From positions 473,474-537,473 of the forward strand of contig NMRA01000298.1 of the NCBI GenBank assembly GCA_002633005.1: 64,000 nucleotides of DNA, given 5' to 3'. A model generated the notes under the pieces. It was not told the origin of the DNA. It ran no database searches and saw nothing but the letters and a program-made list of their open reading frames with translations. Positions 1 to 64,000 of this stretch are shown piece after piece (positions within the stretch are counted from its first letter, which is position 1; the number at the start of each line of letters is the position of its first letter). Origin of the DNA: Phoronis australis (lineage: Eukaryota > Animalia > Phoronida). Both the position numbers and the translations under genes were made by a program.

Positions 1-2261
1 GTTATTTGATCTAAAGGAAGTACCACGCTTTATCAATGTTTGACTCGAGTTCATGTTCTTGGCAGTGGGAGGCGCACGACATATACATGTAGTAGTGCAA
101 AAAACAAACGGCATGCGGGGGGCAGTGTAGTGAAACTACTACATATAGGGGGACGACTCAATGATTTTTCAAGAACTTTGAATGTTACTCCATTATCATC
201 ACTAAACTCACGATAAAATCTCTTACTGAGACTGAATGATTCCAAATGGTTATTAGTCTAATATCTTTATTCCAAGGAATAAATACAAAGTTGGAAATTG
301 CCATTTTTGGGTGCAAAAACAAGGATTGAATGCCTTAAACTCGGGTGAAATGCACTGTTATTTTACGTTGATTACATGTCCCTTGGGACAACCTATGTGC
401 CAAATTTGGTGGCCATTGGTTTACCCACCCCACCCACCCTGCTGCTTGAGGACTGGTGTGCTGGTGGACTAGAATTCAAGCAATGGCCCAGTTTTTCTGA
501 GGGTTGGAAAGCTTAGGGCGAAACTAAAAAACTTATATGGCTTCGCATCATTTGCACCAGTATCATTTTGAAGTTGCGCTTCTCCGTCGCTATCTTTTTT
601 CAAAATCCTGGAAGATGCTCAATTTCACTGACTGGTCAGCGCATGCCTGTACACGTATGGATGAAACTTTTCAAATGAGTGGAACTGTATCCAACGCACC
701 CAAAATTGCAACACGCCCATCCAGAACATTCCTTGAGGTACACGAAGTCAAATGCCAGATACATCTATTGAAATGAATGCGATACAAACGATAGTGTGCG
801 ACTGTGTCCTTTCGTTAATGAAATGTGGTTCAAGGCAACTGTTCGTGCTCCCCTGTGCATTAAACTGTAGTCGCCCATGCTTCAAAAGCATCAACATCAA
901 TGTACGTACACCCAACCATTAAGTAAATATTTTATGGTTTGTCAACAGAGATAGAACCAACAAGCATTTTAACTGCACAGGGGAGAAAGACTCGTGGGTT
1001 ATCAAAATGACACATTACATGTACTTCCAACTAGGCAAGAAATGTGCGTTTCGCCATAGGTATCCCCTCACTTCATTTAACACCTGATCTTTTAGGTTAC
1101 TTTTGCGAGCTGAAGCAAGGCTGTAAGGTACAAAATTCTGTGGTTGAAACTGTTACCAGGAACATATTGATGTTTATAGATATCACCAATTTCAGATAGT
1201 TTATGAAAAGGTTAGAAACGCCTTTATTTAGTTTTGTCACAACCTATCAAACAACATGTTGGGAGATGTTTAACGAGATATTTTTGGGTGTTAAAATCAT
1301 GTAACACTATTTTCCTGAAGGCTGTGACATTTGGTTTCTGAGTGTTTGCTCTCAATTATAAATAGAAGTTTAGGTATGTTATCATGACATTCGAAAGACG
1401 TATCGTGTATTCATTTGCGTAGGTTGTGTATGTATTGTATGCATGCATATTTTATTACTGTTATTGTTTCTATTACTAATTCATTTATGCAATGCTAATA
1501 TGTTGCCTTTGATGCTAATGATACCTGTAGTACTTACATTTAACCCTGACATAAAATTTAAAAGATAAAAAGTGAACTTTGTAAAAGAATCTAATGCAAT
1601 ACTTAAGTTACAGCGTGCGTTATGCTTGCCAACTGTCTCGTTCTTGGCGGCCTATCGCACTTTTCTAATGTTCTGCGCCATCCGGCCGCACATCGAAATA
1701 GAAATGTTATCATACAGTATTATGATTTCTCACGCAACGTAGCCCTGTTTTCCAGTTGAAAAGAAAGAAGATGACGTCTGATGGATTTTTGCGGCACCTG
1801 TAATTTCCCATTCATCTAAAGATAAAATAAAACGCCGTCTGGTGCTTTTAGGAGTTGCGTCTCGCGTTCAACTAAAGACGCAGGTCGGTGGGTTGTGACG
1901 AATATTTCACGCTTGCGGTTTTGCGGTAGACCAGATGTCCCCCTTATTACCCGGAATCCCTCTTTTTAATACAGTTATGGCGTTTGTTCCCATTTTTGAC
2001 ACGTATAGTATGTGACAGGTGTTCAAAAAACACCAACTCTTTCTTGTGACTTTTGTTATTTTCTATCGTTTACTTTCTTTAGTAACATAACAAACGTAAA
2101 AGTGTGTTCCAATCTCTCTTGTTTATCGCAACATCTATGAGTGTCACTATTTTTATTGTCTGAAGGAATCAGTTTAGTTCAAATTTTCTGCATAAAGCCC
2201 CACACTGCAAATTATACAATGACCTATCAACAATATATTTTAAAGCTTGTATTCTTATTAA

Positions 2262-2960
2262 CTGTTTATGCAGATGACACTTCTATAATTTAAGATGAAT
2301 CGGGCAAGTCTTTACGATCTACGTTATGTGTTTTAAATACCTTTGCGGATTTCTGTGGCCTCCGTGTGAATGCCTAGAAAACAAAAGCTATTTGGTTTGT
2401 CAGTACAAGTTTGGCCAGCAGCACCGAAAAAATCTGTTAGAGAACAAGTATCATGGATTCAAACAAGTTTCATTTTCTTGGAAATTAACTTCCATGTCAG
2501 CTTTCACGACGTAGTAGATCAGAATTACCGGGTGAGATTGAAAGACATGGAAATAATTTTGAAAAATTTTCAAAAAAGGAATTTGACGCTTTTCGGGAGA
2601 AAAAAAGTAATTAAGGCCTTTTTTGTTTCAGAATGTGTACACTTTGTGATAACCTTGCCAATGCCTTCTAATTACCTTCTAGGGAAATTAAATTCCTAGT
2701 TTTTTTAGTTTCCTATGGCAAGGTCGTACATGTATTTATAATATTGACAACGAAGGAAGGTTCTGATTGATGAATATATTTTCTTTTGCAAGACTTTAAA
2801 AATTAGCATAAAGTTTATAAACTGTCAGTCTAAGCCAATTTACTTTGTCCCGGTTGCATTCAATTTTTCCAGAAAACAGAAACAGAGTTTACTCTATTAA
2901 GACATAATTTCCTGATGGCAAGAAAATTTTAAATCTGTTCAGAACGCCATCTGTGGTCAT
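2262..2960 (+). mobile_element. Degenerate L1/Tx1-clade LINE reverse transcriptase fragment
   Basis: Across frameshifts it reads YADDTSII..SGLRVN..KTKAIW..FLEINF..NYRVRLKDMEIIL..KRNLTLFGRKKVIKAF..LPMP..FLWQG, matching the YADD catalytic motif and thumb region of L1/Tx1 ORF2. Confidence 0.85.
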
Positions 2961-3022
2961 ATCATGTGATCTAATGAACAGGAATCTGAAAATATGATGT
3001 CTGAAAATATGCCTGCCGTCTG

Positions 3023-3068
3023 CCCCAACCGGGTCTCGAACCCGAGACCGTCTGCGCGCCGACCAGAC
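3023..3068 (-). mobile_element. tRNA-derived SINE head fragment (Pol III B box)
   Basis: Minus strand reads GGTCTCGGGTTCGAGACCCGGTTGGGG, a T-arm hairpin with a B box; no complete cloverleaf. Confidence 0.4.
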
Positions 3069-4453
3069 TTAAAAACTGTTTGAGATATACGTTCCACGCC
3101 GAATTAAGAATTACACATTTTTATAAAATTGACTAATATTGATGATCATTGATTGAAAATATTTTTCGGATGAGTAATCTCCACCACATTTCCTGTTTGA
3201 GTGAAAGAACGGGGCCAGGCTAGATTGTGTGAGGTGACTCAGCAACCCAGTGGGGTGTGCTGATTTGGGTACATTACCGAATTATAGGGCGCTTATCTGC
3301 GGGATCTCATAACACCAAGGAATGATCGTAAATTTTGAATAATTTAAGGAGTCGTACGCTATGATTTTAATTGACGAAAATGTCGCTATTCGTTATGGGA
3401 GTCTCATCCTATAAATTATGACCTAAAGAAATAAAACCGAGTCCCTTTCAATCGATCGGATGACTCCAGATTATTCATACAAAATGCATTTAAAATAGGA
3501 ACTTATCTGGCATTAGTCAGTTCCATATGGAAAATAATTACAAAATCTGCTTTAAAAAACGTGGATCCTAATTTTGTCGGTTTGTCATTGGGCAATGCAC
3601 CTCAACCCATCGCTTGGGGAACTCATAATGACTATTACGCGCAGTTTTAAGATTTTTCGAGTAACGACTTTGCCACATCAAATCCAACCCGGACAACTTT
3701 GGATATTTCCTTGTGATCAAATTTCCTTTCAGACGTGAACGAAGTTTCTTGCAAAAAACAAGACCGCATATAACCATTCAAATTTTCGTTAGAGGAAGGC
3801 AAGTGTTTCATTCGTAAGCATGCTCGACAACTTATGAGCGTAAATTAGCGAAATGACGGTCATGTGAACCAACAATGCCCTCGAGATCGGTCCAGATTCC
3901 TATCAAATTTATCTCGTTGCTCCTAAGTAGTATAGTAAGAGGTTTTGGAGTCTTATTTTGCGGGTCTCGGTCAAAGGTCATCTATGTGAAAGGAGGTCAC
4001 GTGGTATAACTGCGATCGGGACACCTACCGGACGGATGTGTCAATGACGTCATGACGTAATAGGTTTAATTAGAGAGGCAACTCGTTTTGCGGCTCCTAG
4101 CAACGGATTGAAACAAAAGAGGGATGATAATAACAAAACGTGGATGAGTTCTGGTGCGCCGACTGTCGNTAAGTAATCATCGTCGATGCTGTCGTCAACG
4201 ATAACCGCATTCGGGGGGCATGTTCAATAGGCACTTTTGCCTACATTCAACTCACTGTAGTGGGTGTTTTCATTGTCCCCGAAATGTGTCATGGGTTCTA
4301 ATCCAATGTCAAATATTGAGCTCTTGTGCTCAGGTCGTGATCGTTTTTAGGATTTAATATCTCTAATCAGTTTATTTCGTATAGTGTACGTCGCTTGTCA
4401 GAGCGTGTTCGTAAAACTTTCTTGCCTATTGGGGACAGTACTCTACCTCGCGA

Positions 4454-5570
4454 GGCTCGTTTCGTAACCTCGTTAGTCAGAATGCATGTATAGATTATTA
4501 GCATAAGTTGAAGGCTTCAAATCGCTGAATAGTGGAGCTTCTAGTAACCTTGCATGTTTTATGTTCCTTTAGGCCTAGGCCTTGTGTTTGATATCCTTGT
4601 TAGCACTTGGAGAAATTACTTACTCCAACAATATACTATAGTACATCTATTCTCCAACTAAGTATCTTGCGTTGTTATAAGTTTTTTGTACGCGCGTTGC
4701 AGTTCACATTTCTTATCTGGGCTGTTTGATATTTTTTTTCTGTCTTAGCTTAGACCGAAATCGGGCTGTAACTTCAAAGTCAATTAATTATAAATTGAGC
4801 AAAGATATGGAAAAACTAACAGCACAGAATGATTTCTATACGTCTTGAAAACTCCTGGATGCTAAAATGTTGAGTCTAGGTTAAAAATAAAGGAAGTTAT
4901 GATGGTAAAAAATGAGATCACTACACCCGACTAAATCAAAATGTACATGTATTAACCTCGTTTAATGAAACTTAGACTAACAACGGTATACGCTGCTAAG
5001 ACCGAAAGTTAGCTTGCGACGGAGTATGCTTAGTATTAGACTTTTGGTTTAAATGACCAAAATGTAACACTTTTACCTTTGTAAACTGTTGAACAACAAA
5101 TTTCGTTTGAGATTTGTCACAATTTAATGTCCTTAAACAGCGTCACATTGAAAATTGGTTCGAGAGCCGACAAAGGCAATCATACCTAGTAGAGACAATG
5201 CAGCGCGACTTACAGGCATACTTCAAATTATATTTTCCAGCAATACCATGGTCTTCTCAAGCAAAGTTAGATCCCAACTGTGTCCAAGAAGTAAATAGAT
5301 ACCCACGATTATTCTTGAAACCGTATTTTACTGGACGTATGGCCACGCTAAGTCTTGTGAATTCGCAACAGGTGGCGAAAGCTTAGTTTGCATACTCACC
5401 TATTTCAAAACTGGACTTATTTCTGAGTCTAGACCGAAGATCAAAATCCGACTTGGTATTCATGAAACGTTCTTTTCAAACATTTCGTCTTCGGTCTTAA
5501 CTTGGCTCGAATTGTAGCCTTTAGTTAACTTTGCAATTTTTTTGTTTTAAGTCAGTTTTCATGAAACGGA
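4454..5570. mobile_element. Possible non-autonomous TIR DNA element (Harbinger-like MITE)
   Basis: Imperfect inverted ends GGCTCGTTTCGTAA and TCATGAAACGGAC, with recurring internal AGACCGAA / TTCGGTCT motifs. Confidence 0.35.
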
Positions 5571-6069
5571 CAATTGATCACCATGGAATTTACATGCAAT
5601 ACATGCCGTGAAAATAGCTGGTAGCCTAAAGTTTTTGGTTGAAATCGGAAACACGATAATGTTGTTGTGTTTATTTTTCAAGTGTTTGCTTTGTCGAGCC
5701 ATCGCTCCTCTTCTTCTGAGGGATTTTTCTGGATTTTTCTAGAAGTCTTTCTATCGGAATTGTGTCATTCATTTTCCGCTACAACTTACAGTTCTCGAGA
5801 CATAGAGATTTCCAATGACAACTACTTGATTACTCAAGTTTTAGTTTCTTGACGGATCTTTCTGATAGTTGGCATCTTACCAAGCTCTATGTGCCCTGTG
5901 GGATCCAATGCCGTTTCAAAGGAAGAGTAGGGCCGTCATGATTTATCTGTGTCTTATATTTGTATACCTATAAAATATATTTAAAAGTATTTAATTGCAA
6001 ACTGATAGACCTCCAAAACAATGGCAGTCTCATGGTCAAAATAATTGGTGAACCTGTCTAACGTTAATT

Positions 6070-6290
6070 ATATCCAAATGGTTTCGACCATGTGTGGCTG
6101 AGCCAGAGAGTCGGGGAACAGTAGATATTCAACTCAAAGTTTCAGAAACCGAAAGTGGCTAAAGAAATGGTTTTCCCTGAGTCGAAAATATTTGTAACGT
6201 TTGTAATACAGGAGGAATTGAGGCAGAAACACAGTTCACCTTACGTTGTCCAGTCCTGGCAAATTTAGGAAATGAGTGTACACCACGTTA
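6070..6290 (+). mobile_element. CR1/L2-like LINE ORF2 C-terminal remnant
   Basis: GFDHVWLSQ followed by ICNVCNTGGIEAETQFTLRCPVLANL, resembling the C..C....IEDE.HF...CP zinc knuckle at LINE ORF2 ends. Confidence 0.6.
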
Positions 6291-6604
6291 CCAGTAAACC
6301 ACAACATCAGTATGACTTACAGCCGGACTCTGACTTGGCAGTTTTTGAAGTCTAAAAATGAATAGATAAACTAATATTCTTCATAGACTGAACAATGAGA
6401 CCATTTTTGAGGGAGTCGATGTACTAATGTGTCTGGTTTATCGCTAACTGATTCATTTTGTTTCATGCATGGGAAACTAAATAATCCGGGATCTTGCGCG
6501 CGTCGCAACACCGGCCGTCAGTCTCAAGTTGGATATTACGCATTTGGATTGGCTGCAGCCATGTTGATCAATATCAGTTGCATTTTAAGAGGTTTTTGCG
6601 TTCT

Positions 6605-6611
6605 TATAAAA
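6605..6611 (+). promoter_or_regulatory. Candidate TATA box for the PAN-TLDc gene
   Basis: TATAAAA about 100 nt upstream of the ATG at 6705; positional evidence only. Confidence 0.3.
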
Positions 6612-6704
6612 TGCTACGCGGTATCAGCTATGTTACAACAGTAATAATCAGCGACATCTGAACTGACTGAATGAGCACCAATTACGACGAACTATCTCGA
6701 TCAA

Positions 6705-7020
6705 ATGACTCTTTTTAATATTGTGGCAATTTTTCTATTTGCAGTACTGTCTTTTGACCCTATTGAAGGCCAGGAAGAAGGTGTGTACTTCGGCAACGGC
6801 GCCAAAAACACGCGCATGGACCGCTTAAACACCACTGTTGTCCTCCGAACCATCCGTGTCTTGTTGAACTGTGCTGCCGAGTGTTCTCGTGAAGAGTCGT
6901 GCGATGCCTTTGCCTTTAACGAATGTGAACAACTCTGTCACAAATACTGTATTGACGACAATTTGCCAGGGACGTTGGTGACTGCAAATGGCTGGACGTA
7001 CTACAAAAAGGAGTCTCTAG
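6705..7020 (+). CDS. Exon 1 of secreted PAN/Apple-TLDc protein (signal peptide + PAN domain)
   Basis: Hydrophobic N-terminus MTLFNIVAIFLFAVLSFDPIEG; PAN cysteine pattern CAAECSREESCDAFAFNECEQLC..GWTYY; phase-1 donor CTAG|GTGGGT at 7020/7021. Confidence 0.8.
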
Positions 7021-7498
7021 GTGGGTATTTTGTCCTTTTGGCATTCTTATCTTAAGTCAACGCCAGAAGGTGGTTAATTATAGGATGCCTCAGACTTATT
7101 CGAATGAAGAAACAGTTACAGACCAATCTTGTCTGTACGGCGGAGCATTAGGGCCAACTGAAAAATGAAGAATCGTCGATGATCTCGTTATAACGAGTTA
7201 ACTATATCTATAAAACGAATTAGCTTCCCACCTGTTTGTACATACCTGAGGTTATGAAGGACCCTAGAACAATGTCCAATTTTGGCCAACTTCAGAGCAT
7301 CGCCATTCAGAAATGCCTGTTCGGATTCAAATGAAGCCTTCTTACACTACATGTATGTCTCATAAACTGTTCTCCAAAACTCCAATAAGAATTGTTGAAT
7401 TGGGCACACGAGGCTTACTAATTTCAATTCTAGCAAAACATAACGAAATCAAATAGATATTAGAATTCCGTGCAGTTTCCGACAGATAAAAAGATAAA

Positions 7499-7673
7499 AT
7501 AGTAAAACTAGTAAAACTAAAACGACAAGCGTCGGTACTAAAATATATTAAAATATCCCCACGTTTCGAGCGATGCGCTCTTTGTCAAGGTGTGCTACAG
7601 ACTGCATCGCTCGAAACGTGGGGAATGTTTTAATATGTTTTAGTACAGACACTCGTCTTTACTAGTTTTATTG
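7499..7673. repeat. Inverted repeat with Penelope-type hammerhead-like core
   Basis: Arms of about 70 nt (7499-7576 and 7604-7673); minus strand reads CCTTGACAAAGAGCGCATCGCTCGAAACGT. Confidence 0.65.
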
Positions 7674-8125
7674 TTCAAAAAATAACGCACTAAAGTTGCT
7701 TTGGAAAAACAAAAAGGCCAGTGAAGAAATTTGATTTGTCAAGCCAAAATGCAGTTGACAGAGGATTTAAACTTCGTCTGTTGAAAGTATCACACCATGC
7801 ACGAATAGGTCAGTGATCTCTGTGAGCATTCACCCGAATACTCTAAAAGCTAAATTAAATTAAGTGGCAAATTATGTTTTCTGAAAACAGAGCGTCAGTA
7901 GAATTTGAGTTTTTACTGTACTCCAGTCAACCATCAATTTGGTAACGTGGCCATGATATCTAGTAAAATTTAGCCAAATCGAAAGATGCATTCACGCCAA
8001 AATAACGAAGTCATAACGTGACTAAATTTCGTTTGATATATATAAAGATAGAAACTATAAAGCGTTTTTACAGATTCTAGATTATCGTTTTTTGTTCTCT
8101 CAATTATTCCTTTTTTAAATATTAA

Positions 8126-10197
8126 GAGGCAGTCCATATAAAAACCAGTAGATTTTCAAAAATCAGTCCATACGTCAAAATTTAAAACAACTTCATTTTT
8201 TGTACATGGGTAGGTATCCTAACAAAAATCCAAATGCCAAATTTTGCGCTCTCAATGACCCCTAATTTCGCCGCTGGAGCATGATAAAACAAATTGGCAC
8301 AATTGGGCATATTAGCCGTCTCAAAAATCGCATGTTTTCAGCAACAAAAATGAGTAACATACAAAATAGATCAAAAGCTATATTTTGGTGGCTGCAATAA
8401 CCAACGTATACTGTGCATAATTCTGTGCCATTTATTAAAATCTAACAGTTTTATGCTAGACAGGGGAGATAATCCACAGACCACTTTTTGGGGCTAATTT
8501 TAGTGGCCATTTTTGTGACCTTCTTACTGCCATAAAACACCTTGTAGCCTTATGTGACGTTTTGAACATACAGTTAAAGAGATAGTCTTGATGACTGAGC
8601 AATAAAAAATCTTGCCTCAACTTTGCACTTTAGTGAAAATTGTCTTGCAAAACTGTCTATTTTCAAAGTTTGGAAATGACGAGCAGAGTTTACAAACCAT
8701 TTGAACAAACTTTTAGGCAAGAAGTCTGCTTTAAATAGTTATAGAAACCAAGTCTAAAGTCTTTCAAATGAAAACAAGTTGTTTTCTGGGTTTATTACGC
8801 GGCTAGTATCAAAACTGAACCCGATGACCTTGCCCACTGAGGAAGTCAGTTGAGGTTTAAAGCTTGAGGATTTACAAAAAATGTACGTGTAATCCTCTCG
8901 TATTCTTTCATTTCTTTTACATAATCAGGTTAATTTAAACACTCTGTACAACTTTTGAATGGAAATAAATGCCTTTAAGATTAAACGAGTAAGAATTGAT
9001 ATAGTGTAATGTCTGGTTTTGAGAGAAGCAAGTGCATTTTAAAAAGACAAAATGGCGGACGATGTCGATGGGCCTTCATGTTCCTTTAGAGTTTATTCTT
9101 CAAAAAATCACAAAAGCTGTGTGCTTTAGTGAGTCATGTCAAAGACACCACTGCCAAAACATTTGAGATACAAGAAACTACTTCACAAAGCAAGGCCTGT
9201 TCCAGAGTACGGACTCGTACTACCCAGAGTCGGTGAATTTCTGACTCAGGGACCAGTCATGGAAGAGTCAGGTAATGCTGGATGTTACCACTCTGCTCCT
9301 CTCCTCCTGAACGTAGCACCCTTGTCAAATTCTACCGGCATTTCTGTTTCGAGATATGACTTTAGTGAAAGTCAGAATGGAAAGGATCTCTGTGATCGCA
9401 AGATCGCTCCACTCAAACAACATGCAAAGTACNNNNNNNNNNNNNNNNNNNNNNNNNNNNNNNNNNNNNNNNNNNNNNNNNNNNNNNNNNNNNNNNNNNN
9501 NNNNNNNNNNNNNNNNNNNNNNNNNNNNNNNNNNNNNNNNNNNNNNNNNNNNNNNNNNNNNNNNNNNNNNNNNNNNNNNNNNNNNNNNNNNNNNNNNNNN
9601 NNNNNNNNNNNNNNNNNNNNNNNNNNNNNNNNNNNNNNNNNNNNNNNNNNNNNNNNNNNNNNNNNNNNNNNNNNNNNNNNNNNNNNNNNNNNNNNNNNNN
9701 NNNNNNNNNNNNNNNNNNNNNNNNNNNNNNNNNNNNNNNNNNNNNNNNNNNNNNNNNNNNNNNNNNTTATTATAAAGTCAATTTCAGGAAAGGTGCGTTA
9801 TGGCTGCTACAGAGTGTCAAATGTGGCCGAAAATGGCTTCAGTGAAAACCTGAAAAATAACCGTTTTTGCCTCACAAATTCAAAACGTATAAATTTAAAA
9901 ATGGATTTTGAAAGTTATGCCATTACATTATTCAGCCATTGCCCTTTCAATTCGTATTTTTCATTTGTTTTGACCGTATCATACATGCTAGTAAAATGCA
10001 TTCAAACATGCCTACTTCGACGCCCAATTTTGTTGCAAAATGGAGGTACAGGTCATAAAAAGAAAAATAATGAATGAAAATTCTTAAAAAGTGAGGTTTT
10101 TCTACTTCTCAACATATCAAACTTATGTGCTAAGTTTCAAAAAAATCGGTGATTTTGGGTATAGACTCTACCTGTTGGTTTTTATATGGAGTCACTC
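8126..10197 (+). mobile_element. Sola3-like DNA transposon (internally deleted, spans the N gap)
   Basis: TTAA on both flanks (8122-8125, 10198-10201); GAG...CTC termini with TIR GAGGCAGTCCATATAAAAACCAGTAG vs GAGTGACTCCATATAAAAACCAACAG; transposase remnant SGNAGCYHS..RYDFSESQNGKDLCDRKIAPLKQH at about 9265-9432. Confidence 0.8.
9433..9766. other. Assembly gap (N run)
   Basis: Run of N bases. Confidence 1.
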
Positions 10198-11716
10198 TTA
10201 AAAAGTCCTACATTTGATAGTCCCTCTTGCACAAGTGAATGGTTTTAAAACTGACGTTTCCTTATAGCATATTGAAGAACACATCTCAAAGCATTATATC
10301 TGAAAGTTTATTTAGGATCTGTTACATAATTTCTGAGATAACCGTGACAGGCCCGGTGAGCGTATAAAAAGGAACATTCCGCTAACATGCTCGAGATGTA
10401 ATCTTGGGAAAAGTAAGCATGATTGAATCCTTTAAGTTTCCCAATTTTCATATGAATTGGCACCAAAATCGTTACTAATATATTCTTTAACAATTAACTC
10501 CTGCATCTATCTTTGAGAACAATCATACATGTACATCGACACTGTTGTGAATTGACTCTTGTCTCGTTTTGCGTGCAAGCTAGAAGTTGAATACACCAGA
10601 GATTATTTGTCACTTCCAAATATACGCCGTGGCGGATAGATTTCACGTTTTGGTCTTTAAACTTGCATTCTCTGAATATGCTTGTAACGAGGCTGGATAT
10701 AAACCAAACTACCGGTAGCTTTATCAAATTATTTATTTCGCAGATTTCAATCTCAGTCAATGTGAGTTAGATGATCTTCGGCTACCTTCAAATTAATGAT
10801 TCTTAACTAACATGGCGAACAGTGGCTCCATTATACATGTAAAACCTTTCCCATACATTGCAGAAACAATAATGCCGTCAAAATCAGGTCAGGCTCAATA
10901 CCTCTGTTGAAGTGAACACAGAACCGGTTTCAACTAGTTACCCACACATCTACTATTTGAAATTACCACCCAAAACAACGCCCTAACAAACCAGCAGTTA
11001 CCAATAATCTATCGGTGACACTTCCAGACACTCACGCCAGAGGATTTTTGCCCTGTAGATTGCGCATTTTAGGAACAATGGCTTCGAAATTTCTTATGTG
11101 TTAGTTTCCTGTAGCTAGCTATTATTGAGAGCTGTTTAACCGGAAGCTGCTTTCAAGATGGCGGATATGACGCGTTTTCATCCATTTTCAATTGTACTGG
11201 TTTACCATTTTATAAAAGAAAATGACGGGAATTTTCGCATGTGGTTACTCTGAGTTATACGCTTTCGAATGACTTGTAACATATTTTCTGAGACTTACCG
11301 TTTTTTGAGTTATCTTACTTTCAATTTCACAAAAAAAAAATCCAAAATTTGAAAGTTTTCGAAAATTTTACGGAACTCTGTAAAACTACACTGTTAGATA
11401 GAATTTAGAAAGCCGGGGGGCTTTCAGCGAATATTTTCGATTTTCCTCAGAACGTCTACTTTTAAAACTAATTGAAATTTTCTGATAACGCTGTTCCTTT
11501 GTTGATTGATTTTTCTGCACTTTTGTTGGCTTACTTTAAATTAGCCTATTTGTTACTCATTTCTGAGATCTTCGTTACATCAAGTTCTTCTTCGCCGCCG
11601 CCACCACCATCATCATCACCATCATCTTCATTGAGGTCTTTTCATTTAATTTTGCCAGGTGTCGCTCCTCCTAGCGCTTTCATTGCTTTTCCTTGATCAC
11701 TTCGACTATATTTCAG

Positions 11717-12244
11717 GCATAAAAGATTCAAAGCTGTTAACATCAGACCATTTAGCGGTACTTTCGCGGTGGTTGCCAGGTAAAGAGTTCAGGCTTCTAT
11801 ACAGGGCAACGAAACACGGCATGTTTGGGCCAAATTTCCACGATAAATGTGATGGTAAAGGTGCCACCATCACTATCGGGAAAGATTCCGTTAGTGGCAC
11901 CACGTTCGGCGGTTATGCCTCGGTCTCCTGGGAATATACTGGTGGTTACAAGACCGACAGCAACGCATTCCTGTTTCGACTGTGTGGACAAGAATGCACC
12001 TCAGGCAAGTTTAACCAGTACCAGAACGAATACAAAGCCTTGTACCATTACAAAACCAGTGGTCCAACTTTTGGTGGAGGTCATGACTTGTGTTTCTTCT
12101 ACACTGCTGAATATTTGTTTGACAGCTCTAAAGGTTACTTCACATCTAGTGGCTACTGCGCAACCAATCGAGTCACCTACGATGTCTCACTCGGCTGTGG
12201 AACAAACGTTAAATGGACCGACGTTGAGGTGTGGAGTGTTGTTG
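11717..12244 (+). CDS. Exon 2 of PAN-TLDc gene: TLDc domain
   Basis: Acceptor TTTCAG|GC is phase 1, matching exon 1; FRLLYRATKHG..FHDKCDGKGATITI..TFGGY..W..DSNAFLFRL..GPTFGGGHDL..DVEVW are TLDc motifs; donor G|GTAAGA at 12244/12245. Confidence 0.9.
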
Positions 12245-12490
12245 GTAAGAATATACTTTTTAATCTCGTTTCAAAAATTGACTCCTGCAAATTGCAATTA
12301 TGGACTTTGTAGCTGAATATTTAGTTGATAGAAAATCTTCCCATTTTAATTAGTTGCTCATAAGAATTGTAACAAACACACTATATCAAAATAATATTCG
12401 TTTAAAATAAAACTGCATTAAAAAAACGAAAAAGTCTATTAATCATAGTACCTTCTAGTTTAAATTTATATTTGTTTGGTGTTCATACAG

Positions 12491-12561
12491 AAAACCACTG
12501 TACAGTCCTTAAACTGAATAAAGTGGAGAAAACTGATTCTGAAATTGAGGGACCTATGTAA
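12491..12561 (+). CDS. Putative short terminal exon 3 of PAN-TLDc gene (ENHCTVLKLNKVEKTDSEIEGPM*)
   Basis: Acceptor TTCATACAG at 12490 continues phase 1 to TAA at 12559-12561; an overlapping GTAAGT donor at 12558 allows an alternative ending. Confidence 0.5.
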
Positions 12562-15500
12562 GTGACTGTTACCTCACAATAGTAGACGAGTTATGAAAGC
12601 GTTCATGGCGTCGTGTAATATTTCAAATTTATCTTTCAATTTAGGTAATTTACTGTTATGAAACTGATCTGAAGGTATTCCTTATTCAATTTAAATGTGA
12701 TCTCTGGGCTCACAACGTCGTGTATGCCTTCAGACCAAGCACATGATATTTCAGATCTCTGTGTCACCGGAAATGACGGTTATTTTGACTAAGGGACAGT
12801 TTAAGAGCAATTTCATCATGTTAATCATTCCAAATCAAAACTCGTTGTCTTAAAAGCATGAGGTTTAAGTATTCACAGAAAAGTTTAGCTACGATTAAAA
12901 ACTAGCATTACAGTTTCATTTCTGCTGATGACGCACGTGCGTGTTTACGCATACGTTAGCTATGGACCATTAGTACGTTACTAGTCCAACATCAGTGATG
13001 TTGCGGTTAAAGCTAAAAACGTTGCGACATGGAAATAAGTTCAACAAAGACATGTCTGATGATAGGTCATAAAAGAGAAACGGTTGCTCTCATACGAAAG
13101 AAGACTTCTTCATGTAAATGAAGTTGGAAATCAATTTTCATGTATATTATTCAAAGTGACGAGTGTCAATAATTCTACTACAGATTTCTAAAGGAGCACC
13201 CCACTATTTTTTTTCATTATTGAATATATCTCTCGAATCTGACCTGACCTGCTCAGTCAGTAATCGCTATGCAGCATAGCCCCCCCAAGACAAGTGGGTA
13301 AACACCTACAAATCATTGATAAAAATAGTAAGTAGTACGTATGTGCGCCGGAACCAGTCTGGCAGGTCCTGGCGTCGGCCGCTGAGTACACATTTTCATA
13401 ATGTACATCAAAAAAGCATTCCGATGCCTCTAGAATGCACCATATGAGACTTGGTGAGAGAGAGGCTGAGGGAGAGGGAGAGGGAGGGGGAGGGGAAAGC
13501 GGGGGGATAGGGAGAGAGGGGGGAGAGACTAGTGAGAGCGGGGAGGGGGGGTTACTCAAGGTAAAAGCCGGTTCATTGAGAGCCACCGTTCAATACGTAC
13601 ATAAACCGAACAGAGAGTGGCATAAATGAAATGATATCCCACGAGACTTTATTCCACGAATCCACCGAGACAGAAATGTATTCATGCCACAAGCTTCGAA
13701 TTCCCAGTTTCTTTTATTTTTCGGCATATTTTAAATACTTCACCCAGACGTGGCTGATCACAATCTATAATGTATGTACTCGCGCGTTGTTTTACAAGTT
13801 TACTCTAGTTAAAGAAAGCAGTATTAATGTAATGATTTATTACTTGAGAAGAGATAAGAAAGATGAAAACAGCGATAATTGTGCATTAAACTTGTAACAT
13901 TTTCTGAAAATAGTTAAATAACAATAATTTTTAACATTGTAGTTACCGAGGAAACGGCGTCCGAGTTGCAGAGATATAGCATTTAGCAAATAAAACTGAG
14001 ACAGAAGAGTTATTTAATGAACAGTTTTGTTATGTTGAGTGTTATGTATACTGCTGCAACTTAATTATATTAAATATTTTTGGGAAACTTTAAAATTATC
14101 AGAAATTTAGGATTTTTCTTAGCTAAGTTAGTCATCTTGTAAGGGGCCCCTGGCTCCATAAGTTGGTACAAGTTTTTAGGCCAGACTTTCGGTTCTAACA
14201 ATGGTTCAGAAGCAATTATATGAAAGTAAAACGAGCTTTTAGTTGAAGCACGTGACAAATTTTGCCGGGTTATCCTACTAAGACGTCGACAACCAATCAG
14301 ACGTCTTAGCATGTTCATCTAGCGAAGTAAGACATTGCCAGTTGTGCCCGAATGAGATTGATACGACCTCTTTAAGACCTTTTAGTGTGTCTTGTGAATT
14401 ATTTTTTATCATTTGAAATCAATTGAAAGAAGAAAAATGAGACTATTGCAACACAATGGTGAACATATTCATGGAATTATCTCATACACTGTAGGTTTAT
14501 TTGCCGAATTTATAGCAGCAGCCCAGAATCGTATTTGGAGGGCACGAGCAATACTGTCGTCCACATGTGAATGAGCCACGTTCCTCAGGTTCAATTATCT
14601 GGGCTGAAAAGGGACGAGTAATGTATTACTAATGTTAGCAAAGTGCAGGGATTTTAATGCTGTTGTAATGAACACTGCAATGACACATCCCGGAAACCGC
14701 TGTAACAGGACATTATGTCTCCATTAACTCGAGACTCTGCGTACAAGTGTCTGAAACGAGCATCTGGGGGAATTGCATTGATAAGGGGCTGGTGCGGTGG
14801 TATTCAAGAACGTGAGGTGCTTGGAAGGGTTCGATTCCCCCACCCAATAATTTCTATGCGTAGAGGGTGAAAACTGTGTGCAGATCTGCATAGTCGTGAT
14901 GAGCGTAGTGTTTTAACAGTTTTCCAATACATTTCAGCCAAATTAGTAAACATTAAGGCGTAGCGAAACATGTAGAAGAGATATGAATCAAAGTAACGTT
15001 ATCGGCGAGAAAAGCATTTTTCAATAATTAGCATAGTATTTTAAGCTGACCACGATTTCAAAAAATTCTGTCAGACAGGGGTGGGAATCGGTGATTTTCA
15101 ATGTTATCACAAAAACATCAAGAACGTTGTTGTTGTGTAGGTCTCGGAGAGCTAATGACTCCAGCCTTTTAACAATGATCCTAAAAGTGTCGTTATTGGC
15201 CGCACTGTCCTTGAAAACGCAAGCACTTGCCAAAACGAGAGCTGACGCAAGGAAACCGCGACAAAGTAACATCGAGGTGTCGCCTTGCATTACAAGCGAA
15301 GCACGTTGTCGTGCTAGCTTTTGTCGCCATTGACAAGCGTCTACAGAACCCAACCCCACGTTTATTCTAATGTGAAACCGGAGCCATTTTTGTTTAAAGG
15401 GTACTATACACCCAATTTTATAATTGTCCAGCACGCGCTATGTCAGCACGCATGTGAAAACGAATGTTTCACCATACTTGTAAAGTCAAAAATATGATAC

Positions 15501-17139
15501 GCTTAGATTTTCCAAAGCAAGTCAATTGATATTTTAACTAAAATTCAAGGTGTCACATTCTAGAGATTGGATTCGTTTCTTACAGCATTGAATAATGGTA
15601 TCAACTGGCCGGCGCTCTTTTTCCGCTTTTGAAATTACACATCGCTTCATAATAAAGAGTCTCGTGAGAAAGTGAGTCCCTGGACAACACCACTCATTTC
15701 CTGTTTTCTAAATTAAAATACGTAATTAAAACCTTGATGTTGACATCCATGAGCGCTCTTGGAGAGAGGCCTGGGGACTTAACTGTTTCACTGTATTGAA
15801 AATCATACAGCCTTTGTATTTATAATTCCCACTTGGAGGGGATCCAAAGCAATTGCCCCTTGGTTACTCTATAAAGTTACGCGGGAAAATAGGTAAAACT
15901 CCAAACAAACCAAGAGTATCTACCCTCCGACACAGCGCCACTTATACTGAAAAGTGGCCATGTAGAAAAATGACGAACGACACACGGAATTCCGTGTGTG
16001 GGCATCAATGCGCATGCTTGGTCGGAAGTTTATCGATCACATCGCCACCACTTGCACGCGCCTTCAATGCACTGTACATGTTTGAGCTTAGCCACGGGAT
16101 AGAGATTCCCTTGATTTTGTTTACATGTACTTCGATCCGTGTGGCGAATTTCTCGCTTACACTGGTCATCGCTCACATTCCCTTAGCCCCAGACAACTTT
16201 TACGATGCTTATTGAACATGCCCTTTGTATTGGAAACTGGTTGATAACTTTTTATCTAAGTTTTAAACGTGACGTACCAAAACAGTGGTAGATTTTGATC
16301 GCCAGCGAAACTTAATTAGTTAAGTTCATTGTGAGCCCACCCCTGAACTTTCCACATTACATGTGCACTATAGTTCATTAAAGTTTTATCTTCATTACTC
16401 AAATCATAAAATATATAAAAAGTGCAAATATGGTGATAACCAAACTGAAGACTGTCTCAACAATGGTTGTTGTTAGTACCCCCAATTTGGTTTTCTCTGA
16501 CATTTGCAGAGTTACAGCCTGCAACTCTGGAGAGTAGTTTTAAATTCGTACATAACAAATATTACAGAATGACTAAAAAGGTTAACTTGTGTTTATCTTG
16601 GCCACTTCCCGAAGGAACGATCTGTTTCATATTGGTTTTTGTTATTTAATTTTTAATGCCCACTTGTTTGCAAATATGCTGATAACCAAACTGAAGATTT
16701 GGAATCTGTGGACAATTCCCCCGGTGGCACTGGCTATATAACTATTCCAGCTGTTTGTCATTATTATAAAATGAAAAGTGGGCACAAGTTAAGTACAACT
16801 GTTTCCTGGTCAAAAATCTAGCTAAACGAGATTGAAAGAATATTAAAAATGACTCCATGTGATATTGTTAACTCTGATCAGCGTTTGTATATCCACCGAG
16901 TGTATCAATACGCGAGGTAGTTTATCTTCAATCGTACCCATTGGTTGTAGTTTTTAGAAAAATCATTATTAGTTCATCGATTTTTAAAAATCGAAAACCG
17001 TGCTTGGTTGCTTTTTTCCAGCTGAATACCTCCGTGGTGTTATTTCAACGAAAATTAGTGTTTAATGCATTTTGAAAATTCGCCATTATGTACAGTCAGA
17101 GAAGTTTAATACAGTTTACGGTAGGGTAATTACACTTAA

Positions 17140-18846
17140 AGGAGAATGCAACCCGATTTAATTAGTCTTTTTTACCGTCTTAATCGGTCTATATCCACAT
17201 CGCCTCTTAAACGGTCGACCTCACCTTGCCGACAGGTGTCGCGTTAACCTGTGAGGAAGGTGAGAAACGACGCAGCGACGTCAGTGGTTCGTCTGCAAAG
17301 TTAATGCCGCTACATTGCGGTGCATCGTTCCCGCTTGTCCGAACTATGAAGCTGCGAAGAGAGCGGGTATATCACTTTTTCGAATTCCTCGAGAGCCCGA
17401 AATGCTTAGGAAGTGGCTCGCGGGTAGTGAAGAATGAAAGGTACGCTGTTAATAGCATGTATGAGGCCGTGAATCAGTTCCGTGTCTGTGGCCGGTATTT
17501 CATTGACAGTGATTTCTCTGACGAATTACGGCTTACCAAAGAACTATCCATGCGTTCCGTTGTCTGTGTATGCTCACGGCGCCTCTGTAGTATTTCTTGA
17601 TCAGTGTATTCTGGTTCGAACTGATAGCCTGTGAAACCTAACGATCCGACCAGTGAAGTCTTCGTCGGATGAGCTCTTTGACTTGACTAAGTCGGGATTG
17701 GCGCTTGGCGAGTTGCCATGCTTTCTGCGTTCTGTTTCAAAATGAATCATTCTTATCCTAACTAATGCTTATATAAAAGTGAAACAAAGTCTGTTTCATT
17801 AGATGCAATTTGAAATGCCTTTGCAGTATTCTGAGTGCAAATGTTGAGAAGCCAGCAATGAATTAACCACTGCGTTACGGGCCGGATTTTGATGCCGGCA
17901 ATAAAGGTAATTGACTGGGTACCGAGGCCGTGTGAGCGCATGCTAATTCAGTGTTTGTTGACAGAAAGCTGTTGTGAAACAATTACTCGATTTCACATGC
18001 TAAGGTCACATGTTAATGCAATCTTTATACAAATACGTTATTCAAATCATTGTTAATGTACCTTTGCCCTGACTGTCTCTGGAAGGGGAACCCGACTTCG
18101 CGACCCCGACAAGTAAGTAGATTTTCAGTTTCGTGGCTAATTCACGTAAATAATTAGGTGCCCATTATTTCTTTGGCTCGCTATTAGTCTTTCCGTGAAT
18201 GGAGGTTTAGTTTCCAACTCAAGCTGGTTTATGTTCGTGCCAGTGCCGGCGGCCGCGAGGGGCCTTATCGGGTTCCGAGCCACTGGTCAGGATAACGAGT
18301 CAGTCCGGCCGCGACGGGCCTGATCTGGTTCCGAGCCAGTGGCCGCGGGATAACAAGCGTTTTGTGTGTTTAGAACTCAAAAAATCACAAGTCTAAACAA
18401 CACAACTCTAGGTTCTTTTGTCTGTATTTCACGGAAGAATACTTCGAATTTATCTCCGAACAGACCCCAAACTCCTGCTACGGACCTTGGTAAATTGGCC
18501 TGCCGAACTTTGTAGGCTACGTCGGTGTGTCCAAATACAAATAAATCCGTAACAGCGAAATAAACAAAACATTTTGAAAGAACTTGGTGTATTTTTAAGG
18601 GTTTTACATCGAAGTTTGATGATTAATTGGTGTTAAACGGTGAGTTTAAGCGATAAGCTGACACCAGTAACCCGTGTTGTGAACTGCTGAACAGACTGCG
18701 TGTGAAACCAATGACGTCATTGGATAATTTCAACACCTTCGTCTGCCGTCAGGTGTCAGGTAACGCAACCAAACATGCCGTTATCGAGTAGAGCTACTCG
18801 ATCTAAATTGATACAAAATAAGTTGTTTTTTGGGTGGCATGCTCCT
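17140..18846 (+). mobile_element. Kolobok-like DNA transposon with decayed THAP domain
   Basis: TTAA flanks (17136-17139, 18847-18850); TIR AGGAGAATGCAACCCG vs AGGAGCATGCCACCCA; frameshifted CIVPACPN..ISLFRIP..LRKW..FRVCGRYFIDSDF at about 17320-17520. Confidence 0.8.
18245..18358. repeat. Two-copy ~59-bp GC-rich tandem repeat
   Basis: CGGCCGCGA..GGCCT.ATC.GGTTCCGAGCCA.TGG..GGATAAC occurs twice. Confidence 0.75.
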
Positions 18847-19603
18847 TTAATTGGGTCTTGCTGGCATCTGGAAATGCGGTCATCACAACTGTACTTGATT
18901 CCCGCACCACGCGACGAGCGGTGAAAAGTCATGCATATCTTTAGAAATGCGTGACTTCCTTCTAAGCATATTATTCATGGTATGCACTGCCTGTTTTAAT
19001 AAATTGCAACTATTCAAGTCAAAGGTCGTCGCATTTCTTCGTACCAGTAAAGTGAAAAGGGTTTCCCAGATTTCAGCCAATGGGAATGACTGAATGTTAT
19101 TACGTCGGTTTCATTACTTTAACAATTGGAAATTCTGCACGTTTTCCCGCATGAGCTGTTATTTCACATTCTAGCTTACCCGGCGCTGCGAGCATTTTTT
19201 TTTTTCTTGTTTTGTACAACTTTCCAGTAATTTTACTCACTTCCGGGGCAACTGGTCCCCTCTGGTCCTCTGTATAATACGCTAAGCAAGCACTTGAAAG
19301 ACAATACTTTTACGTTCAGAGGTATTGTGATTTCATGGCGTGCACGATGCACGAGAGCCACAGGAATGTGTTAAACTTTACAGATGTTAAAGTGATACTT
19401 GCAGGCGAATTCCTTATTTCTGTGATTGCTTGACCAATTAGGTTGACACACCTCATATAGCGACGATGTGAAAATGAAGTCGAACTTTGTCAACTGTTTT
19501 ATGACCAAGTTTTATAGCGAGAATGATCCGCTGCAAATCACTCAACCGTGTCCAATAAGTATCGTGACGTGGTGATGTAGAATAACACTGCATGTTGCAG
19601 ATT

Positions 19604-21420
19604 ATGTGAGCCCGTGAGGTGCGTCGTTGTTGTGGTGAATGCTAAAATTCGTCGGAAAAGTGTAAAGATCTGTCATCTTTCTGACTATCTACCTGTATAG
19701 ACAATAAGCCCCTCATGTGACTCTGGATGATCCGGCGTATTTCAACTTGAGCGCTCACACCAAAATGTGTACTGCTCACTTTTACCCGGAGGATTTTATC
19801 AACTCAGACTCAAAGAAATGAAGACTCAACGGCAAAGCAGTGCCCTTGCGGCTTAAATGGAATGGCAAAGTGGACGAAATCAAAAAAGAAACCAAAAATC
19901 ACAATTTTAAGCTTAAACAAGCGAGACAAGAAAACGACGAGGAAACTGATTCAGCATCTGAGAGGGAAGATGACTCACAACTGTCGTCTCTTGTTAAGGA
20001 AAACGCAGACATACGAGGACGACCTGCCAGTGGTGTTGCCTTGTACTCGCAGATTTTCTGTCGAACATTTGAAAAGTAAATGTACAACCGTTGGCAAGAA
20101 CTTAAATTATTTGATCACTTTACCGCATTCAACTCTCACGTTGATTTCATTCAAACACTTCAATTCATTATGCCAAAATTTTAATGTAGATAGCAAATTG
20201 ATCATTTATCGGGACAGTGCCCTTCCAAAAGCCAGTTAGTGACACTGGAAAGCTCTTCGACGAAGGGTCCTCTGAGCCCCTTAAACAAATGGATGAGGAA
20301 AATTATGTCCCTAGTGCAACTCGGCAATCAGCTCAAAAACTGCTAGTTCAGGATGAATTTTTAAAAGTTTTGATGAAACTGAGAATGGGATTGTCAAACA
20401 TCGACGTTGATTTCATTTATACTTGAATGCTATTTTGGGAAGTTTGAAAATATGGCTTCACACCAGTGTGGTTTTAAACAATGTAAGACAAGATTTTTTG
20501 GAAAAGTATCCAAGTAACTTTGCAATTATTATTTTTAACAGTTACCAACTTATTAAGACATATACAAAAATATACTAATATAAAATTCAACCCCTAAACC
20601 GTTTTGAGCATTATATACGAGCTTTAGATAATATACTCACAATAACAAATGTTATCATTATACAAATGAAAAAGAGAAAAACGACATTGGCTTACAACAC
20701 TTCGATACAACAGCAGATTGTTATAAGCAAATCATGCGACGGATCGAAGCATCTTAAGATCAGTTTCTACACTGACTTTACTTGAACCATTGATAAGGAT
20801 ATTGGTTTTGTCTAGCAAACTTCAAAAATCGTTTAGTATAGAGAACACATCAGAGTACCTTTTGATGACCTGAAAGAGTCCCTCTTGAAATTATTGATAT
20901 CACCGAGTTACGAATACAGATTCCAGTTCTTTGCAAAAGCATAGCGATAGCTACAGTACATAATTATGTATCACACACAACACTCAATAGTCCCATAGGT
21001 GTTGACTCTAATGGAGGTGTTATGTTTGTTTCTCAGTTGACTGTATGAAGGGCCCGTATCCGACAAGCAAGTTGTCAAGAGGTCTGGTTTACTGCAAACC
21101 ATTAGAAACAATGTTGGGGAATTGTGAAGAGGCGATGCCATAATGGCAGATAAACGCAATTTAAAAGGGCTGGATATTGCCTTTATTTTTAAGAAATGGT
21201 GGAATATTTAAGTTGGCTTCGAAGAAAATGACGTCATTAAAACAAAAATTTTTGCTTAACACAGAATTGACGTGGAAAGGGCCATTGGTAAAATTCGACT
21301 GAAGGTTTAGACTTTTTCAAAGTGAAATACCAGTTACCCGTATTTGGAAGCATTAATCAGATATAGACTGTGGCCAGTTTACTCTCATAGGCTACTTCCA
21401 AAACCTAGTGTTGGCGTGAA
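19604..21420 (+). pseudogene. ISL2EU/PIF-Harbinger-type transposase pseudogene (THAP + HTH_Tnp_4 + DDE_Tnp_4)
   Basis: THAP end KMCTAHFYPEDF..KAVP..W (19760-19860); KLLVQDEFLKVLMKLRMGLSNIDV (20335-20410); GGVMFVSQL..EGP..SDKQVVKRSGL..GDAIMADK..RIDVERAIGKIR (21010-21300). Many stops and frameshifts; interrupted by an unrelated segment at about 20530-20960. Confidence 0.8.
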
Positions 21421-21442
21421 TGAGCAAAATGTCACTGAAATA

Positions 21443-21620
21443 CAGGGTGTTCCAAAAGTCACTACACACTTTTTAAAAATTGCGAGTTGAAACTTGAAGC
21501 GCTCACAGATGAGTGAAGCTAGGTACTTTGCAAATCATTAAAATATGGAATGACAACGACACCAAATGAACTGCAGTGAATAGAAGACACTGTTTTTGAT
21601 TTTTTATATGTACTTTAAAA
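21443..21620 (+). mobile_element. Tc1/mariner-like terminal fragment
   Basis: TA followed by CAGGGTGTTCCAAAAGT, a Tc1/mariner-like TIR start; partner end not found. Confidence 0.4.
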
Positions 21621-23224
21621 CTGGAAGCAAAGAGTGTAGTAGAGTAGGAGAGATCACTCCGCCATTTTACCATTCGCCGCATTGGTTACCGGTCGAAGCG
21701 CCCCAAGCGGTGAATAATCAACAATTAGGAGCGCAGTCCGAACAATGTAAACACTGATAAATTCATACTTTAATGACATTCAACTTGCAATAAAATTACT
21801 GTGTGATTGAAAATGGTTAGAAGACATAAGCTAACATCCACTTGTAATCGAATGAGAAAGAAAATGTGTATTTCAATCAATATTAAAGTGTTTTTATTCT
21901 CTTGAAGCTCCCTTCAAAATCCATCATGGTTTTGTTTCATGTTTGAGTTCTTAACAAGGCAATTATCGTTCCTTATGACAGCTCATACCTCCATGGACTA
22001 CAAAATTGGAATGATTGCTCCTGGGGGTTCAGAGGGGAATTCCCCCAGGTGTCAGCTAAGGGGGTACCAGGCAAAAACCAGGTGGGCGCCAAATGGGTGT
22101 TCACCCCCTCCCAAGGGGGTTACATGGGAGGAGTGCTAAACGGGTAAAAACCAATGGGGTATGCCACAAGGGATTTGAGCCCCTCCCATCGTGACACATT
22201 TTGGTTGCTCCCCTGACCACTGACAAACATGTTGCTCCCAGCTCACTGCTGGTTTCATCTCCACCCAAAAATTCCCCATGTGTTCCCTATTCAGTGCACC
22301 AGGATACTAGCAATGCGAACAATTGTTTTATGCAGTGGGTGTTACACAATCAAGAAGAAGAAACCAAAGCAATTCATTACTACCACAAAATCGTAACATA
22401 ATTTTAGAACATCCCATTATTTCTTAGACATGCCAGTATAGGGTAAACTCGATTCCACTCTCCCAATATAATCACCAACAGTTACAAGTCAGTTGCTAAC
22501 CTGTAGAATAGCTCACAACTTACAAAACGCAGTAACGTTGAGTATATCACTCATAACTAGTCCAAGTTTAAAATGTCATGACAAAGAATCAAGGCACTGA
22601 ACAGCAATCAAAATATTCACTACCCACATAGCTTCATACAAAACTGGATTAAAAAGAGTGACTTGGATGATAAAACCAAAATTTAATTTTATATACCCAC
22701 TGTTCCTATTATCAATAACAGCAAGTATTTCAGGTAAGTTAAAGCCAGACCACCGTATCTGTAACCTAGCCACAACTGGGGCTTAAATTAATCATAATCT
22801 CCAAAAAACGTACAAAATAGCCAACACATACACCAATACAACAAGAAAATGTGACCAACCTTGTCACTCTCTATTAATTCACTAGTAAACAACAACACTT
22901 TTCGCCAAAGAAATGCGTTATAAATAAAGCTGAAAACTAATTTACTCACAGAGGTGTTTGTCACCGTGAAGTAAAATGATACGGATAGCTTGGGTTTAGA
23001 TTCTGAAAGATCCATCAGTCTCACTTTGGCTCCCTCCAAATCACAGGCTTAACCATTCATAAAATGTTTCAATCTGATCAACCTCAGTAAAATAGGAAAA
23101 CCAGATTTTGACTAATTGTCCTCTCTACAAGTGATGTTCCAGTACTTGCTTTGTGATACGATAATCAGAAATGCAAAAAAGCCTATTCCAGAGCTGTAAT
23201 ATAATTTCCGGAGAACTTTTTGAC

Positions 23225-23403
23225 ATCTTCATTTTTGGTGGATTCGGGACATCAAATAGTGCTCGGGCACTCCATTCAATACTAGCTTGTTCTTCATTCA
23301 TCAACATGGACTCCTTGAGGTGATGAGAGCAAAACTTGCAGTTCTTGGACAAGTAGACTGCATCTCCATTCATAAGGTCGGCTCCCACTAACAGCACTTG
23401 CAC
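23225..23403 (-). pseudogene. THAP-domain remnant from a DNA transposon (hAT- or P-like)
   Basis: ADL..YLSKNCKFCSHHLKESMLMN..IEWSA..LFDVPNPP matches the THAP C-terminal half (CS.HF..AVPTLFDVPNPP). Confidence 0.65.
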
Positions 23404-26400
23404 TTGAACATTTCTGTTCGAGTCTAGCTACGACAGTGCGTTGAGCTCCCATTCAAATGGGAAAGTGCCTCAGATATTCTGTCCAGTCTTCTACTACCAG
23501 TGAAAGATCTGTAGGGGCCTCATTTTGGTGAACTCTATTGTAAATACCCAGTTCAAATCATGTGACACGCTCGCCGATGTTGTCTATTAATAAAGTTAGT
23601 AAAGTTTTGTGTTAGGATTAATGTCTAAGCTCTCTTTGGGATAATGGGATAACTAAGTAGGTCATTTCAGGTCGTTAATTAAACACCATAATCACTGGTA
23701 AATGTCCAGCTTCGTCCCCAAGCCACAAGATGGCGCACTGTGCTTTAGCCACTTGAGGCTTGGTGAAGAGATATCCCTTCTGCGCGCTGACGACCTTCAA
23801 CGCTAACAAGACCTACACAAGAAACCTTCAAACACGTGATTCTTTGAATAGTAAATACCAGTTGTTGAAGATCCTTGTCATTAATTATTTGATGTGAAAC
23901 TAAACAAGATACAAACGCAGATTATAATTGTTTTCACAGGCGTTGCTGCTGCCATTCGTGATTTTAAAGCAAAACACATTGGTTTGGTTATTGTTTGAAA
24001 TAAAAGTTGTTCCTGTACGTACATATTTTCGATTGTTTCATTGACGGCACCATAGTAATTATTCGGGTTTTTTAATCAAGTTATGTTATTTTTGCAATAA
24101 TCTAGACCTAAATTACCGCATAATTACCGTTAGTTTTTATTTTTTTATTATACACCACATTTCAAAGTTGGTGTAATTTTATAGCACTCGTAATATTTCG
24201 GCGATTTCCGTAAAAGGGTGTCAGAATTCTCGCAAGAAAATGCCTCCTTACATGACAATTCGGTTGAAATCCCTACGCCCTCGTTATAGTTCAACTTGGC
24301 AGCGTTAAATAGAGAACGATTCAAAATTCTCGACTCTAACTAACTCCTGTATTTAAGTTTTGGTCGGCTGACTACCATAGATTGAATCAATTTGAGAATG
24401 TATTTTATGTGTGTATTTCTAAATGCATCATGTAACTTTAACAAACAAACATGCTATCATGCAATTCAGTCATGGTTTTCGTAATACTTAAAAGGTTTTT
24501 CAGTTTTTGTGTTAGATTTAGATTTTCAGCATCACCCCTTTTCCACCAAAATATTTTCCTTTTTGTATATATGATTTGAATTCGAATTTCAATATACATG
24601 TAAGAAGCCAGCAGCCGTAAAAATATGATCCTTAAAATCGAAAATGGCTCCCTGATGGTTTACTCGTCGACGGCAAAAACCGTCGTCAGTTTATCGCATT
24701 TGGCGTTTGTTTGGCGTGAATCTTTTCTGTGAGTAGGAAAATGGTGTTAACGTGTTAACATCCTCTTTATTCACAGCTTGCTCGCGGTAGCATCCGTTGC
24801 AGACGATGGCTTGAAAATCCATTCCGATAAGTTATGTGTGATAAGAATATAACGTTCCTGACCCCGGCCTACTTAGTCACGTTATTGGATTCGCAATGTG
24901 ATTGTACATGAACCGGTCAAGCTTTACGTGCTTCTAAACTCGTGTTCGTTTTAATTTCACCCTCGTTTGTTGTTTTGACCCCGTTTTCGACTACCGGTGA
25001 GTGTTGGAATAATTGTGTTACTTGTGTTCTCTTTGCTTGTTTCTGCTCCCCTCTGAGTATTGAAACATTTACTAATTGGTATTTCAAATGCCAGAAGGTC
25101 TCCGAGAGTAGGACAACTTAAACCCAGTGACTTCGTCACGAAGACTGAAGCGGAACGAACAGAACATATTATCATTTTGCGGGTTGGTACGGTATGTAAA
25201 CTTGAATTCATTGACTGACCTGACATACTTATCTAAGACACTGTAGCTACTGTGTAGACTGTTGGGCATGTAACAAATACATGTAGCTAGATTGATGTGT
25301 TGTTGACGTGCAAGTACCTGTATGTCGGTGTTTTCGGCGGTACTAGGCAATTGCATGTACTAGGCATTAAGCAGTCCGTTAAGTAACATACCTGGCACAG
25401 GTGAGTAGCTATTGTGTCCCATTCCATGTGCTTGATGACCGAGATTTGGTAGTTAACACGCTAACGGAATACCAAATTATTGATTTGTTCCCTAAAGCGC
25501 TCCGCTGCTAAGTCTATCGTTTTTTTGTCTGCTATGGTTTGGAAATTCATTTGGACAATGTTGGCAAGGCTAGCGATAATCGAATATATTGAAATCGTGA
25601 CCTTATAGTAAGATCGTAAACTACGGATCAACCTCTACGAGTAGACTTATCTCCGTCGTGAATGTAACGCCATAATGTATTTCAATTTTATGAGTAATAA
25701 ATAACATTGCGTCGTACAATAGCGCCCACAAATGCCACTCGACTATTAGTCATGAATTCATTAACTTAACTTGTCACTATAATAAATAAATACAAAACAT
25801 ACGAATCCAGGAACACTGACTGCCGTACGCTGTGCCAGACAACCCATTATCCTCTAAGATACAGCTATGTAGGCGCGAGCAAATTGAGGACCCCACCTCA
25901 AAACCATAGCATGGCCCTTCGAAAGCCTTTGGGGCTGGGGTCGCATTTTTAGCCACCCGAGATGTGAAAATTTCTAACAATCGCGTGAACTGTGGCTACC
26001 GAGGCCAGCTCAAATTATTAGGGGCTCCAGACATTAACCTAAGGCTTTGCTGAGTGCATTGGGCACAATTCCCCTTTCTTTGGCTCTCCCTATTCTTATG
26101 ACCCGATATCACTTACGGGATCGGTCTATATAGCTATAAATGTAAACTTGTGGAGGCAGTCTATACCCCCGTGCATGTGGAGAAGTGTCTCCTTACCTGC
26201 GTCCAAGGGTATTCCATGGAGTACTGGTGGATATCCTTGTGTTCGCCTTCAAGGATAAATCCCTGCCAGTGTCTTGGGGTATTCCACTATGTCTGAGTTT
26301 TATTGCGTGTGCCGACTTACTGTGTTCCTTTAGAATGACAAATGTTTGGCTTCATGTTTGAAATGAAACGAAGTAAGTGTACCCGTTTCGTTTAAATACG

Positions 26401-27743
26401 CTTACAGTGACACGAATACGAATGCTGGGATAAATGGCGACGAACAAATCGTATGATGATGTGCAAATTACAAGTCTTCAGTCACACACGTCAATCAACA
26501 TTGTGTAGAGTGTACCTGATTTCCGGGTGTAACATGTTGTGACATAATGACTATAAGTGCTGAGTTGTGCGATCATATTACATATGCATCAAGGTCGACA
26601 CATATTGTCTCCCGGGCTACAACATGTGTTAACCCCCCCCCCCCACCCCTAACTTACAAAGCGGGAACATTTGGGATCTCCGGAAGACATGTTTTACTCC
26701 TTCCAACTTTCGGTAACCTCCCTCCCTCAGACAGGATCATAACTTTTAAGATGCGGCGGCCCCCCGCCCCTCCCCCAAAAAATTCGGTTTAGTGGGACAC
26801 AAAGAGAAATGGTTGGGCTAGGAAAGTTGAAATAGTTTGCAAAAATGGTTTCCTGTGATCTTTTTGTCTGCCTGGGTTTCCTTAGTGCTTTTATGCTACT
26901 TTGGTGTGGTTTTCGCCTCACATAGGGTATTTTTCGCGTGTTGTTTCGCGTAAAAATGAAACACGACGCATAAAAACGAATACGAACGACACGCGACACA
27001 CAAATTCGTGACCATTACCTTCCGAGTATTTTAGTCTCGTGCCGTAAAACTTACGAGCCTTATGCACTGTTTAACTTGTTTTAACAATTACTTACGTACT
27101 TTATGTTCCCGCGATAGGATTGTCATGATTTTTTTCATGTGGTTAATGCAAGTTTAAAATTAAACAATTCACGAGAGCTTAATGAATAAAAGGATTGCAA
27201 TTTATTTTGAGAGTGCGCAATTAATTTTTTCAAAGAGGTATTGATTAAGTCTCTGGTACTATGGACGTATATGGCGCAACGCAGGTGAGAGCAACTTCAC
27301 TTATTGAAAAAGGCGTTGTCATTCGATTCTATTTTGCTGTAATCTCATGCGCGTGGTCATGAAAAAACAAAACTTAGTACCAAGCAGCAGAGCGAAAACA
27401 TCACGCCATTGACGCCTACTCAAGGATTCGTTTTCTGACAACAGGCATGGTCATTTTTAATAAGGTGTGACTAAACATACTACATCAGATTTAATATATC
27501 ATGAGACTAGCCGCTACCCCTGGTGATGTGGGAAATGCCGAGGGGAAATGGCTACACCTTCAAGTGAACATTGTGTTCGTCGCAAGAGAAAGGGATATTT
27601 CTTGAAGAGACCGTTTAATTTTAAAGCTTCAATCAGAATTTCTGTCAGATTTAGCCAGGGCGTGCGGCTGCGAGATTCTTTCACCACGCAGTACAAATAT
27701 GTTTTTTCTTTCCAGAACATTTGACCCTGCCGTAACATACATG

Positions 27744-28617
27744 TAAATATAGATTATTACTTGGCGAAGTCGTTACCCCCCGTTATCTAGAGCCTGAGTG
27801 GATTTTGGAGAATTATCGCCCGAGGGTCGCTAGCCCCGAGGGTGATAATTCTACAAAATCCACGAGGGCTCTAGATAAGGAGGACAACGACTGAGAACAT
27901 GTAATAATCTATTTATACCACATACTGAACGAGAAACATTGCAATCATGAATCGATCTACCTTTCTCGACTCGCCTCGGCTTTGTAACTACTTTCTAAGT
28001 CAGAGGCCCGGGGTCGGAGGTCGTGATCTTTTAAGAAAAGACGAGATATTTTTGTAAAATAATGCTTTTACTCAAAACCAATTGAAAAATAAAAACAAAA
28101 TAGAAATGAAGTGAATCTATAAATTAAGGTTTAGCAACTATTATAGCTTAATACACATTTTATCACACACAGCTTCGACCGGGAATATATCGTCTGCTAA
28201 AGTACTGTAGGTTACCACTAGCAACTGACTATAATGCTCATGTCAAAAGGATCCCGACCACACGACACCTGCATGCAAATTGGAGATCGGTCATTTACAA
28301 GTGAGAGAACACGAGAGAAAAAAATCACTGAATTAAAATATCGTTTTTATGGAAATTATGCGTCTTATTTTTCATAGCGTATAATTGTCGGTGCAATGCC
28401 CTTTGCTGAACATGCGATTGTTGCGCGTGCTCATTTAAGTATTCTGTTTTCACGTTCGATGACGTCAGCCGCTGAGTGGTGTAGTGGTGAAGTCGGCGAC
28501 TCGCAACTGTTGAGGCTCGGGTTCGAATCCCGCCAAAATGTTATCTCACTAGTGAGATAACTTTATGGGTTATTACATGGTTGTATCTGCCATTCGAGGC
28601 TAATATTGTGGTATAAT
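27744..28617. mobile_element. Crypton-like non-autonomous element with long terminal palindrome
   Basis: Imperfect hairpin 27744-27917 centred on ATTATCGCCCGAGGG..CCCGAGGGTGATAAT; short inverted motifs TTATACCACA (about 27913) and TGTGGTATAA (about 28607). The family call is from recall. Confidence 0.5.
28468..28535 (+). pseudogene. tRNA-derived sequence (possible Ala-CGC loop), SINE head or tRNA pseudogene
   Basis: A box TGGTGTAGTGG (28477-28487) and B box GGTTCGAATCC (28520-28530); no paired acceptor stem or poly-T terminator. Confidence 0.6.
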
Positions 28618-29686
28618 GTACGGTAATCAGCTATTCTTTAAAGTGAAAATGTGTAAGGAAGCATTTAAAAATATTGCCATTGTACACAAAGTACACAATG
28701 CATAAAGTCCCATCATAAATATACTCTACATAATAAGGAAAAAAGTTAGGTAGCAGTATGAAGACTATCGTCAATTTACAGCTAGGCAGTTGTACTTTTT
28801 TGAGTTCCGTTAGACACCGAAAGACACAACCCGGGTTACAAAGAAAAGTCTGTCGTCAATTGTGCACGTGCAACGCGCATGCGCCATTTCCTACTGAAAT
28901 TTTGCGACATCTCTCGGGAGATGACGACAGTTTCGCAGCAAATTGGGTTTGGTGGTATTAAAATATCAAAAACTCCTTTCGATTGTTATGACATGTACGC
29001 AACCCCGTGGAAGAGAACAGTTGATTGAAGAATCGGGGAAATTGACCAATACAGTAGGTGACCCAATATATCATGGCGCCGAAAGCCGACCCAAAAGAGC
29101 ACAAGACAATTTTAGCAGCAAAATAACGGTAAAACGACAATTTTTTCAAAAAAATTAGTTTACTCAAGGAATAGTTTAGTTTTTAATGACAGGCCCGAAG
29201 AAGTATATACACGACGGAAGCCGGAGGGAGGGAAATTTAGCCGACGGAGTGACGTCACGCAGTGCGAAACTGGCCACCCTCCCTCCGCGTCCGCGAAAAA
29301 ACGGCCTGTGAGAAAAAATAGAACACCTCGAATCTAAATGGAGGGCAGGTGCACCACCTGGGTCCAAGGCAGTGAAGAATCGGGCGCAATTAAGGACTCT
29401 AATGGAGGAGGGAGACGGAGTTTGTGTGAACGATGCATTTTATATAATAGCTATAATGCTGAGTCAGTGATGGAGGTCCTTGATACGCTTAAAAATTGTT
29501 GCATCTCAGTGGTCAACGATAAGCAATGAAAGACTAGTGGCCGGTTGCATATATCAGTCTCAAATAGGGACTCAACTTACATGTAGGTATTTAAGTCATT
29601 TTACGTATTTTTGTCTTTATGTACTAGTAGATGCAATATTTTTCTATCAATTCGTCTTTATTATGATTAACCTTTTTCAATAACAT

Positions 29687-30870
29687 AACTAAAAACTGAG
29701 CCCTGAGTTTATTGAAAATAAAGAAGGACTCAGCCCTTAAATTGGGGGTGTTGCTTGAAAAGATACCTAATTATTTTTGATAATATGGACAATTCAACAT
29801 AGATGATGACAACGGAAGACGACGACTTTCGGACATATCTGACCACTGGTGTGCCACCTAGTGGCAATTTTATTTTTTTTAGGTTTACCTCTGTATCTTC
29901 GAAGGTTCTCAACGTATTTTTATAAAATTAAGTAAGGTGACGCTATGTTTCCGTTTTCAGATGGATATGACCTAGTTTGCACCACCTAGTGGCCACATTT
30001 ACTGTTTTTAGTCTGTTTTTTTTGGGCGTCCATCCCTCCATCAACCAAACCGCTTTCAGGATAATTGTGAAAATTGGCATGTACGTTTTTACTATGAAGT
30101 GGACAGGTGACGACGATTTTCTGGTGACTTTGGCTACTGTGGCGACTCCTAGTGGCAGCTTCTTTTTTTGCAAGGTTGTATCTCTTAAACCGTTTGCAAG
30201 AAGTTAACAAGTGTGTTTACATGATGTTGACAACGGATGATGGCGATTTTCTAATTGATCTAACTACTGGTGTGCCCCTGGTGGCAATTTTAATCTTACG
30301 TTTACCTCTGTATCTTCAAAGGTCCTCAACGGATTTTCATAAACTTTTGAATACGTGCATTTATTGGAAAGATGACGGTATCCTCCCGGTTTCGGATGGA
30401 ATCGATGTATTTTACTGTTTTTGAGTCTGTTTTTTACGTCTATCCCTCTATCAACCAAATCATTCTGAGGATGGTTTTGAAAATTGGCGTCTATGTTCTA
30501 AATCTGAAGAGGACGGTTGACGATGACAACTTTGACTACTGTGGCGCCTCCTAGTGGCAGTTTTGTTTTGTTTTGTTTTGCGCCCATAGCTGTATCTCCT
30601 ACACTCACTGCAGGATCTTTATTAAATTTAATTAGTAAGTGTATTTATATGAAGTTAACAACAGACAATGACGACTTTCAGGCGGATTCAATGAACAATG
30701 TGCCCCCTAGTGGCAATTTCATTTTATTCTGTTTTCCTTTGTTTCTCTGAAGTTCCGTGACGGATTTCTATGAAATTTAGTGTATATCTTTCTATTAAAG
30801 ACGCAATAACATGTTCCTGTTTTCGGATGAATTGTACATTTTTTCACCATCTAGTGACCATTTTTATGAC
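29687..30870 (+). mobile_element. Helentron/HINE-like element with internal tandem repeats
   Basis: Starts AACTAAAAACTGAGCCCTGAG..GGACTCAG; internal ~130-160-bp diverged units, most containing GACGAC(T)TT..CC(A/C/T)CTAGTGGC. Confidence 0.6.
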
Positions 30871-33800
30871 ACAAATAAACAACCCTAAAAGCACACCATT
30901 TGCGATGCATTCTTGGGCGCATTTCAACACTCCGCGTTGCTCTTGTTTCTGGAATTAGGCGCATGTGCCTATGTGCGAACCATTTGAGTAATACCATGTT
31001 TGGCTCGTGGAATGTAGTAAAGAATATTGCCATTGTTATGGACTCGCATGAAACGCCTAGACGTGTGGCATTTAAGTTCACAACTGTTATCATTTTCTGT
31101 GGGTTTACAGGGGAGCTCAGTCAATTGGTTTAAGGTTACATGCAACCCTAATTTTTATGCTGTTTCTATCACAAAACATCTAAGTATCTAGCCACTGTCA
31201 ACCATCTCTGTTATCCATGACACTATGCCGCTGTTGTGGTCATGTGTGTGGGCGTTTTGAATGAAAGATAACTAACTGCTTTTGCGACGCTTTATTCTAA
31301 GTCAAACATAAAAAAATCTAAGAAAGTTCTAATCGGAAATCTGGTACATGGTTTTCCTATTGGATGGTCGTGCTGTCTGAGAATTGAAACACTGGAGAAT
31401 TTGGGTTCCGACGTATCGAGGCTGGCACAAATAACAAACAAATAAAAACGCCGTTTTGTATTATTTGTAGACTACTCATCATTTTGCGGTCGGATTATCA
31501 TCAAACTGTTATTGATGTTAGCTTTGACAGCTGGTGAATTATTTTTTAGATAATTACATAAACTTGATTAGTCTGGGCCAATTAATTGGCGTTTCTGCGC
31601 ACTTGCCGGAGTCATAGAAATTATGTTTGTGTTACGTGACCACCAGAGGCGGTGTTTACAAATTTAAGTCACGTCGCTCAGCAGTGAGTCAGAAAATGAT
31701 TGAAAGAAAGTGCAGAATTATTGCCGAGGAAATGTCAACGTCGAAGAAAATTACAAGACGACATCTAGAGATGGCTCGGGGAGAAGTGTGTGATTAAATT
31801 TCTTAACTCGGGAAAGACATGATGTCAATATCTAAGTAAATTATTTCCATTTTTCCAACCGAGTTGTGCTACTGAAATCGACGATAGGGCCGACATGAGA
31901 TCTCGGCAATGCTATTTCAAAAAACTAAATTCACAATTGCTAGTTAACGGTTTGAGTATCTCGGATGCCAATATTTATCTGCAAACAAGTCACCTTTTGA
32001 GTTCTAAATACTGATATTTATAACCACTGTCAGAACTACGTGACAAATTTAGCACGAAATATGGTTTGAATGACAGATCGTAAATTCAGGCTTCTGAAAA
32101 GGGGCGATTTTAAGTAGCAAAACTACAACTGTTAGCGTAATGTGAAATATATTTTTGAAATTCTAATACGTGTACATGTTGTGCTATGAATGCAAAAAAA
32201 TATTTCAAAAACAATGACATTTATTTAGAAGAGGTACGTGTATCTTTAGTCAATTCCTTTGGAAGATTAGTAATTATTGAAATCCGGTTCGGTTAATTTT
32301 GTACTAGTTTTGTTATTAGTAACAAATATGAAAACATTAAAAACAATTTTGCAGCGGGGAGTCATTAAACTGGGGTACCTATTGTTGCTGCTTGTTACAT
32401 TCACAGGTGTGAAACAGGTTGTCTTATCTCTGCTCTATAGTGTCGGAAATGCATTGTCGCGAAGAAATGTTTCGTTCGGCTGTGCTATTACGGTTTTGTC
32501 TAGGACAATTCATGTACATGTATCCACAGCCTATACAAAGGCACCCATTCCTTTATGCAAAACACTTGAGTAAATGAGTAAAAACACGCAATATCTCGGC
32601 TATACTCGCATGGGGCTCCCCATGTCTTCACTGCAAAGATTACACGCAGTATCGCGTCGGACAATACAGTATGTACACAGAACAAACATACAGTTTTGCA
32701 GAAGGTAGATTCAAATGTTTTTAGAAGGAGACAATGTGTGCCATCACTATATGATAGCATATATTGTAGCACTCGACATGTAATGTCGCCCCTGGCATCC
32801 CGGTCGATACATATATATGCACAGATGTTCACGGCATACAGTGTCGCACTGGGGGTATGCTGTCGCCGGGTGACGATTTTACAATTTTTGTCGAGTTCAC
32901 GGATATACGTCTCAACAGACCCTGGAGTTCATAGCGTAGCCGCTTGAATTGACGAGCCCATTTCCGGCTGCTGCCGCTGCCGCTGCTGCTGTACACACGA
33001 GGCAAAATGATCTTTTATAAAAATGACGAATCTACACCAAGTCTGCTAAATATTCGGCTGGCCTGATGTCGATATGCAGTTTCACGAATTCACATGCGCA
33101 TCATATGGGACTTCGCAGACTCTCTCAATTTCCTTAAGCAGGGCTTCATTTGTTCAAGCAAAGAATTAGGCGTAGTTAGTACAATCTGGTGATCAAGTTG
33201 TGGAAATGTCATATTCTTAAGTAATTGACATGGGCCTTCGAGACGAAAAACGCATCGAGATTTGTCAGTAATTATTTTGGTAAGTTTATATCACTTGACA
33301 GGTAGAAAAAAAAACTACTCGGTCGATACTTCTAAAACAGGTTACCAATTGTTCTCAAGCCTCGAAAAACGTTACCGTGGCAACGAAATTCTTTTTTACT
33401 GCTGTACAAACGCGCAATTTCATGTTGATTGCAACTTTCACTTGCTTTTCGTGTCGCTAATTTTACGATTGTCAGTCTCCTTCCCTAAAATTAACATATA
33501 TATAGGCCTACTGTGTGTGTAAGTGGGGAAGGATTTAGCGAAACGTAACGGGCTAAGCCTTAGTGTTATAGAATAAGTATATAAGTCAATTAGTCTCGTA
33601 GATATCTGAGCTGACTTCTGTAGACCGTAGAGTTCTAGTCCGCGCATGATCAAGGTATTCTATTATTAGAGCTTGCGACCCCGAGACTATCCGCAAGAGT
33701 TTTCATAGTGAATTTCCGGTTGTATACTCGACTGAGGTTTGATCGAGTGTTGTAGTTATCAAATCAATCCTAATTCCTTTGTTTCATTTTCATTTTTTCA

Positions 33801-34418
33801 TTTTTTTCATCAAGAGAGACTCTAGAGGTACGATTCCAGACAACCAGCGACTCGTCGACACGTGCTATCAGGAGTATCTAATAGAAATTGCACGGGACAA
33901 GCCTACTTGTATGTTCGGAAAACGGCAATTTTTCACGTTCTGGTACACAAAAGTCAAGCCGCACGCATTTTTGAAAATAAGTGTCATAAAAACATTGCAT
34001 AAAATTGCTTGTGATTAGTGTTTTCCTGTCATTTGCTCTCATTTTCCTATTGAAAACAGGCAGCCAAAACAGACTGGAAAAAACTAAAAACGACGAGGAA
34101 TAATCATGGCTCTTAAAGTAAGCTTTTGATTACTGGGCTTTCTTTACTCGTATTTTTACAGTCTCGATTAAAAATCTTTCTTTGCCTAACTATTTTTGGG
34201 ATAGACCCGCGAAATATCGGTTTCTACGATGTTCTTTGGCAATTCTTGGTGAGCCGACTCGTGGCCTAGTCTCTCTTGCTACCTGGTAACTGGGGCCGTC
34301 TGCGGCTTATCTCTGTAATACTCTTCAGAATACGCAATCAGCTCGACAAATGCGTGCTGTTCCCACCCGACGAAACGGAAGTGAACTACACTTAAATAAA
34401 CTTTTCATTGTTTCAGTT

Positions 34419-34568
34419 CAGGGGCGAATCCAGGACTTTTAAAAGGGGGTCGGATCAAAGTTTTTTAAAAAGGGATCCAAGTCAACAATTTGAAAATTCT
34501 AGGTTTGGTATCACTAAAATGAAGGGATACAGGGGGCTCCGCACCCCTTACACCCCTGGATCTGCCTA
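34419..34568. mobile_element. Short hAT-like MITE
   Basis: Inverted ends CAGGGGCGAATCCAGG and CCTGGATCTGCCT; similar left ends at about 45895 and 63096. Confidence 0.55.
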
Positions 34569-35645
34569 CCTCCATGTGGATTACGTAGTAATTGGTCTTG
34601 TCATCCCATCTTAAGCGTCTCGCCAACATTCACGTTTATCACGCGTTATTATGTTCTTGTCAATAATCCAACACAGTTTGATCAAATTCCCTTCGATTTC
34701 TGTTCTGGATGGTTAGTTGTCACGAGCAATAGCGAGAAATCCTTCGTTCTGGCGATGCACTTCTAATGAGCCACGAGCTCTTATTGATTAACGTTAAGGT
34801 TAGAAAAGGTGCTCATTTCCAAGATATGTGGCACTCGCGAAAAGCGGTACCGCGTGAAAGTTTCTCGAGTAGGTATCAAAATGGCGGCCACTGATGTGAT
34901 GAGTCGGTGAGGTTGGAATATTGAATCATGGGATAAAATTCCGTTCCATAAGCATGGCAATTCATGAGTGCCTTGTTTCTACAGCACGCAGCCCATGGCT
35001 CGGCAGCGAAACAACACAGGGGGACAATACTGACATGTGGCACGTGTAAGCGAGCCAATATTTCCCTTGCTGGGCTGCATTGATGACCGATGTTGTCACA
35101 CATAGAAAAAAGAAGACAAAACAAATGAAACAACGAAGATTTCCCTCTCGTTTCTCTGCTGCTTTGCTGGAATAATATTTCGTTAGTTTCGTACAAAACG
35201 ACTTGTTTTTCTACATTCTTGGTTCCAAACTTTCAAACACAAGAAGTGTTAATCAATAGAAAATTCTATTGAGCGGCAAAACCCGTCTCATCTCTGTATA
35301 ATATTCGTCTTGTCTATTCCTAGAGCTTACAAGGTCCATGTCATACAATTGTGGGAATTTACGTAACAGTGTTTCCGAACATTACTAATAAATCATTCAC
35401 ATGTGCGTTTGTGCATGCGTCAGTGTATAGAGAATGTGAGGTATACGCGTCTGTTCGTGATCGTATGTTAAATCTTGCACAAGTCTAGATCTCGGGCAAA
35501 CATCACAGAGATTCCGTCCTAGCGAAAGTGAAAGCAATGATATGATGATACAGTTAGATTGTCTCATTAGTTTTCTCAGGTACACGGATGCACTGAAAGG
35601 CCCTTTTATGAAAGTAATCGCTTCTTTTTCAGGCATCAACAGACC

Positions 35646-37004
35646 ATGAACCGTATGTCAAGCATCCCCGGTTCCTTCGCTTTCGCTGATACGTGCGTTT
35701 CATGGGTTGACCACAGCAATAAGAAAACGGAAGGTATAGGTATCAGCATAGACTATGACGACATATTGACAGCTACTACAGATGGCGTAGGCGACAACTG
35801 TTTTCGCTTACATTTCGCCGTTCACGAGAAAAAAACCAACAAACTTCTGAAGGGCGATTCCGTGATCCACTGCGCCGACCAGGCTGCGCGTGACGGACAC
35901 GTCTCTCGCTTGAAGGAAAAATTGTCTCTAGTCACGTGCCGACCAAAGCGTCTTTTGGTGTTAATTAACCCAGACAGCGGCAAGAAAAAAGGCGAAAGTA
36001 TCTATCGCGGGAAGATAGCTCCTTTATTCGATCTTGTCGGTATAGAGCAGGATGTGGTGATCACAGAAAACGCACCGGCTGTTGACGAAAATATCGCAAG
36101 AATGGATAGGGCAACAACAGATGGCATCATAGCCGTTGGCGGGGATGGCACGTTCCTTCGGGTCGTTAATGCCGTCATGAACGCTGCGGTAACAAGACAA
36201 GGCGGTGACGCTGTTAATCCACCTGACCCTCTGCCGGAGACACACATGCGTATTGGGCTGATTCCAGTTGGATCTCAGTGTATCATCACGGAACTCATGG
36301 ACGGAATCATAGACTTGACAACTTCGGCCTTGCGTATCATTTTGGGAAAGAAAAACAAAATAGATATCGGCGCCGTACACCAGGGCGACGGATCTTTTCT
36401 CAAATACTTCGCCTTGTACTTCAGCTATGGCTGCGCTTCGGTTGATCTCCACAATCTTGGCTATAAAAGCTGGTTCAGTCGACTGCCCTTTTTGTCAAGT
36501 GTCGGTAAAACGCCTTACAAAACATTCGAAGCCACCATTAAATGGCTCGAACCGTCAGAGTCAAATCAAGAACGTCTGGCAGCGAATGAAGGAAATGAAG
36601 AAGCAGACGTTGCTGAAGTCGCGCCAATTTTGGACGAATCTAAAGATCTTGAAGGCCAATTTTCTAACATTGCCGCGTTCGTTCCGAACCTGGATTCCAT
36701 ATTTCGGCCAAATGCCCCGGCGGAAGTAGATCCAAACTGCTTAATGAGTTTGGTCGTGAACAGCGCGAGTCTGAACGGATCCAAAGCAAATCGTCGTTTT
36801 TGTCAAAAATTTTCCAACAGGGACGAGTCCGCATTTGTTTTGGAGGGCGTGCAGCGACATCTCGTGTCTCGAGTGGAGATACAAGCAAAGGAGGGAGGCG
36901 ATGTCCTCGAGATAGTTCTGGACGGCGACGCAACACCGCTTCAATCCCCGGCATCGATCGTAGCTAAAATTCACAGAGGGAAAATTAACGTTTTCTCAAA
37001 GTAA
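35646..37004 (+). CDS. CERK: Divergent ceramide kinase-like protein (partial PH + DAGK catalytic domain), single coding exon, 452 aa
   Basis: RPKRLLVLINPDSGKKKGESIYRGKIAPLF..DVVITE..DGIIAVGGDGTF..RIGLIPVGS..D..TSALRIILG..IDIGAVH matches CERK; uninterrupted ORF; acceptor-like TTTTTCAG 14 nt upstream suggests a 5'UTR intron. Confidence 0.85.
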   Translation: MNRMSSIPGSFAFADTCVSWVDHSNKKTEGIGISIDYDDILTATTDGVGDNCFRLHFAVHEKKTNKLLKGDSVIHCADQAARDGHVSRLKEKLSLVTCRPKRLLVLINPDSGKKKGESIYRGKIAPLFDLVGIEQDVVITENAPAVDENIARMDRATTDGIIAVGGDGTFLRVVNAVMNAAVTRQGGDAVNPPDPLPETHMRIGLIPVGSQCIITELMDGIIDLTTSALRIILGKKNKIDIGAVHQGDGSFLKYFALYFSYGCASVDLHNLGYKSWFSRLPFLSSVGKTPYKTFEATIKWLEPSESNQERLAANEGNEEADVAEVAPILDESKDLEGQFSNIAAFVPNLDSIFRPNAPAEVDPNCLMSLVVNSASLNGSKANRRFCQKFSNRDESAFVLEGVQRHLVSRVEIQAKEGGDVLEIVLDGDATPLQSPASIVAKIHRGKINVFSK

Positions 37005-37784
37005 AGTGTGACATGATTGAAGCGTCTATAAACCACTTTTTGTCAAGAAACTAAATTTTTGATTTAGACCACTTTCCGATATAAATCTGGTACTAACCTT
37101 TTCTTTGCTCGGTTTACAGACGATTCTTGGGTTTTGGAAAATAGACAGGTCGTTATAGCTTGAGATCAGACTTGACAGGTTGACTTGTCACGGTGCATCA
37201 TGTTATGCGACTCGAACTGTCCTTTCAACCACAATCTGGAAATCATTCCTCATCTAAGAAAGGAACATTTAGAGACTGATTTTATAAAGGAAGGAGGTTT
37301 AAATTCAAATGTAGGTTTGCCGGTTGAAAGACTACTTCATGTTTAGCTTAGGCGAAGCAGAGCACCGTTAATTTCACGAATGGTCATCGGGTTATGTGTG
37401 TCATTTGAGAAATGCGACTAACGACGTTTGAACGATTAGTTTGCGAACTGTAGGTGAATTTTGACAGGAGTTGCTGGTGGATTTGTTCAGCATTCGCGTG
37501 AAACTCACGAACCCACCACCAATTCAAAGATTCGCTTATTCGATTTTCTCACCGCGTCTAGAACGGCATGTACTACGGTCACCGCTTACCACAATTCTGT
37601 GCGATAATAAGATGTAACTTAATTATGTCGAATACGTTTTACGGAAATAGTAAATCATGTTTCAAATATCTTGTAGAAGAACAGTATTAACATTACAACT
37701 ATAAGCGTTAATGTTCTCGTTTGTTCTGCCCAAATGAATTATTAATTTCTATTGGTTGTTGTACATCACTGATGAACACGTGAT

Positions 37785-38320
37785 TTTTAAGATGCATAGT
37801 CTCATTAAATTGTGAATATGCAAATGAAGTATTAATTTACAAACAGATACCATTACAATCGCGTGAAAGTCTCTTTTTGCGGGACTGTTTTTATGTAAAT
37901 TAGTACGGTAATAATCATGGTGGACGAAGACCCGATGCCGGTCAAGAGAACAAAGACGGCATGGAATTTAGTTTATTTGGAACGTGACGTCTTTCGGGCA
38001 TGGTGGAAGCTCAGATTCCGACTGCAGCTGCAAACAGCCAGCATTGTCGTTACCCTAAAGAAACAAGGCATAGTTTTAGTATTTGTTTATTTCTCTGTCT
38101 AATAGCGATTGCATAATATTTGAAATTACTAAGGTTGTTTTCTATGTTCATGCTTGTTCTTAAGTGTATCAGTTGTGTTATCTTCAAAACTACAATTTAT
38201 TTACAAATTGTTTCTTTTCCTGATTATACTTGTACACACAGTTCTCCAGGAAGTCACTAGGTGACGCTTGCTACAACTTTATATATTCACGGTTTTAATG
38301 TGATATAACATCTTTAATAT
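37785..38320. repeat. Dispersed repeat, inverted homologue of 49730-50180
   Basis: TCTCATTAAATTGTGAATATGCA..CAGTTCTCCAGGAAGTCA..GCTTGCTACAACTT match the reverse complement of segments in 49730-50180. Confidence 0.8.
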
Positions 38321-39440
38321 CTTTTAAAGCGGCTAAAAATCCACCTTCCGTCGTTGCAATTTTTGTTTACTTGAGGCAGCCAGTTCCACTCGGACATTTC
38401 TTTTATCTGCGCCGGCCCATGAGGCACAGTACCGACGATATGTCACGCGACTCATTCACAACATCCCACTCTGCCACGCATCAAGAAGAAAACGGAATGA
38501 TTACCAGCGGTCTCATGAATCGTATAACTTTGTAGCATCTGCCTCAGACGATAAATCATATGACATCATAAACTGAAAATGGTGCCGTAGTATCTGTATA
38601 ATTTGTATGACTTGTCACTCAGGCCTTATACGAAAGTAGTCCTAGTGGGGTGCATGCACATCTTTAGAATACAAGTTGCACTCAGAAATGAGCCTTGTAG
38701 GTTGAAATAAGTTACAAGAAAGACTGTGAATGAGCACGCAAATATGATTCAAATAAAGTTACATTTTGTATTTTTAAATCTCATCTAGGCACTAAGTGTA
38801 GTCCCCATCCTTGAGCTGGAAATGCAATTTATTTCTGTAACTTCCTTAGTGCGAACTCAAGATAGGTATCTGTGATTGCGTCTTCAAGTACATTGTGGTT
38901 TACGTAGGTAAATTTTCAAGTTTCATATTTGAACTTGGCAACCACTTGATTCGAGCTACAAACGATCGAGTTTGGACTTGAAAGTTTTGGCTGCAAGTGC
39001 AAATTAGGATTCAGTAGAGACTCGGCCCGTTTCAAGACACTTCATCAACGGGGATTTGCACAAGCCCCTATGTCATCAAGAGGCATGTTTATCAGGGAAT
39101 CTGATCTAAGATCATGGTGTGCTGGGTAAAAAATCCCCATCAGCGATGGCTTCCCGGCAATAAAACACAGATGAAATGATATGTCGTGGACGAAAACTGG
39201 TGATTTGGCCTGCGAGTCGTGATGCCGGACAAAATAGCACGGGGACATTTGGCAATTGACTAGATTGGTATGTAGACTAGCCTCTATTTAGAACCGCTGT
39301 CTGGAGTTGAAACACAACCATAAAGTATTCAAACACACAATCTTCATTCACACCTATCTTGAGTTGGTACTAAAGTGGATCAAATTTCAAACATAACCTC
39401 GAGTTCGAGTTTGGAGATAGACCTCAGATGTCTATGCGTT

Positions 39441-39818
39441 TTAATCTTTCTTGTAGTAGAACAATTTCTGATTGGACCCTTCGCTCAATGTGTAGTATCC
39501 ATCCGCATTGTGACTCCAGCACACGGTCTCGCCCTGTCGCTCTTTTTCACATGGCACCTCTTCCGGTCGCCTCTCGAGGGCGTCTTCCACGTCCTCACCA
39601 GAGCGCCTCTTCCAGTAATAAATGTCTTCGTAAGTTTTCACGAGGATTTCTTGGCCATTCGGTGAGATGTCGGCGGCCGTTGGTCCCCTTTTATCAGACT
39701 TGATGGGGATGGTGGCGATGGACCGAATCTTCTTCCTTGACGAACTGCCCCAGCCGTCTGTTGGCAGTTTGTACAATTTAGGCTCCCTTCCGCTGCTTAT
39801 CTTTGGAATGAGATACAC
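39441..39818 (-). CDS. Exon 5 (terminal) of secreted bacterial-like beta-propeller protein
   Basis: Acceptor TTTTAAG|GTG, phase 0; VYLIPK..PKLYKLP..PTAADISPNGQEILVKTY..YYW..ERQGETVCW..GYYTLSEG..LFYY; TAA at 39441. Confidence 0.9.
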   Translation of the reverse strand: MYLIPKISSGREPKLYKLPTDGWGSSSRKKIRSIATIPIKSDKRGPTAADISPNGQEILVKTYEDIYYWKRRSGEDVEDALERRPEEVPCEKERQGETVCWSHNADGYYTLSEGSNQKLFYYKKD

Positions 39819-40538
39819 CTTAAAACAACGCATGGTATTGTTATCGTTTACCGAGCTTCAAGTAGGATGCGTCATACATCAGCTTAAGCGTTTCAGTGGC
39901 AATAAACCCGTGCCCTCTGTTTAAAACCATCTTTTGACGTAGGCCACTTGTTCTGGCAAAGCTTACCTAACCAGATTTGTGCGGGTTGTTACTGCTTCGA
40001 ACTGGGACCGCTAAGTCCCTAGTCATGGCGGGTTACCTTCTGTTGTCAGGCCAGTGTGGAGGTCAAGCGATTGCTTGTAACCAATTTCAATTCAAACAAA
40101 GGATAAGAACACGATGGCGATGGCTTTGGAAGGGCAAATGAGCCTGTTGTGGAAAATCACTGTTTTCACACCAGAACATGGTAATTTTAGTAAGTTACTT
40201 CAAGTGACTGTACCAAGTGCTTTTAATTAGTCTTGAAATATCGGTACCAGAGAAGTATTCAGACGCTTTTGTTCATGAGGCGAATTAAATTAATGATTTT
40301 GACCGCTAGGTGGTGTATCCAAATGTCGAAGTTGTCGATTTATACACTGTAGTCCCTCGTAAAAAACTATTCGTAAAAAGTATTCGGATGATCTCGCCAA
40401 ATGACCTGAGCTGCGCTTCAAGGCAGTTATTTGTTCCGCATTCAATGACACTTCACTCTACAGTGGTAAGTTTGTTTTGTGATAATTCAGATATTGTTTT
40501 TGCACAGCAAATTTTGTGGTCAGACTGCTGAAACTCAC

Positions 40539-40684
40539 CACTCCTTCCTCGTCCACCATTACAGATTCGCTGTTGTCTTCGTCCCAGTCAAACTTGAAGT
40601 AGCTATCGACACCCAGGTCACGGCTGCGAATGGAGGGAGGCTCCTTCACTTTGTAGATGATGTTTTCAGCATCGCCAGTGTTAC
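40539..40684 (-). CDS. Exon 4 of secreted bacterial-like protein
   Basis: TGTAG|GT (phase 1) to GTG|GTGAGT (phase 0); GNTGDAENIIYKVKEP..NSESVMVD. Confidence 0.85.
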
Positions 40685-41870
40685 CTACAAGTGCAGAGGA
40701 TCCTTGATTACGGGTATCAATTTCCGGTCCAACCCGCGAAGGGCAGCACTTTGAATGATTCGTGTAATCTGGCTTCTCAAAGTAACATTCGGACATTGCG
40801 TTTGGTTGGAAAATAATATTCTCGCTTTCCGACTGTTTGTTGTTGAGAAATGTGCCGGTACATGTGCAGGTATACCATTCCTGTCATTGAGAAACGTTTT
40901 TGTGATTTGCGCCTGCTAAATGAAGATCAAACATAAAGGATAAATACATTCATAACAGGTTCTTGTGTGTTTCTAAAACCTCGTTGAAGTTCAGATGTAG
41001 TAACATAAGAAATAAAATATATTTGCCTATATACACTTACCTCTAGATTATTTACCTTGACACGACGTTTAGATCAGTAATTTATCTGGACATCTTCAGA
41101 TGTTACAGCGTCCAAGTGCCCACCATGGACTACCGTTAGTGTCCGGGCTCATTCAAGATGGCCGGACAGTTTGCTGATAGAAGCGCCGTGCGCATGTAAG
41201 GCTAAAGATTGGTGTGTAACGACCAATAGATTTTAGAAGTCACAAGTTCTTATTTTGTGATGCATTCAAAAGGCGTCAAATAGAATTATAAAACGATTCG
41301 CTTTACTTTTCGTCTCATTCCTGGACGTTATAATTGTTTCTCATCAAAACTGCGCGTGCCTTATTTTGAGTGTAAGCTGTGATTGGGAAGTTATCACGTG
41401 ACGTTCATCTTGAATGACGTGGAAAGTGTCAAAAAAAAATGAGACACTAATCAAAATAAAAACAGAGCCAAAGTGCCTGATTTTTACAGGTGGTTTGATA
41501 TTTCCAGTTTAGGTTAATAAGGGTCTAATTATGCCTGCAATTTATAGTTACTGAAGTCGAGATTGCTTTCCTTTAACGTAAAAGCACCTCAAAATGGTGA
41601 TTTCAGCACATAATGGCAATATTTTATAAAAATGTCCACATACGAGTCCTATTTGTACCGTTGTGTACATGTACATGTACATTTTGCAATAGAATGGTAG
41701 CGATTGGGAAATATTCACTTTACATTTACCTTGAGTAACCTTGCGAGCTTCACAAATACATCGAGCATCTTGACTAACATGGCATACACTTGCCCGTATT
41801 TTGACCTTTAACCTCTGGACTCCCTGACGTATATCCCGTAAAATAGTTGAGTGTCAAGAACTCGGCTCAC

Positions 41871-42015
41871 CTCCGACATCTGCGATGTAGATACAGTGCC
41901 ATTTACCGCTCTTGCCGCACGGACCGACAGCCAGATCTTCCCAATCCTTGTTCTTGGCGCCTCTGATCTCAATAGTTGCCTTCTTCTCACCGTTTTTAGC
42001 TTCAATCACGTAAAG
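41871..42015 (-). CDS. Exon 3 of secreted bacterial-like protein (frame not in the ORF track)
   Basis: CCTAG|CTT (phase 0) to G|GTGAG (phase 1); LYVIEAKNGEKKATIEIRGAKNKDWEDLAVGPCGKSGKWHCIYIADVG. Confidence 0.9.
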
Positions 42016-43458
42016 CTAGGTTAAAAAAGCCGAAATTGTAATCACGTTTGAAGATGAGCTTAAATGTCGGATGTAATCATACACGATGAACGTGCTGTAT
42101 TTTTGTAAGAATTTTACGAACCCTGCGTCTAATGCCAATTCGGAGACTAATAATTCGCGAGTTTGGGAAGTACATGTATCTCATGATTCATGAGATTTCG
42201 ACACTTTCGTGTGCTGGCAAGCAGAGTAGGAGTCGCCTAGCCAGACTATTGGAATTCCATCTTTGTTCAGATGTTTTCTGTTCATGCGCAGTGTGAACTC
42301 AAAATAGAAGGACGATGATGCACTCGAGTACAGTATGTCCAAAAAGCGGTTCAGTGGTTAATGAATATCTTATCTGCAGTAACTTCTCAATTGGTGACTA
42401 GCCCCATCAGTTGCAAGTTCCAATCTCAAGTCGAAATATCGAGTTTTCAGTCGAGCTTGTTCATCGAGTTTTCTTGTCTTGAATTTGCAGTAAAGTAGTA
42501 CATAAAACATCAAATCTAGGTTCGAGTACAGGTTTCGATTTTTTTTACACAGGGGATACTAAAGACGTGTCGGTGTACCTTTCACAGGTCCCTGAGCAGA
42601 CGGACTTTTTGTTGTCCTGGCAATTAAGCTGGTAAAGCTCTCCTAGCCCTTTCTTAATACCCGGGTTCTTTGCGTTTTGTGAAATTAATACACGCACCAT
42701 GTTGGTCTGATTCTTGTTTTATTGCTCAATTTGTGCCTTCTCAATGTGCGAGTGGCACCTACCGGCTGGTCTGTGCGCCTTTATACGCCAAAAGGAATGC
42801 TTATTTTAAGAGCATAGACTTCTTCATCTGAACTTTGCTCCACATTAGTCTTACCCTAACAGGATTTGCACGCAAGCGGACGAGAAAGCGTCCACAGTTA
42901 ATCACTGAGTATCCAGCGAATTTCTCGGCAAATCAATGGTTTGATGGCGCTGTTGCTGATTTAAGTGAGCCAGTCGATATTCGTGGGCTTGGGAGAACGT
43001 GTTGGATGAGATAATTGCGGTCGTAAATCAACACGCATGGTTAGCGTACCAGTTTCAAAGTAAAAAACGAACAGTAAGTAAGGCAAACGACCAACATGGC
43101 TGTTTTTAAACTTGAAAAGCAAATAGGAGCCGTCTTTGAATTTTTCGATGCATTATAAGAAATACTAGCTCATAGGTTTTCTTCAGCATCGCGGCTAAGC
43201 CCTGAGCATTATCTTGTTTTAATCGATTTGGACGGGTTTGTCACAGTCTAGCTTAGGTGTTGGGGTAACAAAAGCCTAAATGTTATCGTAAGAGTTGTCT
43301 CCGTAATCGCCGTAATTGCTAAGAGGGTATTGTTACCATGGAACCCAGTTATCTTCATTATTTGTCTTTCCTACCTCACGACATTTATGTATAGGGCCTT
43401 TTAACATGACCACTGTTATTTAACCCATCATCAGTGTTATCTCTATGACAACACTTAC

Positions 43459-43589
43459 CCTTGCTCTGTCGCCAGAATCATTCAGTGTGTACAAATAGCC
43501 TGGATGTCTGCGGCTTGCTGCTAGGCCTGACGCCTCTCGCACTGCACTCACTCTGCCAACAGAGTCGCCATCTCTGAAACCGTTTTTAC
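43459..43589 (-). CDS. Exon 2 of secreted bacterial-like protein
   Basis: GGCAG|GT (phase 1) to AGG|GTAAGT (phase 0); VREASGLAASRRHPGYLYTLNDSGDRAR. Confidence 0.9.
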
Positions 43590-44162
43590 CTGCCAGTGGA
43601 ACGGAGAACAAAGTCCACAACCATTCATTTTAAAACTGATAGAACCAGTAAGGTTTATCAGTTTCAGTAGACCTACATTGTAACTGTCATTATCACATAT
43701 TTTGTAAGGTGTTATTATACGATTTAGACAGATTATTAATTTATGAACTCACCACCGGATAAACGTTTGGAGTCAATAATAAGCATATATGACCAATCCC
43801 GTGGGTGATATTTTACAACTGTGGATTAGGAGGTGTTATAAGGTCATATGGACTAAGCAAGAGCATTATTGCTCAAGACCGAGGGTGCGGTGAGAAATCA
43901 TCGCTTGATTAATAGAAACAGTGTTCTGTCCCATAATTCAAGAATCTAACCTCACCGATCAATCGCTTTAGTGACCGCCATTTTGCCGGGGTATATTAGG
44001 TCCCGCGCATAGACCTACATGTATGTATGCGCAAAGAGTCTTTCAATCGCATAATCTTGTTTTTTCAGCATGTTTCGTCTACAGAAGGCACCCGACTTCT
44101 CTGTGTACAAGAGGTAAATACCTGACGAGCTATAACATATGAGCATTGTCACAGCAACTTAC

Positions 44163-44253
44163 CTCTAGCTAGTCTTTCCAATATCTCTTGGTGGGAGAGC
44201 GGGGCTGTGTGCGCAACAGCAACCAGGCAAGCTAATGCCAAGAAATAAGACAT
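44163..44253 (-). CDS. Exon 1 (signal peptide) of secreted bacterial-like protein
   Basis: MSYFLALACLVAVAHTAPLSHQEILERLAR, donor G|GTAAG phase 1; upstream acceptor at 44262 and donor at 44506 suggest a 5'UTR exon. Confidence 0.75.
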
Positions 44254-47200
44254 GGTAAGAACTGAAATAATAGATGGTGGATAAATGGGTTAAAAGGTCA
44301 TTGTATTAAATGTCGAGCGCGCTATGCTTGAAATGACACATGCAGTAAATCATGACAACAACGAATATTTCGTTTTAACTCATTGGTTAGTCCTAAATAG
44401 CAGACGATTTCCATGTATCAATTGTTACCAACTAATAATCTAAACTAAGGTTGAAACCGTGGAGAAACGCACATTTTGATCTGGAATACACATGGAGAAA
44501 TCTCACCTTGAGGCTGTTCTGTGGACTGATGTGGTCGCTAAGTGAGGTCGGACTTTCTTATTTCACAGCCGTATCTTAGTATTTCGCCAGATGGTTCGTG
44601 TCCCATGGAGTGAATAGAACGTGAATCACTTATGCAAGATTAACTAAATGCCTTCACGTGAAGGGTCCTACCCCACCTTATCTAGACATGTGGTAATTAG
44701 AAATCAGGAGGATTTATATAGTTTGGTGTATGCAACTATCTAAGTGCGGTGTACATTTTATTAGACTGCGCGGGGTTAATTTTGCAGCACCCACTACTGA
44801 TAATTCAAATTTCACCTCTAGTCACCGCGGTATTTCTCCATGGTGTTTCACTCGCGTTCGTATCTTTGGACCAGGTGTGTTCAAGCTTCCGCTACTGTCT
44901 GGTTTTACATGAAATTCATTCTTTGTTCTGTAGTGGGCTGCAGTGCAGGCGTGGCGGAGGATTCTGGTTAATTTTCAGTCTTGCCAGCTTACTCCACTAG
45001 GTCTTAGTGCTGGCATTGGAAGAATGGGTTTCATGTGAAAATGATTAGATGGTGCGTGGCGCCAAATTCTGTACGCAAGGCCGGACCGTCATAAGGACTA
45101 TGTCATAAGCTTTCTGCGGACAGACGCTCGTGATAACCTCAAATGCCGTTTCGACCGCGGTTTTCTTGCTTCAAATCCGGGCGCCTTTGATAATCAGGTT
45201 TCCATTCATCGAAATGTGCTTATTATTGAGTGCAGTATCACTGCTGTGAGTCCGGTGGACGTTTATCTTGTTATCAAGAAGGCTCGCGGGATCTCTTGGG
45301 CGCTACGACTATACCTTATGGACGTGTATATGGTGCAGCTGCAACTTCGGGATTACCAAAGGTCCCTTCGCACTACTATAGACAGCCCATTGTCTTCTTT
45401 CTCTAATTAAAAGTGTCGAAGACAATGTCACGACCTCTCGGGCGCTCGATGGGTGGCCAGTCGATTGTAAATAATGGAACATCCACGCGGGGTCCTTCCA
45501 AAAGTCTAACCCGGCCCCCCCTCCCCCTTTCTCCACTTCCCCAGTGTAGGCTCATTATGTACATGTAGGCTACGTGCACAACCGTGCCCCGATACTCGGA
45601 TATTAATTCTTCGGACAGTTGACTCGTGCATCTACAGTTGGAGACGACATTTGTTATACCTGTATTAGTAGCGTTTCCAGAAATGAACAATTAGAAATCC
45701 AAGGCATTAAGAAAAAAGAACATGACTTCAGCATGTGTCTGAAATCAACATAATACATTTCTGTCCAATGCCCGGACCACTGGTGCCCATTTTCTTAGAG
45801 AGGAACCTTACATTTTCGAAAACGTATTGGGTCTATTTCGTATATATTACTTATTTTAAAGGTTATTTCAAGACTTATCTATAAAATGATATTACAGTGG
45901 CGGATCTAGGATATCACAAGGGGGCCCCAACATTTTGTAAGCATTTGCGCAAACTGAACCACGATTGTAGATGCGCATAGCGCCGAATGTTGGGAGGTCG
46001 GGAGGGTGGGGGTTGCTGGCGGATAGAGCCAGCGTGCGTTACCACTACGCCACCATGATTTAACTACTTATCTCATACTAAGAGACCTACTTGTTTATGG
46101 TCCACAGCGTTTGTGCGCGAAACCTACTTCTTTTTGTAATGCTTATTACACGTTTTATATTTTGTGCCATCAATTCTTAACACATTTGTCGTATTTGAAA
46201 TAGTCTTCAAATGCCCAAAAGACCAAATCCGTTTTTTGTGTTAGAACTAATGACGGGATTGCTTTGGAAATCGTCTTAAGATAAGGTTTGACAAAGAGAG
46301 TATTGCGAGTTCCTGAGTGACTCACTAAGGCTTCGATTAAAATTCACATCTTACCATCAGCTTCTGTTTTTTCATCGTCACTCAGGTTCCATTTTCTTTA
46401 AAAAATGAAGTAAATTTTCTTCATTGCACAGTGGAGCAGACGACGGAAACGGAGTCGTATTGCGCAGCGCCACTGCCGGTCACCTGGGATATAGCGGGAG
46501 AGCCTATACTTAGCCATAATTCCGTTACGAATGCGCCGTGTTCCGAATTTAACACTTGAAATTGGATTTGAGCCTGGTCTGGTACTCAATTAGCTTCATT
46601 GCTTGCGTCTGGCATCATTGTTCGAGTCGAACGGTAAACTGCTACGTACCGAGGCTGGGACTGAAAATGTATAGGCGCCTCTGGCACTAAGTAGATTTAT
46701 TAGAACGGAATGGCAAGAGAACAAAGTTTATTCTAACATGCAGATCTGTTCCTAACTTACATATATTATACTCTCTTTGTCACATGAAGTTCCGCCTCAA
46801 GAACTGGTATTTTTATTAATTTCAAGACAACACTGCCCGGTTGTATGAAAAAGTCCTGAATAGGGACTCAGCAAAGTGCCCTGAGTTTTGTGTATATGTT
46901 TCGCTCTTTACTCACAGTTGCAAACTTTCCCTGTCATTTTATCTACAGTATGTTATGATCTCCTCCAAATAATACGGCTAAAAACGGAGAGTTCTTAACT
47001 TGAGGGTTTTGAACGAAAATTCCCCACTCGTTTTCAAAAACATTGAGACTTCAACGAAGAGCTTACAATGGATTTGTTTCAAAGCCCTCCACTTAGTAAG
47101 GAAACTAAAACGCCATAAGAAAGGACAATCAGTGCTTTCACATGTCCACAATTACGCAGTAGATATACAGTACTTAGTTGAGTACCAATTTTTGACTGTC

Positions 47201-47863
47201 GCACAACCAGGCACTGGTAAAACATGTCAAATTGATCAAAAACCATTTGAAAAGACAACGTTGCTCTTCAAGGTTATGCAGGATTTTATCGACTGTGTTT
47301 TGGAGAACAGTGCATAATGCATAAAGTGTAGTATTTGAAAGTTTCGCATGAATCCGTTAGTCCGTTTCTATGACATGATGTTATCAATTCAGCCATATTT
47401 GGCTATTTTTAGGGTCCTTCATAACCTGAATCACATAACGCAGGCAACTCGTCAATATCCGTATTTGATTAATCACACCATAAACACAAATTAGTAGACA
47501 CGCTTTAGTCACAGCCATACACACAAACAAATTTTAGTCATAATATAGTCAAACTCTTAAATACAAAAATATGTAAGTCACATTTGAGTTACACCTATCA
47601 CATATTCTAATACAACCTAATCACATTTTAGTTATGACTTGTTATTAAGACACAAATAAGTCACATTTTAGGCACTACTAAATGGGATAAGGGGGTACAA
47701 ATCAGTCATTTACTTAAATATCGCGTAGGTTACGTGAATGTTAGAGCAACAAGCTAGAGTTTCAAACTCTGGCTTGAGCGGCCTTACGGAATGTCGGAAA
47801 CACCCTCGCGTTCCATGCCTAAAAAGTGAACGATTCAGCTTGTCCAAACCCTTTTCGACAATA

Positions 47864-48087
47864 CTACGAGTTCTCTTTTAGAATCAACGATAGGGTTTCA
47901 TTATCAAAGTGGTTTTGCCATCTCCTGTAGACGTAGAGTCTGAGTTTGTAGAGTCCGAAGAGGAACACGTGTGTCGCTGGTAGCAAGAGTATAAGTACAC
48001 CAGGCACAAATGCAGCCGTGGTGCCGGGGCAGTTGATAGGGTCAATTATACACTTGTAGATGTAGTTGTGGTTTAGGGCATTGGTAC
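47864..48087 (-). CDS. Terminal exon of rolling stone-like membrane protein
   Basis: CCCTAG|GT, phase 1; GTNALNHNYIY..ID..PGTT..THVFLFGLYKLRLYVY matches the rolling stone C-terminus. Confidence 0.85.
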
Positions 48088-48177
48088 CTAGGGAAAGAAG
48101 GTGATACATTATAGGTCTAAGTTTATGAACAGCATTATAAAGTGGTACGTGTACTATTACCCTGCCAGAAAACTCAA

Positions 48178-51100
48178 GAGTGACTCCATATGAAAACCAG
48201 CAGGTGGAATCCATACTCAAAATCCCAAATTCTTTTCGACTTAGCACATGAGTTTGGTTTGGTGAGATGTAGAAAATTTCAAGAATTTTCATCCATTATT
48301 TCTCTTTTTATGACATGTACTTCCATTTTGCAACACAATTGGGCTCCGAAGTAGATATGTTTGAATGCATTTTACTACCATCAGGAAGAGCTAATCAGGA
48401 AGGGACAACTAGCTAAACCGCTGTTTTTAGTCTCCTTCCCCAGACTAATTTCAGGAATTATGTTTCATTTTGAAGAAAACAGTTGATTTCATCAGAAAGA
48501 GTAAAGCTTTTTCTATAGAAGAATTTCCATAAAATTACTTTGCAACTTTAAAAAGCGGTATAATTATGCTTTGAAAATATCGACTTCATCGCATACAATC
48601 GCAACTTCCCACACGCACTCACGGGTATTTACGCTTTTCCGTCGACGTACATGTATAGATGGCGCAGTAGTCAAGTACTCCCTCATTAGCATATCAAATT
48701 TGCATGCTGTGAATGAGTTTTCGAGATTCTTGTCAGTTGTTAATCAAAATGGTGTCCTTACGTGAGTTAGTGATAGATAAAGTGACAAAAGAATCTCACT
48801 GTGACGGATTTTATCCTGCAAGGAAAGTTCTCTGAGACACGTTTGCCTCGACTCCGTTTAGTGAATTAGTAATATTTGAGGAGTTTTCCGGCCTCTTCCA
48901 TTAAATAAAGCGGAATGCTGCGGATCGAATCGCCAGGAAACCGGTGACGAAGAGCTAAGCCGGCGTACTGTTTCGCGCTGATTGGGGTCATGCTCTGCGT
49001 GATAGAAAGTTCACGAAAAATTTATTCATCCAGATGAATTCTCTGTTGCCAGAATTGGACTTGATGAGTAAATATGACCCTGACCTGCGATGCGTCAGCA
49101 GTGCAGTGTGCAATGCTGCTTTTTGTAAATGCACCGTGAGTCCTAGGCGGCTCCGCCACCGTGTAGTCCGCTGCTAGTACCAGTTCAGCCACTGCCAGCA
49201 CTGACAACACCAGTGCCGGAAGTAGACGGAATCTTTTTCCCGGCCCCAGTTCAATTAGTTGTACCTCCGAACTCACACCCCAGCCTGATTGGAGTTTACA
49301 TGTACTTTCAGGTGGTTGAATTGGAGAGATGTTTCGTACATACAAGAAGATCAGGGGTAATGCATCATACATTCAGAAAAAATGGCTGCCGTGACCGCTT
49401 CTGCAGATGTAAAACGAAGTAGGTTTTATTTTGATTTCCTGGGAATAAGAACATGGGATTGGGAGTTATAAAATTATTTATGTCCCTTGATTTGTATCAA
49501 TGGTCACATGACACTGGGTCTAATTCTTATCAATTGATGTTATTTTCAAAACTGAATTGTCGTATACTTTCCTGAGTTCACTCTAAATCTAATGACCCTC
49601 GTTGCAAAGCACGTGACTTTCTCGTCGATTGGAAGCAAAACAATGTTCATGTGATTAGCTTTTCAATACAACAGTATGCGTATCACAGGCTTCTTTTGAT
49701 TTCGGGACAAGCTGAACATAGACATATTTTAAAGATGCCATGTCTCATTAAACTTGTGAATATTTGAAGTTGTAGCAAGCACCACCTAATGACTTCCTGG
49801 AGAACTGTTTGTACAAGTTTAACCAGAAAAAAAAAACAAATTGTAAATAAATTGCGGTTTTAAAGAAAACATTACAACTGATACTGATAAGCTTAAAAAC
49901 AAATGTGAACATACAAAAAACCAATAATTTCAAATACAATGCAATCGTAATTTGACAGTGAAATAAATAAATATAAAAACTGTGCCTTGTTTCATTTGGG
50001 TAACACTGAAACATTACTATTCATTTGCATAAAAATAGTCTCGCAAAACGAGACTTTCGCGAGATTGTAATGGTAACGGGTTCTCAGATGGTTTTCAGTA
50101 TATGGTAGGACCCGGGTATGTTTGTAAATTAGTACTTCATCTGCATATTCACAATTTAATGAGACGATGCATCTTTAAAATATGTAGTTCGACTGGACTA
50201 GTGGCGGTCTTTCAACAAGGGATTTTTAAACAGCACTATTGGCCAGGGACTTCATGACCGTACCTATCAAAAAATCTTCAAAGCAAATGGCCATATTAAA
50301 ATGAACTTTTCTCGAAACTGGGTCATAATAAAACGAACTTAGACCCAGCACAGACGGGTAGGTTCGAGCTAAGCTGTCTGTCTCAAGTGAAATATAGCTG
50401 AGTTGAGCGGCGACTAGCATTAGTTCATCGAATTTCGTATTTTCACACTTTTAGATATCAGCTACAGTTACTCAGTTAGGAATCTCCCAGCTAATCGTCA
50501 GTGCGCTGGCCTTAGGCTCATGCTTACTGTCCCTAAAACATTGGTTCACGGTTTCTCAAATCCTGATAACAGCATCCATGGGATTGACNCCAGCGAACAG
50601 GAAATGGGTTGGAGTTGGGGTAAGGTCGTGGCGATAGAGAAAGGGGATGTTATTTGGCGCAGTCGAATTCATTTGTGCTCCCAATAATTGTTGCCTTCCT
50701 ACGTGCCTGCAGATGGATGAGACTTCCCGGCGACGTCGAGACTACCGTGGCTAAGGGCTAACGCTAATTTCTCGACTAATACCTGCTTCTAAATCTGGTG
50801 TTAAGGAAAGTTAAAAACAAAATGACAATGTCACACATGCAAGCGTATTCAAATACAATCAAATGTATTTTCATGTGAAACCATATTCAATGTTCTTCGA
50901 ATATTCACTAGGATCGATTTCTCAAGTGACTGCTGTTTTCTTAGAATGAGATCGGACCAATCAGGAAGAACTGCGTTTCAAGTCATACACTATTGGCATC
51001 TGACGGTTCAAATTGGAAGCTCGCGTCGTATGACGTCGTTCGACGTATGAGATGCAAGTCTTATTTGCATATATCAGCGACATCTATTGGTGTAAAAAAG

Positions 51101-51560
51101 AAGATCCTGAACGAGTGCAAAGAGGTGTCTTTTGCAAGGGTAAAACATGTCATGCTCAAAGCATCCAAGGGCCACTAATACATGTATGCAGTCTTTGGGG
51201 ACAGGAGTGGTGTTATTTTATAGGTGAAGAGCTAAGCTTTCAAACACAATGCTTGGATTTCAGACAACTTGGACATTCTCTTTTGAAATCACTTTTGAAA
51301 ACACGTTAAAATGCGCCAAAACAGTTGTCCCTTCCTGGCTATATGCTACCATGTATAGCTCGCTGATAACAAATTAGTGACACACTTTTAAATGACTATG
51401 ATTGAATAATTTAACGGCATAACTTTCAAAATTCATTTTCGTGGCAAAAGCGGCTATTTTGCAGGTTTTCACTTAAGCCATTTTCGGCCACATTTGGCAC
51501 TCTGTAGCAGCTACCGTATATTACACCTTTTCAAAAACTGACTTTATAATAATTTGTTTA
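48178..51560 (-). mobile_element. Older copy of the Sola3-like right end, split by an inserted element
   Basis: 48178-48381 matches the reverse complement of about 9985-10197, and 51346-51560 matches the reverse complement of about 9767-9990. Confidence 0.75.
48392..51341. mobile_element. TIR element (possibly non-autonomous Academ-like) nested in the Sola3-like copy
   Basis: Perfect 15-bp inverted repeat CAGGAAGGGACAACT (48396-48410) / AGTTGTCCCTTCCTG (51323-51337); the right end reads TAG on the minus strand. Confidence 0.6.
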
Positions 51561-51851
51561 GTCGTTTCTAGGGTCTTCATATTCTAAAATAAAAAATCTT
51601 GCCTCTCCCGTAGTTTTTGCTTACGAAGGTGTGCGCGGGCAAAACTAGCGTGCCTCACTCATCAGGAACTTAGAATGACATCTGCCGCATTGAGATGAGC
51701 CCTCCCATCCTCAGACATGATGGCGTTTGGAAAAGGTTTTGAAAAGAAATTTTGGTAGAGGGTCAATGCTAAAATAACATGTTTTATTAAAAGTCCAGTA
51801 AAGCGTATGTTCCCCCTCATGATTTTGGAAGACTTTAGTTATTATACCAAC

Positions 51852-52013
51852 CTCCGGTGTAGAGATAGATGATTACGGTCACACAATAGAGACAAAAAGC
51901 CGCCATCGGGTAGACTACATGGAGCACTCTAACAGGTGTCGCTGTAATCAATGTGTCAACAACAACGTACACAATCGTTATGTGCATGTGTGTTTGAACG
52001 ATACCCACGGGAT
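51852..52013 (-). CDS. Internal exon of rolling stone-like gene
   Basis: TTTCAG|AT to G|GTTGGT, phase 1-1; THMHITIVYVVVDTLITATPVRVLHVVYP..IYLYTGG. Confidence 0.85.
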
Positions 52014-53316
52014 CTGAAAGACAAGGAGAATTTTGACAGCCAGAAGCGAACCACGAAGCACACTCTTTCCAAAACACATTACAATTTTATTGTTTGGCCT
52101 ATTTAAACGACGTATGAACTATGACTAGGCGAAACAAAAGAACGTCCTACAACTGATGTCGTCAACCTTGAAAAGTAAAGGGGTAGGTTGTTTGCAAATC
52201 AGTAAACTAGAGGGTGAAATGCTTGCCTGTGGGTAAAGCCAGAACATCTGAAACCGCACATAAATCAATTTGCATCGCAACCACCTGAAGACCTACTGGG
52301 TGTACCGTAGAGCGTATAATAATTTACAAAAATGTGTTTTTGAGACTGTAACTTGGGAATTTTATTAAATAAAATTTGGTCCTAATAAGGATACCAATGC
52401 TTTGCAATCAACGTTTTTTATTCTTTTTTTTTTTTGCTGAATTTAAATAAAAAATACATGATCACATGACCCAATTAACGACAAATTGTTAAAAATCCAA
52501 AAATTAAATTCTTCAACCTTTCTTTTTTCAGAAAATTTAAATTTTTACTGAGTTAAAATCTACAGTTTTGTAGATGTTATGTTAAATCCATATATTTGTC
52601 GATAAGATCTAACATAACCTCAATCGGATTTGTTGATAATAAAACAATGGGAGAAGGGGAAATGACATTACTTCGAGATATAACGTATTAGCAAAAACGC
52701 TGTTCCTAGAAACAAACTGCAAAACGAACATGCACATAAGTAGACGGCCTCCTTCGGTGAGGATAGAAAGAACTTGTCACGACAGGAAATTGATTAAAAT
52801 CAATTAAAGGCGATGCTGTGGCTGCGTAGCTGTCAGTGTTGAATTCTTAAACAAAATGCTTCGGAGATTAAATCAATTATCGCACTTATCCTATCCTGAA
52901 TTGTTCCGAAATGAACCGGAAATCAAGCCACTGGCATTGCGTACATGCGCCATTTTTAATTCGCAATCTTATGGTTGGTCAACCCCAATAAACTCTTACG
53001 CACTTGTTGAGTCACCGATGGTTTCAATGTTCTTGTTCTTGTTCATGACGAAAACTTGGTCCATTTAATGTACTTTAAACAAAAAGATGACTTTGGTCAT
53101 TTTTTTCGTTTTTGGCAGGTAAATGTTGAGGTAGGTCAGTTTTAAACAACGCCGATGATGCAGTATTATTTTTACATTATCTTTGAAAACCAAAATGGAC
53201 ACTAATATACACATACAGACAAGATTTTGGGGGAGAAAACGAATAATCAGGTTGGACTATCGGTAGTCCAAGTTATGAATGCACATCAGTGTTAGTACAA
53301 CTGATGTTGATAATAC

Positions 53317-53439
53317 CTTTGTAGGTTGGAACCATGGCTGTCCAGTAAACCAGAGTTACAAGACAGGCGGCGTCAAAGGCTATGACTTGGAGAAACCATG
53401 CGGCCTTGTGATGCCACGTCATAGTCTCGTGTGTGAAAT
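53317..53439 (-). CDS. Internal exon of rolling stone-like gene
   Basis: CTGCAG|AT to G|GTATT, phase 1-1; MTWHHKAAWFLQVIAFDAACLVTLVYW. Confidence 0.85.
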
Positions 53440-53992
53440 CTGCAGAAAAAATCGTATTAGCTACAAATAGTAAGGCAATCGTACTTTCTGAGAATATTGT
53501 TACGATTGTAGGGCCTTTTCTGCAAATTACGTCATCAAATGTTACTTTTGCACAGGAATGGACCAACGGAATTCCTTTAGTTGGCTTTAATTGTTGAAGC
53601 AAAATCTTGATGCCGTTTTCGGAAGCAAAATTTCAACTTCGACAGAGATAAAAACTTGGCATATGTAAACACGTACATTGATGGGACACAGCCCGGACAC
53701 AGTACGACTGTAGAAAACTAGAAATACTAAGTGGTTGTATTTCGTTGTTTGAATGAGCTCCCCTGACAAACGCAAAATCAAAACACAGCATGACTCGCCA
53801 TAGCATGTCTTCCAGACATTTGCTGAAATCAAGCGCGGTGTCTTTAACATTTAAAACGCTTAAAATGTTCAGCATTAGAGTATGAGCCTACTGCTGCTAA
53901 GTTAATGGGCTCTATTCCGTGCCATTGATAAGTTTTGCAAAATTAATGTTCTATCCAACAATGTCACTTTAACAAATCTGCATTTTCTTTAC

Positions 53993-54227
53993 CCGGTTCA
54001 TTACGAGTCCTTGGGTACGTAATCATAACTGTCACCCATCGGAAGATAAACGTGGCCAAAAGCGCTGCGTAGCTCCAGTTCGTGAGATAGAGGAACAACT
54101 TTACGTGGTTTTCCGGTCCTGAAAACCAGCTCTGATTTGGAAGCGCGCAAGTCAGCACAAACCATATCGAGATGTATATCAGACAGACCGTAACGTAGGC
54201 GAGATACAGCGCTTGGGAACAGAACCA
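53993..54227 (-). CDS. First identifiable coding exon of rolling stone-like gene (FAR-17a/AIG1-related multi-pass protein)
   Basis: TTACAG|TGG (phase 0) to G|GTAAAG (phase 1); hydrophobic helices and the hallmark KLFLYLTNWSY. The ATG-bearing exon was not located. Confidence 0.85.
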
Positions 54228-56659
54228 CTGTAATGGGTTAGAAAATAATAACCACAGTAATAAATGTGACATTTTTAACATATGAACGCAGTACATGTTG
54301 ACTACTCGTCAGATATGTGTTGGTTTTCTATGATAGTTATTAGCGCAACACCGGGGCAGAAACTAAATTTACAAAAGGTGGCAAAAAATATTCCCTTATT
54401 TAGTATGACGTCATTTTGACGTTTTGGACCTAGTCAAATAAATTAAAATACCTAAATGAAAATTCCAAAAAATAAAAATAATAATTAGATCAGATTTACG
54501 TAAGCGCTTCGAATCTGGCCTTGGATCTGGTCAATTCTAATGCTTCTGAACTCCCAGGGATCATTCAGTAGGTTCTACCGTTGTCGGACCACACCGAGTA
54601 ACCTAAACACATAATTTTGTAAAACTTCCAAGTGCTAAACTGCCCCCGTGGCTAAGCTTAAGACCTGCAAGATTTTTAAAAATGTGATTTGAATGTGCAC
54701 TTATATTCCTACTTGTGGGTGCAAACCGCGTCATATTAGTGGAAGATACGTCACCACTAAACATCCGAATGGTAACAATTTGTCGACATGAAGTAAATAG
54801 CCTACCCAAAGATATGCCCAATTTGAGTTGTGTCTAAAAATTTTGAGTTTTCCCGCGTTTCCAAATGCACAGCTACTACGAAGAGGTGCACATATATACT
54901 CATTCAGCATTCCGTACATGTCAACCGTGTGAGTATGTAAATATTCACTTGTCCTACCTACTTTTTACACTCCAGGGTAGAGTTCAGAAACGCTAAAACC
55001 TAGCTAAAATCACGTGTTCTCGTTTAAAACACACGGCAATATCTCATATAATCTCGCAAAGTCTTGGCTTTTGGCGAGGTCCCAGCGTTACTGAACGGCT
55101 GGCTGGTATCATCAGGTTCCTTATTTCGTTATCCAATTTTCATTTTGAATATCGCTTCATTGTTTAACCATGTTACAACTCGTAGTTGTATTATTTTTAT
55201 TGGAGCGCACATCTGTGGCCGCCATTCTATTGATGCACGACAAGAAATTCGAAAATCACTTTTGCACGCAATCTACACGAAATTTGATCGCACTGTGTAA
55301 CTCGTTCAAAGGTCGAGACATGTTAGTCCGGGAGCCAGAGAATTTTTTCTTACTTAACCTGGATTTGCTGGATAAAGTTTAATTTTTTGATGTTTATGTA
55401 GCCTAGGGATAGGTTATCATGATTTGGGGTGTGACCGTTCGAAACCCTTAAGTATTTTTTAAATATGCAAATTAACTTCGTGATAATACAAAACTCTATT
55501 TTTGCTTATAACGTCCTTGCCAAGCACTGTAAACAGGTTATTTTAATATTTTCACCTTTGTTTCCAAATTCAGTGAATTTAAAGGAGCTCGTTTGTTAGT
55601 GAACATATCGGGAATTTGCATAATATACGCAAATTAGTTCCGCCATTATTCAAAATTCTGCTTGTAGCTGTAGTACCAGGTACGACAGGTAAATTAGTTT
55701 ATGTTCGGAATATGTCCCCAAAATAATACCAGGTACCACAGGTAAATTATTGTAATACTTGCACACATGTTGCTGTTGTGAACTAGTTTAATAAAATCAG
55801 TTTGTAAGTTGCTGCACGACAAACTTGCATAATTTATGTAATGTAATTCGAAATTCGGTTTTTGCTCCTAACTTCCTTACAGGCGTTACATGTTCGTGAT
55901 CATCATGAATTTGCATTATTGATGAGTTACATAAATTAGACTAAGTTGCCATGAAAACAAAACTCTGCTTGTGCTTATAATTGCCGTATCAGACACCAGA
56001 GGTCAGTGATATTAATATTTGCACCCACGTTTCTGTGGTCAATGAGTTAAATGAAACCTGATGCAAGTAGCATGGTAAGTTCGCAAAATCTCTTTTTGAA
56101 GATGAAGTGAGAAAATAGTTTTTGTAATATGTGCTCAACAGTTTGAGACCTTTAATTCCAAAAAAGATTTGCCTAATGTTCTACTCCCTTAAGCCATAGA
56201 AAAATGCAGATTAGATTAATGAGCTGAGTGAATGCTGGAATGGGACTCGGTGCGATCAGTTTATAGGGACCACATTCACGATGTACAGACACAGTAGTGG
56301 AGGCATAGTAGGGAATTTCCCTCAAAGAAGAGCCTCTTTAGCTTTGGGCACGAAGTTGCCATTTGTCTTGCAAGATTGAAACGGGTCTTGGAGAAACGGA
56401 AAGCGATAACATTGCATATTGTACTCAAACCTATCACAAAGAAGAAAGTAAGGCACGTTTTTAGTAAGTGCCCAAAATATTGCACGAATCCGTCAAAAAG
56501 TAGATACCAGCATCGATCCATTGGATCCCAAGTTCCATCCCAAAGGCGCAGTAGAGAACATTAGCAGTGACACGATTGCTACTCCAACAGTTAATACATG
56601 TACACGAAGCAATAAGCATTGAACAAGCACTGCTATAAAACTTCGAGAAAGGCTGACCA

Positions 56660-57040
56660 CTAGGTTTCTACAACACTATGCCGAGATAGGTGATAACCAT
56701 GACAGCAAATGCCAAATCAATGCAAGTTGGTGAGTCGAAGGTGTGCAATATCAATGCAATATATTGAAGGGTTATGCCATTCTTATCAAACAATCGTGAC
56801 ATTGACGAAAGGAACGTCATGAGCTTGCTCCAACGCCTCCTGCAATGTTTATAGAAAAACGAGACGAGCCTTGTAAAAGGCAAGTCAGCCATGTACAGGT
56901 CCCTGCAACAGGAAGTGTCCAGCAGGAATGGCGGATGTACCAATGTGACGGTCATAGATGGTTCAAATCTTCTGTGGACTGTTCACTGGCCAGCAGATGG
57001 TACTGTAGAAAATTATGTCACCAAAGTGAAAATATGTGGT
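56660..57040 (+). pseudogene. Academ-like transposase fragment (XPG/PIN region)
   Basis: FYNTM..RVM..NRDID..HELAPTPPAMF..KSAMYRSLQQEV..VTVIDGSNLLWTVHWPADGTVENYV, with stops and frameshifts. Confidence 0.65.
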
Positions 57041-57714
57041 ACTGCATATCCATGCGGACACCCAGCTTAAAAATGGGGTGCTCGAATTTTTGAGAATGGG
57101 GACCTCTTACTAAGATTCATGGGGTACGTTCAACTTACAAACTGGTTTCATTAAACATGGGTGCAATGTCATGATGGTTCACCTGTAGTGCCTGGTACCG
57201 TAGCTATAATCACAAGTAGAATTTGAATAACGGTGGTCTTAATTTGAAATTTTAAAAATTGTTCAAGGGTTGCAAACGGTCTCCCCTCCCTCAATCATGG
57301 TCACTTAACCCTTGGCTACATGAAACAGCAAAGAAAAAAAATTATCCGTCAAATCCAGTCTCAGGTCCCTGGATCTAGGACTATATTGGTTTCCGCTTCT
57401 CGATCTGACTTAGGGCTCTCGCGTTATTCGAGATTTGCTGATCTAAGGACTCTTATTGAACGATTTTTGCTGTTCTTTTGTTTGTCTATCATTCGCATTC
57501 GCATGTTTCGTCCGATTGACATGAAATTTACACACAACATGTATGTCATGGAAATCTTGAGGCCTGTTGTTTTAGGCGAAATCAGACCAAAGACGGAGCT
57601 TTGGAGACCATTTTTTAAATTCTCGTTTTACGGAGCAGAACGTAGATTGATCTCCTGGAGGTAACCGTTTTTGACTATTGGCTTGGACTTGTGTCATATT
57701 TTCTTTCTATTAGC

Positions 57715-57920
57715 TTCCAACTGGTACCATTGTTTTTACCGCTGGCTTGCAACTCGTGTCACTGTTTTGGTCGTTGGATTGCAACTCGTGTCACTGTTTT
57801 GATCGTTGCGTTGCAACTGGTGTCAGTGTTTTGACCGTTGCGTTGCAACTGATGTCAGCGTTTTATACTGTTGACCTGCAACTGCTGTCACTGATTTTGA
57901 TCACTGCCTTGCACTCTGTG
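57715..57920. repeat. ~32-bp minisatellite, about 6 copies
   Basis: Repeated TGCAACT(C/G)GTGTCA(C/G)TGTTTTGA(T/C)CGTTGCGT units. Confidence 0.85.
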
Positions 57921-58798
57921 CGGTTTTAACATAAGCATATCGTCGAAATTTGGGTACATTCAATTAGCAAATTTACTTACAGTGAAAAGCTAAAGGAACG
58001 CACAAAAAGTTTGACAATTAAGTTCAAAGCACTCTAAACCCTTAGCTGGTTCTGTCTTCTCCTAATGCACATTTGTTATTTCCCATGTGACATAAATATC
58101 GTTTAACCAAGACGTTCCTCGACCACTGCCTCCTAGAACGGATCATGTGTTTCTAGATGAGCGGTCATTTCCCGCGGATGTCGTTACTCTCCCTCACCAA
58201 TTTATTACATTTCGCATAGAATATCTAACTACATGTATATTTGAAGAATTTAAGTTGATGACGCTAATAGGGAATTATATGAATTTAAAACTTTGTTTTG
58301 AACGTTGTTCAAAACTGGGCTTAGTATCTTTTTATACGATGCAACATCTACATCCAAGCTGAAATGAGTATGTAGAGCTCAGTGTTGTATATTATAATCA
58401 TTTCATTTTAATATGGTTCAACGTGACGTCTCTCTGGTTCACAGAACGCGTAAATGCGGGCGAAAGACAAACATGACGAGTAGTGGTATACGGGACATCA
58501 TATGTGTATAAATGCCACATCATTCTAGATATGATGGTGCTTCTAGAAGTGGGCTTGGCTAATAGACTATCGTCCTCAAAGTATGATAGTACTAGCAAAA
58601 CACTTGAGTTCGCCTAATGACGCAAGGATTTTTTCTATCGCAGAGCGGTTAGGCAAATATCAAAAAACGTGCTTTCTTCTCTTGGACAGACTGTATTGCG
58701 AGGTCAAAGAAAACATGAAGTCAAATAGTAACCCTCGTCTTACGAAGAACCTTAAAGGAGAATGCCACGCAAACTTTCCATTGTGTTTTGTAAACTAA

Positions 58799-61316
58799 AA
58801 CTAGAAAGATTATTGTCACGGCGTGACAATAATGGACTCTGCGCGTGCGTATTAAAGGAATTGTTATGGGAAGTTACTGACAGCAACCCGGTTACCAATA
58901 GGAATTCTTTAAAATTGTAGGAGAAATTACATGTTAATATTTTGATGACCTTTCCACTAACTGACCTCTTCCGGTGCATTATGAACCCCGATGAAGGAAT
59001 AATTGTAAAACCAATTTAAAGTGTGGTTAATGCGAAGAATCACAGATGTTTTACTTTAAGCACTTAAGAATACAACATGAATGAATTGGTCAAACTTTCA
59101 GAAGAAAAATGCACCTAATGACCCCATGGGTGCACCAAATGACCCAAAAATTGAAAATTCAAACTCAATCGCATTTAGTAAAGAGATATGTAATTTTGAA
59201 GTCACTACCTCAAAATTTTAATTTTGCACTCAATGACCTTTGACCTATTTTTTCTGATTGGTAGGCCTATTGCGTAGTTAAGTAGGTTGTTCAATTGGCA
59301 TGTTGACTTACACTAGTGTGCTGAAATTCAAAAGAATTCATTGAAAAACGTAAGATATCACATTTTGAACGTTAGCTGACCTTTGCACTAATTGACCTTA
59401 TCCGGTGCATTTTAAGCATCTTTAGGAGAATTATTGCAAAGCCCATGAAAAATGTGTTTAACGCTGAGAATCACAGTTGTCTAACGGTTGATACATCAGA
59501 ATACTTACTGATTGAAAAGGTCAAATTTTCAGAAGAAAAATGCACCTAATGACCCCATGTTTGCACTAAATGACCTGAAACTTTGGATTCCGATTTGCTT
59601 TACCTGTGGCAATCAGACCTGTCAATTTGAAGTGTCTCGCTCAAAATTCTATTTTGCACCTAAGGACCTTTGACCTTTTTCACCTGATTGGATGACCCGA
59701 TTTCTTAGAAAAGTAATTTTTAAATTGTCATGTTGACTTATACCTGTGCACCGAATTTGAAAAAGATATCTTAAAAACTGAAGGAGGAGTAGCATTTTGA
59801 AAATTATCTGACCTTTGCACTAAACGACCTTTTCCGGTGCAATATGGAATATGATTATATAACCAATCAAAATTTATATACTGTCAAAAGTCATATGCTG
59901 AATTAAAAGAACGTACCTGCACCCAATTTGGAGTTATTAAGCCTCAATGTTGGTCGGAAGAAGAATAAGAAGAAGAATAAGAAGAATGAGAAGAACTAGA
60001 AAGATTTTTTATTGTCACGGCGTGACAATAACGGACTCTGCGCGTGCGTATTACTGAAATTATTATGGGAAGTTACTGACAGCAACCCGTTTACCAATGT
60101 GAAAAGGAATTCTTTAAAATTGTAGGAGAAATTACATATTAATTTTTGATGACCTTTCCACTAATTGACCTCTTTCGGTGCATTATGAGCCCCGATGAGG
60201 GAGTAATTGTTAACTCGATTAAAAGCGTGGTTAATGCTAATAATCACTGATGTTTTACTTTAAGCACTTCAGAATACAAGATGAATGAAGTGGTCAATCT
60301 TTCATAAGAAAAATGCACCTAATGACCCCATGGGTGCACCAAATGACAGGAAAGTTTAGACTTCAAATTCAATCGCGCTTAGTAAACAGATACGTAATTC
60401 TGAAGTTTCTAGCTCAAAATTTTAGTTTGCACTCAATGACCTTTGACCTATTTTTTCTGATTGGTTAGGCCTATTGCAAAGTAAAGTAGGGTATTTAATT
60501 GGCATGTTGACTAACACCAGTGTGCTGAAATTGAAAAGAATTCCTTGAAAAACATACAGTGTAAGAGATATAACATTTTGAACATTACATGACCTTTGCA
60601 CTAATTGACCTTATCCGGTGCATTTTAAGCATCTTTAGGAGAATTATTGCAAAGCCCCTGGAAAATGTGTTTAACGCTGAGAATCACAGTTGTCTAACCG
60701 TTGACACATCAGAATACTTGCTGATTGAAAAGGTCAAATTTTCAGAAGAAAAATGCACCTAATGACCCCATGTTTGCACTAAATGACCTGAAACTTTGGA
60801 TTCGGATTTGCTTTACCTGTGGCAATCAGACCTGTCAATTTGAAGTGTCTAGCTCAAAATTTTAGTTTGCGCCTAATGACCTTTGACCTATTTCACCTGA
60901 TTGGATGACCTGATTACTTAGAAAAGTAATTTTTTAAATTGTCATGTTGACATATACCTGTGCACCGAATTTGAAAAAGATAGCTTTAAAACTGAAGGAG
61001 GAGTAGCATTTTAAAAATTATATGACCTTTGAACAAAACGACCCTTTCCGGTGCAATATGGAATATGATTATATAACCAATCAAAATATATGTACTGTCA
61101 AAAGTCATATGCTGAATTTAAAGACCGTACATGCACCCCATTTGGAGTTATTAAGCCTCAAAGTTGGTCGGAAGAAGAATAAGAATAAGAAGAATAAGAA
61201 GAATAAAATTGAAGAAAACCCAGGAACAACAGTACTCTGTGCTTACACGCGCAGAGTAATAAAATTGAAGAAAACCCAGGAACAACAGTACTGTGCGCTT
61301 ACACGCGCAGAGTAAT
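58799..61316 (+). mobile_element. Two Helentron/HINE elements, one apparently nested in the other
   Basis: Two ~1.2-kb near-identical units start AACTAGAAAGAT..TTATTGTCACGGCGTGACAATAA (58799, 59994), each with subterminal ACTCTGCGCGTG, internal TGACCTTTGACCT repeats and an (AAGAAGAAT)n tract; two copies of the 3' end with complementary CACGCGCAGAGT follow. Confidence 0.8.
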
Positions 61317-61336
61317 CACCCATCCCTTTATTAAAT

Positions 61337-61440
61337 AGAAGCGATGCTGTGTATAAGGTTGAATGTGACAACTGTAAGGAATTCTATATTTGACTGGCAC
61401 AGAGACGCTTCTGTAACAGGTTGAAAGAACATAACACATC
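61337..61440 (+). mobile_element. Penelope-like GIY-YIG endonuclease remnant
   Basis: RSDAVYKVECDNCKEFYI*LAQRRFCNRLKEHN. Confidence 0.7.
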
Positions 61441-63159
61441 CGAAAAAGTAACATTTATAGGCAGTGTATTAGCAACAACCATCAAGCCAATTCAGTCAGT
61501 ATTATTTGTGAAGAACATGCTAAGGAATTACTGTATATCAAGGAGTCATTGGCCTTTCAGGATCAGCATGCTACTGATTCTCTCAATAACATGCAGAGCT
61601 CAGTGACCCTGCATCTATGGTAATGACCCGCTTACTTTCTCTGTATGTCTCATGCTCATTTCACCACACGGATGTGACTTGAAAGAATATCGACACTTGC
61701 TGTCCTATGTACATATCCTGCTGATGTCTTGTTGAATAGCCAATTTCAAAAATTATTAGCCAAATGCTTTCTTTTTTCCCAACCCCTACAACTGATAAAA
61801 ATACAGTTACACGAACTGAAGTAATGTTATTCACAGGTCAGTTACATAATGAATGTACCATAAGAAAAGACATTTGCCTTCAGAAAAAACAAAAGATCAA
61901 CATTCCAAGGCCATATAGCAAGTGTTTTTGCTATATGTCTAACTAAAACAAATTGGGCAGGGGTTCCCCCATACGAAAAGGAGTAGTTGAGTTTCATTTG
62001 AGATTGAATTGAGATTCAATTGAAATTCAATAGAAAACTGAATTTCTGTTGAATATATCTATTGAATGAAAATTCAGTTGGCACTACCCTTCACCTAATT
62101 ATGCCGTCAATTGAATGGCTATTGAACGGCTATTGAACGGCAATGGAATTTCAGCACTTAAAGAATTTTTAGCTGTTCTGTATTGAATAGCTATTGAATT
62201 TCGGGAATTAAGGAATTTCTGGATGGTTTGATTTAACAAGTTACCAGCATTGTTGATTTCAAACATGTGTTACCAATGGGTTATCAAGATTACATTTCTG
62301 GAAAGTGACCGTTAAGCTTTTCAAACCCTTTCAAACGGATTTGGTGCAGCATAAACTGTGCATGGATAGTGAAGAACTGCATGGATTAATTGGTGAGTTT
62401 GTGATTTCAACATCGCATTTATGTCAATTTAAGTGTTATGTAACATTTGGTGTCATTCATGAATAAGTAGCTTTAGTTTTGAAAACAAAATGGAATTTTT
62501 TTCTAACTGATTCAGATGATTAAGGTTAGGGAAGTTAAGGAGTAGAGCACAGATTTCAAAAGGAAGTTGGGTTACAGACCAAAACCTGCCTGTGCTTATA
62601 GTTGCCAAAACATCTGCCAGTTAATTGACTGTCTTTTTACCTAACATAGTTCATTTATTTTAATTACTTGAGACATTGAAACAAGTTTTTATGATTCTGT
62701 CATTTAAGATGTGGCGTAATGTCAATTGTCATATAGTGTTTGATTTTATTTTATTTCTGTTTCTGTTGACGAAGGACGTTATTATATCAGAAAATTTCAG
62801 TTGATCCGTTCTTGTTGTTTTATTTAACTACTTATATTCTACATTTCGTGAAACAATAGTATCCTTGGGAGGATCTGGATCGCCTTATTTAGTTTCAGAT
62901 TTATTGTCTACGTTATTTACTGCACTAAGTAAGAGATGTATTAGATATTAGCGGTTTGCCATTGCCACCAGTCATCTACCCGTAGTGTCTCTGCAGTATA
63001 TTCTGGTAACCATGATGGTTAAATGTACAAATTGCTCCGCTCATAGCTTTAAAAATCAAATTTCAGCTATGAGTTAATGAGGTGTTTGACATATCAGGGG
63101 CGGATAAAATTAAAAAAGGGGGGATTAAGTGGTCGTGCTAATCTCGTTGAAAATTTCAT

Positions 63160-63226
63160 ACACACACACACACACACACACGCACGCACACAAACACACA
63201 CACACACGCACGCACACAAACGCACA
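63160..63226. repeat. (CA)n microsatellite
   Basis: Imperfect CA dinucleotide run. Confidence 0.95.
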
Positions 63227-64000
63227 CCCATCAGTTATGCTTAAGTTTATTGTAACATGTCTACTTTTTGTGAAGAAATTGTTCCTGGAAAAGTCATGGA
63301 AATTGAAAACACAATATGGAGCGATAATGAAACACTGGCATGGCTTGGAGATACTTTTTTTCCATGTTTCTGTACGAGGATAGCCTCATCTGTGCTCACC
63401 ACTGCTTTTAGTAATGCCCTGTGTACAATGACAAGTTGTTACCCTGACAAGTTGTAGAGATGAGAAAAAGTATGCGCATAGTTTTTAAGAAAATGGCTGT
63501 AGCCTCAAAATGAAAGTTTGCTTTACTGATCTTAGTTGCCGGACCCAAATTTGGCAAACAAGATGGCTGAAATTCAAATTAAACCGTCTTTATGGAGTTT
63601 ACACAGTCATTCATGTCATTGAAACAAATCATGATCTTTGAGCTGTGTACTAATGTCCTCAAAGCCATATGTCATTCCACTCTCACCGATTAAATGTTTC
63701 CGCCAGCTTTGCTGTAAGTCCATGCACCCCTTGGGGTTTTTTGTACCTGGGTCAAATACCGTGATTTGTTTCAAAGTATGAAATATTAAAAATTTGGTAT
63801 TATTAGAATTGTAGCCGACTTGTTTGCCAAACGTGGGTCCTGCAACTTTAAGTTGACGTGCCTGTAGTGAAATACGCAATGTGGTCAGTCGTTCATTTTG
63901 ACGGTGTGTGTCTAATGCCTTTCTATGGCATTACCCATCAATGACCCATGACCTATGTGTTCACAGATGATGCTAATGATAATGAGCATAGCAGAGCCAT

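Follow-up and report, generated by a model that had tools for sequence, protein, structure and literature searches.

Introduction

The closest described structure to the protein family considered here is the C-terminal domain of Escherichia coli YjiK (3qqz, PF06977), which also has five blades and ranked first in the structural comparisons of the two homologue models; with an identity of only 14-16% to the models and no sequence match, it belongs to a neighbouring family and not to the same one. YjiK is not known to have an activity. The Phytase-like family PF13449 and the phytases of PF02333 are secreted acidic propellers as well; those of PF02333 have six blades, against the five predicted for this family, and were outside the top 50 fold matches of the homologue models. 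Type I glutaminyl cyclases (QCs; 3mbr, 3nok) are five-bladed like the family models, but their set of conserved residues differs. A Pseudomonas relative of YjiK, CarP, has also been described (PMC10574481).

Among animal genes, the msp130 genes of bilaterians encode secreted or surface proteins of the propeller type with predicted Ca2+ sites, argued to derive from an ancient bacteria-to-animal transfer and, like the present family, duplicated in marine invertebrates (PMC11878542). The msp130 proteins are seven-bladed and bilaterian-wide, whereas the present family is five-bladed and, among the named animal matches listed, found in lophotrochozoans only; nine introns are conserved in at least 75% of bilaterian msp130 copies (PMC11878542), whereas the gene described here has at most one in common with mollusc-like loci. 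As in anciently transferred bacterial genes of animals, it is integrated, contains introns and is expressed. On the bacterial side, Fjoh_0545/Fjoh_0546 of Flavobacterium (PUSIV, PMC8115612), a PF07715+PF13715+PF14905 transporter followed by a beta-helix-like lipoprotein with phosphoesterase neighbours, resemble gene units of the family in domains and gene order; only 9 of the family's 145 bacterial loci belong to such a unit.

Gene structure and expression

The gene is located on the minus strand of the window (the whole stretch of Phoronis australis DNA that was analysed, 64 kb). Five coding exons of 91, 131, 145, 146 and 378 nt are joined across four GT-AG introns (phases 1, 0, 1, 0) into an open frame of 296 amino acids with one terminal stop, as the initial annotation had proposed. 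None of 20,000 chains assembled at random from the region, with exons of equal size, was free of stops, and all ten short motifs searched for were present in order on the minus strand. Stranded RNA reads from two runs with the same species label (X1 and X2; counts are given as X1+X2 in Table 1) cover all four coding junctions. A third run, X3, held no junction reads of this gene, though junction reads of a neighbouring gene were present; expression was seen in two of the three raw-read runs. The flanking genes are spliced animal genes. Structure, splicing and transcription agree with the earlier description of a functional, intronised animal gene. All three coding differences checked in reads or contigs were synonymous, and neither a second gene copy nor any Rfam family was found within the 64-kb window.

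A non-coding 5' exon and an alternative donor at 41730 were not included in the initial annotation. Because of the former, the gene has at least six exons. The latter prolongs coding exon 3 so that codon 128 is an in-frame stop, a form predicted to encode a 127-aa product and to be a target of decay; this stop-introducing donor was used in 28 of 62 reads of intron 3 (about 45%).

Table 1. Features of the gene, in positions of the window
Feature	Position	Strand	Evidence
Non-coding 5' exon, upstream end approximate	44507..44531	-	Joint 44261/44507 in 2+9 reads; GT donor; 5 molecules end at 44531 in X2
First coding exon	44163..44261 (coding 44163-44253)	-	8 nt UTR, ATG at 44253; junction to next exon 10+29 reads
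Coding exon 2, blade 1	43459..43589	-	E49, S51, G52, N67, D68; junction 17+10 reads; conservation
Coding exon 3, blade 2	41871..42015	-	D98, E100, D101, D120; animal-specific C107 and C115; junction 16+18 reads
Alternative exon 3 extension to second GT donor	41730..41870	-	In-frame stop; joint 40680/41726 (cut +4) in 13+15 reads; depth 16-17
Coding exon 4	40539..40684	-	N124, E137, P138, E162; junction 47+36 reads
Coding exon 5, blades 3-5 and stop TAA	39441..39818	-	K177, D221, K232, E264, Q266, E268, E284
3' UTR, end approximate	38091..39440	-	Same-strand RNA depth 47, 26, then 6 across 38984-37656 in X1
AATAAA/ATTAAA candidates in 3' UTR	38833, 38318, 38299, 38201, 38091	-	Motif list

Family membership, conserved residues and predicted fold

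The N-terminus of the protein is hydrophobic (Kyte-Doolittle 2.94 over residues 4-14), suggesting that the protein is secreted; the first coding exon may encode a predicted signal peptide followed by a short propeptide with an R-x-x-R end. Across 301 bacterial-type domains, eleven residues (E49, D68, D98, E100, N124, E137, E162, K177, E264, E268 and E284) are 94-100% conserved, and the window protein retains every one of them, including all of the near-invariant acidic residues whose retention had been noted earlier. Two of its positions, H66 (Leu) and D123 (Gly), depart from the bacterial consensus, and K177, N124 or Q266 has been lost in many paralogues of animals.

Within the fetched set, the window protein is 35-39% identical to the bacterial family over ~260 aa (E ~1e-50), and exon 5 alone finds 1,917 homologues at E<=0.001. 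The family has no name: Pfam and NCBIfam hold no family for the four longest exons, exon 5 or single-domain homologues, and no description of it was found in the accessible part of the open-licence literature. Longer proteins were also sought with exon 5 in a word index, and none was found among 147 candidates. Profiles of 17 and 140 rows had no significant match among PDB sequences, 3qqz and QC chains included, and the same was true of a profile of the operon lipoprotein described below. Among 140 members, PF13449 (Phytase-like) matched 7 weakly (best E 7.7e-5; P0001 scores 22.4 bits, under the curated cut-off of 27.6) and PF06977 (SdiA-regulated/YjiK) matched 2 below its curated cut-off (best E 0.0083), while no match was obtained to PF02333, to the QC Pfam family (E<=0.05) or to GH Pfam families.

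Mycobacterial PE-PGRS proteins are defined by a PE domain and Gly-Ala-rich repeats. No PE domain was matched in the exons or homologues, and such repeats are likewise missing from the window protein; the label 'PE-PGRS family protein', mentioned in the initial annotation and borne by one bacterial homologue (P0249, Dyadobacter), is a misannotation. The label also occurs among Biomphalaria expressed genes (PMC13619432), in an entry that could not be linked to the present family. Animal paralogues are fused to WSC or sushi domains, and family architectures further include fusions with B-lectin and PAN domains, T9SS, PKD, LTD or Ig tails and, in one Acidobacterial subfamily, a phosphoesterase (PF04185).

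Models of two homologues, from Mercenaria (pLDDT 90.6) and Lingula (pLDDT 93.6), are five-bladed propellers, and the same fold is predicted for the window protein. The closest structure for both was YjiK 3qqz (Z 21.4, rmsd 3.2, 226 aligned for Mercenaria; Z 21.9, rmsd 3.0, 224 aligned for Lingula), in keeping with the YjiK/phytase-like propeller type attributed to the bacterial family at the outset. Type I QCs came next (Z 18.5-20.6), with all others at or below 15.6 for both models. Foldseek returned generic propellers, 3qqz having the top TM-score (0.55) among the matches listed, and of the named clusters of the ESM Atlas, that of YjiK lay nearest (0.89-0.90).

Distribution and origin

An estimated 5,500 stored stretches of the family are present in GTDB genomes. 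Of 301 Bacteroidota genomes sampled, 115 have a match at E<=1e-15, which is strong in about 30, and labelled bacterial loci span eight phyla. Homologues were listed as the best 150 of 1,917, 120 of 272 and 120 of 982 matches, most matches carrying no name; with 120 of 272 listed, 7 of the 11 database proteins of the query alignment were not among the matches listed. The named animal homologues in these lists come only from molluscs (25 genera, including a chiton) or Lingula, with no other animal phylum, fungus or plant among the named matches listed. Mollusc homologues, anticipated in the initial annotation, do exist; they lie on chromosome-scale contigs and stand in NCBI as 'uncharacterized', and farmed molluscs (oysters, scallops, mussels, abalone) have dozens of paralogues. 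Dinoflagellate copies, which the initial annotation did not mention, also exist, and the Atlas clusters nearest to the dinoflagellate domain are all bacterial. Viral contigs gave one truncated match (28% identical) among 122 pattern matches, which was kept out of the trees for its low coverage.

Within the fetched set, the window protein scored 253 bits with its best animal match, 164 with its best bacterial-type match and 108 with dinoflagellates, which puts bacteria nearer to it than dinoflagellates. Domain 1 of the dinoflagellate copies scored 188 bits with bacterial-type and 125 with animal proteins. The animal rows (104 of 430) form a single clade, supported at 97 SH-aLRT in one tree and at 100/100 in a careful 51-row tree, where it comprises the window protein, molluscs and Lingula. 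The window protein sits outside the mollusc group, next to Lingula and two unnamed proteins, and only one of its four coding introns is near a mollusc intron, so that at most one of the four is common with mollusc-like loci; on both counts, the mollusc host implied by the initial annotation is not borne out. The first tree set was built without 53 fragments of <200 profile positions, and the long-branch Haliotis paralogues P0200, P0211, P0230 and P0235 were excluded from the SH-aLRT, careful and outgroup trees. The FlgD/T9SS-tailed proteins P0083/P0110, sister to the animals at 98 and 86 SH-aLRT, were rejected as donor for their long branch; the careful tree left them out together with 23 other bacterial-type rows.

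In the free tree, for which a distant subfamily of bacteria served as outgroup, the animals are nested in bacteria and separate from dinoflagellates, and the backbone is poorly resolved. When animals and dinoflagellates were forced together, the joining branch had a length of 0.0. A single clade of animals and dinoflagellates was not rejected in AU tests (p 0.544 and 0.585), and neither was a position of the animals outside the core of the bacterial family (p 0.701); in all three the constrained tree beat the free quick tree (by 4.7, 5.8 and 12.3 lnL). Therefore, nesting, donor and number of transfers are not fixed by the trees, and the case for transfer rests on distribution, similarity and introns. 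Few common introns are expected if the ancestor was nearly intron-free, and homologues on independent contigs also contain introns. Combined, these lines make a bacterial origin of the animal gene probable: the bacteria-to-animal transfer proposed earlier stands as the likeliest origin, while the alternatives to it survive the three AU tests.

Bacterial gene context

In some Bacteroidota, the genes of a TonB-dependent transporter and of a lipoprotein of ~450 aa stand directly before the family gene on one strand. Eight of the 145 bacterial loci have this order, and in a ninth, L118, the lipoprotein precedes the family gene; these loci form six groups less than 50% identical to each other. The other 136 loci are outside the transporter unit. 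The 79 other adjacent genes scanned mostly had no phosphate link (one PAP2, one PPK2), and general neighbourhood clustering reflected mainly housekeeping synteny. The lipoprotein has a weak beta-helix match, and the transporter carries the three Pfam domains of Fjoh_0545 (PF07715+PF13715+PF14905), which is strongly induced by phosphate starvation together with the lipoprotein Fjoh_0546 (PMC8115612).

Of 400 other Bacteroidota genomes, sampled independently, 13 contained transporter-lipoprotein units, 14 in all. In seven of these units a calcineurin-like phosphoesterase is encoded by the following gene or the one after it, and in one a beta-propeller phytase (8/14), the PF02333 phytase filling the family's own operon position in L197; one unit continues into a PstSCA-like transporter and one has the window family in fourth place. 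Third-slot genes in L191 and L194, which resemble phosphoesterases by eye and without Pfam support, were left uncounted. Because the third gene of 3 of the 14 units is a different propeller without catalytic annotation, the operon slot does not prove catalysis. Overall, the bacterial context points to phosphate esters as the substrate class, and the chances for and against a phosphoesterase-type function are about evenly balanced. Phosphate esters are a narrower class than that of the initial annotation. The biomineral (shell-matrix) role also suggested there found no support in the Lottia shell proteome tables, since two paralogues, 169531 and 169532, were not in the five supplementary files that use those IDs. 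The 12 of 27 Haliotis files searched (PMC6003135) gave no motif match.

Proposed explanation and alternatives

The favoured reading, put somewhat short of an even chance, is that this expressed, spliced gene encodes a secreted five-bladed propeller, imported from bacteria, that acts as a metal-dependent phosphoesterase. A single acquisition from a bacterium would have preceded the mollusc/brachiopod split, and introns would have been gained later, largely lineage by lineage. The propeller would be exported to the outside of the cell, where conserved Glu, Asp and Asn residues and two Lys, at strand starts and b-c loops, would ring one face and hold metal ions (probably calcium) and a phosphate group, the enzyme thereby presumably freeing phosphate from extracellular organic compounds. 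More tentatively, early lophotrochozoans may have captured the hydrolase with which bacteria scavenge organic phosphorus. This would be a calcium-dependent phosphoesterase with five blades not described before, perhaps a phytase or nucleotidase, which was retained for >500 million years, with introns added separately in each lineage and an expansion in molluscs.

Regarding origin, bacterial contamination or chance splicing of open frames has a negligible probability: nothing was found in its favour, and it is already refuted by the junction reads and the spliced neighbour genes, in addition to which the introns are spliceosomal and homologues occur on chromosome-scale mollusc contigs and, with introns, on independent contigs. 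Old eukaryotic inheritance with wide loss, or acquisition via another eukaryote, such that animal and dinoflagellate copies share a eukaryotic ancestor, is unlikely but draws on all three AU results and on the limited sampling of eukaryotes, confined to the best-scoring matches listed; a similar choice between retention and transfer has been discussed for the GH13_1 amylases of these phyla (PMC7003070). It is opposed by the zero-length joining branch, by the greater likeness of each eukaryotic group to bacteria than to the other, by the wholly bacterial Atlas neighbours of the dinoflagellate domain, by the few common introns even within animals and by the restriction of named animal matches listed to molluscs and Lingula, with no fungus or plant.

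Regarding function, the import may instead be a non-catalytic calcium- or ligand-binding propeller (accessory, lectin-like or CarP-like) serving mucus, immunity or ion handling, a possible if rather doubtful reading. The lack of a known activity for YjiK as top fold match, the other unannotated propellers in the operon slot and the animal paralogues, with their eroded conserved residues and their WSC or sushi fusions, all suit a binder, but eleven polar or charged residues at 94-100% among bacteria that are 30-40% identical probably exceed what is usual for scaffolds, the window copy keeps all eleven, and the T9SS, PKD, LTD or Ig tails seem typical of secreted enzymes. A secreted hydrolase of another class, such as a glycoside hydrolase or a phosphorylase that attacks glycans from food or microbes, is quite improbable; comparable five-bladed propellers do exist in GH43, 62, 32 and 130, many scoring Z 12-14, and the WSC, B-lectin and PAN fusions, TonB-dependent transporter context and beta-helix match of the lipoprotein would fit, yet glycosidases score 6-8 Z lower than YjiK, GH Pfam matches number 0 of 140 members, and phosphoesterases, not CAZymes, come after the transporter-lipoprotein units in 8 of 14. 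Least credible of the three is a type I (plant/bacterial) glutaminyl cyclase making N-terminal pyroglutamate on secreted proteins, which we consider very improbable: QCs rank second and third in structure match, and the blade-2 Glu (E100) may be the counterpart of the catalytic Glu of QCs, but identity is 8-13%, neither the QC Pfam family nor QC chains were matched, the conserved set is acidic, unlike the Trp-lined pocket of QCs, and the operon context points to another function. Type I QCs are five-bladed with a structural calcium (PMC7948796), which favours the cyclase reading, and CarP affects Ca2+ homeostasis in Pseudomonas (PMC10574481), which favours a binder.

Implications

Few ancient transfers into animals are well supported, and the scarcity of common introns makes this family a model for intron gain in a transferred gene. 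Through the operon context, an 'uncharacterized protein' gains a candidate function that can be tested directly. If the phosphoesterase reading is true, animals would have an extracellular phosphatase of a new class, and the propellers around YjiK and CarP could for the first time be approached through an enzyme activity. The digestion of organic phosphorus in these animals would then rely on an enzyme of bacterial type, which would bear on their nutrition and on phytate in plant-based feeds, and may also bear on phosphate supply in phosphatic-shelled animals such as Lingula.

Gene structure and expression

Rejoining the five minus-strand coding exons of the gene under study, which matched the initial annotation in size, gave a 296-aa frame (the window protein) with a single terminal stop and exclusively GT-AG introns; none of 20,000 random chains of the same exon sizes was stop-free. 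The four coding junctions were each backed by RNA reads in both X1 and X2 (47 and 36, 16 and 18, 17 and 10, and 10 and 29 reads), two of three raw stranded runs with the same species label, each read to approximately 18-19%. These reads additionally revealed a non-coding 5' exon. In X3, no junction reads of the gene were seen though those of a neighbouring gene were present, suggesting that expression depends on tissue or condition. A second donor in intron 3 was used in 28 of 62 reads (approximately 45%) and introduces a stop at codon 128, possibly representing regulated unproductive splicing.

All three coding differences checked within the gene itself were synonymous. Reads over 39636-39677 carry three synonymous differences and have loose ends, 139 reads on one side and 128 on the other, indicating an expressed paralogue elsewhere in the genome; paralogue reads with a deep contig were apparently more abundant than the gene under study. 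Low antisense transcription was also detected within introns 1-2.

Contamination was excluded by the RNA-supported spliced introns and the animal-type flanking genes (ORFs with DAG-kinase, TLDc and PAN domains and, at 48-54 kb, a spliced gene). The DAG-kinase ORF, overlapped by minus-strand reads with a joint at 36963/37098, is presumably sphingosine/ceramide-kinase-like and possibly a retrogene. Two exons scanned of the 48-54 kb gene gave no Pfam match; its product may be 'rolling stone'-like.

Features of the window with their positions, strands and evidence
Feature	Position	Strand	Evidence
Coding exons of the gene under study	39441-44253	-	RNA junction reads
Alternative exon 3 extension, second donor 41730	41730-41870	-	RNA junction reads
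Paralogue reads	39636-39677 and 40639-40665		RNA reads, deep contig
Antisense transcription	42056-44070	+	Spliced GT-AG joint 43073/44069, 2 and 3 reads
DAG-kinase catalytic domain (PF00781) ORF, uninterrupted, 477 codons	35571-37004	+	Expressed in all three runs
Multi-exon spliced membrane-protein gene	48085-54305	-	Joints 48085/51850, 52013/53317, 53439/53993
TLDc-domain exon (PF07534)	11650-12312	+	Pfam
PAN-domain exon (PF00024, short)	6675-7055	+	Pfam

Distribution of the family

The window protein belongs to a propeller family with bacterial, animal and dinoflagellate members, for which Pfam and NCBIfam hold no model according to scans of the exons and homologues. Exon 5 alone retrieved 1,917 representatives at E<=0.001, of which 150 were listed. 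Homologues in molluscs had been anticipated, and the named animal matches listed come from 25 genera of molluscs, spanning chiton, gastropods and bivalves with no cephalopod seen, and from the brachiopod Lingula, whose homologue is the best full-length match listed (43% over 297 columns). In the ESM Atlas, a 92-member cluster is 94% eukaryotic, with Mollusca making up most of it, and the next neighbouring clusters are bacterial. The family is common in bacteria, with an estimated 5,500 stretches in GTDB genomes, eight phyla among 80 labelled bacterial loci and matches at E<=1e-15 in 115 of 301 sampled Bacteroidota genomes. The suggested 'PE-PGRS' label does exist on one bacterial member, wrongly by the tests run.

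Tandem paralogues occur in Haliotis and oysters, as do two-domain and WSC- or sushi-fused forms, and a 7.6 kb animal metagenome contig (L113) carries three tandem copies. The dinoflagellates Symbiodinium and Effrenium have two-domain copies; those of Symbiodiniaceae (P0013, P0158-P0169) sit on a very long branch and are probably a separate acquisition. One family search left unlisted 7 of the 11 database proteins of its own query and most matches are unnamed, so the lack of named members from other eukaryotic lineages among the matches listed means 'not found' rather than proof of absence.

Origin and intron history

Every tree recovered the animals as a single clade (104 of 430 rows; SH-aLRT 97; 100/100, with bootstrap not fully settled in that tree; 97). 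The window protein branched outside the mollusc group (84/87; 96 in the outgroup-rooted tree), beside Lingula and two unnamed proteins, so its host need not belong to the molluscs. When the free tree was rooted on a distant bacterial subfamily, animals were nested among bacteria and dinoflagellates fell elsewhere. That subfamily (L204-L220), which served as outgroup only, is widespread in Bacteroidota, sometimes as tandem pairs. Within the fetched set, the window protein scored 164 bits to the best bacterial-type protein vs. 108 to dinoflagellates, and dinoflagellate domain 1 scored 188 bits to bacterial-type vs. 125 to animal proteins.

These distributions, similarities and nesting agree with the initially proposed bacteria-to-animal transfer, but the tree backbone was weakly supported and AU tests rejected neither animals and dinoflagellates as one clade (p 0.544 and p 0.585) nor a core bacterial family that excludes animals (p 0.701). 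Constrained trees outscored the quick free trees in these comparisons, and the forced animal and dinoflagellate branch in the first test had length 0.0 and so speaks neither for nor against it. It is distribution and similarity, therefore, that suggest transfer.

Of the 79 loci from a metagenome scan, six were animal genomic contigs. Two of these (L082, L083) are oyster-like, and four (L101, L102, L113, L120) look near-identical and are probably derived from a single other animal, for probably three or so independent sources overall. The window gene lacks a phase-2 intron that all six contigs carry immediately upstream of the Trp matching W156, with both intron ends seen in four of them and the acceptor alone in two; L083 and L113 also both have a phase-1 acceptor downstream of the signal peptide. 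The remaining introns are private: a phase-1 intron at the residue matching A119 in oyster and, in L113, a phase-2 intron that follows strand c of blade 1 and a phase-0 intron within blade 4. The four introns of the window gene lie in G31 (phase 1), after R74 (phase 0), in G123 (phase 1) and after V171 (phase 0). At most one of them has a counterpart in these contigs, displaced by one codon where the alignment is poor, whereas nine conserved intron junctions are described for msp130 (PMC11878542). This pattern fits a nearly intron-free ancestor with separate later gains; retroposition with introns gained afterwards would leave the same pattern.

Predicted structure and function

Models of the Mercenaria and Lingula homologues (pLDDT 90.6 and 93.6) are all-beta propellers, whose five blades are deduced from the pattern of strands and the fold matches. 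Both retrieved YjiK 3qqz first (Z 21.4, 21.9), then type I glutaminyl cyclases (Z 18.5-20.6), with all others at <=15.6. The suggested YjiK/phytase-like propeller type is supported; the tests run place the window protein outside PF06977, PF02333 and the type I glutaminyl cyclases, and PF13449 (Phytase-like) gave weak matches to family members. The retention of acidic residues was confirmed: among positions with 94-100% conservation across 301 bacterial-type domains, the window protein retains E49, S51, G52, D68, D98, E100, G122, N124, E137, P138, E162, K177, E264, G267, E268 and E284, whereas it replaces D123 (94%) and H66 (84%). Because conserved residues sit at strand starts and b-c loops, most would ring one face as a predicted metal-binding pocket. 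The animal-specific C107 and C115 probably form a disulfide.

Most bacterial loci had no informative gene context; longer members carry T9SS/FlgD, PKD, LTD, Ig or lectin domains, and one subfamily a phosphoesterase domain. At 8 of 145 loci a TonB-dependent transporter, a ~450-aa lipoprotein and the family gene follow one another on one strand, and at one further locus just the lipoprotein precedes the gene; these loci fall into six groups <50% identical. The lipoprotein was present in 14 of 401 Bacteroidota genomes searched, and the same transporter preceded it in all 14 units from 13 new genomes; the third or fourth gene was a calcineurin-like phosphoesterase in seven and a beta-propeller phytase in one. 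The family member is the fourth gene in the L194 unit, an unannotated propeller is third in L196, L198 and L200, and L190 and L195 lack a same-strand third gene. Pyrophosphatase and metallophosphoesterase lie upstream in L190 and L193, the L192 unit runs on into a PstSCA-like transporter, and the starting genomes held three more units with phosphoesterases (L173 twice, L175). Across L169-L203, the unit's lipoprotein is beta-helix-like and phosphoesterases are usually next.

The unit lipoprotein had no Pfam, NCBIfam or PDB match, and members of its family gave weak beta-helix matches. The transporter shares its Pfam set with Fjoh_0545, which together with Fjoh_0546, a lipoprotein of pectin-lyase fold, is reported to rank with the Flavobacterium johnsoniae genes most strongly induced by phosphate starvation (PMC8115612). 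Together with the phosphoesterases and phytase, this context suggests that the family likely acts in organic-phosphorus scavenging, as hydrolase or accessory.

Conclusions

Ancient transfers into marine invertebrates have precedents, and the proposed event resembles msp130 and the patchy GH13_1 amylases (PMC7003070). No description of the family was found in the open-licence literature; it appears undescribed, as do its predicted activity and its intron history. The proposed biomineral role gained no support, as two Lottia members were absent from the shell proteome tables using those identifiers (PMC4094399 supplements). The window protein would most likely act as a secreted metal-dependent propeller phosphatase, and its 31-37% identity, with 18 of 20 key positions kept, suggests that the phosphorus-scavenging role may also apply to the animal copy.
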